From: a virus
Taxonomy: Duplodnaviria > Caudoviricetes
DNA length: 64,000 nt
Virus record (IMG/VR): IMGVR_UViG_3300021256_000072
Location: 32,001-96,000 of that record
Direction: 5' to 3' (one strand)
Part shown: positions 1 to 64,000 of the stretch, piece by piece
How the letters are laid out: each line of letters starts with the position of its first letter
Numbering within the stretch: the first letter of the stretch is position 1
Notes under the pieces: generated by a model
What the model was told of the DNA's origin: nothing
Database searches by the model: none
What the model saw: only the letters and a program-made list of their open reading frames with translations
Translations under genes and position numbers: made by a program

Positions 1-333
1 TCTAAAAGAACTTTGACCGCCACCATAAATTTGAATACAAAAGGTGTAATTTCCAACTCCACTAAGATTGACTGGAACATTATTAGTTAAAACGTCTCCG
101 CTAGGTCCACCTTTGGTTACTACAATTTTCCAAGAAGTAGAAGAAGAACCGGATCCTCCTCCAGACCCGGTCCCAATTCCTCCATTCTTATAAATCCACT
201 TAATATTACTTTCGAGTGTATTGATTTTCTCTCCATAATTAGCTAAAACGGATGAAAGGTCTCTACCAGAGTCATTATTATTTGTAATGGTTATGTCTTG
301 GTCAGTTACTATATTTTTTCCGTTTTTCTTCAT
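1..333 (-). CDS. 5' part of a probable virion fibre/structural protein; runs off the window edge
   Basis: ATG at 333, open to position 1: MKKNGKNIVTDQDITITNNNDSGRDLSSVLANYGEKINTLESNIKWIYKNGGIGTGSGGGSGSSSTSW... Short coiled coil plus Gly/Ser linker; directly follows the 1599-aa gene. Not in the ORF track because it has no stop in the window. Confidence 0.75.
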   Translation of the reverse strand, partial: MKKNGKNIVTDQDITITNNNDSGRDLSSVLANYGEKINTLESNIKWIYKNGGIGTGSGGGSGSSSTSWKIVVTKGGPSGDVLTNNVPVNLSGVGNYTFCIQIYGGGQSSFR

Positions 334-367
334 AAGAATAATTATATTTTTAATTTATAATTTGCAC

Positions 368-3300
368 TTAACTTACTACAATTAATGGTGTTTTAACATT
401 ATATCCCCAGTTTCCATAAATTGCTGGAGTACCATCAGCAGGGCTAGCCTCATTACCCTTAAGGAAGCTATAAGAAGCATTGTTCTTAGAGTAATTAGTC
501 TGAGAGAAAAGTTTAGTGCCGCTCATTATATTTTCAATTCTATACAAATAAACTGTATAGGTTCCTCCACTTAATTCAACTTCAGCAAACATAGGTCTCT
601 GCTGATTTGCATTAGGAGTGTCTGAAGATGCTCCTACAGTAGTCTTTGGAATAACATATGCAAATCGTTGATCTGGAGAAGGAAGTTCTTTATTAGACTT
701 AAGCTTAAATCCAGTTGCTTGACACATAAAGTAAACAACCCCACCTGTCAAATTATTAACGCCATAATAAGGATAGTATAGCGCAGAAGTTTTAGTAATA
801 CCCAAACTGTCACTTCTCATCAATGGGAACTTAGTCGTATTGATAGTTATTGGATTTGACCCTGCTTTTTCTAGAGAGAAATTATAAGTAGCATTTGAAT
901 CACCAGCGGATACAACATCAGTAGTTCCAACAGTAGTAGTCCAAGTTACATTATCATTCTCTAGGGTTCTTGTCATAGTCATTGGGCCAGACTCCAAAGA
1001 ACTAGTTAAAGTATTGTTATCAGTATAGTAATAAAACTCTCTTACTGGATTTGTACAAGCGTAAGTATGTTTATGACCTCCAAGAACTAATTTTATTCTA
1101 AAATGTTCCAATAATCTAGAGAACCAATAAATAGCCTTAGTATCTGTATAATTCAATCTATTACCATGACAACCTACTAATGATCCAGTGGCTTTTTCTT
1201 TAAGAGATCTATCTATATTCTCTTTACCATGTACCAAGTTAGCATTAGTTACAACCGTGAATGGCATCTCATGACAAATTACAATAGTATTTACACCATT
1301 TCCTGCATTTAACATGTCATAAGTCATAGTGTAAACAGTAGTAAATGAATTATCATAAGTTGCATTATTAGCTGTAGTGATAGGCCAACCAGTATAGACA
1401 TTTATAGCTGTTCCATCTTGTGCTAACTGCTTATACCACTCTTGACAAGTTGTAGCAGTAATCTCAGAATTGAACATTACAAATCTATATGGGTTAGTTC
1501 CCTTGCTTTCAAAATAATACAACGAAGGTATATAATGAGTAGCATTACTATTACTAATAATTGGAACTATATCAGGATCTATTTCATAGCAGTAGAATAT
1601 ATGGAAATAGTGAGCATTAGATTTACCAGGATCATCTCCAGTTCCTAATCTTTCATAGGAAATTGTAGTAACATTGCCCTCTGAATCTACTTCATCTATA
1701 GAGTTACACAAATCATTATTACCAACAACATTCATTTGTTCAAGGTGATCAAACAAACACTGTCCTCCATTATAATAATCCAACCACTCATTTACTCTAG
1801 TACCATTCTGAGTCATATCACCAGTATTTATAAAGATTGGTATGATATTTCCAGAATAGTTATAAGAATCTACTGTATAACCGTCATCCTTAAAGGTACA
1901 ACCTATGGCCTGATTTATTGTTTTATTTACCTCCTTAGCAGCTCCAGCCCAACATTGATATTCAATCCAATGGAATCCTTGCTGGTCAGTAGTTTGGAAT
2001 ACTCTAGGAACGAATGTAGTAGGGTAGATGGTAAAGGTCTGAATCTTAGATATATGTTCTTGATCTGGATTATTATTTATATCAGCTCGACCTACTATAT
2101 ACTCATAAACTACAGGAGCTCCACTAGTCGCTGCAGCAGCTCTAAGATCTACAATACATTTGTGAGAAGTATAAAATGTTCCATCAGCAGGGAAGTGACC
2201 TGTCAATCTGTCATATATTACTGACTGAATTGTGGCAGTTGGATTATTAGTAGTTAGATTATTGAAAGTTCCAAAGGTTTTCTTAACAAATCCACTACTT
2301 CCTGCATTATCATTAGACAGCCCTGGTTTATAGGATTCAAATCTAGCTTCCCAATCAGTTTGGCCTTTTCTTCTAATCCAAATATATTCATCGAAGTATC
2401 CACAAGAAATCCAGTTAAAGCATCTTGTAGTATGGATATTTATGCCAAAACTACAAGTCACCATATTAGGATGCTCTTTGTCTAACTTTGATTTATCTGT
2501 ACAAACATTTTTATGCTCATAAGAAGCCTTTGGAGTATAGAAACTAACCTCTCTAGTTTCACTTGTCTTAGGGAAACTTATGTATTTATTATCTATAGCC
2601 AAACATTGATAATCATCTACAGACTGATTTCTCTTTCTGCTACTATCATAAGTATTACAACTTTGGAAAGCTTGTTTTGCTGGATCTAATTCGAAAGTAT
2701 TCTTAAAGATCCTATCCCGATAAACATTAGTAACCGTTTTAGGAATCAAATCTCTAGTAATGCACTTCATCTTATTATGTGTCCAGGTAGAAGAAGTCTT
2801 GTAAGTTACTGGAGCTATGATAGATACTGTATCAATATAATTTGGGTGATAAGTCCAAGGAGCATTAGTTGTATCTTCAGTACCATTACCGAATAATACA
2901 GTCTGGAAAGAGAAGTTAGAATTAGGATCTACATCTTTTCCTGGAAGTCCATATGTAAGAAGGAAGGTATTATTTTCTGATAGTCTAAAATCTATCAACT
3001 CACCATCTACATACCATTCCTGATCATACGTGGCAACTTTAATAAAACAGTCAGCTTGGTCAAAACTAGTATACTGCTTTCCACGAATTAAATACGTACC
3101 ACCTGCAGGAACTACTCCAGTCAAAGCTAAGCTATATTCAGTTACTTCATCATTTCCATTACTTTCAGCTGCACAAACGCCAGTAGCATAATGTAAATAA
3201 CAGCCATCTAACTGAAAATCTTTATCTGAAGTATTCTCGAGTTCTACAAAAGCGTGAGAACAGTTATATATTTTCTGATCTGCTTCTGGAATATAAATAC

Positions 3301-5167
3301 TTCCGATTTTAATACGGTCAGCATAAAGACCAATATCTTTATTCATTGCGATCGCTTTATTAGGATTTTCAGCATTCTGTTCTTTATGACCTAACATCCC
3401 AACAAAGCCTCTATAGTTAGTAAGTGAAGAAGTATTTGTAGATAAAGTAAATTCTACATTTTCCATTCGATCTTCCAAGGTGGTAGAGCCTAATTCAGTA
3501 CCTTTTAACTCACCCTCAGAATTAACTTCAAATTTAAACTTCTTCCCAGTAGCTTGATGAACAAAAGTAATATCACCAATTTTATTAAGCTCAACATTAC
3601 CAGAACCATTTTCAGTTGTGACGATTCCATTTTGAGCTAACCAAGAAATTATTTCAGCTTTCTCCATACCTGAATCAATATCATCGGCACCTCCTCCGGC
3701 ACCTAATTTTATCATTTTATATGCCCCTTTGATATAAAGAGAGTTATTACTTTCATTAAAGACCAATTCATTTTTAGGCAACTGATCTTTAATTTTATTA
3801 AGCATTTCTGTATTAACTACTGATCTGACTGTAATATGAGCACATCTATATTTATAATCATCATCAGTAGTAGGATTCATCGGCTCTACTGTATTTGCAA
3901 AACTTTGATATTTAGAGTAACAATTAAATTTATAGATAGTACAATCAGTAAATGAAACTGAAGAAATGTAATACCTATTGTCTTCTAAATTAGATGAATT
4001 TCCAAAATAAGTAGCACTTGATTTTATTTTATTTCCTGTAGACCAATATCCAGATTCTGATTCTAATGTCGCAAAATCAGCAACAGAAATCCAAGCGAAA
4101 TTATATCCATAAAATTCCTCTTCAAATTCATGAGCTCTAGATAATATAAATAGAATATTATATCTATTAGACGTAGACTTACTAAATCCACAACTATTTA
4201 GATCAATATTTATAGTATTAGTATCATCTGCACAATTCTTTAGGGTTATTCTAATGTCTAAAGAATCGGTCGTCATAAATAAATAGATTTTAGGGTCTAC
4301 TACGGTCTTGTATCCTAGATCTTCATCATCATTCCAAGTTGCAGTGCCATTAACCTCTAACAATCCATCTCCAACACTTACATTTTCTTTTGGTGTCAGA
4401 GAGTGTTGTTTTGATAAAAGTAAGTAAGCTCCTTCAATACTTGATAAATCCTCTTCATCTGTTGCCCATAATGGTTCTTCCTCAGTCTCAGCTTTATTAT
4501 CAGCTAAGACTTTAGACATTGCAGTATCTTCATTGTTGTATGAATAAATACCGTAATTAAATGAATTCTTTAATTTATTAACCTCGGCTTGAAGAGATCT
4601 AATTGCTGAGAAAAGGATATCTATATAAGTACCATTTCCAACATTAGTGAACGAAGTTGTTTTAGGAGTTGCAGCTACGTCATTAACATCAGGAATCGTT
4701 ATATAATCATCAGGCAAACAATTATTATCCGCCATTGATTGATACATAGTGTTATTAAGAATTGGAATACCCGAAGTAAACATTTTCCAAGTTCCATTCT
4801 CATAATATCTATGCGTACCGTCCTCTTCTACATAAACAATAGTGCCTTCATCTACTTCTAATTCTGCAAGATCTGACAAAGAACTTACTGACCCTAATCC
4901 ACCACCTGCTTTAAATACACTCCATTCTTCAGTAGACGCACTATATTTATAATAAGTATCCCCAGGATGATTATCTTGAGTGTCTCTTACATAAACTAGC
5001 ATACCTTCTTCTGCTAGTTTATTCTTTTCTATAATATTTACAAGATCAGAGTATTTTTCGACGGAATGAAGACCCCCCTTTACATTTTCAGCTTCTACTA
5101 TTGGAAACTGACCGGAAGGATAAAGGGTTTGAGGATATGTTATTTTTATACTATTCGTCGTTTTCAT
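368..5167 (-). CDS. Large virion-associated protein with lamin-tail-like domain and C-terminal calcineurin-like (purple acid phosphatase type) metallophosphoesterase
   Basis: Metallophosphoesterase motifs in order: TTDQQG, NTGDMTQNG, VVGNNDL, CHEMPF, GGHKHTY. LTD-like FVELENTSDKDFQLDGCYLHY. Fibre-like N-terminus. Located in the fibre cluster. Confidence 0.7.
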   Translation of the reverse strand: MKTTNSIKITYPQTLYPSGQFPIVEAENVKGGLHSVEKYSDLVNIIEKNKLAEEGMLVYVRDTQDNHPGDTYYKYSASTEEWSVFKAGGGLGSVSSLSDLAELEVDEGTIVYVEEDGTHRYYENGTWKMFTSGIPILNNTMYQSMADNNCLPDDYITIPDVNDVAATPKTTSFTNVGNGTYIDILFSAIRSLQAEVNKLKNSFNYGIYSYNNEDTAMSKVLADNKAETEEEPLWATDEEDLSSIEGAYLLLSKQHSLTPKENVSVGDGLLEVNGTATWNDDEDLGYKTVVDPKIYLFMTTDSLDIRITLKNCADDTNTINIDLNSCGFSKSTSNRYNILFILSRAHEFEEEFYGYNFAWISVADFATLESESGYWSTGNKIKSSATYFGNSSNLEDNRYYISSVSFTDCTIYKFNCYSKYQSFANTVEPMNPTTDDDYKYRCAHITVRSVVNTEMLNKIKDQLPKNELVFNESNNSLYIKGAYKMIKLGAGGGADDIDSGMEKAEIISWLAQNGIVTTENGSGNVELNKIGDITFVHQATGKKFKFEVNSEGELKGTELGSTTLEDRMENVEFTLSTNTSSLTNYRGFVGMLGHKEQNAENPNKAIAMNKDIGLYADRIKIGSIYIPEADQKIYNCSHAFVELENTSDKDFQLDGCYLHYATGVCAAESNGNDEVTEYSLALTGVVPAGGTYLIRGKQYTSFDQADCFIKVATYDQEWYVDGELIDFRLSENNTFLLTYGLPGKDVDPNSNFSFQTVLFGNGTEDTTNAPWTYHPNYIDTVSIIAPVTYKTSSTWTHNKMKCITRDLIPKTVTNVYRDRIFKNTFELDPAKQAFQSCNTYDSSRKRNQSVDDYQCLAIDNKYISFPKTSETREVSFYTPKASYEHKNVCTDKSKLDKEHPNMVTCSFGINIHTTRCFNWISCGYFDEYIWIRRKGQTDWEARFESYKPGLSNDNAGSSGFVKKTFGTFNNLTTNNPTATIQSVIYDRLTGHFPADGTFYTSHKCIVDLRAAAATSGAPVVYEYIVGRADINNNPDQEHISKIQTFTIYPTTFVPRVFQTTDQQGFHWIEYQCWAGAAKEVNKTINQAIGCTFKDDGYTVDSYNYSGNIIPIFINTGDMTQNGTRVNEWLDYYNGGQCLFDHLEQMNVVGNNDLCNSIDEVDSEGNVTTISYERLGTGDDPGKSNAHYFHIFYCYEIDPDIVPIISNSNATHYIPSLYYFESKGTNPYRFVMFNSEITATTCQEWYKQLAQDGTAINVYTGWPITTANNATYDNSFTTVYTMTYDMLNAGNGVNTIVICHEMPFTVVTNANLVHGKENIDRSLKEKATGSLVGCHGNRLNYTDTKAIYWFSRLLEHFRIKLVLGGHKHTYACTNPVREFYYYTDNNTLTSSLESGPMTMTRTLENDNVTWTTTVGTTDVVSAGDSNATYNFSLEKAGSNPITINTTKFPLMRSDSLGITKTSALYYPYYGVNNLTGGVVYFMCQATGFKLKSNKELPSPDQRFAYVIPKTTVGASSDTPNANQQRPMFAEVELSGGTYTVYLYRIENIMSGTKLFSQTNYSKNNASYSFLKGNEASPADGTPAIYGNWGYNVKTPLIVVS

Positions 5168-5169
5168 AT

Positions 5170-6441
5170 TTATTGCAATTTAATAGTCTGTCCTAAAACA
5201 ATATTCTCAACAGATCTATAAAGATTGTATCCAGTTAATGCTACCGCCTGAGTTTTTCCTGTGATATCCCAAGTACCAGCAGGAATCTGAATATTACTTC
5301 CTACTTTAGTTGTTAGTTCAGCATAATAAGCATCAAGTGAACCAATAAGCTTAGTCATATAAACATTATTAGCCCCTCTACTTACTATATACAAAAACCA
5401 TCCAGTACTATCACTTGGAGTATAGTTACTGCCTGATGTAAATTTATATATTCTAGTTCCAGCAGGGATTGATGTTAGGTTATTAGATTTATGCCAGAAA
5501 TAGAAAGATTCATAAGCAAAATTGATTGTATATGATTGAGTTCTAGGTTCTGGTAAATTTCCCTTAACGTCACCATTTCCTCCAGGCGTAGCTTTTAAAG
5601 TAAATGTTGTAGTATTGGTAACTGTAACTGTTCTTTCTCCTGAATTTGCCTGTACTTCCTCACTACCACTCCCAACTTTTAATGTAACTGGAATAGTAGA
5701 AACTTGGGTAATAGATTCTCCTGAGCTATTTCTCTCTTCTTTACTTATACTACCTTGAACATCCCAAGACAAAGTAACCGGAACACTTTCGCCCATAACT
5801 CTATTTGATACTGGAGATGTATTAAAGCTAAAAGAATAAGTGCTCCAAGGGATATACTGGCCTTTACTAACTTTAAAAGGAATAGTTATAGGAGAAGAAT
5901 TGACTGTCATAGTATCTCCAGTTTCAACATGTTCCAAAGTTAAGACTAAAGTTACATCATTAACAGTTTTATTAACTTCATTATCTCCATAGGTATAAAC
6001 TATAGGATTAGAAGTGTCAATCAATCCTAAATTAACATCAACATTTCCAGAAGTTGAATTTCCTAGATTAATTGGAATTTCAGTATTACCTCTTTTCAGT
6101 ACTAATGAGCTAATTGAGTACATATCAGAGTTTCCAGGAGCTATTGAAAATCCTACGCTTCCAATAATGGTACTTCCAGAATATGTTTGAGCAACCCCAT
6201 AATAGTACGTTATATTCTCTAAATTTTTGGATTCAGTAATAGAAGGTGTATAATTAACCGTTTCGAAACTCCAATAAGTAGCTGGGAAAAGAGCATTAAT
6301 TATTCTGTCTAGAGCATCTTTTACATTATCTACTCCACTTAATTCTGCTCTTCCCATGGCATCAACATACTCAGCTTGTACGGAATCAATGATCTTATTA
6401 TCTGTAGCTGTACTATGAAATTTATCTGGTATATTTATCAT
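5170..6441 (-). CDS. Beta-rich (Ig-like) fibre-associated structural protein
   Basis: 423 aa, Thr/Ser/Val-rich beta pattern, 1-2 nt spacing to neighbours in the fibre cluster. Confidence 0.5.
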   Translation of the reverse strand: MINIPDKFHSTATDNKIIDSVQAEYVDAMGRAELSGVDNVKDALDRIINALFPATYWSFETVNYTPSITESKNLENITYYYGVAQTYSGSTIIGSVGFSIAPGNSDMYSISSLVLKRGNTEIPINLGNSTSGNVDVNLGLIDTSNPIVYTYGDNEVNKTVNDVTLVLTLEHVETGDTMTVNSSPITIPFKVSKGQYIPWSTYSFSFNTSPVSNRVMGESVPVTLSWDVQGSISKEERNSSGESITQVSTIPVTLKVGSGSEEVQANSGERTVTVTNTTTFTLKATPGGNGDVKGNLPEPRTQSYTINFAYESFYFWHKSNNLTSIPAGTRIYKFTSGSNYTPSDSTGWFLYIVSRGANNVYMTKLIGSLDAYYAELTTKVGSNIQIPAGTWDITGKTQAVALTGYNLYRSVENIVLGQTIKLQ

Positions 6442-6442
6442 A

Positions 6443-7660
6443 CTATTCTAATCTTATTTTATAGGTTCCAGGGACTTGCTGTTTTGCTGATCTATAATAA
6501 GTAAACCCATCATTAGTTCCAGAATTTACTACTTCGAATTCAATAGAGCTCATTAAAAATCTGCCACTAAATTGAACTTCGTCAGGTATTGCAAACCATA
6601 AATATCCATTCTCAATTCCAGTTATAGTAACTTCTCCTGGATATGAAAATAGTGAAGCGTTAGTTGTCCATTCATTAATTTGATTATATGAACTTTCACT
6701 AGACATAACGGCTTTAGTAGGAGGATACATATACAAATCTACCTTCTGCTCTAAAGTTTGTTCTTCAGTAGTAGTAAGTACTGTAACATCTAAAACTGCC
6801 CTTAAAGTTATAGTAGTCTTTCCTCTTTTATTAACTGGGATTGTGATATTATTTTCAGCGATTGGAGTACTGTAAACTAAATCTGAGTCTTTAAGAATAT
6901 TAAGGCTCTTTGGCACAATATTTTCTCCCATAAAAGTAAAGGCAAATGAAGCGGTTATCTCAACATCTTCCCCTGTGTATAAGAGAGTAGTTGGAAAAAC
7001 AGAGAACACACACTTTACTAAATTATTACTTCCAATAACTACAGTCGTTTCTCCACCTTGTTGACCTCCTCCACCTTGTTGACCTTGGCCTTGCTCTCCT
7101 TGACCCCCACCTTGATTTCCGTTTCCGCCTCCATTATCTCCTCCTCCGGTAGATATGTTAGCGATAAGGGTCATTACTCTATCGAAACTGGCCTTGACTT
7201 CACTTGCTGTCATGAAATCGTCGGCTCTTTTCAATACATCTGTCTCTGCATTGTAATACCAATTGAAACCATCAGCTCCATTATAAAATACTGTATCAGT
7301 AGTGATTTCGTAAAGTCTTTTCATTACTCCATCATCACACTGACAGAAATAAAGCTTTCCATCATACCTACATACGGCTACTTCTTGATGAATTAGTTGA
7401 GATATATCTTCCAATCTGTCCGGATAAATTTTATTAACTGGAACTACCTCACCATTTGATATAATTCTATAGCTATCTCTTCCAGTTCCATCATTAATAC
7501 CAATGGCGGTAATTGCATTAACCTTATTTCCCGTAGTATAATATCTTACTACTACTGGTTGTCCAACAGCATGCTGAAATTCATTCAATCTAATAAGGGC
7601 TACATCATAGGATTGTTCTATGAAACCACTTCGTGAAAACTTAATAGTAGTATTATTCAT
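6443..7660 (-). CDS. Fibre/receptor-binding protein; N-terminal domain paralogous to that of 8405-12760
   Basis: SYDVALIRLNEFQHAVGQPVVVRYY matches SYDVAIIKLNEFSHVPGQPVTVRYY. Followed by a G/Q/N low-complexity linker and a beta-rich C-terminus. Confidence 0.6.
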   Translation of the reverse strand: MNNTTIKFSRSGFIEQSYDVALIRLNEFQHAVGQPVVVRYYTTGNKVNAITAIGINDGTGRDSYRIISNGEVVPVNKIYPDRLEDISQLIHQEVAVCRYDGKLYFCQCDDGVMKRLYEITTDTVFYNGADGFNWYYNAETDVLKRADDFMTASEVKASFDRVMTLIANISTGGGDNGGGNGNQGGGQGEQGQGQQGGGGQQGGETTVVIGSNNLVKCVFSVFPTTLLYTGEDVEITASFAFTFMGENIVPKSLNILKDSDLVYSTPIAENNITIPVNKRGKTTITLRAVLDVTVLTTTEEQTLEQKVDLYMYPPTKAVMSSESSYNQINEWTTNASLFSYPGEVTITGIENGYLWFAIPDEVQFSGRFLMSSIEFEVVNSGTNDGFTYYRSAKQQVPGTYKIRLE

Positions 7661-7675
7661 ATCTTTATTAAAATT

Positions 7676-7733
7676 TGGGTCGCTGGAAGGGTACGATTCC
7701 TTCTTACAGCTAGAATATCTCTAACTCAGCGAC
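7676..7733 (-). ncRNA. tRNA-like structured element lacking a D-arm and ending in CCA (not a canonical tRNA)
   Basis: Minus strand reads GTCGCTG-AGTTAG-AGATATT-CTAGCT-GTAA-GAAGG-AATCGTAC-CCTTC-CAGCGAC-CCA: 7-bp closing stem, 6-bp stem with 7-nt loop, 5-bp T-like stem. GC-richer than its flanks. Confidence 0.45.
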
Positions 7734-7739
7734 GATTTT

Positions 7740-8399
7740 CTACCAGAGTACGTTTTTAAGTTGACTACGCATCTCTAGTCTTTTTTTAAACACATTAATA
7801 TTATCGAGCTCTCTTTTTTCAAAGGTCCCTCGCAATCGAATTGAAGTATTTAAACAACAAGAAAGTCCTAGATTATAACAGACATCACCTAGGTAAGTAT
7901 CTTCTATACCCCACTCTGATTGAGCTTTGGTAGAAAATAACTCACCTCCTTGAAATTCGCATACTTCTTTAATAGCATGTTTCTTCATATAAATGCCACA
8001 AGAATAGAAGAAATTAGTTATTTTTCCATAAAACTTATTATAATCTTCTCCTCCTCGTTCTATCCTGAAATCATCCTCTAAGGATAGGAGTGTTATGTCT
8101 GTCTTAGAGTCTGTTATTGAAGTAATATCCCCTTTTACAGGATACCTATCTCCATCTAAAAACAGTACATCATCCTCCCCTGGAACACCTAGCCCCAAAT
8201 TCCTTGAAAAGCTAGTTTGTCGTCCATCTAAACTTGAAGGAGTTGTAATAACAGTTTCTCCTAAGGATCTTAATAGGCTTACAGAATTATCACTGCACCT
8301 ATCACAAACCCAAACTCTCTTAGCATCTAATTGAAGAAGGGAATTTAGCATAGGTATTATATGAATCCCTTCGTTCCTTCCAATAATGACTACTTTCAT
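7740..8399 (-). CDS. Glycosyltransferase family 2 (GT-A fold)
   Basis: VVIIGRNE start, VCDRCSD, SRNLGL, LFLDGD (DxD) and WGIED motifs typical of GT2. Confidence 0.85.
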   Translation of the reverse strand: MKVVIIGRNEGIHIIPMLNSLLQLDAKRVWVCDRCSDNSVSLLRSLGETVITTPSSLDGRQTSFSRNLGLGVPGEDDVLFLDGDRYPVKGDITSITDSKTDITLLSLEDDFRIERGGEDYNKFYGKITNFFYSCGIYMKKHAIKEVCEFQGGELFSTKAQSEWGIEDTYLGDVCYNLGLSCCLNTSIRLRGTFEKRELDNINVFKKRLEMRSQLKNVLW

Positions 8400-8404
8400 A
8401 CTAA

Positions 8405-11400
8405 TTAATATCCATAAGGATTATACCAATATCCATCCCAATGAACGTACTCAAGATACCTATATCTAAATGTATTTAAGCCATAATAATTGCAATGGCC
8501 GATAAGATATTTATGACTGTACAAATCTTTCCGAGATAAAGACAGACCCATACTCTTAAATGAGTAACCATTGTTAAACTGAGTAATGCCATTTACAACA
8601 CCGGGAGGTCTAGATGAAGCTCCTACCCTAATAGATTGAATTATACCACAAGGCACAATGAATCTTATGATCGGGTAAATTGTCGTTCCTCCGCTAGTGA
8701 TTGAAAGAGCTGATGTACTTCCTAAACCAAAATTAGGACCTGCTGTACTATCTCCAGGAGTAGGTGGATATTCTGCAACAATAGTAGAATACTCTTTATC
8801 CAAAATTAACACATATTCATCTGAATCAAAAGTATAATTAGTGGTCATTACTATATCAGGAATGAAATTACAATCATTTACTGGATACAGTCTGACACCT
8901 ATATCTGCAGAAGTTAAGACTAAGGTAGAAGGAATTGTCATACCTAGTAATGCATCATAGACAGCTCCTGAACTAATCGCATTGGTAGAATTCTTAATAG
9001 GGGCTGGATCATAAACTAGTCTTGGCTGTTTACTTGCAATAGAATCCAATACTGAAGGTGCGACATCTATCTTCCACTGATTCTTACTCTTTTCCGCTTT
9101 TATTGTTTTATCCGGACTATATATTTCTTGAAGTGATATATCGTAAGTAAACATATTGGACTCTGCAACCCAAGCCAATGTTACGTCTGCTCCTGCTTGA
9201 ACATTATTAATATTTACATTAATAGTATTATTGTTGCTATTTTTCCCTTCTATAAATAAATTAGAAATATTCTCTCCAGTAGAATTTACAATGTGATATA
9301 TTTTATCTTCATTAGGTAAATTCGTGCCTTTGACAATGATATTATTTCCAGGGGCTAGGGCAATAACTGTATCATATTCACTAAAATCTAAGTTGGTAAC
9401 AGAGGTTGAAGATAAATTATAAATACTATCTCCAGTAAGCTCTAAATTTTGACCAACAAACGTAGCTGGAATTGCTGAAGAAGTGAATGATACTGTTGTT
9501 AACTCAGTACACGTTCCTGTTGAATTACTTTCCATTGGGATTGGAGCTGAGAAATGATAAGTTATTGTGCTACTAGTACTTGATCTCTTAGCCGGAATAC
9601 ATACATAGAAATCTCCCCCAATATATTTAATAGAGAATACTCCTAGTTCATTATGGCATCTAATATTGTATGTACTAGCCTTTCCTGGTTTTCCATTAAT
9701 ATATAAAGTGTCCGCATGAGTTCCAGAATTAGTTACCCAATAAACATCAACTACTGCTGGCGTAACTACTTTAAAGGCAAGCTGATAATTATAACCATTA
9801 GAACTATCAAATGCACTACTTACACTAAATCTTTGCCCTACTTTCAAATCATACACACATTTAGCTGAAGGATACTGATCATGTGTACAATTTTCAGTGA
9901 GATGGGTTACTTTATTACTTATAGCTTCAACACTTATACCCAAATCAGATACTACTAGAGGATAAGAAAGGTCTGATTTAATGGTATAGATTAACTCGTC
10001 TTGCTTATAAGTTATAGTATAGATTAACCCTGTATACGTATATAGATCACTTAATTCAAGCGTTTTTACTGGATTAGATGCATTACCTAAGAACAATCTA
10101 ACACTTAAAGTCTTACTAAGATTATCTTTAAAAATAACATCAAAGGTAAAACAATCACAACTAGGGTCTGTTTTCTGTACTCTAATAATTGGGATAGTTC
10201 CATTACTAACGATGAAAGTCTTTGGTATAGAGCTTTCAACAGTAACTTCAGAGACTCCACCAGCATTACTAAGTGACTGAACATCCGTTAAATTAATTGT
10301 AGAGGTTTTTAAGGTAATTACATCTACATCCGTCGGTACTGAATTTCCAATAAGATCAAAAGAAGAACCACTAAAATCTTCTATCTCAACAGTAAACGGA
10401 TGAATTTGTGAACCTCTGATATATAGATTCTTTCTACTATACTTAATATATCCAGCTAAAGTTTCATTATCAGTATATAAAATTGGTGAAGCTTCTGTAG
10501 CCCCAGTGCCATAACTGTATATATTACCAGTTATAGTTGTCATTTTACTACCTGATACTGTCACTTTAATTACTCCATACTCATTGATTGAACCTAAGCA
10601 CCACCAAGATAAACTATCAGCAATAACCTTATGGAAAACTGATTTAGAGCTTAATGATAATATAGATTCAGTTCCAGATACCGGATCAGTGTAAATTAAA
10701 GAACCGCGTTTTGCTATTACTCCTCCAATTAATTCCTCGCTATTTAAAACTCTAGTATTCGTTGGACAATATAACTTTCCTAAATTAACCTGTCCTGAAG
10801 TTGGAGTTAAAACCTCTCCATTAATTCCTACAGAGCTAATGTAATTTCCCTCTATATCTCCAACCCTATTGCTTAAAGAAGTCAGATCTATTGAAGAAAT
10901 CTGGTTCTGCAATTCTTGAACGGCTGAGTATAAAGCTGATGAAGTAACTAATTTAGAAGTATTTTCAACGATATTTGTAGTATACTCAGCTTGGATAGTT
11001 ATAGGACTAAGATAAGAGTTTTTTATTCTATAAGGGTTTGTATTAGTCTGATCATATTTTTCTGACGAATAAGACCAGAGTAAAGGAGATGACAAAACTT
11101 TAAATTCAGTCGTTTCTAAAGAATTCTCAGTTTTTGGCCTAAAATAAAGCGCATATCCATTCCCACTAACAGATTCAATTGCAAACTCAAAATTATTCTT
11201 TAAAGTTTCAGAGAATATTTGAGATCCAAAAGAGTAGATAGTATCTGTTAACCCAATACTTATTACTCCTTCAAGATTTAGCGCCCTACATTTAACTTCT
11301 ATTGTAGTGAGGCAGTTCTGTTGATATAAAGTTTCTATATTATCTGGGGTTGAAAAATCTAATAATCTAATCCAGCTATATTGTCTAACTGAACTATGTA

Positions 11401-12760
11401 AAAATGTAGGAAGCTCAGAAATATCGCTAAACCATACAAATTCTTTATTATCATTTTCAACAGTAAGATTCTTCAAACCATCTTCAGTATTTTCTATATT
11501 AACACTGCCATCTTTTGAAATTATTTCTGGTGGTTGAATGTTATATACCCAATCGTTACCTACTTTTGTAATTGAAATAATGCTTCCAGAATATACAGTA
11601 GCCTCAATATCGACTAATTCTTGCTGGTTAATATCAACTACTTTAAATCCAGAAATATTAGAATCGACTACAAAATTGTATGAAGCATTATCTCCAGGGA
11701 TATTTTCGAAAGTAGTAGTTAACTTCTTTTTCTTACAATATTTAGTTATAGTAATGAAGTTGTTGCTATTAGAAGCATCAATACTAGCTTCTCCAACCTG
11801 ATGATAATTAACACTAACGTAATTACTAAACTTTTTATCAGAACCTATAACTGTTAACTCTTCCACTGATCCTGAGAATCCAACGCCAGAAAACCATTGA
11901 ATCTCGTCTTCCCTACATGTAGAACCAAGTACTATAAATTTATAAACAGAAGTAAATCTAGCTGAAGGAGAAGTAGATCGTCTTACAATACCTACGGGAA
12001 CTGTACCATTAACATTGCCTTCAAAGAAATCTTTTGATCTAGTAGTTAGATTTACTCTAGAATTTCCTAAACAATTAGAATAAGTAATAATATCTATAGT
12101 ATTATTTCCGAAGGACCCCACAGTAGCAACAGCCATTACAACTGAAGTTCCAAGAGGTATATTAAAAACTCTTGCATATTCACCAGAGTTAACAATACCA
12201 TCAGGATTATCCGACCAAGTATATATGTTCTTTGAAGAATTTACAGTAATATCTCCACTATTTAATATTCCTTGTAAAAGTTCAGTCAAAGAGTCTTCAT
12301 CAACGAATCTATCTGATCTTCTAATTCTATCCCCAGTAACATACCAGAAAAACCCATCTAATGCAGAGTAGAAAGTTTTATCTTCTGTTATTCTAGTAAA
12401 AACTTTCGTCTCATTATCACTACCTATAGTACAGTAAGATGGTTTATTATTTTCTGGATTATAGCAAACATATACCTCATTGTTTACTAAGCTTGATACA
12501 TCAGGAATTCTTGTGTCATAAACTCCTGTAACTGGTTCAATAGCTCCATTAGAGACTATTACATAATTATCTTTACCTGGACCATCAAGAACTCCTATTG
12601 CCAATATTGAGTTAATATTATGTTGACTATCATAATACCTAACTGTAACTGGTTGACCAGGAACATGAGAAAATTCATTAAGTTTTATTATGGCTACATC
12701 ATATGAACTTTCAATGAGGATATCTCTAGATAGTAATATGGTTGTATTCTTTTCACTCAT
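8405..12760 (-). CDS. Long tail fibre/receptor-binding protein; start more likely the ATG at 12760 (MSEKNTT) than the TTG at 12793
   Basis: N-terminal domain shared with 6443-7660 and aligns from NTTI. Recurrent fibre-type segments (SKLVTSSALYSAV / STNAISSGAVYDAL; HDQYPSAKCVYD). The TTG at 12793 lies inside a terminator hairpin. Confidence 0.65.
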   Translation of the reverse strand: MSEKNTTILLSRDILIESSYDVAIIKLNEFSHVPGQPVTVRYYDSQHNINSILAIGVLDGPGKDNYVIVSNGAIEPVTGVYDTRIPDVSSLVNNEVYVCYNPENNKPSYCTIGSDNETKVFTRITEDKTFYSALDGFFWYVTGDRIRRSDRFVDEDSLTELLQGILNSGDITVNSSKNIYTWSDNPDGIVNSGEYARVFNIPLGTSVVMAVATVGSFGNNTIDIITYSNCLGNSRVNLTTRSKDFFEGNVNGTVPVGIVRRSTSPSARFTSVYKFIVLGSTCREDEIQWFSGVGFSGSVEELTVIGSDKKFSNYVSVNYHQVGEASIDASNSNNFITITKYCKKKKLTTTFENIPGDNASYNFVVDSNISGFKVVDINQQELVDIEATVYSGSIISITKVGNDWVYNIQPPEIISKDGSVNIENTEDGLKNLTVENDNKEFVWFSDISELPTFLHSSVRQYSWIRLLDFSTPDNIETLYQQNCLTTIEVKCRALNLEGVISIGLTDTIYSFGSQIFSETLKNNFEFAIESVSGNGYALYFRPKTENSLETTEFKVLSSPLLWSYSSEKYDQTNTNPYRIKNSYLSPITIQAEYTTNIVENTSKLVTSSALYSAVQELQNQISSIDLTSLSNRVGDIEGNYISSVGINGEVLTPTSGQVNLGKLYCPTNTRVLNSEELIGGVIAKRGSLIYTDPVSGTESILSLSSKSVFHKVIADSLSWWCLGSINEYGVIKVTVSGSKMTTITGNIYSYGTGATEASPILYTDNETLAGYIKYSRKNLYIRGSQIHPFTVEIEDFSGSSFDLIGNSVPTDVDVITLKTSTINLTDVQSLSNAGGVSEVTVESSIPKTFIVSNGTIPIIRVQKTDPSCDCFTFDVIFKDNLSKTLSVRLFLGNASNPVKTLELSDLYTYTGLIYTITYKQDELIYTIKSDLSYPLVVSDLGISVEAISNKVTHLTENCTHDQYPSAKCVYDLKVGQRFSVSSAFDSSNGYNYQLAFKVVTPAVVDVYWVTNSGTHADTLYINGKPGKASTYNIRCHNELGVFSIKYIGGDFYVCIPAKRSSTSSTITYHFSAPIPMESNSTGTCTELTTVSFTSSAIPATFVGQNLELTGDSIYNLSSTSVTNLDFSEYDTVIALAPGNNIIVKGTNLPNEDKIYHIVNSTGENISNLFIEGKNSNNNTINVNINNVQAGADVTLAWVAESNMFTYDISLQEIYSPDKTIKAEKSKNQWKIDVAPSVLDSIASKQPRLVYDPAPIKNSTNAISSGAVYDALLGMTIPSTLVLTSADIGVRLYPVNDCNFIPDIVMTTNYTFDSDEYVLILDKEYSTIVAEYPPTPGDSTAGPNFGLGSTSALSITSGGTTIYPIIRFIVPCGIIQSIRVGASSRPPGVVNGITQFNNGYSFKSMGLSLSRKDLYSHKYLIGHCNYYGLNTFRYRYLEYVHWDGYWYNPYGY

Positions 12761-12780
12761 TTTACTTAAATCTTTTAAAT

Positions 12781-12837
12781 AAAAAAGACTCAAGGACTTT
12801 AAGGATCATTTCCTCAGTATTTGTCCAAGAGTCTTTT
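12781..12837 (-). terminator. Long interrupted hairpin / intrinsic terminator after 12846-13358
   Basis: aaaagactc..ggac...gtcc..gagtctttt inverted repeat with an inner stem; U-tract on the minus strand. Confidence 0.65.
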
Positions 12838-12845
12838 ATTTTCAA

Positions 12846-13358
12846 TTAGCGTTTACCTACAACTCGGAAAGACTCTACAACATCTCCAGCCCAGTGTATG
12901 TCGATAAAGTGATCTCTCTGCATATCGAAAACAAAGTCATTATCTAATTTCTTAAGATCATATTCCTTTCCATCGATAGTAACGAGTGCATATGGGTAAG
13001 TCTCAGCAAGAGATGCATTTGGAGTAACTCTAACAGTAACAACTCCAACTGCTTTTCCATATTTATTGCCCTCGAAATTAGAGTAAGAATTAACTTTATC
13101 AATTTCAGCCTGTTCTTCTTCAGTTGCTAACTCACCTGCAGGTTCTGGCGCTACAAATTCAATAGTAGAATTAAGAAGATTCCCACTTCCATCACGAAGA
13201 TCAAAGACATTATAGAGACTTTCATCATCTACGCCAGCCCAATTAGTCAAAAAACGTGCTTGATAAGGTGCAGATACGACTATGTCTGGGTCTGCCTTGA
13301 AATCATTAGAATAAACCGTAGAATATCTTCCTTCTACCTCATTAACAATAACAGCCAT
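12846..13358 (-). CDS. Hypothetical acidic structural protein
   Basis: 170-aa ORF in the structural operon, followed by a terminator. Confidence 0.55.
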   Translation of the reverse strand: MAVIVNEVEGRYSTVYSNDFKADPDIVVSAPYQARFLTNWAGVDDESLYNVFDLRDGSGNLLNSTIEFVAPEPAGELATEEEQAEIDKVNSYSNFEGNKYGKAVGVVTVRVTPNASLAETYPYALVTIDGKEYDLKKLDNDFVFDMQRDHFIDIHWAGDVVESFRVVGKR

Positions 13359-13377
13359 AAATCTTATTTTTTATAAA

Positions 13378-16300
13378 TTAATCCATTACATAATTAAAGT
13401 ACAAGTTGAAAGAGAACTCTAATGAATTTCCATAGTATTTATAATTATATGTATTTTTATGGAATATTTCATCTCTTAATGTAATTTTAAGATCTCTCAT
13501 ACAGAAATTAACCTCTCCACTAGATGCCGCTGATACAGTTAATATCAATGTTGGTTTATAAATTGCAGTGGTTAATTCTTCAAGAGTATATTCTGAAAAG
13601 ATTTCATCAAAATTAACACCAAAAGATTCAGTTCCTTCCGAGTCACAGATAAAATAACTAGGATTTGTCCAATAGTTATTTATGGTTTCTGGAAGATTGA
13701 CATTAGTAGTTTGTAATGTCCATTGATTCAACGAATATACATACTCTTTTCTTTCTGCTACTAAAGCCATGTTGTAACTACTAGCACTCGAAGAACCTAT
13801 CGAAATCATTGAAGACGGAGTAAATTCATTAGTCGTCTTATTATTAATCAATACGGTATAATATCCTTGTGAGTAATTTATAGTAATAGAATTAGAGTCG
13901 TCTTCAGTTGATATAATCAATGTTCCATCTCTTTTTGCTCTTGTATTATTAAATGGGAGTTGAACATCTATAACGAAGTGATATAATACGTCGTTATTAG
14001 CAGATACACCTTCCTCGTATAAGTCGCCTGTATAATTTCCATCTAAATAAAGCGTTCCTTGAGGATCTGAGGCTTTTAATTTGCTTACATTTGAAACAAT
14101 ATCTATCGAAGTGGTAACCAGAGGATCAAATACCCCGTGAGTAGCTATACAAGTTCCATCAGACAAGAAAGGAATCAAGTTACCATTAGCTGCACTATCA
14201 ACCCAAGTAATCGTAGGAACTATAGCACCTTGATTAATAACAAATGTAACTTCATCCGTAATGCCATCTTCATTTTGATAGATAACAGTACAATTCATTA
14301 CATTTACTATAGGCGAACTATTTTTTGGGAAAGAGAATACCAGGCTTGAATCTCCAATAGTGTAACTAATATTGGAGTCACATAATACTTCTAATCCAGA
14401 TATAGTCTCTAAGTTAGGCAGTGTTACAGCTTTACAATTCACTTCTACACTCTCATCACCTGAACTAACTGTAATTTGAACATGATTATTATTTCCTACT
14501 TCTTTTCCAACATACAGATTATCATTAACTACAATTCCTGTATTATGACCTTTCTGTACACCTTTTACAACAAACTCATACCCTGGTTCTGGAGTAGAGC
14601 TGCCTTGTTTCATTACAGATATTGTGTAAGGAGCAGACCATTCCAAATCTTCTGAAACAGCACTTACTTGATCTGGGTTTGATAAGTAGTCCGAAATAAC
14701 ACAAGATCTATCAGTGCAACTAATCTTAACAGCATTATCGATCTTATTGGATATTAAATTAACCCCAATGCTCTCTGCTATACAATTAACAGCTTCATCT
14801 GGATTATTAGCTACTGTGTCTCCAACTAATGATGAGGAGTAGTTTATTACAGGCTTGATATTACCACCAACAAAAGGTATATCATCCACGTCTGTCATAT
14901 AAACTATATCCTTGACATAACGCAATTGTAGTGATATTGAAGAGGATAATAAATCTCTTGTAAATTCCACAAGTTCAATTCTATTATTATCATTCCAACC
15001 AATACCGGAACTAAATGCGCCATACCCTGCTTCATTCCCTTCATCCCATATCCAATCTATACTTAATAGATGAACGAAATCAGGGTAATTATTCGATACA
15101 GCTGTTTCAGTATCTTGAGACCATGTTCCTTTATCATTAGGATATGGTTGAGGAGCTAATGTCGAATCAGATTCAGCGTTTCCTCCATCAAAAACTAAGT
15201 ACGGTTCTTGTTTTTGTATAGAACCAGTAATATCCGGCCTGAAATATAAGTACAAGGTTCCTAACGAAGTTGAGTCCAGATCACTATCACTATTATAAGA
15301 ATTGCTACTAATTAAGCTAAAGTATACCCCCTTGTGTAGTCCTGCATTGGCGTCTTGCTTGATAACATACTTAGCACTAGCAGGAGGTGAAGTAACATAA
15401 GGATTATTACTAATTTTAACTCCTGCAGCAAATTCTGTAATGGCTAATGTCTCTACAAACTGTTCTGAATTAGGATACATCAGTGCCGTAGGAATATTAC
15501 CTTCTTCACCTCCTGGATATTCAACCATGTCCAGAGGTATTACTACTTTAGCAAAATAATTAGAAGGGTAGTAATCATTTTGATCACTATAGATAAGCTG
15601 TCCTCCTAGTTGTACTGTAGGCATTTTCTCCTTAACTTCTGAATAAGTTATAGTAGCAGAATACCCAGACTCGTCTCCTATATTCTTAACAATATTCCAA
15701 GGTTCATTGAAATAAGTATTATTAGTTCCAAGCCCTAAATTATTATTTAATAAAGCCGCCGTCCTATAATTAGTATAACCTACCCATTTAGGAGCAAGAG
15801 GCTGTGGCAGTTTGAAGAAATAATATGCATTATATTTCAACTCAGGATCAAAATAGATCTCTAAATTAGTTATAAACAGTTTTGTAGGAAGCTGAGGATA
15901 ACGTGAATACCCACTAGGATTTATACATTCAAAAGTAAACCCTCTAAGTACTCCTTCTTCGTATGTAGGGAAAATAATTTTAACGGATCGATTAAAGTAC
16001 GATAAAGCCGAATCGTCTGGGGTTGAAGGCGCACTGATTGAAATTTTTGATTGAAGATTGTATTTATTAGCGAGATTAACCAGGGTAGCAACATTAACTG
16101 GACTAGTATCACTTATCGTGTAAAACAAAGAGTAATTACAGTTGAAATTTACATACAGCGGACTATCGTGAGGAACGAAGAAGTACTGATTGAAGAGTAC
16201 CTTTTTATCTATTGAGGTTAAATAGCCAGAATATCTTAAATGACCGTCATTAATCTCATCATCGACATCAGGACTAAAGTCAATCTCATAGCCTAAAGAA

Positions 16301-18561
16301 TCATTCTTCACAATATTAATAACTACTTTTCCTTCAATCTTCAAAAAATCTGGTGTATATGAAAATTCTACAGATCCAAATTCGGTATTATCATTGAAGC
16401 ACATTGCATCGAAAAACATAGTTTCGAATACTAATGGAACTTCTACAGAATCTCCTGAAGTATTGGATATATAGTATAAATTCTTGCCAACATTAGTTAT
16501 CTCATCGGTCTGTCCAGTAACATAAACCTTCATATTATATTCCGGATTATTGGACAGCAGATGAATTAATTGATTAGCAGAATAAATTGATGAATTACTT
16601 CCCAACCAAAATCTAGACTCATTGCCAGGAACAAATCTACAGTAAAAACTCATATTACTGCTTACGTTTACTGGCATTGCTTTAATCTTCTCTAATTCCA
16701 AAGGCTCAGCAGGAACAGTTAAGTAAGGCGGCTTTCCTTTCTTAATCACTTTAACGTATGCAGTAGAGACTGATAAATTCATTCTCCAATCTGAGTTATC
16801 TGTAATTAAAGGGTTAGTTAGGTATCTTGTAAATTGAAGAACTCCATAGACTGTATCCTTTAAATTTTGAGGAACGTCATTTACTTCTACTGCTATCTGA
16901 TTTGCCGTTAAAAAATTTCCCTGCCCCGTACTTTCATCATAATAACAGTTAATTTCACCTATTTCTGGAGTTATAATTACACCATCTACAGGAGAAGTTA
17001 ATTTCCAATAATCTCCCTCAGATTGAACATTAGTACCAAGTGCAATAAATCCCATAGTTTGATTATTCTCAAGAACTATAGTATCTATTTCCGGTCCTAC
17101 TCCTGAATATACCTTAAGCTTTTGGGTTTTTGGTTTCTGTACTAAGTAGAAAACTCCAGGCTTATAAGTAATGTCTGTATCTACTAAACCTATATTAAGT
17201 GGGATTAACTTAAATTCATTGTTAACCATACAAGGAATAGGAATAGATTCAGACTCATTTATCTGATTGGTAGAAAGGCTTACTTCGAATTTAATCTTAT
17301 CTCCTTCAAATATTGGATCACTATATTCTATAGTAAATTTAGAACACATATAATCCAATTCCTCTTTTGTTCCAGCAGAGATATTAATATTATTTTTATC
17401 AATAACCTCTTCTGTAGCAATCTCTAAAGTGAATTTATGTACAGTAGTTCCATCTGCTTCGAATAAGAACAAGTAATTATTCAGTTCTGTATATGGAGTT
17501 GTTGGATCTATTATTTTAACATAAGATTCAAAACTTCCCTGTACTAGTTTAAAACTATTTGAAGTAATAGTTTTTACATTCTTATTCTCATCAAGGAAAG
17601 ATAATTCAAGATGGAAAATTCCCCAAGGTGCAGTATCAAAACTAGTCTGCATAGCATAGATTACTCGATTCCAAGTATTATCTACAATACAAACAAATGT
17701 AGGAGACTTTTCTTCTTCTACAATAGTAACACCATCTACACCAGAAATTTCAGTAATACCGCTTCCAATTCTTTCTATTACTCCATCCTTTCCTACTTTG
17801 AACTCTTCATACTCAACAGTTCCCCTAACTTGAACATAACCTCCTTCAGCTCGTAAACGATACTTTGTCATAATTGCTGATCCTGAAGAGTCAAACAATA
17901 CAGGCTTTAATGTTCCAGGTTTGTAAGTTTTGAATGTATAGTAAGAATTCTGATAACCTCCATCTACATCTATACATCTTCCCTCTTTACATCCCTCTTC
18001 TGCAGATTGTTTTCTAAGAAATCGGTAATAACTGTCTTTACTAACTAGAACTTCATCACTTTCATCTATAACTAGGATATTCTTAACTCCACTCCAGACA
18101 CCTTCTAAGAAATCAAAGTCGTTAATTACATCCTTTCTATAATTTACGAATTCCGCTCTAGTACTCTCTAAAAATTGAAGGTTAATTATGTTATTCCCAG
18201 TAAGACACAACTCATCATCACTTTCAGGAACTAATACAAATGCAAGTTTTACTATTTCTTCATATCCATAATAAAAGAATAAAGCTTTAATATATCCTGC
18301 AGTAGCGGTTAGATAATCTCCAGAAGGTATTGTTACTTTAATATTATCTATATTGATTTGTAGTGTCTTAGTTGAAGTATCCCATAGACATCTACTCTCA
18401 GTGTGCTCTATATTCTCTAAAGATTTACTTACGCCAGAGGCACAAAGAGCAATAATCGAACTTTCTGAAAGAGCATCAGTTTTCTCTTCCCAAGCTGATA
18501 AATAAATCTCAGTTGGAATATTCAGCTCTTTCTTAAATTCGTCGCTAAAAAATACTTTCAT
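13378..18561 (-). CDS. Very large baseplate/fibre-associated protein with BACON/Ig-like modules
   Basis: 1727 aa, beta-rich. Segments such as PFNNTRAKRDGTLIIST...SITINYSQG and PKNSSP...TFVINQG resemble BACON-type Ig modules. Confidence 0.5.
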   Translation of the reverse strand: MKVFFSDEFKKELNIPTEIYLSAWEEKTDALSESSIIALCASGVSKSLENIEHTESRCLWDTSTKTLQINIDNIKVTIPSGDYLTATAGYIKALFFYYGYEEIVKLAFVLVPESDDELCLTGNNIINLQFLESTRAEFVNYRKDVINDFDFLEGVWSGVKNILVIDESDEVLVSKDSYYRFLRKQSAEEGCKEGRCIDVDGGYQNSYYTFKTYKPGTLKPVLFDSSGSAIMTKYRLRAEGGYVQVRGTVEYEEFKVGKDGVIERIGSGITEISGVDGVTIVEEEKSPTFVCIVDNTWNRVIYAMQTSFDTAPWGIFHLELSFLDENKNVKTITSNSFKLVQGSFESYVKIIDPTTPYTELNNYLFLFEADGTTVHKFTLEIATEEVIDKNNINISAGTKEELDYMCSKFTIEYSDPIFEGDKIKFEVSLSTNQINESESIPIPCMVNNEFKLIPLNIGLVDTDITYKPGVFYLVQKPKTQKLKVYSGVGPEIDTIVLENNQTMGFIALGTNVQSEGDYWKLTSPVDGVIITPEIGEINCYYDESTGQGNFLTANQIAVEVNDVPQNLKDTVYGVLQFTRYLTNPLITDNSDWRMNLSVSTAYVKVIKKGKPPYLTVPAEPLELEKIKAMPVNVSSNMSFYCRFVPGNESRFWLGSNSSIYSANQLIHLLSNNPEYNMKVYVTGQTDEITNVGKNLYYISNTSGDSVEVPLVFETMFFDAMCFNDNTEFGSVEFSYTPDFLKIEGKVVINIVKNDSLGYEIDFSPDVDDEINDGHLRYSGYLTSIDKKVLFNQYFFVPHDSPLYVNFNCNYSLFYTISDTSPVNVATLVNLANKYNLQSKISISAPSTPDDSALSYFNRSVKIIFPTYEEGVLRGFTFECINPSGYSRYPQLPTKLFITNLEIYFDPELKYNAYYFFKLPQPLAPKWVGYTNYRTAALLNNNLGLGTNNTYFNEPWNIVKNIGDESGYSATITYSEVKEKMPTVQLGGQLIYSDQNDYYPSNYFAKVVIPLDMVEYPGGEEGNIPTALMYPNSEQFVETLAITEFAAGVKISNNPYVTSPPASAKYVIKQDANAGLHKGVYFSLISSNSYNSDSDLDSTSLGTLYLYFRPDITGSIQKQEPYLVFDGGNAESDSTLAPQPYPNDKGTWSQDTETAVSNNYPDFVHLLSIDWIWDEGNEAGYGAFSSGIGWNDNNRIELVEFTRDLLSSSISLQLRYVKDIVYMTDVDDIPFVGGNIKPVINYSSSLVGDTVANNPDEAVNCIAESIGVNLISNKIDNAVKISCTDRSCVISDYLSNPDQVSAVSEDLEWSAPYTISVMKQGSSTPEPGYEFVVKGVQKGHNTGIVVNDNLYVGKEVGNNNHVQITVSSGDESVEVNCKAVTLPNLETISGLEVLCDSNISYTIGDSSLVFSFPKNSSPIVNVMNCTVIYQNEDGITDEVTFVINQGAIVPTITWVDSAANGNLIPFLSDGTCIATHGVFDPLVTTSIDIVSNVSKLKASDPQGTLYLDGNYTGDLYEEGVSANNDVLYHFVIDVQLPFNNTRAKRDGTLIISTEDDSNSITINYSQGYYTVLINNKTTNEFTPSSMISIGSSSASSYNMALVAERKEYVYSLNQWTLQTTNVNLPETINNYWTNPSYFICDSEGTESFGVNFDEIFSEYTLEELTTAIYKPTLILTVSAASSGEVNFCMRDLKITLRDEIFHKNTYNYKYYGNSLEFSFNLYFNYVMD

Positions 18562-18567
18562 ATAATT

Positions 18568-20172
18568 TTATAAATAATTAATTGTTTTTCCATTTTTATA
18601 AAAAAGCAAACCTTCACATCCACCTATAATATCCGGAATCCCAATAATATCTACTGGGTAACTATTCTTTCTAAATTTATTAAAAATGGTAGTGAATAGT
18701 TCTTCTTTCTTTTCTATTATTAAAATGTTTCCTTCTTCATAATATTCTCTGTAAAGATCATCATAAGATCCATTACTGTTAAATAGGATGATCTTTCCAT
18801 TTATTTCATCTTTGCTTAAATTTCCACTTTCTACAATATTTCTAGCCCTCTCTGAATAATAAGTCTTTTCATAACCGTAATACATAACGTAATAATTATC
18901 TTCTTTAAGAAGAATTACATTATCATTAAGGATTATTAATTTATCCAGATCATCCTTAGTTAAATAAATTGATGAAGTAGGAGAAGCGCATATATATAAA
19001 TCAGAACTAGTGCTGTAATTATATTGTAAAATAAACCAAGATCCAATTCTTCTATATATTTTTAGATTCTTTACAAACAGCTGAGAAACGTCAATATATA
19101 GATTTAACAATTCTGGACAAGCTAGAACGAAATTATCCCAACCAGCTTCTAATCTAGTAAGCCCAGTTTTAAAAGATCTCTCATTTACTACTAACTCTCC
19201 TTCAGACTCTATAAATCTATCATTAATTACATCATAAATTCTAGATTCTCCATTTACATCTACTAGAATATACCTACCAGAACATGAAATTATTTTCTGA
19301 GTTGTATTTTCTGAAAAAGCCGGAACTACACAGAAACCAGCACTTTTAGTATGAATATCTTGTCCACTAGTTGATCCAATTGGAGTAACTTTACCTTTTG
19401 TGCTAATATCTAAATTATCTCTAGTATAAGCTCTAGGATTTCCAAATAAATTAGCCATCGTCATAGAATAGATTGAATATTTATCATCAACCCACTCTAA
19501 TAATACGATATCAGATCCATTCTTACAGAAAGAATAGTTAGTAAATCCAATTCCATGGGGATCATAATTCTTATTTTTCAGTACATTACAGTGATAAAAC
19601 CCAGAACTAATAATTCCATTAGAAGATGTAACTATGGTCTTATTTCGTTCCAGATCTTCTACGTGTACAGTATAACTAGTCTTTGGTGCAGGAATATTAG
19701 CAAACACTTTTTTACTTGATGTGTACTCGTAATCCTCTTCTCCTAATAAAATTAAGGAAAGATTTGTTACTTTAAGTTGAGAAAGATTACATCCATCAAT
19801 AACAGCACCCAAAGAATTATTTGATGTTGTAGTAATTTTAATTTGGATAGAAATATTCCTAGATAATCCTTGAACATTATTAAATTCAGTGAAACCTATT
19901 GGAGTATTATCTGCCTGTAAATATATTATTAGGTCAAATCCGTTTATTTTTCCATTCTTAAAATTATACTCGAACGTATCTTTTTCAGTTCTTACTAAAT
20001 CAAGATGAGGGCTGCTTAAAATTACCGTACTATAGTAATTTTTCATTCCATACAGAGAGATTTTAGTGCTTAGAAGGGACTGATTAAACAACACTATTTT
20101 TTTACTACTAGAAGCTGTTGCGGCTGACCCTAAAAGCTGAGTCTGAGATCCGCCTGTATTAGGACTTAGCAT
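18568..20172 (-). CDS. Hypothetical baseplate/tail-associated protein
   Basis: 534-aa ORF overlapping the upstream gene in the baseplate operon. Confidence 0.5.
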   Translation of the reverse strand: MLSPNTGGSQTQLLGSAATASSSKKIVLFNQSLLSTKISLYGMKNYYSTVILSSPHLDLVRTEKDTFEYNFKNGKINGFDLIIYLQADNTPIGFTEFNNVQGLSRNISIQIKITTTSNNSLGAVIDGCNLSQLKVTNLSLILLGEEDYEYTSSKKVFANIPAPKTSYTVHVEDLERNKTIVTSSNGIISSGFYHCNVLKNKNYDPHGIGFTNYSFCKNGSDIVLLEWVDDKYSIYSMTMANLFGNPRAYTRDNLDISTKGKVTPIGSTSGQDIHTKSAGFCVVPAFSENTTQKIISCSGRYILVDVNGESRIYDVINDRFIESEGELVVNERSFKTGLTRLEAGWDNFVLACPELLNLYIDVSQLFVKNLKIYRRIGSWFILQYNYSTSSDLYICASPTSSIYLTKDDLDKLIILNDNVILLKEDNYYVMYYGYEKTYYSERARNIVESGNLSKDEINGKIILFNSNGSYDDLYREYYEEGNILIIEKKEELFTTIFNKFRKNSYPVDIIGIPDIIGGCEGLLFYKNGKTINYL

Positions 20173-21016
20173 AAGTTAATATACAATTATTTATGATGCA
20201 TTCAGTTACATTAGGGTCCATTGGATAAATTTTAAAAACTCCATCAATAAATTCAGCCTGAACTTTTGAATTAATATCTTGAATGAAGTTTTTACTTTCT
20301 AATGTTAAATTTTGATCATAGTTAAATACAGAAAACGCTATATTTCCAGAATAAATTTTTCCGGAATTCATAGAGTATCTTACATCTAAATTTACACTTC
20401 CACTTAAACCCTGACCGACACTATGCCGAATTATACCGTTAAAATTTATAGTATCTGTATAAACGTCAGATTCTCCAGATATTAAAGTAATGGTAAAAGG
20501 GCGATTATTAACTAGATCCACCCCATTATTTGCAGATGAGATCATAAAGTCAAATCCCACTCTATCATTACTCTCATACAATGAACTATATCGTGCATCT
20601 ATTGAAATTACATCTGCGGTTGATAATGTTTGTTCATCCGTAAACTCAATACCATCAGAGAACTTGGATACATCCTGAGAAATAGGGTGAATTATAGTAG
20701 GTACTTCTCCACCTCCTAATGCTTTCGGATTTAATTTTATTTTAAAAGTATTGTCATTCTCTGCATAACTAAGGCCCTCTCTAAAATAAGACTTAGCAGA
20801 AAGGGCCCGAGTTAGTTCAGAGCATTTTATCGATCTGAACTGAGATGAATTATTTAATAAAGTAACAATTTCATCGTCAGTCTCTTTATCGTATGGAAGG
20901 TAAACAAATCCATTCTCTGTTATACTTATTTCACCGGGATTAGGTCTTTGATCAGTTATTATTCCCAAGTGATCAATATATCCAGGAACAGTATTAGTGT
21001 CAAGTTTACTGCTCAT
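20159..21016 (-). CDS. Hypothetical baseplate/tail-associated protein
   Basis: 285-aa ORF overlapping both neighbours. Confidence 0.5.
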   Translation of the reverse strand: MSSKLDTNTVPGYIDHLGIITDQRPNPGEISITENGFVYLPYDKETDDEIVTLLNNSSQFRSIKCSELTRALSAKSYFREGLSYAENDNTFKIKLNPKALGGGEVPTIIHPISQDVSKFSDGIEFTDEQTLSTADVISIDARYSSLYESNDRVGFDFMISSANNGVDLVNNRPFTITLISGESDVYTDTINFNGIIRHSVGQGLSGSVNLDVRYSMNSGKIYSGNIAFSVFNYDQNLTLESKNFIQDINSKVQAEFIDGVFKIYPMDPNVTECIINNCILTYAKS

Positions 21017-22229
21017 TATTTTTCTTGTAATAAATGTTTGTAATTACTGACCCAAGAACATCATTATTATCCGTTACTGAAAACAAAATTCCAACATTTT
21101 CATCAGTAGTTTTCGTTGCAGTAATATAGGTTGAATCAGAAAGATAATAAGACTTAGGCCCGTTATTAATTTCAAGAGCTTCTATTGTGACATTATAATT
21201 TCTATAAAGACCTGTTCGAAGCTGAGAAGAAACAACTACCGTATAAAGACATCCTCCCAAATTATTACTATCTCCAGTTCCAGATTGATCATTAATCCAC
21301 ACATTAGATAGTGGATAATAATTAGGATCTGGGATAAGTGTAGATAATGGATAAATAGTTTTAAAAGTAGACCCTTCAACTGACAAAATTTTAACATAGT
21401 TATCATACATTTCTTGATAACTATTATGAAGTGCAGTTAGAGTAGTTTTTACAGCTCCATTACCTATAGACACTCTTTTCCAAGCTGAAGCTATAGGAAA
21501 AACGTAAGTCCCATCTTCATCAGAAACGCCGTTTGAGTATCTAATGAAAATATCTCCATAAACAGGGTCAATTAATTCTTGGGTTCTTCTTCTGACTGTT
21601 GATCCATTTGATGAAGTGTAGTCATAAGTATACTGTCTTAATATAACTACAGTATTATCTACATTATCTGACGAATAATAATTCTTTGAAGACTCTATAG
21701 TATCAGGATCAGTAACAAAAAGGCCTGGAAAAAAATCTCTAGAAACTTTTAAAACACCATTATTTAAAGCAGGTTCTTGAAGTATTACATTAACAGGATC
21801 ATTCGCTTTATCCAAATCTTTAATCCCATTGACAAGATAATCTATTCCTGTCTCAGTCTTTAAAATATAATTATCTACAATGCCATTAGTCGATACCCCA
21901 AAATACAGTCTTTGGAGAATATCATAAAGGGCGTGCATCGATATAAATTTATCCTCAAGCTGACTATCGTCCTCGTTATTCTTCATCTTTTCTGCAAATT
22001 CGAAATACTCATCTGCAGTCGATATCATTTCCCCCGGATAAACTTTAAAATTCTCTTTATCTGTTTCAGGATCCCTTCCCATAACAGTAAAGTTTTCTTT
22101 GTTTGTTGGATTTCCTGCAGTACAACGATAAATACAGTCACCTTTTGCTATTAAATCCCCTTTTTCATATTCTGCAGAAGCTGACCAGATAAAAAATGAG
22201 ATCAAGCTTCTTCCATTATTCATTAACAT
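21006..22229 (-). CDS. Baseplate/tail-associated protein with N-terminal CBM5/12-like motif
   Basis: WSASAEYEKGDLIAKGDCIYRC matches the W-x4-Y-x2-GD-x6-Y pattern; operon position. Confidence 0.5.
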   Translation of the reverse strand: MLMNNGRSLISFFIWSASAEYEKGDLIAKGDCIYRCTAGNPTNKENFTVMGRDPETDKENFKVYPGEMISTADEYFEFAEKMKNNEDDSQLEDKFISMHALYDILQRLYFGVSTNGIVDNYILKTETGIDYLVNGIKDLDKANDPVNVILQEPALNNGVLKVSRDFFPGLFVTDPDTIESSKNYYSSDNVDNTVVILRQYTYDYTSSNGSTVRRRTQELIDPVYGDIFIRYSNGVSDEDGTYVFPIASAWKRVSIGNGAVKTTLTALHNSYQEMYDNYVKILSVEGSTFKTIYPLSTLIPDPNYYPLSNVWINDQSGTGDSNNLGGCLYTVVVSSQLRTGLYRNYNVTIEALEINNGPKSYYLSDSTYITATKTTDENVGILFSVTDNNDVLGSVITNIYYKKNNEQ

Positions 22230-22233
22230 AAAA

Positions 22234-24303
22234 TTAATCTACAATAAATATTTTTAGATTTTCTACTATGCTTGGAATAGTAATAGAATACATTCCATTT
22301 TCATCCAGCACTATACTAGTATTATTTATAGAATAGTTATATAACAAATTCTCTCCAGTTTCATCATAAACAGTTATTCTCTTTAATGGAGCTGAAGGAT
22401 TTATGGAGTAAAATCTAATAGTTAGAGGCTTGTTATAATAACCAATAGGACAAGTATCTTCAACCTCCCAATTCTCCGTATTATAGAAGACTCTACAATT
22501 GTAATTTCTATCTTCCACAATAATAGTGTAAATAACTTCAGATGATATTTCTCTATCTATGAAATCATCATCTTGTTTCTCTAAAGCTACCTCTTTTGTT
22601 GTTAAGTCAGAATAAGTATAGGTTGCATTGATACCTTTAACGTCCAAAGCTTTCGTATTAATTCCAGAAACCCCAATATTAGTTAATGAGCTAATTGCTG
22701 ATAAATTATTTAATATCTCTGGATCTGATATAATTTTACCATTTAATACTACATCCGCTCCTGATATAAAATCATTTCCAGGATATTTCTGTAATCTAGG
22801 CGTATCAAATAAACTATAATATTTATCTCTATACAAAACTCGGATAATACACTTCTTACTTTTGACCTCAGGAGAGATAATTATTTTCCCAGTTTCTAGA
22901 ATTTTTTCCCAATCGATGATTTTTATTTTTCTAGTCACTTTTCCACTAGTAGATAAAGTTTCCTGGTATTCAAAATCAGTATCCTTTATCAAATTAGCTT
23001 TACCGGTTCTTAATACATCTGGCTTATTATTAAATGTGTATTGGTTCAGTTCAAAGCCATACTCAGGAATAAATTCAAAAGAGATAGGAGAGCCAGAATC
23101 ATAAACCAGATAACTTTTTGATGTGTGTCCTGAAATAATAGGAGTAATAACTAAGTCAATAGTTTTAGTAAATGAATTATCAAACTCCGTCTTTAACATC
23201 CATAATGGCGAGACAAGTGGCTGATTACCTTTATTATTATCAGACAAACTAACGTACTCTAATTTTCCAACTAAAGTAACATCGCCTTTTGAATAGGTAT
23301 GATCTTGAGAATACTGAGTCTTAATTCTAGCTAAGTCCTTTTTTAAATCTAATAATGGCGTATTAGTCATTTTTTGATTTCCTAAAAGAGTTCCAGTAGT
23401 TAAATCATATAAATTACCATCCCTTACGCTTACTTGATTTATGCTATTCACACTTCCGTACCATTCATCATTCCTAAGTGCAATCGTATTTAAATTTCTC
23501 AAAGGGTCTTTTGATTCATAAAAACAAGATTGTGGAATATCAACAGAAAAATTCTCTACATTACCAAGAGAAGATACGAGAGTTACTATTTTGGTACAAG
23601 TTATTTCCTCGATTAATTCTCTATATTCTTGTGCTGTAGTAAGAACCTTCATTTCTTCAGGCTTAGAGTTATTTCCGTAGTAAAACTTATCTGGATTCAA
23701 TATATTATCATCAGTAGGCCCTAAATAAATAGAAATGATAGGTCTCTTGATAAAATTTACAGCACACTTATTTTCGAAATCAGCATCTAAAATACTATGA
23801 CCGTTTTTACTATTTCCTTCTCCTTGTGATAAAGAGAGAATGCTATCATACAATTCTATCTTATAACAATTTTCTGGAGCGTGAAACTGATAAACTACTC
23901 TTCCTCCTGATAAAATCTTAGACTTAAAATAACCTATAGTATCTGTATCTTCAGTTTTATCAACATAAATGGTAGAGATAGCATATTTAGAAATTTTCTC
24001 TATATCTCCTGGATCATTTCCTATAATTTCTCTAGTCTTGTCTCCATAGAGATCCATTATGTTATAGTCTGAATATTTTCCTTTATCTGGAGATAGCTTA
24101 TAGTTATACTCTTTAAAATCTTTTAAATCTATCGAACTGCTAGAAGATTTGTATTGAATGATCTCAGCCTGTGGAACTAAATCTTCTGGAACAAAATATC
24201 CAGAGGTTACATCCCACTTAGGAGGGAATAGTAAATTTCCTTTCCAGGTATAGTATATAGCAGTAACAACATTATCTAGGTTTCCTAATACTTCTATTCT
24301 CAT
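22234..24303 (-). CDS. Baseplate wedge-associated protein
   Basis: Follows the gp7-like gene with a 4-nt overlap. Internal YSKGDVTLVGKLEYVSLSDNNKGNQP..W motif. Confidence 0.5.
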   Translation of the reverse strand: MRIEVLGNLDNVVTAIYYTWKGNLLFPPKWDVTSGYFVPEDLVPQAEIIQYKSSSSSIDLKDFKEYNYKLSPDKGKYSDYNIMDLYGDKTREIIGNDPGDIEKISKYAISTIYVDKTEDTDTIGYFKSKILSGGRVVYQFHAPENCYKIELYDSILSLSQGEGNSKNGHSILDADFENKCAVNFIKRPIISIYLGPTDDNILNPDKFYYGNNSKPEEMKVLTTAQEYRELIEEITCTKIVTLVSSLGNVENFSVDIPQSCFYESKDPLRNLNTIALRNDEWYGSVNSINQVSVRDGNLYDLTTGTLLGNQKMTNTPLLDLKKDLARIKTQYSQDHTYSKGDVTLVGKLEYVSLSDNNKGNQPLVSPLWMLKTEFDNSFTKTIDLVITPIISGHTSKSYLVYDSGSPISFEFIPEYGFELNQYTFNNKPDVLRTGKANLIKDTDFEYQETLSTSGKVTRKIKIIDWEKILETGKIIISPEVKSKKCIIRVLYRDKYYSLFDTPRLQKYPGNDFISGADVVLNGKIISDPEILNNLSAISSLTNIGVSGINTKALDVKGINATYTYSDLTTKEVALEKQDDDFIDREISSEVIYTIIVEDRNYNCRVFYNTENWEVEDTCPIGYYNKPLTIRFYSINPSAPLKRITVYDETGENLLYNYSINNTSIVLDENGMYSITIPSIVENLKIFIVD

Positions 24304-24842
24304 ACTTGCTTAATTGTTATTGTTTTATAATGATGTATGTCACTACCAGCATGAACTTTAGTACTAACCTTGTGATCTATTACTAAGTTAACTGAACCAA
24401 GATCTGTTTTAAAATCTTCAAAGTACAATAATTCTTCTAAAAACAACAATAAAGAATTATAGTAAAGGGTTTCATCTACTAAAGTATCTTCAGAAGGAAA
24501 AATTGATATCGTTTTGGCATCATAAATAATCTCCTTCTCATTAAAACCTAGATACTTTATCATATATTCTAAAACTCTCTGGGTTCCTTTCACTGAATAA
24601 AACAATGCAGTTAAGTAATTTACTACATCTGCATAATTCTGTATACCAGTAGCAAACATTTCTGCTTCAGAGTCTAGTCTCATGTAGATAAATTTCTTAA
24701 CAGGATCAGTACATTTATCTTGATTTATGCCATCAGAAGACAGTTTTTCCTCGACCTTTTCTGAATTATAGGCAGATAATAACTTCGCTAATTGATCTAC
24801 TACAGTCAGGTTACGAAGGTGTTTTGGAATAAATATTTTCAT
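24300..24842 (-). CDS. Baseplate wedge protein (T4 gp7 / P2 gpI-like)
   Basis: LFYSVKGTQRVLEYMIKYLG (KGT motif); directly after the gp6-like gene. Confidence 0.65.
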   Translation of the reverse strand: MKIFIPKHLRNLTVVDQLAKLLSAYNSEKVEEKLSSDGINQDKCTDPVKKFIYMRLDSEAEMFATGIQNYADVVNYLTALFYSVKGTQRVLEYMIKYLGFNEKEIIYDAKTISIFPSEDTLVDETLYYNSLLLFLEELLYFEDFKTDLGSVNLVIDHKVSTKVHAGSDIHHYKTITIKQV

Positions 24843-24844
24843 TT

Positions 24845-26326
24845 TTATTTTTCAGATGAAGTTATAATTGAACTTATATTGAAATAAGTTTTTGATAGAT
24901 CTTTATTTACAGTCTCTTCACTAACTTCTTCGCCATTCTCAAGGTAAGTTATTGAGATACTTGATACCTCTCGAATATTTGAAATTTTGTCTAAAGTACT
25001 CCTTATTAAAGATAAACTAGTAGCCAAATTTATATTAAACTCTTTAGAATATTCGTCTAAGATATTATTAACTTCTTCATCAACAGGATCAGAAATATCT
25101 ACAAGACTCAGCTTTATATTAAACACTGCATCATAGCTCTTTCCTTCCCTAACTAGAATATTATCGGTTACAAAATATCCCTTTCTATTTTCTCTAAAGT
25201 TATTCACATCAGAAGTAGTTAATTTTGTTTCACCTCTAGGAATATAGAATATTGTAAATTCAGTAGTAGAGTTATTATATTCATAGTAAGTACTTTTCAC
25301 TTTCTCTGGATATAACTCTTTTAAAAGTGCTCCTAAATCTGAATTACTACGAATAATAGAATTTAGATATCTTTCCTTATTTGCATTATAATGAGTAGAT
25401 ACTACCGATTCTCTATTCTTCCCATCGATAAATAATATACCTGGATAAATCTCAGAATCAGAACCGTATCCTCTCGACTCTAACCAACTAGTACCATCAG
25501 AAGTAGTTAATTCAGAGAAAGAGATTAGCTCAGTTCCTTTAAGTCGAACCTTCTTTAATTCAGACTCATTATATTCACTTAATGTAGTGTACTTAAAATA
25601 TCTTGCACTAAGTTTTGTACTGGCGCTATCATCTATAACTCCTGAAAAATATAACCTAGAACCGAAGTCAGGTAAAGTTAGATCGAATATTCTTTTATAC
25701 TCTATATGATCAGAAAAATGTCTAGTTACTGGTACATATCCAGCCTCCCCATCAATCTTTACATACATATCATTACTTAAGTCAGAACTAGTATTGCAAT
25801 TTACGTAATAAGGATTTGAAGATGTAATCACCCAATCTTTATCTACAACCTCTTTAGCTAGAAGTCCTATAATGATAAAAGTTTCCTCATTAGCTATGTC
25901 TGAAACGTTGATTGATAAAGGGGCATAAGTAAATCCTTCTTCAATAGACACAGCCTCAGAACCAGCTTTAGATTCGCCGACGTTTTCATTATAGTATCCT
26001 AAATAATATATTTTAAAATTATTAGATACTACTATTTCGTCAAATAAGTTAAAGGATTGGATTCTATCTGGCTTGAATCTCATTATTACTCTAGGGCAGG
26101 TTCCCCTAAAGACTGAATACATCTGATTTATACAATGAACTATTTTCGAATTCATAAAAGTAGCTGTCTCCAAACTAGCTTCTCTTGCATAAGTTATATT
26201 CTGAACTTCTTCAATATAGGAAGCATTGGCAAGTAACTGTACAAGGAGTTCTACACTATCTCCCTGTAAATTCAAATCAGACGCAATTTGTCTATATAAT
26301 GTTTTGTATTCTAACAGTGATTTCAT
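24845..26326 (-). CDS. Baseplate wedge protein (T4 gp6 / P2 gpJ-like)
   Basis: N-terminal LLVQLLANASY...AREASLETA pattern; gp25-gp6-gp7 gene order. Confidence 0.7.
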   Translation of the reverse strand: MKSLLEYKTLYRQIASDLNLQGDSVELLVQLLANASYIEEVQNITYAREASLETATFMNSKIVHCINQMYSVFRGTCPRVIMRFKPDRIQSFNLFDEIVVSNNFKIYYLGYYNENVGESKAGSEAVSIEEGFTYAPLSINVSDIANEETFIIIGLLAKEVVDKDWVITSSNPYYVNCNTSSDLSNDMYVKIDGEAGYVPVTRHFSDHIEYKRIFDLTLPDFGSRLYFSGVIDDSASTKLSARYFKYTTLSEYNESELKKVRLKGTELISFSELTTSDGTSWLESRGYGSDSEIYPGILFIDGKNRESVVSTHYNANKERYLNSIIRSNSDLGALLKELYPEKVKSTYYEYNNSTTEFTIFYIPRGETKLTTSDVNNFRENRKGYFVTDNILVREGKSYDAVFNIKLSLVDISDPVDEEVNNILDEYSKEFNINLATSLSLIRSTLDKISNIREVSSISITYLENGEEVSEETVNKDLSKTYFNISSIITSSEK

Positions 26327-26331
26327 CTTAC

Positions 26332-26676
26332 TTAATTAAATAAAGTTAGATTAATATTATCAGTTACAGTTCCACCAGCAGTTACTGTAATTACTAAATT
26401 AGCAGTTTCTTCATTAATAATATCTAAAGAATTTACTGAAATGTCTATATCATTTCCGTGCTTAGATCTTATCTTTTGAATTAATGAAGACACTCTTTTA
26501 TTCAACTCTGACCTTAAATCTGACTTCATTACATTAGTTAAAGTAAAATCAAATCCAAGTGAAGAATTACCAGGAATATCTCCCGGATTTACAGTAAGAT
26601 ATATCTTAAATTGATCTAATATATACAACTCTAATTTATAGGTGGACTTTCCTGTAGATAATAAGTATTTTTCCAT
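26332..26676 (-). CDS. Baseplate sheath initiator (T4 gp25-like)
   Basis: 114 aa, YLTVNPGDIPGNSSLGFD resembles the gp25 T..GER...P.FG pattern; precedes the gp6-like gene. Confidence 0.6.
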   Translation of the reverse strand: MEKYLLSTGKSTYKLELYILDQFKIYLTVNPGDIPGNSSLGFDFTLTNVMKSDLRSELNKRVSSLIQKIRSKHGNDIDISVNSLDIINEETANLVITVTAGGTVTDNINLTLFN

Positions 26677-26698
26677 AATAAATTCAGTTTTCTTTATT

Positions 26699-26718
26699 TT
26701 CTATTATAAGGGTGAAGT
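26699..26718 (-). promoter_or_regulatory. Putative late promoter (CTTCAC-C-CTTATAATAGA) upstream of the gp25-like gene
   Basis: Resembles the CTTATAAATAGA elements at 49526-49537, 50222-50233 and 50837-50848; about 25 nt upstream of the ATG. Confidence 0.4.
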
Positions 26719-26826
26719 ATAAAATTTATTAAAGAGCAAAAGGCAGTCCCGTCGAACCGACAATAAGGAGCATTTCCTATATAATTTCAACATAAAACAA
26801 AATAAAGAAAAAAAAAGAATAAACTA

Positions 26827-26913
26827 TCATAAAGACCTCAACCCTCCACGCCATTTCAAAAATTTATTCGGCTATGCCTCAAAAATTTTTTAAAAGCCTT
26901 GAGGTCTTTATGA
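26827..26913. repeat. Perfect 15-bp inverted repeat (TCATAAAGACCTCAA / TTGAGGTCTTTATGA) enclosing a 10-bp direct repeat TCAAAAATTT
   Basis: Arms at 26827-26841 and 26899-26913. Confidence 0.9.
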
Positions 26914-26915
26914 AG

Positions 26916-26936
26916 TACGAATATTTCATATTCGTA
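26916..26936. repeat. Perfect 9-bp hairpin TACGAATAT-TTC-ATATTCGTA
   Basis: Read directly; 2 nt after the 15-bp inverted repeat. Confidence 0.85.
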
Positions 26937-27117
26937 TGAAACTTGAAGAAGATATTTAGATTTCTATTAAAGGAAAATAGGAAAAATTCTTTATTTTTTC
27001 ACTATTTTTATGTAAATATATAATATAGTATAATAAAAATAAAGAATGATTGATTATATCCTTTTATCTCTTTATATATGAAGAAATCAATTCGGAAATA
27101 CTCCCAATTGTCTTGTT

Positions 27118-29088
27118 ATGAAAAAGGTAAAAATTAATGTTCCATCTGGAATTAGGTTTATTAGTGAGTGGAATGGGTTTAAACTTCCTGAATCTCCTAG
27201 TATTATAAATAAACAAGTCACTGGATGTGGTTTTACAGAGTATTGTATCTTATCTCCGGATAACGTGATTTTATGTTCTCCAAGAAAGATTTTACTAGAG
27301 AACAAAGAAGATCAACATCCTGAGGTTCTCTATGTTAAAAATGATTTAGAAGTTCCAGTACCAGTTGACAAAGATCTAACTTGCGAAAAACCTACGTCTT
27401 CTGATGATGTAGCAATTTCTCAAAATGCCGAGATCTTGAAGAAAATTGAGATAATAAAACAACAGGTTCGACAATATGCTATGCAGAGAAAACTGGCAAA
27501 TGAACCTATAAAAATATTAGTTACTTACGATTCATTCAGGTACGTAAAAGATGCTATAGGAGACCTTTCAGACTTTTATGTAGTTGTTGATGAGTTTCAG
27601 AGTATATTCACTGATAGCAAGTTTAAGTCTACAACTGAGTTAGAGTTTCTTCGACACATAGGAAATATTCAAAAAGTCTGTTTCGCTTCGGCTACTCCAA
27701 TGATCGATAAATATCTAAATATGCTTGATGAATTTAAAGATCTTCCATACTACGAATTGGATTGGGGAAAAGAAGAGCCTGATAGAATAACTGAACCTTA
27801 TATAGAGCTGTATCCAAGTAGAAGTATTCTTCAAGAAGCTGTAGAAGTTGTTAAGTCTTATAAAGAAGGCCGATTTGATAAACACGTATTACCAGATCTT
27901 ACGGAAGTAGAAAGTAAGGAGTGTGTTATTTATGTCAATTCGGTTAAGAATATTTGTGATATAGTTAAAAAGGCTGGATTGACAATAGATGAGACTAATA
28001 TAATATGCTCAAGAACTCCAGAGAATGAAAAGAAACTAAGGACATTATTCGGGCTACCTAAAGATCAATCAGCTATAGGAAAAGTGCCATTAATGCACAT
28101 GCCAAGAAAAATGTTTACTTTATGTACTAGAACAGTTTATCTAGGAGCTGATTTTTATAGTCCTTGTGCTAAAACTTATATCTTCAGTGATGCTAATATA
28201 GATTGTCTTGCTGTGGATATTACGCTTGACCTCCCTCAAATAATGGGAAGACAGAGAATGAAAGAAAATCCGTGGAAAGATTGTGCTGATTTATATTTCC
28301 GTCCGATTAAGTCTACAGAAACCTGGGATGAGTTTTTAGCTAAGCTCAATAAAAAGGTAGAAAAAACTAACTCTCTTCTTAAATCGTATGAAGAAGTGAC
28401 AGATAAACATACTCTAGCTGAAACTTATCAATATGTAGCTAAAAGTGCAAACTATAAAGATAATTATATTGCAGTAAACAAACATGCTGGAAAAGATCTT
28501 GTTCCGGTATTTAATAATCTAGTAATGGTGTCTGAAATGAGATCATTCGAAATTCAACAAATAGATTATAAAGACAGGTTTACAGTTCTTTTAGCGGTTA
28601 AAGATCAAGGGTGTAGAGCAAGTAGCAATAGAATAAATGAATATGTAAGAAATTTTGATATTGCTAATAACTTTATAGATAAAATGAAGTATCTGTGTTC
28701 TCTGGATATTGATCAAGAAGAGTGGGTAAAATTAGAGAAACGAATCCCAATAGAGTATAGAAATTATATCAATGTTCTAGGAAGAGATAAAATAAAATCG
28801 TTAAGTTATCAAAAATCAAAACTAGAAGCTGAATACTGCAGATTGAAGTCAAATCAAAATATTCAGTGTATGTTAGAGAACTTAATATACTCGGCTTTTA
28901 TTGTCGGAGAAAGGTATCCTAAATCTTGGATTAAAGAAAAGTTAGGAGAAATTTATGAGCAAGTCGGATATAAATTAACTCCAAAAGCTACAGATCTCGA
29001 GCGGTATTTTAAAATAAAAGCTGTAAATTATATTGATAAAAAGACCAAGAAAAAAGAAAACGGATATAATATAATTAATAAATTATGA
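27118..29088 (+). CDS. SF2 helicase-like protein with degenerate Walker A; possible origin/DNA-binding protein
   Basis: TGCGFT (Walker A position, no Lys), VVVDEFQ (Walker B), SAT (motif III), CTRTVYLGADF (V), QIMGRQR (VI); basic helical C-terminus. Confidence 0.7.
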   Translation: MKKVKINVPSGIRFISEWNGFKLPESPSIINKQVTGCGFTEYCILSPDNVILCSPRKILLENKEDQHPEVLYVKNDLEVPVPVDKDLTCEKPTSSDDVAISQNAEILKKIEIIKQQVRQYAMQRKLANEPIKILVTYDSFRYVKDAIGDLSDFYVVVDEFQSIFTDSKFKSTTELEFLRHIGNIQKVCFASATPMIDKYLNMLDEFKDLPYYELDWGKEEPDRITEPYIELYPSRSILQEAVEVVKSYKEGRFDKHVLPDLTEVESKECVIYVNSVKNICDIVKKAGLTIDETNIICSRTPENEKKLRTLFGLPKDQSAIGKVPLMHMPRKMFTLCTRTVYLGADFYSPCAKTYIFSDANIDCLAVDITLDLPQIMGRQRMKENPWKDCADLYFRPIKSTETWDEFLAKLNKKVEKTNSLLKSYEEVTDKHTLAETYQYVAKSANYKDNYIAVNKHAGKDLVPVFNNLVMVSEMRSFEIQQIDYKDRFTVLLAVKDQGCRASSNRINEYVRNFDIANNFIDKMKYLCSLDIDQEEWVKLEKRIPIEYRNYINVLGRDKIKSLSYQKSKLEAEYCRLKSNQNIQCMLENLIYSAFIVGERYPKSWIKEKLGEIYEQVGYKLTPKATDLERYFKIKAVNYIDKKTKKKENGYNIINKL

Positions 29089-29708
29089 GTAAATTATCAA
29101 TTTTTAAAGAATCCATCTTATCAGGTGCATTCATTGGTTTGGCAGGAATAACGTATCTTTCTGTTGGTGGAATCCCAGGAGCCGTAGGGTTTTCGTTAGG
29201 ATTAGTTCTAGTATGTTTTTACAGCTCTTTCCTATATACGGGAAAAGCAGGCTCCTATCCAACAAATGATGGGGTACTGAACTTTATTGGTACTGTGTTC
29301 GGATTAATACTGGTAGGAAATATTGTTGGATGTGCATTAATTGGTTATTGTGCATCTAATTGTGCCAGTCCTTTAGCATCAGATTCTCTTTCTAAAATCG
29401 TAGAGAATAGAGAATCTTCCCAAATTTTTACAACTCTTATTAAATCTATTATGTGTGGAATAATAATGGATAATATAGTAAGAGCATATAAATTAACAAA
29501 TAACCCAATTCCTATTTTACTTGGCGTTCCAGCTTTCATACTATGTGGGTTTTATCATAGTATAGCAGATAGTTTTTATTATTCATTTGCACTATTTTCT
29601 GGAATTCAAGTTGGAACCGGGTGTTTGATAACTTGGATTGTTTCTATTATTGGAAATTTTATTGGTTGTAATTTTAAAAGGATCTTAGATTATGGAGATA
29701 GTTACTAA
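29085..29708 (+). CDS. Short formate/nitrite transporter (FNT) family channel
   Basis: About 6 hydrophobic helices. SILSGAFIGL, FSLGL...LYTGK, GNIVG, FILCGFYHSIAD and final GNFIG match FNT signatures. Confidence 0.8.
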   Translation: MSKLSIFKESILSGAFIGLAGITYLSVGGIPGAVGFSLGLVLVCFYSSFLYTGKAGSYPTNDGVLNFIGTVFGLILVGNIVGCALIGYCASNCASPLASDSLSKIVENRESSQIFTTLIKSIMCGIIMDNIVRAYKLTNNPIPILLGVPAFILCGFYHSIADSFYYSFALFSGIQVGTGCLITWIVSIIGNFIGCNFKRILDYGDSY

Positions 29709-29955
29709 ATTCAATGTCGGTGATAAAGTGTATTTTATGTATGACAATGGAATTTATGGAGGAACAGTACGATGCATAAAAGCGAGTATATTCCCCCAAG
29801 ACACAAAACTTAGTCCAGAACATGAAAATTATGGGGTAATTTTCAGAAAAGGCGGCCAGGATTTAGGTCTGGATTTCAATGTTCGTGAATTATTTGAAAC
29901 TCCTGATGACGTGGCTTGTGGATTATTAGTCGAGTATCAAGAGAGAACAAAATAA
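29692..29955 (+). CDS. Small hypothetical protein (SH3-like KFNVGDKVYF start)
   Basis: 87 aa, overlaps the FNT gene, followed by a terminator. Confidence 0.6.
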   Translation: MEIVTKFNVGDKVYFMYDNGIYGGTVRCIKASIFPQDTKLSPEHENYGVIFRKGGQDLGLDFNVRELFETPDDVACGLLVEYQERTK

Positions 29956-29960
29956 ATTAA

Positions 29961-30000
29961 AAAAAAAATAAGAGGGAAATTAATCTCTCTTATTTTTTTT
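29961..30000. terminator. Bidirectional intrinsic terminator between convergent genes
   Basis: A8-TAAGAGGGA-AATTAA-TCTCTCTTA-T8. Confidence 0.85.
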
Positions 30001-30002
30001 GT

Positions 30003-30575
30003 TTAGCTAAAGACAAATCCAGCTATAATATCAGTTCCTATTGCAGTTCCAGTAATAGTACTTGGATAACTAGGAATATAAGACATCTTCAAATCCGATA
30101 ATATACTATTTGCCATTGCATCAAATATACTACTATCAGAATTGTAAGCATTTAATAAAACCTCTCTTCCCCAAGTTAAAGTAAGCGAAGGAAATACAAC
30201 TATTGGAGCTATTGGAACTGTGACACTGGTATTTATTATTGTAGTCGTTTTTATTCCGGTATATATAGAATTCATCCAAGCTATCCATTCTATATTTCCA
30301 TCACCGCCTTTAGGATCAGAACATATAGTAGTAACCGATCTTAATCCTGTAGCAAGTAATTTACCATTAGCTACAGGGCTGGTAATTGGTGAGAATGGAG
30401 TTGCTATCAGGTTACCAGTAAAGTTGCCTGAAAAACTAACCTGTTGCTCTAAGTAATCCGCAATAGCATTAACTAAATTTATCATTAATGTAGTTGGAGT
30501 AGACTCAGTAACTTTGTCTAAATAACTGCAAGCTTCCTCTAATTTTATTCCAAGTACACTAGTGGCTTTTGTCAT
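30003..30575 (-). CDS. Hypothetical protein downstream of the spike gene
   Basis: 190 aa, 4-nt overlap with the spike gene. Confidence 0.55.
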   Translation of the reverse strand: MTKATSVLGIKLEEACSYLDKVTESTPTTLMINLVNAIADYLEQQVSFSGNFTGNLIATPFSPITSPVANGKLLATGLRSVTTICSDPKGGDGNIEWIAWMNSIYTGIKTTTIINTSVTVPIAPIVVFPSLTLTWGREVLLNAYNSDSSIFDAMANSILSDLKMSYIPSYPSTITGTAIGTDIIAGFVFS

Positions 30576-31165
30576 AATATATTATTTATTGTTGAGGATA
30601 CATGAGGGGCACCAGTAAATGGACAAATTGGAATTCCACAAAACCCTCCTTGGCCATCTGCATTAGAAACTCCTCCATTAGTTTTAAAAGTAGCATTAGA
30701 AATAGCGATATTATTTCCTCCTCCATCGATTGAAATATCATCATCAGCTTTTATATCTATTTTACCAGCTGATTCTACACTTACATTTCCATCAGAGTCG
30801 ATTACTACCTTTGTTTTCATTTTAGGAGTTTCGTCATCCTTATATGCAGAATCTTTATCAAATACTCCAATTGTGATAGTATCAGGAGTTATAGATATAC
30901 ACTTTCCTGCTGCTCGAATTCCAATAAAATTGTTTTCCTTAAGCTTGTAGTAGGTGAAGTAAGATTTATACATTTGATCCAAGCATTCTAATATTACTGG
31001 ATCTCCGACTTTGGGCTCATCTAATTCACAACTTTTTGGATAAGCTAATATTCCTTCCATAACTCCAGGAACATCAACTATAACTTCTCTATGCTCTTTA
31101 GATTTTTTAAGCAACTTGTGATTATCTACTGCTACTACTATGCCTAAATAATAATTGTTATTCAT
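30572..31165 (-). CDS. Baseplate central spike (gp5/gpV-like)
   Basis: OB-fold-like start (YLGIVVAVDN...EPKVGDPV), beta-helix-like run (VVIDSDGNVSVESAGKIDIKADDDISIDG) and Cys/His tip CGIPICPFTGAPH. Confidence 0.75.
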   Translation of the reverse strand: MNNNYYLGIVVAVDNHKLLKKSKEHREVIVDVPGVMEGILAYPKSCELDEPKVGDPVILECLDQMYKSYFTYYKLKENNFIGIRAAGKCISITPDTITIGVFDKDSAYKDDETPKMKTKVVIDSDGNVSVESAGKIDIKADDDISIDGGGNNIAISNATFKTNGGVSNADGQGGFCGIPICPFTGAPHVSSTINNIL

Positions 31166-31170
31166 TTTCT

Positions 31171-32286
31171 TTACATATTATTATCTTTGTCTAAACCATA
31201 AATTTCAGAAGTAACTGAAAAAGCAAGATGTTTATTATCAACAGCTCCTTCTGCTCCTTGGCCTGTCCAGAAGATCTTAAAACTTCCTATTAAATAATTC
31301 TTTGTTACTAATTCAGGAAGTGGCTCACTCTCTTTATCTGCCTTAGTAATACCTCCTCCTATTGTGGTTATTTCTACGACATCTCCTATTCTATAATCTG
31401 GGAATGTTAATGATTTGATTTCACCATTTGAATAGAATTTCGAAGCATAATATCTTGAATTATAACTAGAAGCTTCCATTAATGAAGAGAATCCTTTAGA
31501 AAATATATTATACGAATCCCTATAAATCCTAGAAGAAATATTTACTGGAGAATACTTTGAATAATCTTTTTTAGTAAGATTTTCAGGAAGGTCTTTACTT
31601 TCTTTTTCCCAAGGATCATAAGCGTCTAAATTTAATAGGGGTGATATGGTTCTTATTGGGAATCTAGTAAATACTCTCGTTTTTCCAATAAACACTTTCA
31701 ACTTATTACTATCTTCTAGAATAGAGCTTGATATATCTCTAATAAAAAGATTACCACTCATATTATAACCAAAGATAGTAGCTGGTCTCCATCCTAGTGC
31801 TAATTTATTACAAAACTCTTGACCGGTTTCATTAATTTGGTTTATAGGCAAAGACGTAAGATCAGATACTGGCTCTACATTAGTATCGTACTCAGGAAAA
31901 TAAGTTCCTATAGCGTCTTCTATATTTCCATAAGATTGAGATACTGGTTTTGTAATAAATTCATCATTTCCCTGTGCAGTGCATATAAAATTGATATCTA
32001 GAAAATTATTAAAGTAACTTTTAGATACAATAAATACAGGGATAGTTAAAATATTACTGTCGTTATTATTATATTTTATTTCAATAGTCCCGGTAGAAAG
32101 CTCAGATATTTTCTTTAAGGTGTCTTCTGAATTATAATGAGATATCAGTTTCATAAACCCTGAAGCGACTATCCCTCCTATTCGTTCCTCGAGAGATAGA
32201 ACAGAAATGCTAAACCAGTCTTCTGTAGTCCAAGGCTTAAAATAAATAGATATACCATTAACATCTCCATTAACCTCTTTACTCAT
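31171..32286 (-). CDS. Baseplate hub (T4 gp27-like)
   Basis: 371 aa between the gp53-like and spike genes; QINETGQEFCNKLA and YRIGDVVEI patterns. Confidence 0.6.
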   Translation of the reverse strand: MSKEVNGDVNGISIYFKPWTTEDWFSISVLSLEERIGGIVASGFMKLISHYNSEDTLKKISELSTGTIEIKYNNNDSNILTIPVFIVSKSYFNNFLDINFICTAQGNDEFITKPVSQSYGNIEDAIGTYFPEYDTNVEPVSDLTSLPINQINETGQEFCNKLALGWRPATIFGYNMSGNLFIRDISSSILEDSNKLKVFIGKTRVFTRFPIRTISPLLNLDAYDPWEKESKDLPENLTKKDYSKYSPVNISSRIYRDSYNIFSKGFSSLMEASSYNSRYYASKFYSNGEIKSLTFPDYRIGDVVEITTIGGGITKADKESEPLPELVTKNYLIGSFKIFWTGQGAEGAVDNKHLAFSVTSEIYGLDKDNNM

Positions 32287-32585
32287 AACTTAGTAATTAT
32301 ATCATCAATTGTTTCTTTGGGTAAAAGGTAAAGTTCACTCCCCTTCTTGAAAGATGAAAGGGAGGGACTTACCTGAAGAAGCAGTATACCCAAATAATCT
32401 TCTGACCCATAAAATTCTATTGCTACTAGATCGGGCCTATAATTTGTAGTAACTTTATGAAGATGTCTAATTAATCCTGGTTTATGCATTTCTTCTAGCA
32501 ATAAAGAATTAAAAATATCCTTATCTTCTATAAAATTAGCTAACTCAACCTTATTGGAATTTATTGTCTTATTTTGGGTAAACAT
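32283..32585 (-). CDS. Baseplate LysM-like wedge protein (T4 gp53 / P2 gpX-like)
   Basis: YRPDLVAIEFYGSEDYLGILL matches the RPD.IA...YG pattern. Confidence 0.7.
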   Translation of the reverse strand: MFTQNKTINSNKVELANFIEDKDIFNSLLLEEMHKPGLIRHLHKVTTNYRPDLVAIEFYGSEDYLGILLLQVSPSLSSFKKGSELYLLPKETIDDIITKL

Positions 32586-32588
32586 AAT

Positions 32589-34007
32589 TTAAAGAATATT
32601 ATTCTGTAAAGTATCAGTTCCAGTAGCTAATGTATTGGAATCGGTTTTAATTGACTGGGTATTATTTAAACTAGCGACCGTTTTCTTAGTTTTATACCTG
32701 TCAATCATGTCTTTCTTTCCATCAACTAGATTCTTACTGTAATTCTGATATACAATGTCTCTATCAAATTCATTATAAACTCCGTTAATAAATCTTTCCA
32801 ACATCTGACTCGTGTACTTAGTGATGGGTCTTAACTGCAATGTTACTTCACAGTATAATGGTGATAAGGCAGTCATATGTTTTTCTCCAGTTGCCATATC
32901 ATTTTCGAATCCAAACTTACTATCAGTTCCATTTCCTGAGACATAACCTGCAGCTGGATTTTTTACCATCTGCTTTGAAAAATTAAATGAAGCGGTTTCT
33001 ATTACTAAATTTGTGAGAGAGTATTGTGACCCTATTTTCAATTTCAGGGTACCTTTTTGGACTAAGTCTACGTCAGATGAATTAGCTCTGAAATCACCAG
33101 GAGGGGAATTCCATCCTAGAACACCATCAAATTTTTCACTAATAGTTCCAGGTAAATTCCAGTCTGTATATTGTCCAGAAACATAAGGGAGTAACTCTTC
33201 TACCTGCTCTAATACAGATAACATTACTGGTTCATTTTTAGAATTCACATACCATTTTGGGAATATAGTAAATTTCATCCCTAAGTTATTGAATCCTAAA
33301 TTTGTTCCGCCGTAATAAGAGAATCTAGCGCCATTAAGAATTAGAGACTTATTTAAATACTCATCTATAGTTTCACTTATATTCCCTAAACCCGAATCTC
33401 CTCCTAAGAACTTAACAATACCTTGAGCACCTTCATTAACCCAATTCGTTACCGTAGACATTATTAGTCCGTTATCTGGATTATTGGCCTGTTTTTCAAT
33501 TTCCTGAACAACCTCTTGCCCCATTCCAAAAACTTTCTTTGCCATAGGAGCGAAAGGTTTAATTTGATTCCAGACTTGCTCTACTACATCGCCACCTGCT
33601 TGTTGATAATTATTACTAACTGTTATATTGAAATCTTCGTTAGTAAAACAAGTGCACAATGGTTCTAAAAAATAGCCACAAACATCATCCGCGTTAGCTA
33701 TCTTTTTATTGCCTTCAGCAGAATTATCTCTATCTAATCTTCCATATGGGTAGTGAAGAAGTGCTACACCTTTTCTCAGAGCTTGAGTATTACAGTGAAG
33801 CCACTTAAATGCAGCACTTTTCTTACTACCTACTTCTTTTCCATCTTCGAACATTGTAGTAGTTTCAGTTACTCGAAGTGGAACCGAATTAGCATGAAGA
33901 GATACCGTTAATAATCTTGAATTACTAAAAATATTCTGCTGATCATCATAATACCATCCACAGAAAGGTTTATTTCGATCTATGTAGGTTTTATTATATC
34001 CTGCCAT
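32589..34007 (-). CDS. Tail tube initiator/baseplate cap (gp48/gp54-like)
   Basis: Between the tape measure and gp53-like genes; LVIETASFNFS...PLYCEVTLQL tube-fold pattern. Confidence 0.55.
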   Translation of the reverse strand: MAGYNKTYIDRNKPFCGWYYDDQQNIFSNSRLLTVSLHANSVPLRVTETTTMFEDGKEVGSKKSAAFKWLHCNTQALRKGVALLHYPYGRLDRDNSAEGNKKIANADDVCGYFLEPLCTCFTNEDFNITVSNNYQQAGGDVVEQVWNQIKPFAPMAKKVFGMGQEVVQEIEKQANNPDNGLIMSTVTNWVNEGAQGIVKFLGGDSGLGNISETIDEYLNKSLILNGARFSYYGGTNLGFNNLGMKFTIFPKWYVNSKNEPVMLSVLEQVEELLPYVSGQYTDWNLPGTISEKFDGVLGWNSPPGDFRANSSDVDLVQKGTLKLKIGSQYSLTNLVIETASFNFSKQMVKNPAAGYVSGNGTDSKFGFENDMATGEKHMTALSPLYCEVTLQLRPITKYTSQMLERFINGVYNEFDRDIVYQNYSKNLVDGKKDMIDRYKTKKTVASLNNTQSIKTDSNTLATGTDTLQNNIL

Positions 34008-34016
34008 AAATTTTTA

Positions 34017-37000
34017 TTAACTGTTCAATTCATTTTTTCGCCAATCATGAGAGCCTCGAATGACATCTCCTAACGCAATTAATATACCATTCATTTTTCT
34101 TTGATTAACTGCCAAACTAGCGATATTCTTATTATTTGCGATCTCTCTGTTTAGCTTTTCCTCCTCTTTTTTCTTAGCCTCTAATTCCTTATTCGCTTGA
34201 GTATTCTTCATGTTTGCTAATCTAAAGAGGTTGTTTACTCCTTGATCATCAATTTCAGTAGTGAAGTGATTATATTTTAATTGATTAACACCATCAATTT
34301 TACCTCCTTTAGGAAGATATAATCTATCTGTTATATCAGTTAATGCGGCTGGGTAAAATCCAGTTTTTCTACGTACTTCTTCCTGCCATTGATAATTAGT
34401 TAATCCAGGAGTTAAAGAGCCAGGATTATTTATATAGTAATTATAATCATTGTACTCTCTTCCTATAGAGTCGAGACTAATTGTACTATGAGTAGTCTTA
34501 GGAATATTAGAGAGAACTTTTGCTCTTGTTTCATCGAGTTTATTCTTGAAAGCACCCTTAATAGTATTTGCAGCGTCACTTGCTATTTTTCTTCCAGTGT
34601 CTATAACTAAATTAGTGCCATCTACAGCTATACTAGCAGCTCCAGTAAGAACATCTGTAATAAGAGAGTTACCATCAGAATTAACGTTTCCTGAAATTCT
34701 AGCATTTTTTATTCTACTAGCAAGCTCTTCATTACGACTTCTGTTGTAGAAAACTTTCTCATTGGTCCTTTTATTATTCTCATATTTCCAATTCCAGGCT
34801 TTACTTCCAGAATTATCTCCTGAATTATGAGATAAGCTAAAAACTGGTCTTTCGAATTCATCCATCCACCTAGCAGTTTTAGGGCCAATTCCTTCTACTG
34901 ACTGCATGGCAACTAATGATCTGTGACCGTGACCTTTATTCAAAAGTATTCCATAATCTGGAGTATATAAGAGTGCTGATACCTGTTCCTCAAAAGAAGC
35001 ATCCTTTATAGACTTTACAGGTTCAAGACCCCTTTCTTTTCGTTTGTCATTAATATGCTTTAGTACTGCTTCTTTCCAGGCTTTGTTAGTCCATTGAGCT
35101 ATACCTTCACCTGATCCTGATCCATTTGGTTGTTGAGCTTTTTCATTTAATTTTTCATTTAATCCAGACTCTGACATCAAATTACCTATTATTGCATTTT
35201 GATCATCAGGGTCTATTATTCCATTTTTATATAGCTCATTCTTCAAATAGGCTATTTTTGCAGCTTGAGATGAATTAGGTAAAACTCCATGTAATCCTAA
35301 TGAATTAGCCATCTTAGAATCTTGCTCAACTTGTGATCTAGCTTGAGTTTTAGCATCCTCTTTATTCTGTCTTTTTCTATCTCTCTTAGCTTTATTCGCT
35401 ACTTCTAAGTTGTAGAGTTCAGAATTTTCTCCAGTCCAAGATTTAGACCAGAAAAAATCGTCGTCAGCTGATGAATAATCTCTATTATTCAATAAAGTTC
35501 TATTTAAATAGTCAGAAGATTTATGGGCAAAGTCTAATGCTGCGCCTTCATTTATCTCTTTCTGAGTTATTAAGTCTTCAAGATTGTTAACACTATTTCC
35601 TAATCCGGCAGTTTCGAACAAAGATTTAAAATAGGCTACATCAATTGTGGCAATCAAAATCTTAGCCCTATTTAAATTTTCTTCACTATCAACCGGAATT
35701 AGGGTTTTCTTAGTAACTGAATCAACCAAATGAACGTCAAAGCATCTCTTCTCTATACTTTTTGCAGAAGCATCAGCATCAATCATTAAGGCCAATTCTT
35801 GCTGGGAAACAACATCGCCAATCCACTTTGGTAGATCTTTAATTACTTTAGCAGCTTCCTTATAATCAATTAGACCACCTGTCAATGGATTCCTATCTTT
35901 TACATAGGTCATTACCATATCAATGCAGTCCCAAGCCATTAAAGCCCAGCCAACATAAGGTATAGCTCTAGTTAATCCTTTAGAAGCAAACTTAGTAGCG
36001 ATCTTCTTAGCAGCCTCTCTTTGTGCTCTTTCTATAACTTTTGATTCTACTCCTTTCTTCAGTCCTTTCTTAGCTATCTTTTCTGCTGCTCGATTTGTTA
36101 CAGCTTTCTGGCTACCATTTCTAATTAGATAGTAACCAAGGGCTGAGTTAGCTGGAAAATAATCATAAAAAGCTGTTCCTGGAATACCGCTATAGATGTG
36201 ATTATTAATTGCCTTTTCTAATGCTGCAATACTTGGATTTTTTGCATGAGCTAATCGTAATAATTCCATAAGTGAAACTTTTCTCTTGATAGTATAAAAG
36301 TTTTCTATTAGAATTAATCCTTTACTTCTAGCTTCATTAATATCACTATCACTAAGCTTGAAAACTGTTTTTAAGGAGTTTAGATCAGTGGTAATGTATT
36401 CTCCGTTATTTTTACTATTAATATATTTCCTTAAACGGTCCATACCAATAGCAAATCCGGAATTATCAATCCAACCAGTATCTTTAGCATTCTTAACTAG
36501 ACTTTCCAATTCTTTTATTTGACGGAAAGAACTAAGAGAATCATCTGACAGCTTTTTACCATCACTAGTTAAGTTAAGGCTATTTAAAGATACGTTGCTA
36601 ATATATTTCTTGCTTTTGTCAGTATAGCTAATTAAATTTCCACGATACCAGTCGCCAGTTACTGGGGAGCCAACTCTTGATACATTGAATTTACTAATAG
36701 TGTGACCAGTACTGCCAGTTCTACTCATTATGGATCCATTGTCATTAAATCCAATTCCATACTCATAGCCGGCAGCATCTCGGAATTTAAGGATACGACC
36801 TCCACCAATCAGACCACCACTTTCGTTACTTACAGGGGATAATCCTAAATCTCTAAATATTTTTAGTTTATCCTCCCCTAAGAAGTCTCCTATTGGTGCT
36901 GCTGCGTACCTAGCTGGTCCTTGTCGCATCAGTTTATTCATGTTTTCATTGGTGATCAGACTATTTAAGACCCTACTTTTCCTCTCTGCGGTTGAGGCTG

Positions 37001-38228
37001 AGGTTGTTTTTTCATCACCTTTGAATATTTGCCTAAAAGACTCATTTTTATCATGCTCTTCGTAATCCCTTTTATAGGCTTCATTCATATTAATTCTACC
37101 TATAGCCTTAGAACCACCAAAAGCAATAGAAAGGACGTTCCCTAAATATCCTCCGAGCTCTCCAATTGCTCCTACAAAATTTTTATCTTTCAAATATTTC
37201 CCAAGATCTGGCGCAGGGAAATTCTTTATAGCTTCACTTCTCTCTAAAAATTTATCTGAGAAATAGTCCTTCATCTGTTCCCAAAGACCATAATTTTGTC
37301 CGTCTCCAATTATGATTCTTTTGAGAACATCTGAAACTGTATCACCTCTGTAAGGATTACCACCAAAGGCTTTAACTACTTGTGTTCCAAGAGGGCCTAA
37401 TTTTTTCTCAACTTCTGCAGAGAATTTATTTTTGTTGAGAGTAACTTTTCCCTCCTTTATTCCAAAACCAAAATGTTCAGCAGCACCCCCAAGAAAACCT
37501 TCTACCTTTCGCATTGTATTCATTAAGATTCTCCAGTTTCTCATGAACAGGTGAAATCCCATGAATATAAATAGCATCTTTAGAGGATTAACTAGAGTAT
37601 TTCCAATAGTTCTAGGATCAAGCATCTTAGACATAGTTTTGCCTAATCCTTCGAGTTTCCTCATCATTTTATTCTCGCTTCGTATGAGATTATCTTCTCT
37701 TTTCTCATACTCACGATTTCTAACTACTGCTTGCTGCTGCTGTCTAGCATAAGAATTAGCTAACCATATTTTAAACTTCTCAGTACTATCATTATTTGGA
37801 CTTCTGAAAGCTAATTCCCTTCCTTGAACAGGTCCTCCATAACCACCAATATTATTAGTAGTATTATTGTTAGTGGTATTATGAATTACTACATTTTGTT
37901 TTGTTACTTGTTGAGAATGTTGAGAAGTCCTTTGAAAACGGGGCCTTCCTAATCCATATTTACTTAATACAGCTTGCGTTCTGGGATCAACAGTCTGAGG
38001 TACTCCCACATTATTACTAGCAGCTATTTGAGCACCTTCCATCAGAGCCATATTTTGCTGTTGTTCCATACCCATAATGGTTCTCTGCTGCATTAGGTTT
38101 TCTTTTCTTTCCGCTTGAATTGCCAGGAATTGGTTTTGAGCTTTTTGCATCATTTCTAGCTCATTACCTTTATTAACTCGAGTCTGGTCAATTTGTCGGG
38201 TTCTTTTATCTAGACTCTTATCTGCCAT
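34017..38228 (-). CDS. Tape measure-like protein with phage tail lysozyme domain
   Basis: 1403 aa, helical and basic, with hydrophobic segments (RAIPYVGWALMAW). AIIGNLMSESGLN...GIAQWT...EFERP matches the Phage_lysozyme2-type muramidase. Confidence 0.75.
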   Translation of the reverse strand: MADKSLDKRTRQIDQTRVNKGNELEMMQKAQNQFLAIQAERKENLMQQRTIMGMEQQQNMALMEGAQIAASNNVGVPQTVDPRTQAVLSKYGLGRPRFQRTSQHSQQVTKQNVVIHNTTNNNTTNNIGGYGGPVQGRELAFRSPNNDSTEKFKIWLANSYARQQQQAVVRNREYEKREDNLIRSENKMMRKLEGLGKTMSKMLDPRTIGNTLVNPLKMLFIFMGFHLFMRNWRILMNTMRKVEGFLGGAAEHFGFGIKEGKVTLNKNKFSAEVEKKLGPLGTQVVKAFGGNPYRGDTVSDVLKRIIIGDGQNYGLWEQMKDYFSDKFLERSEAIKNFPAPDLGKYLKDKNFVGAIGELGGYLGNVLSIAFGGSKAIGRINMNEAYKRDYEEHDKNESFRQIFKGDEKTTSASTAERKSRVLNSLITNENMNKLMRQGPARYAAAPIGDFLGEDKLKIFRDLGLSPVSNESGGLIGGGRILKFRDAAGYEYGIGFNDNGSIMSRTGSTGHTISKFNVSRVGSPVTGDWYRGNLISYTDKSKKYISNVSLNSLNLTSDGKKLSDDSLSSFRQIKELESLVKNAKDTGWIDNSGFAIGMDRLRKYINSKNNGEYITTDLNSLKTVFKLSDSDINEARSKGLILIENFYTIKRKVSLMELLRLAHAKNPSIAALEKAINNHIYSGIPGTAFYDYFPANSALGYYLIRNGSQKAVTNRAAEKIAKKGLKKGVESKVIERAQREAAKKIATKFASKGLTRAIPYVGWALMAWDCIDMVMTYVKDRNPLTGGLIDYKEAAKVIKDLPKWIGDVVSQQELALMIDADASAKSIEKRCFDVHLVDSVTKKTLIPVDSEENLNRAKILIATIDVAYFKSLFETAGLGNSVNNLEDLITQKEINEGAALDFAHKSSDYLNRTLLNNRDYSSADDDFFWSKSWTGENSELYNLEVANKAKRDRKRQNKEDAKTQARSQVEQDSKMANSLGLHGVLPNSSQAAKIAYLKNELYKNGIIDPDDQNAIIGNLMSESGLNEKLNEKAQQPNGSGSGEGIAQWTNKAWKEAVLKHINDKRKERGLEPVKSIKDASFEEQVSALLYTPDYGILLNKGHGHRSLVAMQSVEGIGPKTARWMDEFERPVFSLSHNSGDNSGSKAWNWKYENNKRTNEKVFYNRSRNEELASRIKNARISGNVNSDGNSLITDVLTGAASIAVDGTNLVIDTGRKIASDAANTIKGAFKNKLDETRAKVLSNIPKTTHSTISLDSIGREYNDYNYYINNPGSLTPGLTNYQWQEEVRRKTGFYPAALTDITDRLYLPKGGKIDGVNQLKYNHFTTEIDDQGVNNLFRLANMKNTQANKELEAKKKEEEKLNREIANNKNIASLAVNQRKMNGILIALGDVIRGSHDWRKNELNS

Positions 38229-38237
38229 AATTTATTT

Positions 38238-38513
38238 CTAGTTATTATAAAAATCATCAATACTATCAAAACCTAGATCGTCTTTATTAGATTTATCAAA
38301 AGTTATTGTATTTCCGTCTCCTCCAAAAGGTAAATTAGGAAAATCAGGATCACTACCCGTTTCTTTGATAAACTTTTCGTAACATTTTTTAAGTTCTTCT
38401 AACTCTCTAAGGGAATAGTATTCGATATTATCACACTTTAAAATTTTATTTAAAAAGAATTTTATCCCCATTAATTGGGCAGTTGATATAGATGTCTCGA
38501 AAAAAGTCGACAA
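38238..38513 (-). CDS. Small tail assembly chaperone partner; independent start (TTG 38513 or ATG 38471) or frameshift extension of 38446-39195
   Basis: Overlaps the upstream gene by 68 nt in the +1 frame; directly precedes the tape measure gene. Confidence 0.5.
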   Translation of the reverse strand: MSTFFETSISTAQLMGIKFFLNKILKCDNIEYYSLRELEELKKCYEKFIKETGSDPDFPNLPFGGDGNTITFDKSNKDDLGFDSIDDFYNN

Positions 38514-39195
38514 TAAGCGAATTTACACTCATTGTCAATACCCTCCTTTCTCCGGTTTTAGAACAATTAGCGCATTCAATTTCAACGTCTTCCAATCGAT
38601 TAAAATATAGATCTTTTAGTGCTTGTAATAGGGTTATATCACTGTGAGTAGCACCTAATACAGCTTTTTCTATTTGATTTCCCTGAACATCTACGTTTTT
38701 AAATAATGAGATTAGTTTTATAACATCAAGATCTGTTACTGTTTTATATCTAACGTATTTATCCAAGACTTTCATAAAATCTCTAACGGTAGGAACTATA
38801 ATATCAAACATTTCATCCCCTAATGCAATCTGTGCGCCGTTCATTACTTTAGGATCTATTGCTTTAAAGTGAACGTCTTTCTCAAGGACCAGCTTTTTAT
38901 TTATCTCTTTATTGCAATAAGGGCAAGTAACTTTTACATTATAAGTTAAATTGCTACTTACTGTTATCAACTGCTTATAGAATATAATAAAGTCTAAATC
39001 CATAACATAACAGTCATAGATTCTAGGCTCTTCTTCGGCTAACATTCGTATATTATATAAATATTTCTCTAAATTATCTTTTGGACAATTTTGATGATAT
39101 TTATTAACTTGTAAAAAATTCATAGGAGAGATGTTTATAGATGAGAATTTATAATTACATCCTCCGCTTGGTAAATGTGTGGTTAGTATTTCCAT
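38446..39195 (-). CDS. Tail/baseplate hub assembly chaperone (T4 gp26-like) with two CxxC motifs
   Basis: HLPSGG start, CPYC and CANC; lies between tube and tape measure genes. Confidence 0.65.
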   Translation of the reverse strand: MEILTTHLPSGGCNYKFSSINISPMNFLQVNKYHQNCPKDNLEKYLYNIRMLAEEEPRIYDCYVMDLDFIIFYKQLITVSSNLTYNVKVTCPYCNKEINKKLVLEKDVHFKAIDPKVMNGAQIALGDEMFDIIVPTVRDFMKVLDKYVRYKTVTDLDVIKLISLFKNVDVQGNQIEKAVLGATHSDITLLQALKDLYFNRLEDVEIECANCSKTGERRVLTMSVNSLIVDFFRDIYINCPINGDKILFK

Positions 39196-39249
39196 AATAA
39201 TTTATTTTATATTAATCTATCAAAAATAAGGAAGATATTGTGAAAAGAC

Positions 39250-39288
39250 AAAAAAAGAAGAGGCACTTATTTTGTGTCCCTTCTTTTT
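39250..39288 (-). terminator. Intrinsic terminator after the tail tube gene
   Basis: Minus strand: GAAGGGACAC-AAAATAA-GTGCCTCTTC then U-tract, just after the stop. Confidence 0.7.
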
Positions 39289-39290
39289 CA

Positions 39291-39890
39291 TTAAAGATTA
39301 TCCCAATCTCTCTTGTAATGTTCAAATGATAAAGAGAGCTGAATGTCACTACGATCAGATCCATCAGTTTCTACACCATTTTCATTGAGAGAAGCGTCAT
39401 CAATAATACAATTGTAGAGAGTTATGGTTCTTACTCTCTGTCTACCAGTATTAAGAATCAACATCTGGCAATCAGCTACAAGATCACCTTTTCTAAAACC
39501 GTACTTCGTATTGCGATCTGATATCTTCTGTTTCCAGTCATCAACAAAATACGAAATAGCCTGATCCTCTCTATCAATGAATCCTAGAGTGACAGAACCG
39601 CCGGTCTCTTGACCGGTCTTCTGAATAATTCTGTAATTTCCACGCATTCTCTTTTCGAAACCATTTACGGTTCCAGAAATGCTAAGATTTGCATTCATCA
39701 ATCTCCTTTTGAAAATATCGTCACCAGGATAATATACAACCTTAGGAGGAGATATAATTCTGAACTCCCACAGATCTTCTCTAAGGAATTCTTTATTATC
39801 CTCTCTATAAGAATTCTCATAGTCGACGAAATTCATGTAGCCGTTACTCGATCTAACGAGATTCGATACTAAATCATTAATTCCTGCCAT
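39291..39890 (-). CDS. Tail tube protein (T4 gp19-like)
   Basis: 199 aa: FLREDLWEFRI, VTLGFID, FVDDWKQ, ITLYNC, IQLSLSFEHY. Follows a sheath-like gene and has its own terminator. Confidence 0.75.
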   Translation of the reverse strand: MAGINDLVSNLVRSSNGYMNFVDYENSYREDNKEFLREDLWEFRIISPPKVVYYPGDDIFKRRLMNANLSISGTVNGFEKRMRGNYRIIQKTGQETGGSVTLGFIDREDQAISYFVDDWKQKISDRNTKYGFRKGDLVADCQMLILNTGRQRVRTITLYNCIIDDASLNENGVETDGSDRSDIQLSLSFEHYKRDWDNL

Positions 39891-39891
39891 T

Positions 39892-42738
39892 TTATTTATC
39901 TAAATTTAAAATTATGTTAATTATTACGTCTTTATCTAACAAATTCTTAACGGATGTAGAAATCCCTATATTTAAAGAACTAGACTTTATATCAGGCTCA
40001 AAAGATTGCAATTTAATATCTTCTACAATACTGAACTTATTCTTAATTTCTAATAATAAATCAGTAACCGCTTGTCTTATTTTTCCAAGCACTCTTTCTC
40101 CTATGAGAGAATATTTATGTTTCATAAACTCTCTAGTAATTTTCCCTATTATAAATCTAAGGAAAATTGAAGTGTTTCTGTCTGTTCCTTCAAAATATTT
40201 TTTATAGAAGTATTTTTGACCGTTAAATACTAGATAATTACTTTTATATTTTTCTAAGACTTTCTCTATTGAACTTTCTTCATAAGGATTTATTACAGGT
40301 GGTTTATAGATTATGCTATTCACACTTCCAGAATAATTTCCTGTTAATATTCCATCTAAGAATACACAATAACCAGGATATTCTATTTCGAAAGTTGTAG
40401 TATAGATTGATCTAAAAAAGTATACGAGTCTGTTATCAGTATCACTTAAATAGTTATAAGCATAATCACCTCCATAGACAGCATCTTCTATTAGATTTTT
40501 GTCTGTGATCTTAGTTATGTTTTTATTTTCATCAGATAGGTAATATCCACTATCATAGTTTACTTTAACCCAATGAAATACTCCAGTGGTTTTGTGAACT
40601 ATTTGCATAACTAATATCTCTTCTGGATTTAATATGAATTCCTGCACTAAGCTATCTCCTACGGTTTCTTGCTCTATTCTTTTTGGAGCTTTTACTACTT
40701 GTTGGAAATTAGACTCATTTTTAAAACATAGTGTAAATCCATCAGGGAAATAACTAGACCAATCAAATCCAGTTTCACTTGTTAAAAAATGATCAACCTG
40801 AACGTAAATAGTAGATGTGCAATCCTTTGAAAATATAACTGTTCTTATCTTTGAGTCTATTACATCATCACCCTCTTTGTAACAGCATTCTTGATTCGTT
40901 CTGTCAAAATCTAATACAATGCTATTTTTTGTGGTTTTAGTAATTCCGTTAGAAAAATATTCTTCAAGTTCTATATTTTCTGGGACATAGTAAATAGTAT
41001 TCTCACTATGATCTGCTAGTTCTGAGATATCTTCTATTTCTTTGAATCTGTACTTGCTGTCCCTATTCTGAATTAACGCTTGAAAACTTCCGTCTTTGCA
41101 ATAATTCAATATAGTTTCATACTCTTTGTAGTAAGAAGATTCATTTAAACTAGAAGATGATATATAATCCTGAATATTTGGAATAAGTAAGAAATCAGTA
41201 TTAACATTCTTATCGTCAATTCCAAACATCATTTCAAGGGAATTCATCCAATCTTCGTTGCTATAATCTTTAACATATTTGCCTTTAGACATAAAAAACG
41301 TTCCAGTATTCATATCTTTGGCGTTATTAATAAGTTCCATATGCAATAACTTGGAATACTTATTAATTATGTTATCTAGCCTATCTTGTCCTAGTGTTGG
41401 AATAATTTTTCCTTGAAATGTTTCAGAATAATCGTATCTTGAGATTACTATAAGAAATTCTTCATTACCTGCATCCTCTATTTGAATTTTTATAACGCCG
41501 TCTTCATCTAAATCAGAAGTTCCACCTATAGTCTTGCTCCAAAATCCTACTCCGCTGGTTCCTGACGGTAAAGATTTGTAAATAATCCCCTGTGAAATTT
41601 CGTAATCAGGCTTAACACTTATTCCAGAAAATGTGTTGTAGCCTAAATCTATCATTACTCTTCCACAAATTATTAAATCATCATTATCCCAAAAAGTACA
41701 GTTAGGGTACAGTTGATCTAATTGCGCTTTAATATCCTCTAAAATTAATGATGAAGAATAGCTGCTTAGCGAATATTTAATGTTATTTTCGGGAGATAAA
41801 TCTATAGAATTTCCATCATTAGAAAAAGATATGCATTTCTTTACTCCATCTGTGATATCTAAAAAAGCCAATGATCCTAAACAATTTATATTATTTGAGG
41901 ATATTGAAAGTCTTAGTGCTAATGTTTCTCTGCCTTCTCTTATTCTATCAGTATTTATTTTACTTAAAGGAATAGTTGGAAGATTATTGTAAGAAAATAG
42001 TCCCAATCCTTTTTTATTGACATACTCAGGGTGAATATAATCAATGCCATCAAGATTTGGAATAAATAAAGTGCTTCGATTATCTAGTGATTTAGAATTA
42101 GTAAGATCGGCAATATTTTGAGGAAGATCTGTCTCTAAAACAAATCCATAACTATCACAATAAACCCATAACTCCCCATCAATCTTTGTACATATTTCAT
42201 CAGATTCTCTAAGGATTTTGAATTGATATAGCTTACTCTCTACAACTGGCTCACCTTTAAATACGACTTTAGGGTTATCAATATTCTCCCAAACTCCATT
42301 ATTTAAAACCTCGTAATGGATCCCAGAAGAAAAATCATATTCATCGTTAAAAACCCCAATAGCCATTCTAGAATCATTCTTCCAATCAGTAAAATAATTA
42401 ATATATTCTGTTGATGGAGAAAATATATCATAAGGTTCGATTAGAGTAAATCTACTATAATCAATGTATCCCTCTTGTTCTAATGCAACCTTTGATTTAA
42501 TTGGAGAAAAGGGTTTAAAAAGATATAGCCCTACATTTCCATAAGACTCTAAAACTCTTTTTAAATAAATATAATCCTTAAAATCTTTTGAGAATAATGC
42601 ATTAAGTTCTGAGATGCTATTTACAATAACTGGTGATTCGTAGGACAATGAAGAATCTACGACTTCAGAAAATATCATATACTTATCTGCATTAGCTGCT
42701 CGATAGTTTATTTTAGTATTTCCTAATCTTATATACAT
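39892..42738 (-). CDS. Second, divergent tail sheath-like protein
   Basis: N-terminal PVIVNSISELNALF and C-terminal FLRFIIGKI...LIGE...LNIGIS...INIILNL follow the sheath N- and C-domain patterns; adjacent to the tube gene. Confidence 0.55.
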   Translation of the reverse strand: MYIRLGNTKINYRAANADKYMIFSEVVDSSLSYESPVIVNSISELNALFSKDFKDYIYLKRVLESYGNVGLYLFKPFSPIKSKVALEQEGYIDYSRFTLIEPYDIFSPSTEYINYFTDWKNDSRMAIGVFNDEYDFSSGIHYEVLNNGVWENIDNPKVVFKGEPVVESKLYQFKILRESDEICTKIDGELWVYCDSYGFVLETDLPQNIADLTNSKSLDNRSTLFIPNLDGIDYIHPEYVNKKGLGLFSYNNLPTIPLSKINTDRIREGRETLALRLSISSNNINCLGSLAFLDITDGVKKCISFSNDGNSIDLSPENNIKYSLSSYSSSLILEDIKAQLDQLYPNCTFWDNDDLIICGRVMIDLGYNTFSGISVKPDYEISQGIIYKSLPSGTSGVGFWSKTIGGTSDLDEDGVIKIQIEDAGNEEFLIVISRYDYSETFQGKIIPTLGQDRLDNIINKYSKLLHMELINNAKDMNTGTFFMSKGKYVKDYSNEDWMNSLEMMFGIDDKNVNTDFLLIPNIQDYISSSSLNESSYYKEYETILNYCKDGSFQALIQNRDSKYRFKEIEDISELADHSENTIYYVPENIELEEYFSNGITKTTKNSIVLDFDRTNQECCYKEGDDVIDSKIRTVIFSKDCTSTIYVQVDHFLTSETGFDWSSYFPDGFTLCFKNESNFQQVVKAPKRIEQETVGDSLVQEFILNPEEILVMQIVHKTTGVFHWVKVNYDSGYYLSDENKNITKITDKNLIEDAVYGGDYAYNYLSDTDNRLVYFFRSIYTTTFEIEYPGYCVFLDGILTGNYSGSVNSIIYKPPVINPYEESSIEKVLEKYKSNYLVFNGQKYFYKKYFEGTDRNTSIFLRFIIGKITREFMKHKYSLIGERVLGKIRQAVTDLLLEIKNKFSIVEDIKLQSFEPDIKSSSLNIGISTSVKNLLDKDVIINIILNLDK

Positions 42739-42758
42739 AATATTTACTCTCCATTATT

Positions 42759-45700
42759 TTATCCTACTACACCTTCTTCTTTTTCATCATCTGTTGGTGA
42801 AGTTGTCGGTTTTTGTATAGCATTTTCGGTACTGGATTTCCCTTTCTCTTTTGTTGTATTAATATTATTTTCAGGAGTGTTCGTTTGTTTTGTCGAATTA
42901 TCTGGTCCCTCCTCTTTATCTGGAGAATTACTAACCCCAGCATAATTAGAAGTTATTATATTAACTGGAGGAACATATTTGTCAGGATTTTCTCCAACTA
43001 CACTAAATGAAAGTGATAAATCTGGACTACCTGCTGTATCAACGTCCCCAACATAATTCTCAGAAAAATCTTTTAATACACAAAGTAAGTCAAATGATTT
43101 TATAGTAGAGTATTGTGGAGTCATTATGTATATCCTAATTCTAAAAGTAATATTCTTATAGAGTGCTACACAATGACAGGTTTTATCTACATAGGTTGGT
43201 GCTATTGGATAATTAACACTAGTACCTTCGTAATAAGCTTTGTCATGAGGAATCGAACTATACACAGACACGTCCATTGCTGTTTTGAAATACCATGTCC
43301 AAGATTTATACATATCATCCGCAATGGTAATTCTCAGTTCGTTCGTAAGTTCACTCGATACAGGATAAACTATTTCTCCATCATAAAGCCCGACTGATTT
43401 AGTATTTAATTTGGATAAGGTCATGTCAAATCCTGTAAAAGGGATCCATTCACTATATCCAGTATTAACTCCGTGCTTCTTTTGATTGATTAGATTTATT
43501 TCTTCAATTGCTGGTAGATAACTAAATCCTCCATTCATATCTTTATTGACGAACGGTTCTAACAAAATCTCCCAATAATTCGTTACTGATAAAGTTTGAG
43601 ATTTAAACACATTACCGTCAGTACCAAATTTTCCAGGGGTTGTTATATATGGGCTATCTCTTAATATTTTCTGTAAATCCTCAAAAGTAGATGGAATTGC
43701 TGTACTACTATTTTCTACATTCAGTCTACATAAATCCAAAAGCGTAGTTTGAATACCTTCAGAATATATGTAATTGTTGGCAAAATCTATTAATTCTCCG
43801 CTAGTATCTTCAACGGAGGATTTTATAGGAAGATCAGTAACTGCATCTTCGTCTATAATTAATCCTGACTTAGGTTGCCTTCTTTTATTAGCATTATCGT
43901 AGAATCTTGATGGAATTAAATTTCTTGGTCCTGAAATATTATTATCAGTATTAGGACGGTTTTTAATTCCAATTTCTCCAATAACACTTACTATAGAATT
44001 CGAAATAGTACTGTAAAGAGCGTCTGTGTCATTTAGCATTACCGCAGCTTTCTTTAATGCTCCAACTATTTTTCTAGCTGGACTTCCTGCAGTATCAGTA
44101 GCAGTACCAGGAAGACGATAAGGTTCCATTTTTAATAACCTCTTTCCTAGATCTACTGAATGTGCTGCTGCTCTTAATGACGCTTTTAACATTTGAGCTT
44201 TAACGTCACCTTTTACATGACTGGCACTTACTAAATTATCAATACCAAAATAAGCATAGTCCATTCCATTTAAAGATATATTCCCTGAAGTTAGATCAGA
44301 CAATACACTACTTGGAGTTGAGGACCTTCCAATGTTAGGCATTCTACTATTAGGAAGTTTATATGCTGGTATTGATTCTATGTTTTCTGAATTTTTCCTA
44401 ATTAATTCTTCTCTTGAAGGGATTTTATTAGAGGAACTTGGTAATCTCAATGAATTAATTTGAGATACATCAGCAATCTTCATAGCCTCGGTTAATTTAG
44501 CTATAAACAACTCATACCATCTAGTTCCACCTTTTTCAATTTTTAGTGCTGAATCTGGTTGTAATATTGCAGAAGTTAATATTGCAGAAATCTTTTTAAC
44601 CCAAGAGTTATTTCCGTCCTTACTAATATCATCAAACAGTCCAATAACATTAGAAAAAGCCTCGTCTGTAGATAAATTATCAACTTCTTCTAGAGCTTTC
44701 TTAATTTTAGTAAGATTTTTATCATAAGGTCTCTCTAGAATTGAAGTAATTAATTCATCAACTTTGCTTTCTACTTCAACAGTATCAACGTCATTCCTTA
44801 GACTGTTTATTATTTCATCCACTTTTAATTTTAAAGAGCCAGTACTTAACTCTTTAATAAGTGGAGATACTTCAAGTTCACTAGTGGATTTATCTAGTGA
44901 ATTTATTTTATTTTCTGTTTGTAATTCTAAAACTGAATCCGAAAGACTATTAACTACCTCTTCTACTTGCAGATCTTCCCTGGATTTATTTAATGAGTTA
45001 GTCCGATTATCAACTAGTAATTCATCTATCTCATTATCTAGAGAAGAAACCTCATTATTATTGTTATTAGGTTGAGTGCTAATGTATTTTTCTAATTCGG
45101 AAATATCTTTATTAACATTCTGTAAAATATTTTCAATTGAATCATCTAAAGCTTCTAATTCATCTTCAGTATTAATAGTCTCTATCGAATTATTTAGAGA
45201 CTTTGGAGAATTATGAAAATCTTGAGATAATTCAACTATATCATCTGTTAATGAAGTTATTTCTTTTTGTTGATTCTGAATTAGATCAACGGTTGAAGAT
45301 TTTAAAGAGCTTACTTCTCCGCCAAAATTTTCAGAAATGTTCGAAACATCTTTCTTTAACTCTCTTACTTTAAAATCAGGCTTTAGCTCTTCTATAGTAT
45401 TCTCTAAATGACCGACTTTATCTTCAGGCTCAATCTTAGAAATCTTGTCATCCAGTTCAGTTACCTCATTACCAGAATTAATTTTTACAATTGAGTCATC
45501 CAAATTTTTTAGAGAGGAATCAGAATTAGCTATTTTAGATATAGAGCTGTTTAATGAATCTAATTTCTCACCCTTGTTTTCTATAGAATTAGCTACTGTA
45601 TTATCAAGTTTCTCTATTGGATCTACATTATCACCCTCTAATTTACTAACTTTATCATCGAGAGATTTGACAGTAGTATCTGCTTCACTCTTGATAACAG

Positions 45701-45998
45701 TATTATTCAGTTCTTTTATGTTATCTGTTGATGAATTAGGGATCGAGTTGACTGAATCATCTAAGAATCTTATAGAGTCAGACTTTTCTAGATTCTCTAT
45801 GCTATCATCAAGAGATACTTCAGGAAAAAAGGCTTTATTTCCACGGCCCTTTACTTCTAGTACCCTTCTATCTAGCTCTGTATGTTCGTCTTGGATTTCT
45901 TTTATGTTACCCAAGTATTTAGACAGAGCATCTATCTCTTCCGGTCTAGTAAGTTGTTCTCTTCCTGGAATTTTATTTTGTTTTAGTATGTCTGCCAT
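42759..45998 (-). CDS. Tail-associated protein with about 22 acidic 16-18 aa repeats and a C-terminal tube-like domain
   Basis: Repeats like EVTELDDKISKI. C-terminal ELRITIADD...FRIRIYIMTPQ...LSLSFSVVGE resembles the tube fold. Confidence 0.5.
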   Translation of the reverse strand: MADILKQNKIPGREQLTRPEEIDALSKYLGNIKEIQDEHTELDRRVLEVKGRGNKAFFPEVSLDDSIENLEKSDSIRFLDDSVNSIPNSSTDNIKELNNTVIKSEADTTVKSLDDKVSKLEGDNVDPIEKLDNTVANSIENKGEKLDSLNSSISKIANSDSSLKNLDDSIVKINSGNEVTELDDKISKIEPEDKVGHLENTIEELKPDFKVRELKKDVSNISENFGGEVSSLKSSTVDLIQNQQKEITSLTDDIVELSQDFHNSPKSLNNSIETINTEDELEALDDSIENILQNVNKDISELEKYISTQPNNNNNEVSSLDNEIDELLVDNRTNSLNKSREDLQVEEVVNSLSDSVLELQTENKINSLDKSTSELEVSPLIKELSTGSLKLKVDEIINSLRNDVDTVEVESKVDELITSILERPYDKNLTKIKKALEEVDNLSTDEAFSNVIGLFDDISKDGNNSWVKKISAILTSAILQPDSALKIEKGGTRWYELFIAKLTEAMKIADVSQINSLRLPSSSNKIPSREELIRKNSENIESIPAYKLPNSRMPNIGRSSTPSSVLSDLTSGNISLNGMDYAYFGIDNLVSASHVKGDVKAQMLKASLRAAAHSVDLGKRLLKMEPYRLPGTATDTAGSPARKIVGALKKAAVMLNDTDALYSTISNSIVSVIGEIGIKNRPNTDNNISGPRNLIPSRFYDNANKRRQPKSGLIIDEDAVTDLPIKSSVEDTSGELIDFANNYIYSEGIQTTLLDLCRLNVENSSTAIPSTFEDLQKILRDSPYITTPGKFGTDGNVFKSQTLSVTNYWEILLEPFVNKDMNGGFSYLPAIEEINLINQKKHGVNTGYSEWIPFTGFDMTLSKLNTKSVGLYDGEIVYPVSSELTNELRITIADDMYKSWTWYFKTAMDVSVYSSIPHDKAYYEGTSVNYPIAPTYVDKTCHCVALYKNITFRIRIYIMTPQYSTIKSFDLLCVLKDFSENYVGDVDTAGSPDLSLSFSVVGENPDKYVPPVNIITSNYAGVSNSPDKEEGPDNSTKQTNTPENNINTTKEKGKSSTENAIQKPTTSPTDDEKEEGVVG

Positions 45999-46006
45999 AG
46001 TTATTG

Positions 46007-46444
46007 TTATTCATCTAAAGTTTCTACGATACTAGATAGGGTATATTGATAAACTGCCTTTGCTGCCTCTGAAAAAGCTTGTTTCTGAACTATTTTAAAT
46101 CTGTAGGTTATTTTATCCCTAGTATATTGAAGCTCATCCCCTACTTGAAGAGAATCATCATTAGTAATAGTTTGGATCATGTCTCGGTTTCTGTTCCACA
46201 CATCCCTCATATCATTCAAATCTAGAATAAGTCGGGTCGTAAATTGTGTGTAATCATTCTCCATTGTACTATTTGAAGAATATGAGCCTCCGAATACATT
46301 CTTCCATTTACTATTATCTTTGGGCCGAAGAACTACAAAACTAGTTCCTCGCATCTTCATAAGAAAGTTTATATTCTTAGCGCCAATGGCATAAAGTTTG
46401 TTGGCCTTATCTAAATTTCTAGAGGCCATATCTTCTTGTGACAT
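46007..46444 (-). CDS. Probable head-closure/neck protein (gp14-like)
   Basis: 145 aa, LQVGDELQY...YRFKIV beta-barrel pattern; neck-region position. Confidence 0.45.
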   Translation of the reverse strand: MSQEDMASRNLDKANKLYAIGAKNINFLMKMRGTSFVVLRPKDNSKWKNVFGGSYSSNSTMENDYTQFTTRLILDLNDMRDVWNRNRDMIQTITNDDSLQVGDELQYTRDKITYRFKIVQKQAFSEAAKAVYQYTLSSIVETLDE

Positions 46445-46450
46445 GTTTTA

Positions 46451-46807
46451 TTAATACTTTGATTCGTCGACTATAGTTACAAATCCCTCATTATCAATTA
46501 TCTTTTTTAGAACTTTAAAGAACGTTGATTCAGTTATTGGTGCTGAAGCTGACATAGTAAAAATATCATATTCCTGTTCCGTATCTGTTCTAACTGAAGG
46601 TTGTGCTAGTCTAATTACATCTGAGACATCATACTGATTATATTCTAAAGCTATTGGAAAATACACTTTAAACTTTTTAAGATCTTTACTAACACTTATT
46701 GAATCACTTGAAATTTCAGGAGAGATTTCATATTCAAAGATTTTCTGCATTTCAAGTTTTTTCTCAAAAGGGTCCTTCGCACCTTTTTTATTTCTTAATA
46801 TTATCAT
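46451..46807 (-). CDS. Small protein with basic MIILRNKK start; hypothetical
   Basis: 118 aa; start resembles MIILRR of 53985-54293. Confidence 0.55.
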   Translation of the reverse strand: MIILRNKKGAKDPFEKKLEMQKIFEYEISPEISSDSISVSKDLKKFKVYFPIALEYNQYDVSDVIRLAQPSVRTDTEQEYDIFTMSASAPITESTFFKVLKKIIDNEGFVTIVDESKY

Positions 46808-48084
46808 GTGAATATATTAAACTTAATCTTTGTTGAAAATAGCTTATTAAGTAGGTATTCAAACTCACTAATTGTGTCTAGAACATACGAATAAACTATT
46901 GCACCACCAGTATTAGTTCTATTGAGTTTTAATCTCATCGGGTTATAAAAAATTTCATCAATTAATTTATAGTCCTCTCCTTTAGCTGGCGTTGTTACTA
47001 TAAATCTTCCATTAATCAGCGTAATATTATTAGGAGCTGATTTATCATTTACAGTATAATGATTTTTATAATGTAACTTTATTAGCTCTTTTTCTAAGAA
47101 AGAGTTTCCGTATTCGCTCCTAGCTCTTTTTAAACCGTACTTAGCAGATTCTATAGAAGTTATTTTCTCTACAGATTTTCTAATTAACCCAATAATAGCA
47201 GAAGTACCTATTTTCTTCAAACTGCAGCCGCCTCTAGACTCATCTATTATATATTGTCCAGTTTGCCCGAGTATCCTGGCTACATCACTTTTAGATAGCT
47301 CGGGCACACTAAAAGACTTCTGACCTCCTTCTCCGGTTTCGTCATCCCTCTTTTCAGCAGCGTCTTGAATTCGATGTAATACTATGGCTTTCTCATTCAT
47401 TAAATTTATTTTTGTTTGTAATTTTTGAGAAAGCTCCATGATGAAGTTAGTAATTACATTATAATTTGTAAATGTTATATCAATGCTATAAGAATTAACA
47501 GTTCGATTTATAAGTTTAGAGCTGTAGTTAACCCCATAATATTTTTGAGTATAGAAATCTAAAATTTTAGAACATTCATCAATCTCTTTATCGTTCATTC
47601 CAAATGTATACATAGTCAAGCTATCATTTTGAATTGCGATATTGATTTTATAGTCTGTTACGTTTCTATCATTAAAGCTGAATTTTTCATCCATAGTCAT
47701 TCTATTATCAATGGAATCACCTACGCTTAATCCAGCTACTCTATACATTCCGAACTGTCTCCTGATATTTCTGTCAATTTCCTGAAACTTTATGGTTTTC
47801 ATTGGCCTGTGCATGTAGTTTTGGAAGAATTTTAACATTACAGCAGATGCAAAACCAACTTTAGCTCCTTGAATACCTCCTTGTAATCCTCCACCTATTA
47901 CTGAAGAATTATCATCAAAATGTCCCAAAACTCCTCCAGCCGCAGCCCCTATTCCTGATCCTATTAAAACCCCATTCTTAATATTATGAAATAAACTTGG
48001 GATTTCTTCCATATCTTTTGTCCCAGTAAAGTGACCCTCTGGAATTGTAAAGTTTTTTCTCTTTATTTTAAAAATTTTTCCCAT
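46804..48084 (-). CDS. Leader-bearing glycine-zipper protein, apparently two tandem units
   Basis: KIKRKNFT leader; GVLIGSGIGAAAGGVLG; internal QKSFS. KNFTIPEGHFTGTK resembles KEFSIQEGGFRGTK of 54320-55021. Confidence 0.65.
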   Translation of the reverse strand: MGKIFKIKRKNFTIPEGHFTGTKDMEEIPSLFHNIKNGVLIGSGIGAAAGGVLGHFDDNSSVIGGGLQGGIQGAKVGFASAVMLKFFQNYMHRPMKTIKFQEIDRNIRRQFGMYRVAGLSVGDSIDNRMTMDEKFSFNDRNVTDYKINIAIQNDSLTMYTFGMNDKEIDECSKILDFYTQKYYGVNYSSKLINRTVNSYSIDITFTNYNVITNFIMELSQKLQTKINLMNEKAIVLHRIQDAAEKRDDETGEGGQKSFSVPELSKSDVARILGQTGQYIIDESRGGCSLKKIGTSAIIGLIRKSVEKITSIESAKYGLKRARSEYGNSFLEKELIKLHYKNHYTVNDKSAPNNITLINGRFIVTTPAKGEDYKLIDEIFYNPMRLKLNRTNTGGAIVYSYVLDTISEFEYLLNKLFSTKIKFNIFT

Positions 48085-48086
48085 AA

Positions 48087-48707
48087 TTATCTTCTAATAA
48101 ATTTACCTACTTTTCCTAACAGCCCTCGAAGTTGTCCTGCTCCTTTCTTTACGGTATTATCAAGCTTCTTTCCAACTTCTCCTACTTTTTCTGGATTTAT
48201 TTTATTAGCCAGTTTTTCTGATCCAACTACACTATCTACTTTTTCAATAGACTTCTTTAATATAGGAATGTTATTAATTGTTTTCTCGGCAAATTTACTT
48301 CCAGCATTGGCCCAAGCTAGTGGATTCCAAGGTTGACCTGCCATTATTCCAGGAGCTATTCTAATTCCATTCACGATAGTTGAATTAACTGGAGCTTTTA
48401 TAGTATTTTTTACAAAACTAGCTCCGCCCTTAGATATAGTTTCTGCCGGTTTGTTGGTAAGATCTCTAGCAATTCCCTTTACATTGTTGATAGTATTGTT
48501 AGTGTTAGTAATAATTTGCCTTTTACTATTAATATCCAATGGTTTAGTCGGATTAGTCAAACGGTGCTTTATTACCCCATAATTATTCAGACCATTTTTA
48601 GCTGTAAGTTGTATTTTCGACCCTAGAGTTCTATCTGGCTGCTGTTTATTAACCCAAATATCTCTTAAGCTAACAAATATTTTCTGTCTTGGTATTCTCA
48701 TAGTCAT
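48087..48707 (-). CDS. Basic leader-bearing hypothetical protein
   Basis: MTMRIPRQKIFV start; Lys-rich amphipathic C-terminus. Confidence 0.6.
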   Translation of the reverse strand: MTMRIPRQKIFVSLRDIWVNKQQPDRTLGSKIQLTAKNGLNNYGVIKHRLTNPTKPLDINSKRQIITNTNNTINNVKGIARDLTNKPAETISKGGASFVKNTIKAPVNSTIVNGIRIAPGIMAGQPWNPLAWANAGSKFAEKTINNIPILKKSIEKVDSVVGSEKLANKINPEKVGEVGKKLDNTVKKGAGQLRGLLGKVGKFIRR

Positions 48708-48716
48708 TAAATCTAT

Positions 48717-49451
48717 TTACTCAACAAGTTCGCCAGACCAACCTGATTGTAGTGCAAATTGATCACATCTACTCCTAAGTTCCTGATAAGCTGCATCTAC
48801 GTTCCCTAATATATCAATAGACATTCCTGGCAGCTGTACACTGGCTTTAAGTTGACGTATATAATCTAACAAGTGACATAAACAAAGGTCTAAAAAATAA
48901 TCTCCTTTAGGTCCTCCGTCTTCTACATTCATCCAGTAAATAGCTGCTTTATTACTATCTTCATTGAAAGTTTTATCAGGAAGAAAATCAGGAATTATAG
49001 GTCTAGAACAGATTGCCTTAATGTAAAATCTGTCATTAAGTGGAAGGTCCCCCATGAATAAATAAGGTCTTCTATAGTCAGTAAAGTAAGAATAACTACC
49101 AGCCATCGGATACGAGCCCATAGATCTCCATTTAGGAATACAGTTAGGCACTAAAACTATCTGATCTTCTGAAATTAAACAATCTAACCATAAAGTAAAG
49201 TTAGATTTAATTTCATAATATCCCTCCATTCCATAACATGTTGACATCTGATCTCTACTTATCTTCATCTCCAATATTAATGGATTGGTTCTTTCAAATT
49301 CACGAAGAGCGTTTTTTATAATTTCTAATAAAATTTGATCACAGCTAAGAGAGTTATTTATGCTGAGAATCTCATTAAGAGAGTCAACAGCAATTAAAGC
49401 AGATCTAATAAAGATCTTTCTTTTTAAATCTGTTAATAATGTTTTTTCCAT
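48717..49451 (-). CDS. Neck protein / head-tail adaptor (T4 gp13-like)
   Basis: 244 aa; C-terminal SVQLPGMSID resembles the gp13-family VQLPGG motif. Confidence 0.6.
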   Translation of the reverse strand: MEKTLLTDLKRKIFIRSALIAVDSLNEILSINNSLSCDQILLEIIKNALREFERTNPLILEMKISRDQMSTCYGMEGYYEIKSNFTLWLDCLISEDQIVLVPNCIPKWRSMGSYPMAGSYSYFTDYRRPYLFMGDLPLNDRFYIKAICSRPIIPDFLPDKTFNEDSNKAAIYWMNVEDGGPKGDYFLDLCLCHLLDYIRQLKASVQLPGMSIDILGNVDAAYQELRSRCDQFALQSGWSGELVE

Positions 49452-49525
49452 CTCTGTTCCTCTTTTTTCTTGTATAAGAAGATAGTGATAAAAATTAATA
49501 TCTTGTAAGGAATTTAACTTTTCTA

Positions 49526-49537
49526 TCTATTTATAAG
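49526..49537 (-). promoter_or_regulatory. Putative late promoter CTTATAAATAGA (contains TATAAATA)
   Basis: Identical to 50837-50848; lies just after a terminator and upstream of the neck gene. Confidence 0.55.
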
Positions 49538-49544
49538 AAATAAG

Positions 49545-49582
49545 AAAAAATAAGTAGGGAATTGTATTTACCCTACTTATTT
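49545..49582 (-). terminator. Intrinsic terminator after 49599-50192
   Basis: AAATAAGTAGGG...CCCTACTTATTT 12-bp inverted repeat with U-tract on the minus strand. Confidence 0.8.
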
Positions 49583-49598
49583 AAAATATTTTATTTAC

Positions 49599-50192
49599 TT
49601 ATTCCCTGTCTCGATTTTTGTAATCATATAAACCTTTCGCAAGAGCCGAAGCACCTACAATACCAAGGCCTACGCCAACAGGGACAGCTGCTCTCCTCCG
49701 GTTTAGAGCTTTCTTTTCCAGACCTTCAACTGTCTTAAGTCTCTTATGTTCTGTTGTATTTCTCAAGTAGCTAAGGCGCTCTTTTTCAGCCTCTGTTAAC
49801 ATACCTGACTTTTCCAAATCAAGTATTCCTTTTCCACTCTCTAGCGCACGCATTTTAGCAACTTCACCACCTCTTTGCGCATCTCTAAGTACGTCCTTTT
49901 TGAGTCTATTAAGATCGGCTTCATACAATTCTTGGAGTGACTTCTTTAGTTTTCCTGCCTTTTCTAATTTATCTGCTGCTTTCTTTGAGAGCTTGTAAGA
50001 TCCATAGCCGCCAAGACCACTAATACTAGCTCCAGCACCTATACCAATCCCAGGTTTATATTTACCATACGTGCTTTCCTCATCAGCCTCTTCAGCCTCT
50101 TCAGCAAATTCCTTCTGAGCATACATATAACCTTCACAAAAAGCTCTTTCTTCTAAATCAGAAATAGAGCTAAAATTTTTTCTTATTCTCAT
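49599..50192 (-). CDS. Leader-bearing two-helix glycine-zipper protein (cassette A)
   Basis: MRIRKNFSSISDLEERAFCEGYMYAQKEFA leader; GIGIGAGASISGLGG and VGVGLGIVGASALA segments. Confidence 0.7.
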   Translation of the reverse strand: MRIRKNFSSISDLEERAFCEGYMYAQKEFAEEAEEADEESTYGKYKPGIGIGAGASISGLGGYGSYKLSKKAADKLEKAGKLKKSLQELYEADLNRLKKDVLRDAQRGGEVAKMRALESGKGILDLEKSGMLTEAEKERLSYLRNTTEHKRLKTVEGLEKKALNRRRAAVPVGVGLGIVGASALAKGLYDYKNRDRE

Positions 50193-50263
50193 ATTTTGTT
50201 TATGGTTTTAATTTATTTTCTTCTATCTATAAGAAATGTGAAGAAAAAAAAGAGGAATTAATC
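50101..50263. repeat. About 160-bp imperfect direct repeat, copy A (hairpin remnant + promoter + first 30 codons)
   Basis: Aligns with 50718-50879 from tcagcaaatt to gaggaattaatc; near-identical in the coding part, diverged in the 5' UTR. Confidence 0.9.
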
Positions 50264-50812
50264 TTCATTCTGACTATCTTTTTCAGCTAGCCAATCTTCA
50301 TAAGTCATCTTATTATTTGCCTTTTTATTGGCTCTATATATACCACCTGCGGTAAGTGCAGCAGCGCCTAAACCAAGTCCTCGATTGGTTAGTATAATTT
50401 TTTTAGTCCCTTTCTTTACAGCCGCCATTCCTTTCTTTCTTACCTCTCTTACTTTCTCTGCTTGTTCTGGCGTAAGACTCATACTTGTGTTTCCCGATTC
50501 TAATATGGCTTTATCTACACTATCAGCTACTTTTTTAATCAACTCTTTTTCATATTTATAAATCTTAGGCTCCATTTGCACATGGTTAGCAATACCTGCA
50601 GTACCCAATGCACTCATAACATAACCGCCCATGCGCTTCTTTTTGCGTTTTTCCATCTCATGCTCATAGGCCTGTCTGTCCAGTCTTTCCGCCATAGTAT
50701 CATTAGTAAGAATTTGATCAGCAAATTCTCTCTGAGCATACATATAACCCTCACAAAAAGCTCTTTCTTCTAATTCAGAAATAGAGCTAAAATTTCTTTT
50801 TTCTATTCTCAT
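50258..50812 (-). CDS. Leader-bearing two-helix membrane protein (cassette B)
   Basis: MRIEKRNFSSISELEERAFCEGYMYAQREFA leader; GGYVMSALGTAGIA and GLGLGAAALTAGG segments. Confidence 0.7.
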   Translation of the reverse strand: MRIEKRNFSSISELEERAFCEGYMYAQREFADQILTNDTMAERLDRQAYEHEMEKRKKKRMGGYVMSALGTAGIANHVQMEPKIYKYEKELIKKVADSVDKAILESGNTSMSLTPEQAEKVREVRKKGMAAVKKGTKKIILTNRGLGLGAAALTAGGIYRANKKANNKMTYEDWLAEKDSQNED

Positions 50813-50879
50813 ATTTTATTTACGTATTTTTTATAATCTATTTATAAGAAATGTGAAGAAAAAAAGAGAGGAATTAATC
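50718..50879. repeat. About 160-bp imperfect direct repeat, copy B
   Basis: Aligns with 50101-50263. Confidence 0.9.
50837..50848 (-). promoter_or_regulatory. Putative late promoter CTTATAAATAGA
   Basis: Contains TATAAATA about 27 nt upstream of the ATG at 50812; variant CTTATAGATAGA at 50222-50233. Confidence 0.55.
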
Positions 50880-50884
50880 CTCTC
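50859..50884 (-). terminator. Intrinsic terminator after the sheath gene
   Basis: Plus strand GAGAGGA-ATTAA-TCCTCTC preceded by A7 (U7 on the minus strand). Confidence 0.75.
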
Positions 50885-50937
50885 CTTCTCCTTAGATAAG
50901 GTATATGATTAGTTCTGAGTTAAGTCAATTATTTATA

Positions 50938-53310
50938 TTACTCCTCACTAGAAATATCCATACCTACGTCAAATGCTCTATTAACTACAGTAATATACTT
51001 AGTATCTCTAGAGTATTTCACATTTATTGTTACTTTAACCTTACTCTGTCTTGCTAAGGTTTCATCATACTTGCAAATAACCTTGTAATCGTCTACATTA
51101 TACTTGCAAGGCTGAATAACAGTGACAAAGTAATATTTTATAACGTCTTCTACATTATTACAAAGAACTTCTGAAATCTTCTGACCTATAAACTGTTTTA
51201 ATAACTGTGGGCAAGCTTTAGAAATACGTATCATAAGACGAGAGTTTCCATCGCTGCTCATTACAGTGTCTTCAGATTGCTTTGTATAATTGTCGTTCAT
51301 TATCCAAGTACTGGTCTGAATATCCCAAGTAACAGTATTTACTCGCTTGGTTAATAACAATTGTCTAGTTTTCTTATTAAACTCACATACTGGAGATTGA
51401 TATTGAACTAGACCGCCACCCTGACCAAATAATCCACGGAACTCTTCATTGTTTTTACGATTTCTTGCTACTGCTTCCCAATAAATTACGCTTGGAGATA
51501 TGTAATTTTCCCAACCTAAGGTACTTGAATCTAAATCCCAAGGGGCTGATGCATATAGTTTATAGGAATTTTGCGATAACTTCGAAATAGAATTACCAAT
51601 GGACATATAATTAGTAGAATTTATCGTACTAATTGGATAGAAGTAGTTTCCATTGATTGCCAAGTTAGCCATATAACTCTGGAAAGATGGAGTAGTATTT
51701 CCAAGATCAGACAAACCTTCAGTTACATAAACTTCGTCTTGTTCAAGTAAATCTATTGCATTTAATAAATCGGTATTACTAGCTTTTAATATCATGTATC
51801 TAGTTGGATCTACCTTTAAATCACAATAGATTTGGTCTTCTCCATTAGTTACATATAAATAATAATTACCGTTTACATTAGCAACAGTGCTTCCAACAAC
51901 AAAAGTGTCTTTAACTTCGTCTGATACTTGGTATAACTCTGACATAGAAGATTTCACTATATCAGCAGTTATTTTTCCAGTAGGTAATTCTGAGATTTCT
52001 TCCCAAGTAGTATTATCTGAGTTATATCCAGAGTAGTTTATTCCAAGATCATGAAGGTCTTTTGGTAAATTAAACCCAATCATGCTCATTTGCTTAACTA
52101 ACTCATCTACAGTAATATCACCCCTTCCTGAAATATTACCTACATTAAAGAATAGTACCTCTCCACTCAAGCTAGGATCATAGATAGCCACTTCGAAGAA
52201 ATCTCTGGCCTTTACAGCATCACTAACTTCAGCAGTACCGCCTTTAGTGAAAGTATCCAAAACTTCTTTAATAGGAGTAACCGCAGATTTACCAGTTGAA
52301 GTAAGAGATGTAAGTGAGTCTAGATTATTAGTAACTACTGCATCATGGTTAAATCTTCTAATTCTTACTCTGAGGTCACTAGCACTATTATAAGTATTTA
52401 CTGCATAATATTCAGGAGCCTCAAAATTAGAAAGCGAATTAGCATCGAGCAAGTTTAAAGATCCCCAATTTTCCTCTTTATTTTGTAAGTACTCTTCTAT
52501 TACAGATTGATTAGGTTCAGTCCAATCAGGTTGACAGAATACTAGATAACAGTTACCATTAGGGCATCTACTATCTGAGGTATCCAGCAATCTTTCTGCC
52601 ATATATACTTCCTCAAACTTAACTGACTTGATGTTGTTTGAAGTAGCATCTACCTCATTAGCATCTGAAGCATCAACATCTGAATAGAATTTATATGATG
52701 GAGAAAAGAATACTGAGGACTCATTCATTATGTTAACGAGTTCTGGAAGATTGTTAGCTGGAATATCATAAGCAGGACCATTATCTGTTACTCTATTTCC
52801 AACAATTCCAACTCCTTCAATATTTACCGACCAACCATCTGTAGAGTGGGCAGCTGAATCCCCGTCGAAATCTATTACAATTTTAAAAGGGGCTATCTGT
52901 TTTAGAATTGATCCATCTTTTAATAAATAGGTATTAGTATCATTTTTTTCAGCTGATTTTACAAAGTTTACTCCTTTGCTTTTTCCAGCACGAACAACTA
53001 ATAACGTATTTGATCCTGCCAATCTGTAAGCATTTGTCCACATTGTTGCAGGAAGAGTTGGATCATCATTTTCACCACAATCATACAGACTATTTAAACT
53101 ATCTATATAATCTTTAGTAATATCCTGAGATGCAAATTTATTTCTAAAATCCTTTTGACCTGTAACTAATGTTGGAACGGAAGGACCGGCATCTGCAAAG
53201 ATAACACAGCCAACTACTAAATCCTCACCAGTTGTAGGATTAATGGCTGTCGTTTTAACTTCTTCTCGAACTTTTACATAAGGTTCAAGAGTTTCTGTCC
53301 ATTGTGCCAT
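50938..53310 (-). CDS. Tail sheath protein
   Basis: 790 aa. PYVKVREE start, AGPSVPTLVT, LLVVRA; C-terminal RLMIRISK...QFIGQ...VKVTINVKYSRDTKYITV sheath pattern. Confidence 0.8.
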   Translation of the reverse strand: MAQWTETLEPYVKVREEVKTTAINPTTGEDLVVGCVIFADAGPSVPTLVTGQKDFRNKFASQDITKDYIDSLNSLYDCGENDDPTLPATMWTNAYRLAGSNTLLVVRAGKSKGVNFVKSAEKNDTNTYLLKDGSILKQIAPFKIVIDFDGDSAAHSTDGWSVNIEGVGIVGNRVTDNGPAYDIPANNLPELVNIMNESSVFFSPSYKFYSDVDASDANEVDATSNNIKSVKFEEVYMAERLLDTSDSRCPNGNCYLVFCQPDWTEPNQSVIEEYLQNKEENWGSLNLLDANSLSNFEAPEYYAVNTYNSASDLRVRIRRFNHDAVVTNNLDSLTSLTSTGKSAVTPIKEVLDTFTKGGTAEVSDAVKARDFFEVAIYDPSLSGEVLFFNVGNISGRGDITVDELVKQMSMIGFNLPKDLHDLGINYSGYNSDNTTWEEISELPTGKITADIVKSSMSELYQVSDEVKDTFVVGSTVANVNGNYYLYVTNGEDQIYCDLKVDPTRYMILKASNTDLLNAIDLLEQDEVYVTEGLSDLGNTTPSFQSYMANLAINGNYFYPISTINSTNYMSIGNSISKLSQNSYKLYASAPWDLDSSTLGWENYISPSVIYWEAVARNRKNNEEFRGLFGQGGGLVQYQSPVCEFNKKTRQLLLTKRVNTVTWDIQTSTWIMNDNYTKQSEDTVMSSDGNSRLMIRISKACPQLLKQFIGQKISEVLCNNVEDVIKYYFVTVIQPCKYNVDDYKVICKYDETLARQSKVKVTINVKYSRDTKYITVVNRAFDVGMDISSEE

Positions 53311-53341
53311 TTTATATTATATTATTTTCTAAAAAATTTAT

Positions 53342-53983
53342 TTAACCAACTTCTACTAAATAGACAGGATAACCACTTTTGATAAAATTTTCAACTATCC
53401 CAACTACTAAGCCGAGATCACTAGAAGCATCTGATATAGAAGTTATTGATATCTCATTGAATTTATCCTTCATATCCTGTCTAACTCTGCTGGATTTAGG
53501 AATTTTGGAGATTAATGCATTAGAAACATCCCTTAATTTAGGATCTTTAATAGCATTAACCAGGACTCTAAGATCTCCATTGACTCTAGCAATAGATATA
53601 CAAACCTTAAGTCTACCATCGCTCGCTTCTTTAGGATCTCTTGTAAAATCAATTCCTTCTTTATATCCAAGTTTTGTTAAATTTTCTACAACTAATTTCA
53701 TTAGTCTGTTATCTAAGGTTTTGCTTTTATTAATTTTTCCGGCAATTCCTTTGATCCCTTCCGCTAGTATACCAAGAGAAGCACCAACAATAGCTCCAGT
53801 GATAGTCGCAGCAGCAGCTCTTTGACCCCAACCATATCCTTGATGTCCGGGAACTAGACCAAGGTATTTAGCTAGTACGTCATTCTTTACAATTCCACCT
53901 ACGGCACCACCAATACTAGCCCCACCTACAGCTCCACTGATCATGGAATCTACGTACCCGAATTTCTTTTGTCTAAACTGCAT
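53342..53983 (-). CDS. Leader-bearing glycine-zipper protein
   Basis: MQFRQKKFG leader; GAVGGASIGGAVGG and GAIVGASLG. Confidence 0.7.
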   Translation of the reverse strand: MQFRQKKFGYVDSMISGAVGGASIGGAVGGIVKNDVLAKYLGLVPGHQGYGWGQRAAAATITGAIVGASLGILAEGIKGIAGKINKSKTLDNRLMKLVVENLTKLGYKEGIDFTRDPKEASDGRLKVCISIARVNGDLRVLVNAIKDPKLRDVSNALISKIPKSSRVRQDMKDKFNEISITSISDASSDLGLVVGIVENFIKSGYPVYLVEVG

Positions 53984-53984
53984 C

Positions 53985-54293
53985 TTAGAATAACTTTTTT
54001 ATAATGTTATTTTCTTTCTTTCTCTGTGAATCAACTCTCAACTCACTGTCGTTCTTCTCTAGGCTCTTATCAACTGAATTAAGAGATCTAGTTAATTTTT
54101 CCATAGCTTTTAACTGCTTTTCACTAGACTCTTTCAGTTGCTTATTTCTTGACATACTTAGATAAACTCCAGTCGCACTTAGACCTAAAGAAGTTAACGG
54201 TAATGTGGGAGATTCTTTTAAAAACTTTACCACCTTATCAGTTTTCCCTACGTTATTACTAAAGTTTTTACTACAACGTCTAAGTATTATCAT
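53985..54293 (-). CDS. Leader-bearing small protein (one hydrophobic helix plus coiled coil)
   Basis: MIILRRCSKNFS leader. Confidence 0.65.
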   Translation of the reverse strand: MIILRRCSKNFSNNVGKTDKVVKFLKESPTLPLTSLGLSATGVYLSMSRNKQLKESSEKQLKAMEKLTRSLNSVDKSLEKNDSELRVDSQRKKENNIIKKLF

Positions 54294-54319
54294 AATAAAT
54301 TGCTAATTAGAGTTTGGGT

Positions 54320-55021
54320 TTATCTCCTATTCCCAGTAATAACATTTAATTTAAATCCACTAGAAATTAATAGATCTACTACTTTACCTATAGTACCTTC
54401 AACAACAGACACTTCTACTTCATACGAATTTTTTCCAATTTTCACTGCAGTATAGTCTGCATTCTTAAAAGAAGAGCAATAAGAATCTAAAGCTTCATTT
54501 AAGCCAGTTAATTCTCTAGTATTTAAATCATTAACGTACAATACCAAAACACCACCACTACAGTAAATAGAGAGGGCGTATTTCTTCGGATCATCATCAA
54601 TAGCGTAGACAATACCAGCCGCACTTGGCCCATGGTTAATATTCTTAGTAGTTTTTCTTGAAATATTAAACTCCTCGCCAGTTGTTGGATCTACTTCACG
54701 AGAACTTGTAACAATTTCTTCGCTATCTGGATCCATAGTGCTGTTGTAATGTCTATCTAAGTAATTGATTATTGTAAAGGAATTAGTCTTAACTCTGGAT
54801 GAATTAAATATTGACTTTCTAGCAATATTAGCCATCCAAGTAGTAAAGGCGCCCACAGCAGCACCAATCCCAACCCCCACTATATTTCCTTTTCCAATAA
54901 CTGCACCAGCAATAGCTCCTGCTGCGGTTCCTGGAAGATAGGACTTATCTTTAGGTTGAATTTTTGTGCCACGGAATCCACCTTCTTGTATTGAAAATTC
55001 TTTTTGTCTAAATTTAATCAT
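54320..55021 (-). CDS. Leader-bearing glycine-zipper protein
   Basis: MIKFRQKEFS leader; GTAAGAIAGAVIG..VGVGIGAAVGA. Confidence 0.7.
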   Translation of the reverse strand: MIKFRQKEFSIQEGGFRGTKIQPKDKSYLPGTAAGAIAGAVIGKGNIVGVGIGAAVGAFTTWMANIARKSIFNSSRVKTNSFTIINYLDRHYNSTMDPDSEEIVTSSREVDPTTGEEFNISRKTTKNINHGPSAAGIVYAIDDDPKKYALSIYCSGGVLVLYVNDLNTRELTGLNEALDSYCSSFKNADYTAVKIGKNSYEVEVSVVEGTIGKVVDLLISSGFKLNVITGNRR

Positions 55022-55036
55022 TAGTTTAAGAAAGAA

Positions 55037-55483
55037 TTAATAAGAATATCCGTCACGCTGGGTCATATTACTTTTCCAATCAGCTCTTTCACGACGCATT
55101 GCCTGATTTTGAGCATAACCTAAGCGCTTGTTATAGGCATTATTTTCTGTTACCTGACCTCTTCTTTTATTTAATGCAGACAGACCAGCAATGGTACCGC
55201 CTACTAATGCCCCTACTTTACCGCCAGATTTAAGACCTCTAAGACCTCTTTTAACTGCATTAGCGTTGCCCATTATCCGCGGGGTTGATAAGCCCTTGTA
55301 AAGGCCACCAACTGCACCACCAACTCCAGCACCAATTGCAGCACCTGTGGCTGTTGCCAACAATGGTCCACCGTATCCTGGATTTTTTCTCTTCTCTTCA
55401 GCTAAGATATCTGAATCTTTCATTCTTTTCAAAGAATCTGTGTCATCGTACAGAGTATACAATTTTCTTCTCAATATATACAT
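55037..55483 (-). CDS. Leader-bearing glycine-zipper protein
   Basis: MYILRRKLYT leader; GAAIGAGVGGAVGG and GALVGGTIAG. Confidence 0.7.
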   Translation of the reverse strand: MYILRRKLYTLYDDTDSLKRMKDSDILAEEKRKNPGYGGPLLATATGAAIGAGVGGAVGGLYKGLSTPRIMGNANAVKRGLRGLKSGGKVGALVGGTIAGLSALNKRRGQVTENNAYNKRLGYAQNQAMRRERADWKSNMTQRDGYSY

Positions 55484-55494
55484 ATTACTTAATT

Positions 55495-56541
55495 TTAATT
55501 GATTTTCGAATTTTGATATTTTTCCCAGTTATAAGCATCACTATCTAATGCCTTTGTGGGAACCTTAACCGCCGCATTACCTAAACTACTAGCTCCTGTA
55601 AATACGCCGGCGCCGAGTCCAATTCCTATAGCAGCAGATGCCTTTCTATGGTTCATCATGAATTCACCAACGCCTTTCTGTATATTATTATCACCAGCTG
55701 TTTTTACTAGCTTAGCACCAACTCCTCCCATTGTTTTAGTATTTCCTACTCCTAGAAAGTTACTAGTAAGATTTCCTAATTTCTTACCAACTCTAGATAA
55801 GAAAAATCCTGGTGCATTAAATTGCTTTTGTTGGAATGGGGCGAAAGATCCCTTCGATTGTGCTTGCATCGCTTTAAGAGCCTGTTTTTCAGCCCTATAA
55901 GCTCCATAATTACCAACTCCTTCTAAAGCTGCAAATCCAGCGTTCAATGCTTGACCTCCTACTAAACTTTTGGCTTTTCCTAAGAAAGTTTTTCCAGCTC
56001 CTTCTGATGCAGCTTGTGCAGAGATAGGGTTCGTTAGTGCTGCTGAATAAAATTTCTGAGACTGATTTTGATTTGCGGCTGCTTTTAAGTCAATACCGCT
56101 TTTCTTTGCATCAGAATCAATTATCTTTCCAGTAACATAACCTCCAATTCCGCCGGTTATTCCAATACCTAATCCAAATTTTGCTTGGTTAGCTATTTTA
56201 GGATTTGCTTTATAAATATTTTTTGTTGTATCCCATAATTTAGAGAAAAATCCAGGAGTAGTAGGTGCCGCAAATAATTTAATTCTGTTTTTCATACCAA
56301 TATCACTATAATTTCTAGGCATACTAACAATACTAGCAGCTTCTGGATTCTTTTTAGCCAAGTTATTTATGGCAGCAGTTTGGGCATTAATAGCTTTCAC
56401 TTGCTCTTCAGCTTGCTTCTCTGCTTCTTCAGCTTGAGAACTGGATTGATACATACCTGCCGCCATGAGAGGTACACTAGCAGCAGTAGCAACACCAGCA
56501 ACAGCTTGTAGAAAGAACTCTTTTTGCCTAAATTTAATCAT
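55495..56541 (-). CDS. Leader-bearing Gly/Ala-rich protein, possible polyprotein
   Basis: MIKFRQKEFF leader; internal RNYS, KLFA, KFYS and KQFN sites separate hydrophobic segments. Confidence 0.7.
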   Translation of the reverse strand: MIKFRQKEFFLQAVAGVATAASVPLMAAGMYQSSSQAEEAEKQAEEQVKAINAQTAAINNLAKKNPEAASIVSMPRNYSDIGMKNRIKLFAAPTTPGFFSKLWDTTKNIYKANPKIANQAKFGLGIGITGGIGGYVTGKIIDSDAKKSGIDLKAAANQNQSQKFYSAALTNPISAQAASEGAGKTFLGKAKSLVGGQALNAGFAALEGVGNYGAYRAEKQALKAMQAQSKGSFAPFQQKQFNAPGFFLSRVGKKLGNLTSNFLGVGNTKTMGGVGAKLVKTAGDNNIQKGVGEFMMNHRKASAAIGIGLGAGVFTGASSLGNAAVKVPTKALDSDAYNWEKYQNSKIN

Positions 56542-56554
56542 GGTTATTTTAATT

Positions 56555-56869
56555 TTATCCCTGCACGTATTGCATGCTTTGTCCTAGTGATTGTAATCCA
56601 GACCCTGCCGCATTAGCTGCCGCACGACCTGCAAGATACGATCCAGCATATCCTCCAATGAGACCTAATGGACCACCTCCTAACATTGAAGCGAGAGTAC
56701 CTCCATAAGTAGCAGCAGCGGCTATACCTCCAGCAGTTTGACCAGCTTTGGATTTAGTTGCATCACCTAGAGACTCTACACCAGCCCCAACGCCATTAAC
56801 TAGACCCGCTCCAGTCTCTGAGATAACTCCGAATTGCTTGCTTTTTCGCTTAATTATGTATCTAGCCAT
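56555..56869 (-). CDS. Leader-bearing Gly/Ala-rich small membrane protein
   Basis: MARYIIKRKSKQFG leader; remainder is mostly Gly/Ala. Confidence 0.7.
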   Translation of the reverse strand: MARYIIKRKSKQFGVISETGAGLVNGVGAGVESLGDATKSKAGQTAGGIAAAATYGGTLASMLGGGPLGLIGGYAGSYLAGRAAANAAGSGLQSLGQSMQYVQG

Positions 56870-57138
56870 TTTCCTCTCCTTCCTTCATTTAATTCTGTAT
56901 TTAATTTCCTCATTTCATCCCGAAGGGTATTAGTTTGAGTAAGCTGTCTGAGGGTATCGTTTTTACCAAGACGATTAAAGTCTTGATCATAATTCCGATT
57001 TCTATTAAACCCAACAACTCCTCCAGACGTGTTAAGTGTCTTAGGTCTCGGGTTTTTATTACTTTTATTACAGCTATTAAACCCCTCATTATTAAGTCCA
57101 GGTGCAGAAAATCTTTTAAGTTTTAGTACTATAATCAT
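56854..57138 (-). CDS. Leader-bearing small basic protein
   Basis: MIIVLKLKRFS leader; overlaps both neighbours. Confidence 0.6.
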   Translation of the reverse strand: MIIVLKLKRFSAPGLNNEGFNSCNKSNKNPRPKTLNTSGGVVGFNRNRNYDQDFNRLGKNDTLRQLTQTNTLRDEMRKLNTELNEGRRGKWLDT

Positions 57139-57788
57139 GAGTTTAATAGATAAATATTGTAATTTAATCCGAATGGAAGAATGTTTAAGGCTTCTTTTAA
57201 ATTTCTGATGGCATTTTCTTTAGGACCATCAAACTCGAGTACTAAAGATCTGTCTCTCTTATCGTATTTAATAGCTTCTCCAATTAAAGAACGGATCTCA
57301 TACATAACATCATATCCATTCGTAGTGTTGTTGAGAATAGGATTTACATAAGGAACTCCACCACCATTATTTTGTTGGTTATTATTATTGTTTCCTTTGT
57401 TTTTCTTGCCAAACAACTTTTCTCTTAAAAGGAGATCTTCTACAGTTTCACTATTATTTTTCTGATAAAGAGGACCATTTCCTGCTCTTAACTCAATTTT
57501 AGCATTAAGCATCCTTCTTTGGTTAATAACTTCAGGCAATCTTACTTCATCAGGTAACTTAGCCTGTGCTCCGATTTTTAAATAGAGTCTGTACTTGTCT
57601 TTTCCGAATAAACTAGTGGAAATGACAAATCTCTCTATTAGAATGTTATTACCCCGGAGTATCTGAATTACAGAATTACGATCAATAACCTTAATACGAT
57701 CTCTCCACCAACCATCTCTATTTAATTCGGTGTAAAGAAGTCTCATAGCATCGTATTCTGTAAAATTTTTCTGTCTGAATTGTACCAT
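57135..57788 (-). CDS. Leader-bearing hypothetical protein
   Basis: MVQFRQKNFT leader; internal KLFG before an N/Q/G linker. Confidence 0.65.
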   Translation of the reverse strand: MVQFRQKNFTEYDAMRLLYTELNRDGWWRDRIKVIDRNSVIQILRGNNILIERFVISTSLFGKDKYRLYLKIGAQAKLPDEVRLPEVINQRRMLNAKIELRAGNGPLYQKNNSETVEDLLLREKLFGKKNKGNNNNNQQNNGGGVPYVNPILNNTTNGYDVMYEIRSLIGEAIKYDKRDRSLVLEFDGPKENAIRNLKEALNILPFGLNYNIYLLNS

Positions 57789-57794
57789 AATAAC

Positions 57795-58166
57795 TTAGCA
57801 AACTAGTGATAAATTATATTTTCGACCGAGTATATCTATTATGTCTAAGATAATTCCTTCATAATTACACTCTGCCGTGAAGATTCTATTTTTCTCGTCA
57901 ATATCTTTAATATCGAGTCTAAAAATATCTTTCAAAAGTTTCTCGGTATAACGATACAACTTTTTATCTTGAATTTTAATTTCGTAATTTCCACGATCAG
58001 TTTTAACAAAGGAAGTAATAACCATAGATCTACTATTGACTGAAGATACTCTATCCGCATCCTCTTTTTTAATACGATTGAATGGAATATTTTGTTCTGT
58101 TAAATAATCCATAGCTGTAGGCATCATATCCTGCAGTAATCCCTGTTTCTGTCTAAACGATATCAT
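57795..58166 (-). CDS. Hypothetical protein with MISFRQK start
   Basis: Shares FRQK but lacks the downstream aromatic residue. Confidence 0.6.
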   Translation of the reverse strand: MISFRQKQGLLQDMMPTAMDYLTEQNIPFNRIKKEDADRVSSVNSRSMVITSFVKTDRGNYEIKIQDKKLYRYTEKLLKDIFRLDIKDIDEKNRIFTAECNYEGIILDIIDILGRKYNLSLVC

Positions 58167-59269
58167 TCTTCTGAATTTGTAGTTATTGTCTTTTCTATTT
58201 CTTTCAAAATTTCATATCTATCGTCAAATAGCTCATAGAAATGCAACTCACACATAAATTGACATTGATATGAGAAATTTGAATTATCATCTGGTTGGTA
58301 TTGATGGTTGAAGTCTTCTGTTATTCCTCCCCACTTTATAGCTGCTGACCACCTCTTTCCATAACGATCATAAGTCTTGAATTCACAAAAATTTGTAAGA
58401 AGATCTACGTTACTATACTTATTTTTAAAGTCAAAGAATAGTACCATATCAGTAGTATGTAGTGTGAAATTAATTGGAAGCTTCTGTGAAATTAACCTAT
58501 TATCAATATCGCCGTAATATGGATGATTCTTTTTAATTGGGGTTTGTGAGAATTGATAAACTACATAAGAGGTTTTCTTTAAAGTTTCTTCTTTATTTTG
58601 TCTCACCAATTCCAACCCATAACCATCCAATATTCTTCTAATTTCCGTAATCGCTTGTTCTTGATAATCTACGGCTCTTATTACATAGTCGTCGTAATTC
58701 CTGCGTAATTGGAATATCTCGTCATTATCAGAAGTCAGTGTAAGATTGCTATTATTTTTGATAATTATTTTTGGGAAATTTTTCACAAACCAACAATTAG
58801 GCATAGGTCCTACTGGTTGAAGATATCTCAAATTACCCGAATAGAATAAAAATCTAATAAATTCAGGATCATTTGCGTCTTTTTTTGATACAACTATAGT
58901 AGTGTGCCAATAATCTTGACTAACCCTAGATTCACAATCACTTACTATTACAAGATTAATAATGTGATTATCTAGCGTAAGTTTTCTAAGTTTAAGATCA
59001 TTTAAAGAAACTATACAATCACCTAATCTTATTGGAATTCCGGTTTCTTCTAATTCCATAGATTTTCCAATTCTTTCAATACCTGTAAGATTAGCTATGG
59101 TTTCTGTAGTACTGCCTTCGGTATATGTAAGAGTTAAGGTAGAAGTTTTAAGATCTTCCACACAAGAATCTGATATACCTTTAACTGCATTAAAATATCT
59201 ACAGTTTGTGGCAAGCTTTAAACCTCTGTAAATAAACTCTTTCATAATAAAATTGATTTTTTTTACCAA
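58163..59269 (-). CDS. Hypothetical structural protein, possibly tail terminator/completion-like
   Basis: 368 aa. The C-terminal half has a tail-completion-like pattern (LPINFTLHT...YQCQFMCELHF); function weakly supported. Confidence 0.4.
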   Translation of the reverse strand: MVKKINFIMKEFIYRGLKLATNCRYFNAVKGISDSCVEDLKTSTLTLTYTEGSTTETIANLTGIERIGKSMELEETGIPIRLGDCIVSLNDLKLRKLTLDNHIINLVIVSDCESRVSQDYWHTTIVVSKKDANDPEFIRFLFYSGNLRYLQPVGPMPNCWFVKNFPKIIIKNNSNLTLTSDNDEIFQLRRNYDDYVIRAVDYQEQAITEIRRILDGYGLELVRQNKEETLKKTSYVVYQFSQTPIKKNHPYYGDIDNRLISQKLPINFTLHTTDMVLFFDFKNKYSNVDLLTNFCEFKTYDRYGKRWSAAIKWGGITEDFNHQYQPDDNSNFSYQCQFMCELHFYELFDDRYEILKEIEKTITTNSEE

Positions 59270-59706
59270 TACTTTTTTCTAAACTCAGAACGAGCATCGA
59301 AAACGACTTTCTGATTATTAAGTGCTGCAGCTGTAGAGACTTCACCGCTCTGCAATGCTTTGTTAGCAGCTGTAGAGACTTTACCGCTCTGCAATGCTTT
59401 GTTAGCAGCTGTAGAGACTAATGCATAATCATTTGCAGCTGATCTCATCATATTAGATCCTCTCTTACTTATCCAGTTACCAACACTATTATCTCCTATT
59501 GCGTTACCGAGAGATTTTACGCCACTTCCAAGCTTAGTATATCCTATATTTGCATACTTGCTTGCAGTCGCTCCAAGCATACCTTTTCTTGCTCCATAAA
59601 AAGTTCCAAGAGTTGCAGCAGTTCCAAGAACACCTTTTACTAAACCAGAGGTTCCTCCACCCTCTGCATTTTCTTCGCTATAAAATCTTTGTCTTAATAT
59701 TTTCAT
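59263..59706 (-). CDS. Leader-bearing Gly/Ala-rich protein with 13-aa tandem repeat
   Basis: MKILRQRFYS leader; GLVKGVLGTAATLG; VSTAANKALQSG[K/E] repeats. Confidence 0.7.
   Translation of the reverse strand: MKILRQRFYSEENAEGGGTSGLVKGVLGTAATLGTFYGARKGMLGATASKYANIGYTKLGSGVKSLGNAIGDNSVGNWISKRGSNMMRSAANDYALVSTAANKALQSGKVSTAANKALQSGEVSTAAALNNQKVVFDARSEFRKKYW
59327..59419. repeat. 39-bp tandem repeat, 2.4 copies, one mismatch
   Basis: Unit gcagctgtagagact-t[c/t]-accgctctgcaatgctttgtta. Confidence 0.9.
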
Positions 59707-59915
59707 TATCCTTCTTCTTTTAAAGGTTGTCCAGTTATTATATCCCCAGCTTTCTTAGTTGCATAAATACCTCCAGCGGTACCTACTACAGCAGTACCTA
59801 CAGCTAGCGGTTTTGCAACATTCATTACAGCAGTACCAGTATTTTTAATTGCACTTCCAATAGCCGCTGGATTAATAAATGCATATAACTTTCGCTTTAA
59901 AATAAATTTAGACAT
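59706..59915 (-). CDS. Leader-bearing small membrane protein (69 aa; start at 59915, not 59945)
   Basis: MSKFILKRKLYA leader, then AVGTAVVGTAGG. The longer start lies within the terminator hairpin. Confidence 0.65.
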   Translation of the reverse strand: MSKFILKRKLYAFINPAAIGSAIKNTGTAVMNVAKPLAVGTAVVGTAGGIYATKKAGDIITGQPLKEEG

Positions 59916-59931
59916 AAGCGTATTATTAAAG

Positions 59932-59972
59932 AAAAAAGGAACCAATCACATTAATTGTAATTGATTCCTTTT
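59932..59972 (-). terminator. Intrinsic terminator after the major capsid gene
   Basis: Minus strand: GGAATCAATTACA-ATTAA-TGTGATTGGTTCC-U6; pairs fully with G-U only on the minus strand. Confidence 0.8.
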
Positions 59973-60025
59973 ATTTATTAGTTATTCTTTTTACTTAAGG
60001 AGTTTTATTTACAACTCAAAGAATA

Positions 60026-61471
60026 TTAGCCTATTTCAAACTCAACACGCTGTACCAATTCGTTAGCCATAGATCTTACACCCTCCTGATACCAGATACC
60101 AGATACCATCTGGGTAGGATTATTGTAGTTACCTACAGTTGGAGTATCAGTGATTGGCATATAGATACCACGAGCCAAAGGAGCCATTGCGCCATCTGCA
60201 GTCTTGTGGATAGCATAGAATACTGCTCTCTTCTTGTTGTTAACTACAGGCTCTACGATATCAGTAGAACGGAGAACTGGAATACCATCATACCAGCCGA
60301 GCAAGTCGTTGATGTAAGTCATCTTGGTATTCTTCTCGAACTTACCAATCTGTGAAGCTTTCTGGAACTGGTTACAAGCACGTGAGCCAGCAACGTAAGC
60401 AGTAATGTTCACACCTTTAACAGCCTTTTCAGCCAAAGCAGATTCTACGTCTACCAAGTAAGAGTCAAACATGTCAGAACGAGAACGCCATTCTGAGAAC
60501 TTACCGTTAAGTGCAGTTTCAGTCATTGAGAAACCATCTGTATCGGTACCCATGGTCAAGCCGGTGTAGCTATCTTCAAGAGTTCTAACCAAAGTTCTAT
60601 TGATAAGCTTGGTATAGAGTTCACGCAATTTAGTGAACATGAAGGTAGCGATATCAACGTTGAGGTCCTTCTTAGAAGCTGCAATAGAGGCGATGTTAGT
60701 TTCAGCCATCAAAGTATCAGGCACGGTAGCGAGATACAACTGCTGCATCTTAGCAAGGAATCTCTTGTCATTTGCATGAGCGTTAGATGCGCCATTAGTG
60801 TTGCAAGGAGTACCAGTTACATCTTCCTTACCCAAAACGGTAATAACTTCAGTAGGATTGGTTACCAAAGTGAAAGCGATAGTACCGTTAAGATAATTGA
60901 TGCTAGATGAAGCGAGCTTATTAGCGATAGACATCAAGCTGCCACGACCATTATCAACCAATTCATAGCTGTCAGTATTTTCAACCAACTTAACACGAAC
61001 TGAACCTGGGATAATCTTACGACCAGTGATAACCTGATAATCTTTAACGCTAGGGTTAGCACTAGGAGTTACTTCAGTAGTGAAGCCACCAGTAGTCTGA
61101 ATATCTGCATAGTTGTCTGGACCCAAGTTAGGGATAACAGTACGCATATCAGTTACACCCAAAACGTCATACCAGTAGAACAATCCGTTTGGATGTTCGA
61201 AATCACGTTCAACTGACATAAAACCAGCGAAAGAGCTTACGTAAGAAGCTACAGTTGCATCAAAATACTGGGTAGACAAAAGTGGGGTTTCTGCATAACC
61301 AGAGAAGGTCTTCTCAAGAAGATTCTTTTCTGAAACATAGTCGTCGGTGCGTGAGAACAACTTGCTATATTCGTTTGCTCTGTGAGTAGCATCGTCAAGT
61401 GATCTAGAAGTACCCATCAAAGCAGATACTAATTGTGGATCATTAAAATATTCTGAATATGTATTATACAT
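60026..61471 (-). CDS. Major capsid protein (HK97 fold, T4 gp23-like)
   Basis: 481 aa after an acidic scaffold. ERDFEHPNGLFYWYD, LGWYDGIPV and ARGIYMP resemble gp23-type segments. Strongly biased codon use and its own terminator. Confidence 0.8.
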   Translation of the reverse strand: MYNTYSEYFNDPQLVSALMGTSRSLDDATHRANEYSKLFSRTDDYVSEKNLLEKTFSGYAETPLLSTQYFDATVASYVSSFAGFMSVERDFEHPNGLFYWYDVLGVTDMRTVIPNLGPDNYADIQTTGGFTTEVTPSANPSVKDYQVITGRKIIPGSVRVKLVENTDSYELVDNGRGSLMSIANKLASSSINYLNGTIAFTLVTNPTEVITVLGKEDVTGTPCNTNGASNAHANDKRFLAKMQQLYLATVPDTLMAETNIASIAASKKDLNVDIATFMFTKLRELYTKLINRTLVRTLEDSYTGLTMGTDTDGFSMTETALNGKFSEWRSRSDMFDSYLVDVESALAEKAVKGVNITAYVAGSRACNQFQKASQIGKFEKNTKMTYINDLLGWYDGIPVLRSTDIVEPVVNNKKRAVFYAIHKTADGAMAPLARGIYMPITDTPTVGNYNNPTQMVSGIWYQEGVRSMANELVQRVEFEIG

Positions 61472-61497
61472 TTTATGGTATATTTTTTATTTTTAAA

Positions 61498-63729
61498 TTA
61501 TTTTATACTACCGGTAAGCCAAGTTACAAAAGGACTAGAACTAGGTTTTTCGTCGCTATTGAGGACTTCGCAATCAGAGAACTGAGCCTCTTGCAAATCC
61601 TGTTCTTGACCCTGTATAGGAGCTTGTTTAGCTTGAAGAATCTGGTTAGCAACTTCCTGACCAGCCTGCTGAATAGCGTTTACAGTTTGATCAGCAATAT
61701 CTTCGATAGCTTCAACTGAAGGAAGCGCTGGCTGATTTTGCTGACTCTCTACAGATTCAACTGCAATTGGATTACCATTAGCATCAAGGCCTATAGGAGC
61801 TGGGTTACCCTCTGCATCAAACAATTGAACTACATCCTGCTGCTGTGCTGATTGAATATCTGCGAAGTACTTATTGAGCATTGAAGTAGTTGTTGAAGTA
61901 GGTTCTGAATATTCCTTCTCCTCTTCTTTATCCTCGTCCTCGTCAGTATCTTCTACGCTAAGACCTTCAGTAAGCTTGTCGGCTACTTCTTCACTAATAG
62001 GGTTTGTATTTATGGTATCGTCGTCCATAATAGCCATAGTGAACTCGCCTGACTTCTTGTCTTCAATAACTGCTATTTCATCATCTACTGGAGTAATAAC
62101 TACATCATCGTCTTCGATCTGTTCACCAGTTTCAATAGCTGATTCAATATCGTTTTCATCAGCTTCACCAGAGAACAAGCGCTCCTGATAACCTGTCAAC
62201 TCTTCAGACTCAGAGAAGAACTTAGTTTCATCATCACTAACGTAGACATCTTCGTCATCTAAATCTGAGTAAAGACGGTAGTCATCTTCAGCATCTTCAT
62301 CACAATAAAGATCACCGCAGTCAGAATACATTGACTCGTTTAAATAGAGATCATCTTCGTCATCTAAATCTGAGTAAAGACGGTAGTCATCCTCGTCATA
62401 GTAATCTGAGTACTCTTTTTCCTCTTCATCCTCGTCGTCTTCGTCTTCATCCTTGACATAAAGACCCTCCATTAGATCATCAGCTTCGTCTTCCGAAATA
62501 GCTTTGCAGTCCAATTCATCACCATCAATAGTAACTTTAGTGAACTCGCCAGTCTCTTTGTCTTCGATAACTGCAGTTTCACTATCTACTGGAGTGATAA
62601 TTTCGCCATCTTTTTCAATCTGCTCCCCATTTTCGATAGCATCTTCAATTTCGTTTTGTGAAGTCTCGATACCCTCTTCAGCCTCAGAATACAATCTTTC
62701 CATATATTCTGTACGACTTGAATAGAACTTAGTACAGTAAACGACATGATCTGAGAACTCAGTCTGAACTGGCTCTTCAATATCATCAGCATTTTCTGCA
62801 CCTAGAGACTGTAATAAATCGATGGCATAATCTCTAGCTTGGTCTTGATCTTCAAAGATCTCAACGGCTTCTACACCACCTGCAGTGAGTTGGTCTACGA
62901 GTTCCTGAGCAGAATCTAACTCGTATTCTGGAGCATCAACAATTACATGGTTCACTGGATCTACACCAACTACATGAAGAGCCTCATACTGCTCTTCGTT
63001 GCTGAATGATCTCTCGTCACCACCGTCTTTTGAAGATAACTCGTCTATTTGCATTTCATCATTGGTAAGCGTTACTTTCGCTTGATCACCTGTTGACTTA
63101 GAGGTTACGACTACTGAATCATCGTCTACTTTCTCAATTTTAAGATCACCTACATTTGCAGTCTCCTCACTTTCAATAACTTCTGAGAAAACTCTCTCGC
63201 AAAACTCCTGATCAGAGAAAATCTTTAATACGATACTGTTGTCAGTAAAAACGCTAAATTCACGTTCATCACAACTGCCATCACAAGGAGCTCCTACGCC
63301 TGCTGCGTGTTCCTCGACAGTTGGCTCGAAACCTGCCATAGGGTTTAAACCTCCATCTGGAGCGTTTGGTGAAATAACTCCAGTCTCAAGATGTGACCAC
63401 AGATCTTCATCTTCTGCACTTGGGAAATGTCCTGGGATAGTGCCATCTACTTCCGGATGGGCAAATCTCTCTAGATTTTTCGTAGGAGCAGCGTAAAGAT
63501 CAAAATTACCATCTTCAGCCTGTTCTGCAATCGTTACTTCACCGTTATCTTTATCAATAACAGAGACACTGCCATCTCCGTTATCTTCATATCGAACTTC
63601 ATCTGTATCTACGGCACCATTTTTCTTAGCATCCTGTATATCCTGTGCTACCTGTGCCAATAGCTCTTCGTCCTTTTCATCTGTTGCAGAGAAAAGTCTA
63701 GACATAAATCTAGTTTTAGTAGTATTCAT
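61498..63729 (-). CDS. Acidic prohead scaffold/core protein with repeated domains
   Basis: 743 aa, very Asp/Glu-rich, directly upstream of the capsid gene. Four related ~55-65 aa units; 16 [FY]S sites. Confidence 0.7.
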   Translation of the reverse strand: MNTTKTRFMSRLFSATDEKDEELLAQVAQDIQDAKKNGAVDTDEVRYEDNGDGSVSVIDKDNGEVTIAEQAEDGNFDLYAAPTKNLERFAHPEVDGTIPGHFPSAEDEDLWSHLETGVISPNAPDGGLNPMAGFEPTVEEHAAGVGAPCDGSCDEREFSVFTDNSIVLKIFSDQEFCERVFSEVIESEETANVGDLKIEKVDDDSVVVTSKSTGDQAKVTLTNDEMQIDELSSKDGGDERSFSNEEQYEALHVVGVDPVNHVIVDAPEYELDSAQELVDQLTAGGVEAVEIFEDQDQARDYAIDLLQSLGAENADDIEEPVQTEFSDHVVYCTKFYSSRTEYMERLYSEAEEGIETSQNEIEDAIENGEQIEKDGEIITPVDSETAVIEDKETGEFTKVTIDGDELDCKAISEDEADDLMEGLYVKDEDEDDEDEEEKEYSDYYDEDDYRLYSDLDDEDDLYLNESMYSDCGDLYCDEDAEDDYRLYSDLDDEDVYVSDDETKFFSESEELTGYQERLFSGEADENDIESAIETGEQIEDDDVVITPVDDEIAVIEDKKSGEFTMAIMDDDTINTNPISEEVADKLTEGLSVEDTDEDEDKEEEKEYSEPTSTTTSMLNKYFADIQSAQQQDVVQLFDAEGNPAPIGLDANGNPIAVESVESQQNQPALPSVEAIEDIADQTVNAIQQAGQEVANQILQAKQAPIQGQEQDLQEAQFSDCEVLNSDEKPSSSPFVTWLTGSIK
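62247..62391. repeat. Perfect 40-bp direct repeat (62247-62286 and 62352-62391) encoding DDYRLYSDLDDED
   Basis: catcttcgtcatctaaatctgagtaaagacggtagtcatc occurs twice. Confidence 0.9.
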
Positions 63730-63759
63730 ACTTTTTTATGATTCTTCTATTTTGTTTAT

Positions 63760-64000
63760 TTATAAAACACTCACATGGTCTCCACTGATTCGAATGATTC
63801 CACGATTTTTCAGAAGATCTAAAATACCTGATGGAGCATCCGGATAACGATCTTCAATTGTACTCTTGAATGAAGGATACTCTAAGGTAGAACCCCCAAA
63901 CTCTGCTCTTAAGTCATTTAAAATGCCAGAGTCTTCAGCCCAGCTACCTAGACTGCATGATGGTTCTGAATCAAGCCCGTGAGCCTTCTTAATCATTATA
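63760..64000 (-). CDS. Hypothetical protein, possibly the 3' part of a longer gene starting outside the window
   Basis: Frame is open to the window edge; ATG at 63996 may be internal. Confidence 0.5.
   Translation of the reverse strand, partial: IMIKKAHGLDSEPSCSLGSWAEDSGILNDLRAEFGGSTLEYPSFKSTIEDRYPDAPSGILDLLKNRGIIRISGDHVSVL

Follow-up and report, generated by a model that had tools for sequence, protein, structure and literature searches.

About two dozen small basic proteins of one phage head block begin with a common short tag ending in a likely cut site of the phage's T4-type head protease, and they are probably taken into the capsid and trimmed there. The window, a 64,000-nt stretch covering positions 32,001 to 96,000 of the virus record IMGVR_UViG_3300021256_000072, contains the head-assembly block of an uncultured gut phage of jumbo size, whose head genes are of T4 type (probable gp23-type capsid, very acidic scaffold, gp21-fold protease). 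The reading preferred here, to which a probability of about 0.68 is assigned, is that the tag belongs to a T4-style propeptide or capsid-targeting system in which a basic/aromatic cut rule would replace Glu. The relevant genes are listed below in window coordinates, with an arrow for the predicted cut.

46451..46807, minus strand: 118-aa ORF, partial leader MIILRNKK... without an aromatic-small end (no core motif)
46804..48084, minus strand: 426-aa protein, leader MGKIFKIKRKNF↓T, 4 internal core motifs, Gly-rich stretch
48087..48707, minus strand: 206-aa protein, relaxed leader MTMRIPRQKIF↓V, the V after the aromatic being outside the strict motif
48717..49451, minus strand: 244-aa conserved protein, leaderless, inside the array
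49599..50192, minus strand: 197-aa protein, leader MRIRKNF↓S, then a pro-module ...AFCEGYMYAQKEF↓A
50258..50812, minus strand: 184-aa protein, leader MRIEKRNF↓S and a pro-module as in the 197-aa protein
50938..53310, minus strand: 790-aa conserved protein, leaderless, inside the array
53342..53983, minus strand: 213-aa protein, leader MQFRQKKF↓G, Gly-zipper stretches, C-terminal domain
53985..54293, minus strand: 102-aa protein, leader MIILRRCSKNF↓S
54320..55021, minus strand: 233-aa protein, leader MIKFRQKEF↓S, Gly-zipper stretch
55037..55483, minus strand: 148-aa protein, leader MYILRRKLY↓T, then a conserved DDTDSLKRMKDSDILAE block
55495..56541, minus strand: 348-aa Gly/Ala-rich protein, relaxed leader MIKFRQKEF↓F, 3 internal core motifs
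56555..56869, minus strand: 104-aa Gly-rich protein, leader MARYIIKRKSKQF↓G
56854..57138, minus strand: 94-aa protein, leader MIIVLKLKRF↓S
57135..57788, minus strand: 217-aa protein, leader MVQFRQKNF↓T
57795..58166, minus strand: 123-aa protein, conserved half-leader MI.F[RK].K without an aromatic-small end (24 distinct ortholog N-termini)
58163..59269, minus strand: 368-aa conserved protein, leaderless, inside the array
59263..59706, minus strand: 147-aa protein, leader MKILRQRFY↓S
59706..59915, minus strand: 69-aa hydrophobic protein, leader MSKFILKRKLY↓A, ATG start
60026..61471, minus strand: major capsid protein, probably gp23 type
61498..63729, minus strand: 743-aa acidic scaffold-like protein, pI 4.05, net charge -168, 15 core motifs
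63760..64000, minus strand: 290-aa zinc-ribbon core protein, 3' part, the gene continuing past the window end

The 16 ORFs named in the first-pass annotation were all found on the minus strand, with the starts and N-terminal peptides given there. The core motif was defined as [KR]-x-[FY]-[STGA]. Between 46451 and 59915, 12 ORFs have it ending at residue 7–13. A relaxed form, in which the aromatic residue is followed by F or V, is present in the 348-aa and 206-aa proteins, and in the 123-aa and 118-aa proteins the leader breaks off halfway, before the cut motif. This agrees with the earlier tally of 14 leaders and two partial ones. A Glu-ending (hydrophobic-x-Glu) consensus was not found at the leader ends, all strict leaders finishing in the core motif.

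The source contig comprises 106,463 bp and 100 called genes, and the core motif was sought anywhere in the first 22 residues of each. It was present in 20 genes, all of which lie in one 25-kb head block (genome 78007–102731). The N-terminal motif thus occurs in 20/35 genes of the head block and 0/65 elsewhere on the contig (Fisher p = 6e-12); on this contig it is confined to the head block. Shuffled N-termini gave a mean of 5.3 genes with the motif (sd 2.2, maximum 14, 2000 shuffles), and later 22-residue windows of the same proteins gave 3–6. Since the contig probably represents just part of a larger genome, leaders may also exist outside the head block. Leader codons differ synonymously and the upstream DNA shows no conservation; hence, selection acts on the leader peptide.

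The same motif recurs in the structural proteins of the head. The scaffold includes 15 copies as compared with 0.7–2 expected in this genome, and every one of its orthologs has 11–20 (0.4–1.2 expected). The capsid protein has two invariant copies, K-[LM]-F-S near residue 40 and K-T-F-S near residue 57, which fall within the first 57 residues and directly precede the conserved mature part. The first-pass statement that the leader motif also fills the scaffold and the capsid N-terminus is supported. The probable gp23-type assignment of the capsid protein, which gave no direct Pfam match, draws on PF07068 (Gp23), carried by 26/30 of its nearest Atlas clusters and present in 22–70% of the members of those 26 clusters with scores of 0.97–0.98. 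The 290-aa core protein has 7 core motifs, two of them within the first 25 residues, and 5–9 sites are found across its orthologs. In a portal-like protein, the sites near residues 12 and 46 are conserved.

Just beyond the window end lies the gene for a protease whose fold, as indicated by an AF2 model (mean pLDDT 72) and Foldseek, is that of T4 gp21. The top three matches of the model are chains of 5jbl (T4 gp21) with probability 1.0, E values of 5e-4 to 1e-3 and TM scores by target of 0.49–0.56; the HCMV and HSV proteases rank below them. No Pfam match was obtained for any of 16 protease members, and PHROG 207 'head maturation protease' was matched by only 3/16 (E = 0.002). H50, S136 and D163 are invariant in the 16 sequences and, given the order His, Ser, acidic, are candidate catalytic residues. 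The protease domain is followed by a variable linker that contains core-motif sites in all 16 sequences, and in 30 distant homologs sites again cluster at residues 160–260. The motif at the leader end thus behaves like a target of this phage's prohead protease, as had been proposed, with copies concentrated in the scaffold, the N-termini of the capsid and portal-like proteins and the protease linker. Cleavage is most likely at [KR]-x-[FY], and the bond broken is probably the one between the aromatic residue and a small residue, usually Ser, that follows it.

Relatives are phages on contigs of 200–400 kb, probably 'Jug' gut phages, whose array proteins are 25–65% identical. Their orthologous genes keep leaders despite indels, which alter leader length and spare the K/R-x-F/Y-S end, e.g. 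in the 94-aa family. The N-terminal site is kept in 14/14 orthologs of the 213-aa protein, 17/17 of the 148-aa protein, 17/17 of the 94-aa protein and 22/22 of the 217-aa protein. In the 217-aa family the N-terminal motif occurs in 120/120 database homologs, the x position being free. Some orthologs of the 148-aa protein have a longer ...AF.DGY.YAQKEF↓T pro-module that replaces the leader. The putative protease-site motif at the leader end is thus conserved in relatives.

The proteins that carry the leader (carriers) have a median pI of 9.7 versus 5.2 for the other genes. T4 internal proteins are likewise basic. The first-pass annotation ascribed GxxxG glycine zippers to most of the cargo proteins; five or more GxxxG are present in 8 of about 16 array proteins, so the observation holds for half of them and 'most' does not. 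The description of the set as membrane-biased was also too strong, about half of the carriers having no Gly-zipper stretches.

N-terminal and internal copies of the motif differ in their surroundings. A hydrophobic residue occupies P6 in 84% of N-terminal copies and in 43% of internal sites, a basic residue P5 in 68% and 17%, respectively, and the mean charge of the leader is +2.9. In the structure model of the 217-aa protein, residues 1–10 are unstructured and the fold starts from residue 11. The additional hydrophobic and basic positions, mostly lacking at internal sites, are compatible with an address role analogous to that in T4, as first proposed. Against this, a hypervariable linker separates the two conserved parts of the 217-aa protein and holds a site that resembles the N-terminal leader; hence, the leader could be simply an extended protease site. 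The half-leaders of the 123-aa and 118-aa proteins, which stop short of the cut motif, also count against the preferred reading.

About two dozen proteins of the block have a 7–13-residue hydrophobic-basic leader ending in the predicted cut site. In the proposed pathway, this cationic leader would draw them into a prohead core built on the strongly negative scaffold. Motif position and conservation suggest that the activated protease would free itself by cutting in its own linker, convert the scaffold to short peptides, remove ~57 residues from the capsid protein and clip the leaders. The trimmed, mostly basic proteins might then stay in the head with the DNA and probably exit with it at infection, and the Gly-zipper half could insert into host membranes; these last steps are speculative.

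It is possible, but unlikely, that the carriers are instead assembly-only core proteins or an accessory scaffold, degraded by the protease and lost before DNA packaging, so that nothing is stored or delivered. T4 degrades gp22, gp67 and gp68 likewise (PMC9958956), and multiple sites are present in the 426-aa protein (5 versus 1.1 expected), the 348-aa protein (3 plus the leader) and the 290-aa protein (7). Moreover, many of the array families belong to the conserved core of this head module. This speaks for an assembly role and also qualifies the earlier picture of a large cargo set: a leader shared by many proteins was confirmed, whereas many of these are not members of a variable set. However, most carriers have a single N-terminal site, and the predicted clipped remainder, intact and basic, is ~6–25 kDa, which is too large to escape as peptides. 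The internal sites of the 348-aa family are also poorly conserved in position (5/15, 5/15 and 10/15).

The head-targeting reading was further compared with two explanations that make no use of the head protease. That the basic N-terminus is a positive-inside region or secretion signal of membrane proteins (holin-like, exclusion) appears very improbable, even though in about half of the carriers the leader is soon followed by Gly-rich stretches of moderate hydrophobicity and weak sub-threshold Pfam matches of Gly-zipper type (233-aa protein) and bacteriocin type (Bacteriocin_IIc, E = 0.05) were obtained. Hydrophobic segments are missing from the 217-aa, 94-aa, 102-aa and 184-aa carriers, copies of the four-residue motif cluster in the scaffold, which is soluble, in the capsid protein and in the linker of the protease, and leaders are absent from the contig beyond the head block. 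A Sec or lipoprotein signal peptide, which would have a hydrophobic core of 10–15 residues after its basic n-region, was rejected on account of these carriers and of the aromatic-small leader end, which shows neither A-x-A nor a lipobox; a double-glycine bacteriocin leader was rejected since there is no GG end. No C39 peptidase/ABC exporter was found among the genes scanned against family libraries. It is even less likely that the leader has no function as a peptide and simply reflects common descent by gene duplication or the way in which translation starts in AT-rich late genes. The leader codons are indeed AT-rich, and the 184-aa gene is a recent tandem 5' duplicate of the 197-aa gene (84-nt repeat, 93% identical), the two proteins being alike over residues 1–37 only. 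However, profile comparison aligns several pairs of families over the leader and nowhere else. The synonymous variation of its codons and the survival of the aromatic-small end through indels, across relatives this divergent, also argue for a peptide function, and no leader is present on the capsid and 790-aa proteins, whose structural genes are presumably highly expressed.

The T4 capsid-targeting sequence and its processing by gp21 provide the closest precedent (PMC9958956), and the order of the head genes in T4, i.e. portal, small core proteins, protease, scaffold and capsid, is the order found here (PMC9958956). In T4, IPII and IPIII (also the IPI and Alt propeptides) have a ~10-residue N-terminal peptide on otherwise unrelated basic head-internal proteins, as proposed here, and gp21 likewise trims the capsid protein and destroys the scaffold, cleavages predicted here from motif position. 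The cut rule differs, being hydrophobic-x-Glu in T4 and basic-x-aromatic followed by a small residue here, and T4 has a handful of carriers as compared with about 20–25. The leader here is also strongly cationic, the scaffold extremely acidic and half of the carriers of Gly-zipper type.

The giant phages phiKZ, 201phi2-1 and SPN3US are, like this phage, jumbo and myovirus-like, and many of their head proteins, the portal, the capsid and the protease share one cut motif (PMC10052503). This motif, S/A/G-x-E or A-x-E (proteases gp175/gp245), differs from the present one in the residue before the cut. A preference for Ser after the cut has been described for SPN3US gp245, and the self-cleaved C-terminal part of the giant-phage protease resembles the arrangement predicted here (PMC10052503). 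Most SPN3US propeptides are 111–254 residues long, with nine substrates known, whereas those predicted here have mostly 7–13 residues; no sequence similarity to the phiKZ/201phi2-1/SPN3US system was detected. Herpesvirus assemblin, of the same protease fold class, cuts Ala↓Ser in the scaffold, which again gives Ser after the cut and a scaffold substrate. The residue before the cut in herpesviruses is small, in place of the aromatic one predicted in this phage, and a set of cargo proteins sharing N-terminal tags is not known from herpesviruses.

P22 gp7, gp20 and gp16 and T7 gp14, gp15 and gp16 are stored in the head and thought to form a path through the envelope. Purely as speculation, the Gly-zipper carriers could play such a role; the P22/T7 ejection proteins are not known to share a cleavable leader such as that predicted for the carriers, and homology of the carriers to them was not found. 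A broader scenario is tentative and rather doubtful: a widespread clade of jumbo gut phages may have retuned a gp21-type protease from Glu to aromatic specificity and may load 20 or more basic proteins into the capsid by a portable cationic tag that docks on a hyper-acidic scaffold, the Gly-zipper members being ejected as a DNA path through the Bacteroidales envelope or as first-wave effectors.

The suggestion that such a system had not been seen before was overstated, as the principle is known from T4 internal proteins and from the head propeptides of phiKZ/SPN3US (PMC9958956, PMC10052503). The novelty lies in the lineage and in the cutting rule, which would add a predicted basic/aromatic specificity to the gp21/assemblin protease class. 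Jug phages are reported to account for ~1% of human gut metagenome reads (PMC12880540); neither an isolate nor a virion proteome of the lineage is mentioned in the papers searched. In relatives, a rule as simple as this would single out, among many orphan genes, those for head-internal proteins, and would suggest candidates for the ejection proteins of Bacteroidales phages; the short tag might also serve to package foreign proteins into such capsids.

Three ORFs of the array call for comment. The 118-aa ORF has no ortholog in the loci of relatives, which end ~10 kb from the capsid gene. The 790-aa protein was labelled 'sheath' in the first-pass annotation, an identity that none of the family libraries searched confirmed. 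For the ORF at 59915, an ATG start giving MSKFILKRKLYA is likelier than a TTG-extended form, because the latter overlaps a hairpin that closely follows the capsid gene.

The head-assembly block lies on the minus strand throughout, from about position 46000 to the end of the window, and continues to genome position 102731 (genome coordinates are those of the whole contig, which is 106,463 bp long and of which the window covers bases 32001–96000). The first-pass annotation listed here 14 ORFs for small proteins sharing an N-terminal leader and two with a partial one. The leader is mostly a hydrophobic-basic peptide of 7–13 residues that ends in the core motif [KR]-x-[FY]-[STGA]. All 16 ORFs were present with the N-terminal peptides quoted. 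For the ORF at 59915, the ATG is preferred, since starting at the TTG would carry the gene into a hairpin 3′ of the capsid gene. Upstream of the capsid gene are seven more leader-bearing genes, mostly past the window end, which include those for the scaffold-like protein, a 290-aa zinc-ribbon core protein, the portal-like protein, and three small proteins encoded between the portal-like and protease genes.

When residues 1–22 of 100 greedily called genes were scored, the core motif was found in 20, all within genome 78007–102731, and in 0 of 65 genes elsewhere (Fisher p = 6e-12). On this contig the N-terminal motif is confined to the head block, as anticipated from the first inspection. Shuffled N-termini gave the motif in 5.3 ± 2.2 genes (maximum 14 in 2000 shuffles), and the subsequent 22-residue windows of the same proteins in 3–6 genes. 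The aromatic residue of the motif occupies position 7–13 in 18 of the 20 motif-bearing N-termini. The leader codons vary synonymously (TTT/TTC, AGA/CGT/CGA/AGG, AAA/AAG and four Ser codons), ruling out conservation at the DNA level, and the DNA upstream of the leader genes is not conserved. Hence, the constraint acts on the peptide.

The core motif is also strongly over-represented within the classical substrate types of prohead proteases. The 743-aa scaffold-like protein, which is 28% Asp+Glu with a pI of 4.05 and a net charge of -168, has 15 copies, as compared with 2.0 expected from genome-wide composition or 0.7 from its own, and its orthologs have 11–20 apiece. Seven copies occur in the 290-aa protein and 5–9 in its orthologs. 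In the capsid protein, two copies at about residues 40 and 57 are invariant among 23 distinct relatives, the second standing immediately before the highly conserved mature part. Conserved sites near residues 12 and 46 of the portal-like protein likewise precede its conserved part. Outside the head block, a 371-aa protein (31171–32286, minus strand) has five core motifs at residues 204–283 versus 1.0 expected; this cluster may be due to chance or may mark a processed tail/baseplate protein.

The protease is encoded past the window end:

genome 96632–97855, minus strand, 407-aa predicted protease, flanked by the genes for the small core proteins and for the 290-aa protein

Residues H50, S136 and D163 are invariant. 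The N-terminal domain is followed by a poorly conserved linker, which carries K-x-F-S sites in 16 of 16 aligned sequences. The three best structural matches of an AF2 model (mean pLDDT 72) were to T4 gp21 (5jbl; probability 1.0, E = 5e-4 to 1e-3), and herpesvirus proteases ranked lower. Sequence libraries gave only a weak match to the PHROG 'head maturation protease', and neither a tblastn search of GenBank phages nor a profile search of PDB sequences with the protease alignment found a match. When 1.8 billion representative proteins were searched with the profile, 241 clusters were recovered. Across 30 full-length homologs that are distant, the motif is concentrated at residues 160–260, directly after the protease domain; therefore, judged from these sequences, the predicted cutting rule appears to be a property of the whole clade. 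Many database homologs of 245–395 aa match the C-terminal helical domain only, at their own residues ~90–250, and this domain may be a capsid/core-anchoring module common to other proteins. A relationship between it and the 290-aa protein was rejected on comparison. The protease gene of some relatives consists of two separate ORFs (5182–5412 and 5625–6608 in the related locus L003), in keeping with the group I introns that are reported to be frequent in Jug phages.

The nearest Atlas clusters to the capsid protein carry Pfam Gp23, and the module order is that of T4: portal-like protein (its role assigned by position), small core proteins, protease, core/scaffold proteins, and capsid. Taken with the gp21-fold protease, this makes the head module probably T4-type. 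No usable match came from Pfam, PHROGs or NCBIfam for the small carriers (the leader-bearing proteins) or for the capsid, portal-like, 790-aa, 368-aa, 244-aa and 145-aa proteins. A tblastn search of GenBank phages with the capsid and 790-aa proteins found nothing, nor did profile searches of PDB sequences with the alignments of these two and of the portal-like protein. Genome 101353–102147, within the head block and adjoining the portal-like gene, encodes an N-acetylmuramidase endolysin with a peptidoglycan-binding domain.

In an all-against-all profile comparison of the carrier families, several pairs align over the first 9–13 columns only, and others have Gly-rich stretches alone in common. 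A hydrophobic residue stands six before the predicted cut in 84% of N-terminal copies, 43% of internal head sites and 38% of background genome sites, and a basic residue five before it in 68%, 17% and 7%, respectively. The mean net charge of the leaders is +2.9, as compared with +0.3 for other N-termini. The 217-aa protein, for which the Atlas search gave no usable match, is unstructured over residues 1–10 in its AF2 model, and its fold begins at residue 11. These preferences, the charge and the unstructured leader fit an inferred address function like that of the T4 capsid-targeting sequence (PMC9958956), for which the acidic scaffold is the obvious candidate docking partner. A caution for this reading is that a leader-like site also occurs internally in the 217-aa family, in its hypervariable linker. 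A Sec signal was rejected as a reading of the leader, since the end motif is aromatic-small and several carriers have no hydrophobic segment, and so was a double-glycine bacteriocin leader, as there is no GG end. The 348-aa protein was ruled out as a polyprotein by the poor positional conservation of its internal sites.

The likeness between the 184-aa and 197-aa proteins is confined to residues 1–37 and matches an 84-nt DNA repeat that is 93% identical. Several proteins have in common a second pro-module, ...AF-x-E/D-G-Y-x-Y-A-Q-[KR]-E-F-[AT], with motif copies at its bounds:

49599–50192, gene of the 197-aa protein
50258–50812, gene of the 184-aa protein
genome 98034–98645, past the window end, gene of the 203-aa protein

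It stands in for the short leader on 148-aa-family orthologs of some relatives and may be a separate docking helix.

The carriers are basic: their median pI is 9.7, and 18 of 20 exceed 8.5, whereas the median of the remaining 80 genes is 5.2 (p = 7e-9). The internal proteins of T4 are likewise basic. At least five GxxxG motifs occur in eight of about 16 carriers of the region and none in the remainder, and GxxxG density is about 4 times the genome median. All Pfam Gly-zipper matches were below threshold. The first-pass annotation saw in the array a candidate system loading membrane-active cargo into the capsid. The array itself is confirmed and this reading of it partly supported: cargo loading is probable, and membrane activity is a possibility for the GxxxG-bearing half of the carriers.

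Capsid homologs with 59–66% identity were found on IMG/VR contigs as long as 401 kb; by this size, the relatives are probably 'Jug' phages, published jumbo gut phages of 360–402 kb with predicted Bacteroides/Phocaeicola hosts (PMC12880540). Neither leaders nor virion proteins come up in that publication. Nine array families (213, 102, 148, 348, 104, 94, 217, 123 and 368 aa) are syntenic from the capsid gene to the 790-aa gene, the 'sheath' of the first reading, in 63–79 loci at 25–65% identity. Much of the array therefore belongs to the conserved core and is not variable cargo. Four families retain the N-terminal site in all of their non-redundant orthologs (14/14, 17/17, 22/22 and 17/17). So do the database homologs of the 217-aa family (120/120), in which position x is free and the positions on either side are conserved. 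Leaders of the 94-aa family vary in length and always end in K/R-x-F/Y-S. Related 21-kb loci have 5–16 leader ORFs each, versus 0–2 among antisense control ORFs. An exact MIKFRQK scan of viral contigs matched mainly what are, by their 1,220-nt spacing, probably the two copies of this peptide in the head module.

In T4, gp21 trims internal proteins, degrades gp22/67/68 and takes 65 residues off gp23 (PMC9958956). The principle in common would be a head protease, a short leader on internal proteins, and scaffold and capsid as substrates. In phiKZ/SPN3US, the cut sites of the capsid, portal and ejection proteins, and of the protease as well, follow a single A-x-E rule, and Ser is favoured after the cut (PMC10052503); here too, one motif extends across the capsid, portal-like protein, protease and other head proteins. 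Unlike both systems, the present one has a predicted basic/aromatic rule, a hyper-acidic scaffold and, on some two dozen proteins, leaders that are cationic and very short, and belongs to a lineage without a cultured member. Literature searches gave no account of leaders in Jug phages or of a prohead-protease motif that is aromatic.

Scanning the window for Rfam families and tRNAs found nothing. Sigma-70 promoter-like sites were not commoner than in shuffled sequence, and terminator-like sites were fewer. An AT-rich repeat with CTAT(C/T)TATAAGAAAT occurs on the plus strand at 49515–49554, 50211–50250 and 50826–50865, upstream of the 244-aa, 197-aa and 184-aa genes, and might serve as a late promoter, its type lying outside the sigma-70 scan. 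Two proteins of ~657 aa without a family match have similar N-termini (27118–29088, plus strand, and genome 103539–105518, minus strand), and a formate/nitrite-transporter-like gene (29085–29708; Pfam E = 4e-19) comes after the gene for the former.

Follow-up and report, generated by a model that had tools for sequence, protein, structure and literature searches.

Organization of the locus

Two neighboring genes of an uncultured giant phage, here designated A and B, lie on the minus strand of the window, which is the whole 64,000-nucleotide stretch of DNA that was analyzed (Table 1). Each encodes a conserved leader followed by a C-terminal part referred to as the cargo. The source record is 106 kb long and 29% complete according to CheckV. 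The runs containing the sequenced stretch are goat and bovine gut metagenomes, and relatives of the phage were found on contigs of up to ~400 kb. Of the words sampled from the stretch, two RNA runs, X19 and X20, contained small shares only. Both genes sit within a structural-gene block, with the protease and scaffold-like genes ~11-15 kb off on the same strand.

Table 1. Positions of genes, repeats and signals at the A/B locus, in coordinates of the window
Feature	Position	Strand	Description or evidence
Gene A	49599..50192	-	ORF, 197 aa; leader plus A-type cargo
Gene B	50258..50812	-	ORF, 184 aa; leader plus B-type cargo
Leader of gene A, codons 1-30	50103..50192	-	MRIRKNFSSISDLEERAFCEGYMYAQKEFA; alignment with gene B leader
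Leader of gene B, codons 1-31	50720..50812	-	MRIEKRNFSSISELEERAFCEGYMYAQREFA; alignment with gene A leader
Hypervariable middle of gene B	50386..50595	-	other letters in contigs of runs X2, X3 and X4
Repeat unit, copy A	50101..50266		leader, promoter-like element, hairpin remnant; BLASTN
Repeat unit, copy B	50718..50884		leader, promoter-like element, intact hairpin; BLASTN
Promoter-like element, copy 1	50837..50850	-	TTCTTATAAATAGA; TATAAATA core begins 34 nt upstream of gene B ATG
Promoter-like element, copy 2	50222..50235	-	TTCTTATAGATAGA; TATAGATA core begins 39 nt upstream of gene A ATG
Promoter-like element, copy 3	49526..49539	-	TTCTTATAAATAGA; upstream of 244-aa gene (48717-49451)
Intact hairpin, then U7 run	50859..50891	-	RNA fold -17.7 kcal/mol, 14-bp stem
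Decayed hairpin copy at end of gene B	50250..50266	-	fold -6.4 kcal/mol, z 0.11
Terminator hairpin downstream of gene A	49548..49582	-	fold -14.4 kcal/mol, z -5.1; 0 shuffles as good

A and B share a repeat unit of ~165 bp in which 30-31 codons are preceded by a CTTATA(A/G)ATAGA element and, in intact or remnant form, a terminator hairpin. This repeat had been described in a first-pass annotation made from the letters and was confirmed using BLASTN, in which the two copies are 85.9% identical over 170 columns and differ by both substitutions and indels. An ungapped core of 84 nt (50101-50184 versus 50718-50801) reaches 93% identity. The annotated state of the hairpins was also upheld. The one upstream of B is intact, and its stem core (50866-50884) was picked up by a terminator scan, whereas the copy at the end of B, with a fold of -6.4 kcal/mol and a z of 0.1, is decayed and holds the TAA stop of gene B (50258-50260) in its former loop. 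The intact hairpin is likely the intrinsic terminator of the upstream 790-aa gene and, at the same time, the upstream end of repeat copy B.

The proposed two-copy layout describes the A/B unit correctly but is incomplete: gene A has a terminator of its own, a third copy of the element is present, and a third leader-like copy lies within a 203-aa gene ~16 kb off, outside the window. The latter gene has a C-leader-C layout (C being a third type of cargo), and its DNA for GYMYAQREFA is identical at 30 of 32 nt. The third element precedes the 244-aa gene that comes next after A and that is without a long leader; this element is a third repeat available for unequal recombination.

The sequence TTCTTATARATAGA is present at 50222-50235 and 50837-50850, and the shorter core CTTATA[AG]ATAG has three copies in the whole 106-kb record, namely the elements at 49526, 50222 and 50837. 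At a related locus, L005, the first leader gene has a similar element, TTCTTATATATAAGAA, upstream of it. Judging from its position and conservation, CTTATA(A/G)ATAGA may be a promoter; within the 106-kb record it is not a genome-wide promoter motif. The TATAAATA core was considered as a T4-like genome-wide late promoter and rejected, with 32 occurrences versus ~34 estimated from base composition. Only five of the 32 are intergenic, three of these at the A/B locus. A sigma-70-type promoter scan performed no better than on shuffled sequence.

The leader and its family

The leader consists of two parts, after which the variable C-terminal part begins. The first part, M-R-I-x-K-(R)-N-F-S, is the local form of a short tag, M-x-I/F-x-R-x-K-x-F/Y-S/T, found at the N-terminus of more than 20 proteins encoded in the structural-gene region, many of which also have Gly/Ala-rich stretches. 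The second part is a 22-residue helix, SISELEERAFCEGYMYAQ(K/R)EFA. Both A and B have the motif [KR]x[FY]S in residues 5-9. Three motif copies had been proposed in the leader, of which K/RNFS alone fits the strict form, while RAFC and K/REFA are looser variants. Following [KR]x[FY] in four head proteins of the phage, S was found in 24 of 32 occurrences, A in only 3 cases and C never.

Among 1.84 billion proteins, a leader profile identified 118 cluster representatives (50% identity clusters) at E ≤ 1e-3, and the parts after the leader form at least 79 BLASTP-distinct clusters. Of 138 proteins, 131 have the leader at the N-terminus and seven have it internally; the internal leaders read Q-N-F-S, with the basic residue absent. 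The A, F, G and Y of AFxxGY are invariant among 106 aligned members, C follows AF in 108 of 132 leaders, and at least one [KR]x[FY][ST] site precedes the conserved helix in 126 of 132. The leader is a family and not a local oddity.

Homologue searches placed the same leader on B-type cargo (P0001-P0014 and P0017), on A-type cargo (P0019-P0021) and on the third cargo, C (P0018), as well as inside C-leader-B fusion proteins (P0015 and P0016). One further leader protein has a cargo with a SUKH-domain match. The source phage record holds three leader copies and other records hold five, six, four and two; tandem arrays with differing cargos occur at L010 and L012. The leader is thus a portable module that stands ahead of many unrelated C-terminal parts, in several copies per phage. 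The exchangeable payloads that had been suggested for this module, and the variation in copy number (2-6 per record) and cargo that had been expected of the genome and related phages, were both found. P0007, P0012 and P0015 are encoded together on one 50,270-bp contig, and P0003 and P0020 on an 18,948-bp contig.

The leader family had no match in Pfam, PHROGs, the PDB or GenBank phages. Neither A nor B has a Pfam match at E ≤ 0.01, and Pfam and PHROGs returned nothing for A, B and most of their neighbors. The locus, a leader gene, the protease and the 790-aa protein all lacked a match among GenBank phages at the DNA or protein level. PDB sequence searches found nothing for the leader-family alignment or a 481-aa protein and only noise for the 790-aa protein, which also had no match in IMG/VR. 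A search with the B-type alignment recovered one locus in IMG/VR and one in a metagenome collection, and the ESM Atlas contained only unnamed viral clusters and generic helical-hairpin look-alikes.

Cargos of genes A and B

The A-type cargo consists, in order, of an acidic linker, a Gly-zipper, a charged middle, a second Gly-zipper and a YDYKNRDRE tail. The AlphaFold2 model of the gene B protein (pLDDT 76.6) is a helical hairpin with helices at 13-105 and 115-162 and two Gly-zipper stretches; the tag (residues 1-9) has a pLDDT below 50, and the helix begins at residue 13. Orthologues of B are full length at 89-41% identity, and the columns of the hypervariable middle of B (50386..50595) are also variable in alignment A2 of B-type proteins.

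The absence of shared sequence downstream of the leaders, as annotated, was substantiated. The N-termini of the two proteins are identical at 27 of 33 positions, beyond which BLASTP gives just a Gly-rich patch (12/29). Alignment of the A-type and B-type cargos alone using hhalign gave 16 columns, in the Gly-zipper, at 63% probability. Global homology of the two cargos was rejected on this ground. Given that, in each protein, a charged middle is flanked by two Gly-zipper stretches, A and B may nonetheless be very old paralogues whose 5′ ends have been homogenized, instead of unrelated cargos.

It could be supposed that A and B serve as lysis or membrane proteins, whether holin-like or inserting into the membrane in another way, and that the 5′ unit is a duplicated strong late promoter and translation start. 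The proteins are small, with two Gly/Ala-rich, semi-hydrophobic stretches and a charged C-terminal tail; a muramidase endolysin is encoded within 20 kb; and weak Gly-zipper Pfam matches occur in one of 106 leader proteins (PF13441, E 5e-4) and in one neighboring protein. We regard this explanation as very improbable, however, given that the hydrophobic stretches span 15-18 residues with a high Gly and Ala content, that the model is a soluble-looking long helical hairpin, that more than 20 tagged proteins are too many for a lysis cassette, and that the endolysin is not adjacent but ~19 kb off, at genome positions 101353-102147. Clear transmembrane helices and endolysin adjacency were not found for A or B, and neither protein has a significant profile match to the Gly-zipper membrane family (PF13441/PF05433).

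Recent copying and rearrangement of the unit

Where the same residue is encoded, the leaders of A and B differ in 1 of 19 codons and the two leaders of L005 in 1 of 13, versus means of 34% for other leader pairs within one record and 40% between records. By our own arithmetic, the probability of at most 1 difference in 19 at a rate of 0.35 is ~0.003. Copying of the unit of promoter-like element and leader between A and B is therefore recent and took place by gene conversion or unequal crossing-over, with the unit that follows the 790-aa gene as the source and the neighboring gene as the target. Recent copying explains why the DNA is nearly identical, why similarity is lost abruptly past the leader and why a hairpin remnant holds the stop of B. 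The annotated end of DNA homology, after EFA, is correct in the source genome but does not extend to L005, whose two leaders cease to be homologous earlier, after EGY.

Relatives differ in the arrangement of the locus. At L005 the flanking genes are the same, and the block is inverted and carries a fourth cargo, D, in addition to B. Arrangements in other samples were determined, for the contig-covered parts of the stretch, from Logan contigs placed at ≥80% likeness, these being contigs and not reads or complete genomes. On contigs from three other studies the terminator after A is joined directly to the 3′ end of B (X11, side 238; also X2 and X3), and on X2 and X3 contigs the promoter-leader unit comes right after the 3′ end of A; these joints imply the order A then B. 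The X2 joint 50093->50720 is a hint that leader variants go with position in the locus and not with the cargo. X3 and X4 contigs have an internal-type leader upstream of B cargo, which is the layout of the fusions P0015 and P0016. At least three arrangements of the locus are thus known, in addition to fused forms. The three promoter-like elements and the three near-identical leader 3′ ends are recombination substrates, and the swapped order, inverted block, different cargo and fused cargo-leader-cargo genes are recombination products in relatives. These arrangements and the recent copying seen at synonymous sites agree with the expansion and contraction by recombination suggested in the first-pass annotation. 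The same annotation had named, as a finding that would speak against it, relatives that always carry the same two orthologues. Close relatives do often retain full-length orthologues of A and B, so that turnover is moderate and not rampant.

An assembly artefact, meaning a chimeric or duplicated metagenomic join, might be suspected in a metagenome-assembled fragment, the more so as contigs of other runs break at the repeat. The likelihood of this is negligible in our judgment: the two copies are set apart by substitutions and indels, each gene is intact with orthologues in many samples, a 9135-bp contig from the independent run X4 is colinear over 48000-50090, and L005 has the same two-cassette design.

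Plain tandem duplication followed by drift, in which low-complexity C-termini of paralogues diverged while protein selection kept the N-terminus and neither recombination nor cargo exchange took place, would agree with the common plan of two Gly-zippers, a charged middle and a basic-acidic tail, with the weak common C-terminal zipper in hhalign and with the full-length orthologues in close relatives. It is already disfavored, and we consider it improbable. The same protein constraint leaves ~34-40% of same-residue codons different in other leader pairs, as opposed to 1 of 19 here, and identity reaches into non-coding DNA, namely the promoter-like element and the hairpin remnant. Furthermore, C, D and dozens of other cargos, including the one with the SUKH-domain match, carry the same leader, and gene order, orientation and fusion state vary among relatives.

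Tag motif, scaffold-like protein and protease

The motif [KR]x[FY]S is enriched in proteins of the same phage. An acidic, 743-aa scaffold-like protein has 13 copies versus 0.2 by shuffles, a 290-aa protein has five versus 0.3, and a 407-aa protease has four versus 0.26, all four of them in its linker and three of the four invariant or near-invariant across its family. In the 481-aa protein the motif occurs twice, at residues 37 and 54. The T4 rule, [LIVM]xE, is not enriched in the scaffold-like protein (14 versus 21 expected). Hydrophobic-x-Glu was accordingly rejected as the cut site here, and cut specificity cannot be borrowed from T4. The motif [KR]x[FY]S could also be a binding motif instead of a cut site.

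The 407-aa protein is made up of an assemblin/gp21-fold N-domain, a disordered linker with conserved candidate sites and a helical C-terminal domain. The N-domain of its model matched T4 gp21 (PDB 5JBL) with an E of 1e-4, a probability of 1.0 and a target-normalized TM of 0.61, and the protein has a weak PHROG match to head maturation proteases (phrog_207).

Proposed interpretation as a head-cargo system

We think it probable, with room for doubt, that A and B represent two cassettes of a head-cargo system, with a capsid-targeting and processing leader joined to exchangeable cargo; cleavage and head packaging of the two proteins are what we infer. The tag and helix would steer the newly made protein into the core of the assembling prohead. 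A T4 gp21-like prohead protease would then process it at [KR]x[FY]S, and perhaps at the looser RAFC and K/REFA sites as well, releasing a small helical-hairpin Gly-zipper protein that would be retained in the head and probably ejected with the DNA. At the DNA level, the unit of hairpin, promoter-like element and leader has been copied onto the neighboring gene. The earlier interpretation is, overall, partly supported.

Alternatively, the leader may be a functional N-terminal domain, such as a partner-binding or oligomerization helix, of a large family of small helical proteins, kept in the mature protein, which need not be in the head at all. A spacer would hardly be as conserved as the 22-residue helix, with its invariant AFxxGY in 106 members and its C after AF in 108 of 132. 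In addition, the second and third sites depart from strict [KR]x[FY]S, the helix is found inside proteins too, and the gene B model runs the helix straight into the cargo. Nevertheless, the leader is N-terminal in 131 of 138 proteins and is preceded by [KR]x[FY][ST] in 126 of 132; its first residues match both the tag of more than 20 structural-region proteins and the motif that is concentrated in the protease linker, in the scaffold-like protein and at the N-terminus of the 481-aa protein; and the genes lie in the structural block and share their strand with those of the protease and the scaffold-like protein. We consider this alternative rather unlikely. It is compatible with cleavage at the first site alone.

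If cleavage in the head-cargo system is confined to the first site, the mature protein retains the 22-residue helix, which is then an adaptor rather than a propeptide. It is tentatively hypothesized that the helix (L/E)ERAFCEGY(M/E)YAQREFA is an undescribed portable docking adaptor: once the tag had been removed at [KR]x[FY]S, the helix would remain attached and dock onto a fixed receptor of the prohead core, any open reading frame placed behind it by recombination would have its product loaded and injected, and the promoter-leader unit would serve as a natural means of cassette exchange at leader boundaries. In that event, sequence could be enough to identify the packaged proteins across an entire clade of 300-400-kb gut phages, and the tag could be put to use for loading foreign proteins.

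Were the leader a loading signal, the head cargo, probably injected, of an uncultured gut phage clade could be listed from sequence alone. The scale would be at least 118 protein clusters with the long leader, together with more than 20 short-tagged proteins in the source genome. It would also follow that a gp21-fold protease can work with a non-glutamate motif and that a phage moves promoter and loading signal together as one recombining DNA unit. The tag, helix and protease offer a testable entry into head assembly of phages that cannot yet be grown.

Comparison with known systems

T4 internal proteins have in common only a capsid targeting sequence of 10-19 residues that is removed by gp21, and their genes are polymorphic among T-even phages (PMC3012670, PMC9026906). 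The comparison with the variable T4 IPI locus made in the first-pass annotation proved apt, the model of the protease here matching gp21. As with the T4 targeting sequence (IPI, IPII, IPIII and Alt), a short N-terminal peptide is common to small proteins that are otherwise unrelated, the genes belong to the late or structural region, the phage encodes a gp21-fold prohead protease according to the model match, the same short motif abounds in an acidic scaffold-like protein, and the set of cargos varies between related phages (L005, X2, X3, X4 and X11; 2-6 copies per record). Unlike in T4, the enriched motif is [KR]x[FY]S and not hydrophobic-x-Glu, the leader is a tag of 8-10 residues plus a conserved 22-residue helix that the protein may retain, the leader and the promoter-like element move together as a single stretch of DNA, and fused cargo-leader-cargo genes occur. 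The proteins have no sequence relationship to those of T4.

In the giant phages SPN3US, phiKZ and 201phi2-1, propeptides of head and ejection proteins are reported to be cut by gp21-like proteases, to be mostly long (111-254 residues) and to be cleaved C-terminal to a three-residue P3-P2-P1 motif with Ser preferred at P1′ (PMC10052503). In contrast to the leader described here, those propeptides are not one shared portable module, and cassette-like DNA repeats are not known to have been reported for them (PMC10052503). The system proposed here resembles theirs in having a giant-phage head with many internal proteins, several motif copies per propeptide and self-processing of the protease.

Herpesvirus UL26-type proteins are organized as protease, linker and scaffold. 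The 407-aa protein resembles them in its assemblin/gp21-fold N-domain, disordered linker with candidate sites and helical C-domain, a likeness of fold and layout only, which concerns the protease and not the leader cassettes. The weaker fold matches of the 407-aa model include the proteases of HCMV, KSHV and EBV.

Methods

Strong selection on the leader protein makes DNA identity alone weak proof of copying, and for this reason only codons encoding the same residue were compared between leaders. A leader profile of 36 positions was built from six leaders and searched in 1.84 billion representative proteins. Counts of the motif [KR]x[FY]S were judged against composition shuffles. Locus arrangements in relatives were taken from assembled Logan contigs (not reads) of four other studies (X2, X3, X4 and X11), placed on 48000-52000 at a likeness of at least 80%.

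Results

Genome setting

The source record is a 106,463 bp IMG/VR virus with a CheckV completeness of 29%, and the window covers its bases 32001-96000. The window has a G+C content of 33%, and nearly all of its genes are on the minus strand, arranged in long blocks with little space between genes. Runs containing the window stretch come from goat and bovine gut metagenomes, and a search of GenBank phages with this phage's sequences found no relative. Contigs carrying relatives of the 407-aa protease (see table) reach ~400 kb.

Coordinates of features at the cassette locus and among the putative head genes (window coordinates unless stated otherwise)
Feature	Position	Strand	Remarks
Gene B, 184 aa	50258-50812	minus	ORF
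Gene A, 197 aa	49599-50192	minus	ORF
Third promoter-like element	49526-49539		upstream of 244-aa gene; motif search
Strong terminator of gene A	49548-49582		own hairpin
743-aa very acidic protein	61498-63729	minus	near protease; sites mostly (E/D)-[KR]-x-[FY]-S-(D/E)
290-aa protein	genome 95760-96632; window 63760 onward	minus	between protease and acidic protein
407-aa protein	genome 96632-97855 (L006:3633-4856); outside window	minus	gp21-like predicted N-domain
203-aa gene	genome 98034-98645 (L003:1234-1845); outside window	minus	cargo C, internal leader NFSERIYNDAFEAGYMYAQREFAEKEG, cargo C

A recently copied 5' unit

Genes B and A belong to a run of four minus-strand genes, in the order 790-aa gene, B, A and 244-aa gene. 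The tandem repeat described in the first-pass annotation is real: 50718-50884 and 50101-50266 align over 170 columns at 85.9%, their ungapped core of 84 nt being 93% identical, and have in common a hairpin, the element TTCTTATA(A/G)ATAGA and the first 30-31 codons. The hairpin 5' of B is intact (-17.7 kcal/mol, followed by U7); its copy at the end of B has decayed (-6.4 kcal/mol, z 0.1), and the TAA stop of B sits in the former loop. The core CTTATA[AG]ATAG occurs only three times in the 106-kb record, each time at this locus. Its position, and a similar element in a related two-cassette locus (L005), suggest that CTTATA(A/G)ATAGA is promoter-like.

The A and B proteins are identical at 27/33 N-terminal residues, and similarity is lost after the leader, as had been claimed: BLASTP finds only a Gly-rich patch (12/29), and when the cargos are compared by profile, the alignment covers no more than 16 columns, in the C-terminal Gly-zipper (63% probability). 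Gene B has a hypervariable central block (50386-50595): contigs of three other studies carry unrelated sequence there, about as long or shorter, while both gene ends stay conserved.

Among codons encoding the same residue, 1/19 differ between the A and B leaders and 1/13 between the two leaders of L005; mean differences are 34% for within-record and 40% for between-record leader pairs. By our own arithmetic, the chance of no more than one difference in 19 at a rate of 0.35 is ~0.003. The A/B identity extends to non-coding DNA, and only the upstream copy has a functional hairpin. To judge from these sequence comparisons, the unit was copied recently. The simplest history would be that gene conversion or unequal crossing-over placed a copy of the hairpin, promoter-like element and leader that follow the 790-aa gene on the gene next to them.

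A leader family with many cargos

The leader profile matched 118 clusters at E<=1e-3, all with the core (L/E)ERAFCEGY(E/M)YAQREFA. Ahead of it stands M-x-I-x-R-K-x-F-S, and many members have a second (E/K)(R/K)LYSTG there as well. In 131 proteins the leader forms the N-terminus, whereas 7 have it at an internal position; the parts that follow it, compared for 127 proteins, fall into 79 BLASTP clusters. Tandem arrays of leader genes with differing cargos occur in IMG/VR records of related phages (for example L010 and L012), and related phages carry 5, 6, 4 and 2 leader copies per record, against 3 in the record studied here. The leader defines a large, previously undescribed family. The clusters, arrays and differing copy numbers give good support, at family level, to the proposed reuse of one module with exchangeable payloads, and copy number and cargo vary among related phages as anticipated.

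Pfam searches of 106 members returned just one SUKH, one Gly-zipper and one SHOCT match. The SUKH match probably belongs to P0027, a 90-aa metagenome protein in which the leader is followed by an apparent start of an SMI1/KNR4 (SUKH) domain. In P0041 (52 aa), an A-type gene, the frame shifts right after the leader.

Homologues of gene B include full-length orthologues (89-41% identity) and proteins with the leader alone in common. The latter are A-type orthologues (P0019-P0021), a free gene with leader and C cargo (P0018), and two fusions in which an internal leader stands between C cargo and B cargo (P0015 and P0016). The 203-aa gene, ~16 kb further on from A and B, contains a third leader-like copy; over GYMYAQREFA its codons match the B leader at 30/32 nt.

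Rearranged loci in relatives

L005, from an 86-kb metagenome contig, is flanked by the same 790-aa and 244-aa genes, with the two-cassette block (L005:7366-8538) inverted between them. The block holds a B-type gene and a fourth cargo, D, of charged coiled-coil type without Gly-zippers. Its two leaders are identical over 40 nt and then over 18 nt more, and homology stops after EGY. The B-type gene and the 790-aa gene converge on a bidirectional terminator that they share, and the divergent promoter region contains the near-palindromic TTCTTATATATAAGAA.

An 822-bp contig of X11 joins 49591 directly to the stop of B at 50258 (shorter side 238 letters), and similar joins occur in X2 and X3, where contigs also place a promoter-leader unit within ~14-33 nt after the 3' end of A. 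Together these imply that A precedes B between the 790-aa and 244-aa genes, opposite to the order in the window, and the L005 arrangement is a simple inversion of this order. A adjoins the 244-aa gene in a 9135-bp contig of X4. B-type cargo contigs of X3 and X4 continue upstream into an internal-type leader (ERIYNEAFEA, EHIYNDAFEA), the layout of the C-leader-B fusions. These contigs show differences between relatives and are no measure of variation inside one population. Such rearrangements could plausibly have used the three promoter-like repeats and the three near-identical 3' ends of the leaders as substrates.

A shared tag and motif in putative head proteins

In the structural-gene region, over 20 proteins begin with the tag M-x-I/F-x-R-x-K-x-F/Y-S/T (e.g. 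MIKFRQKEFS, MVQFRQKNFT, MKILRQRFYS, MIIFRPKVFSS), which A and B bear as well. Observed and expected numbers of [KR]x[FY]S were 13 and 0.2 in the 743-aa protein (z 27.7), which is scaffold-like in composition and position near the protease, 5 and 0.3 in the 290-aa protein, and 4 and 0.26 in the 407-aa protein; a 481-aa protein has two sites, at residues 37 and 54. The 290-aa protein starts with two tandem tag copies (RRRLFSD and RRKLFSD) and shows weak signs of a zinc ribbon over residues 31-58.

Homologues of the 407-aa protein number more than 300. The N-domain of its model matches the T4 prohead protease gp21 (5JBL) with E 1e-4, probability 1.0 and a target-normalised TM of 0.61, and H49, H87 and S135 do not vary among 26 homologues. 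A disordered linker (181-260) with all four motif sites, 3/4 of them invariant or nearly so across the family, leads into a helical C-terminal domain, a layout similar to that of herpesvirus protease-scaffold fusions.

Many tagged proteins also carry a second recurring module at the C-terminus: a Gly-zipper, an aromatic residue and a basic-acidic tail (e.g. ...GLYDYKNRDRE and ...YYLYQKNKKND; window 46804-48084 and 54320-55021, L004:4367-7873).

Discussion

The distribution of [KR]x[FY]S is what would be expected of a maturation-protease site or a core-binding motif. It parallels processing in T4, whose gp21 cleaves the core protein gp22 and trims targeting peptides of 10-19 residues off the internal proteins (PMC9026906). 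The likeness to T4 internal proteins proposed in the first-pass annotation holds for a leader on variable cargo but not for the motif: the one enriched here uses no glutamate, and the T4 rule, hydrophobic-x-Glu, showed no enrichment in the proteins of this phage that were examined. Unlike in T4, the leader has two parts, and promoter-like element and leader move jointly as one recombining DNA unit. The A and B cassettes are real and probably represent a form of the T4-like system of capsid-targeting leaders on variable cargo.

Of three predicted cleavage sites, only the first, K/RNFS, agrees with the strict motif; the other two, RAFC and K/REFA, are conserved in the family but end in C or A rather than S, the residue that almost always follows [KR]x[FY] in head proteins. 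Across the family, [KR]AFC is present in 108/132 proteins, followed by [KR]x[FY]x in 119/132. Were the first site alone cut, the 22-residue helix would stay on the mature proteins as a common adaptor. The predicted model of B, with residues 1-9 at pLDDT below 50 and a long helix that begins at residue 13, spans the rest of the leader and passes into a helical hairpin, agrees with a leader helix either removed or kept. Judged by position around the turn, the two Gly-zipper stretches of B probably face each other.

Upstream of the window, at genome 6181-23945 on the plus strand, a tandem array of ~20 paralogues starting MTEKEAEDLCRMVRIGVDLSKPKYNYHPKT presents another case of conserved 5' ends and variable 3' parts in the same genome.
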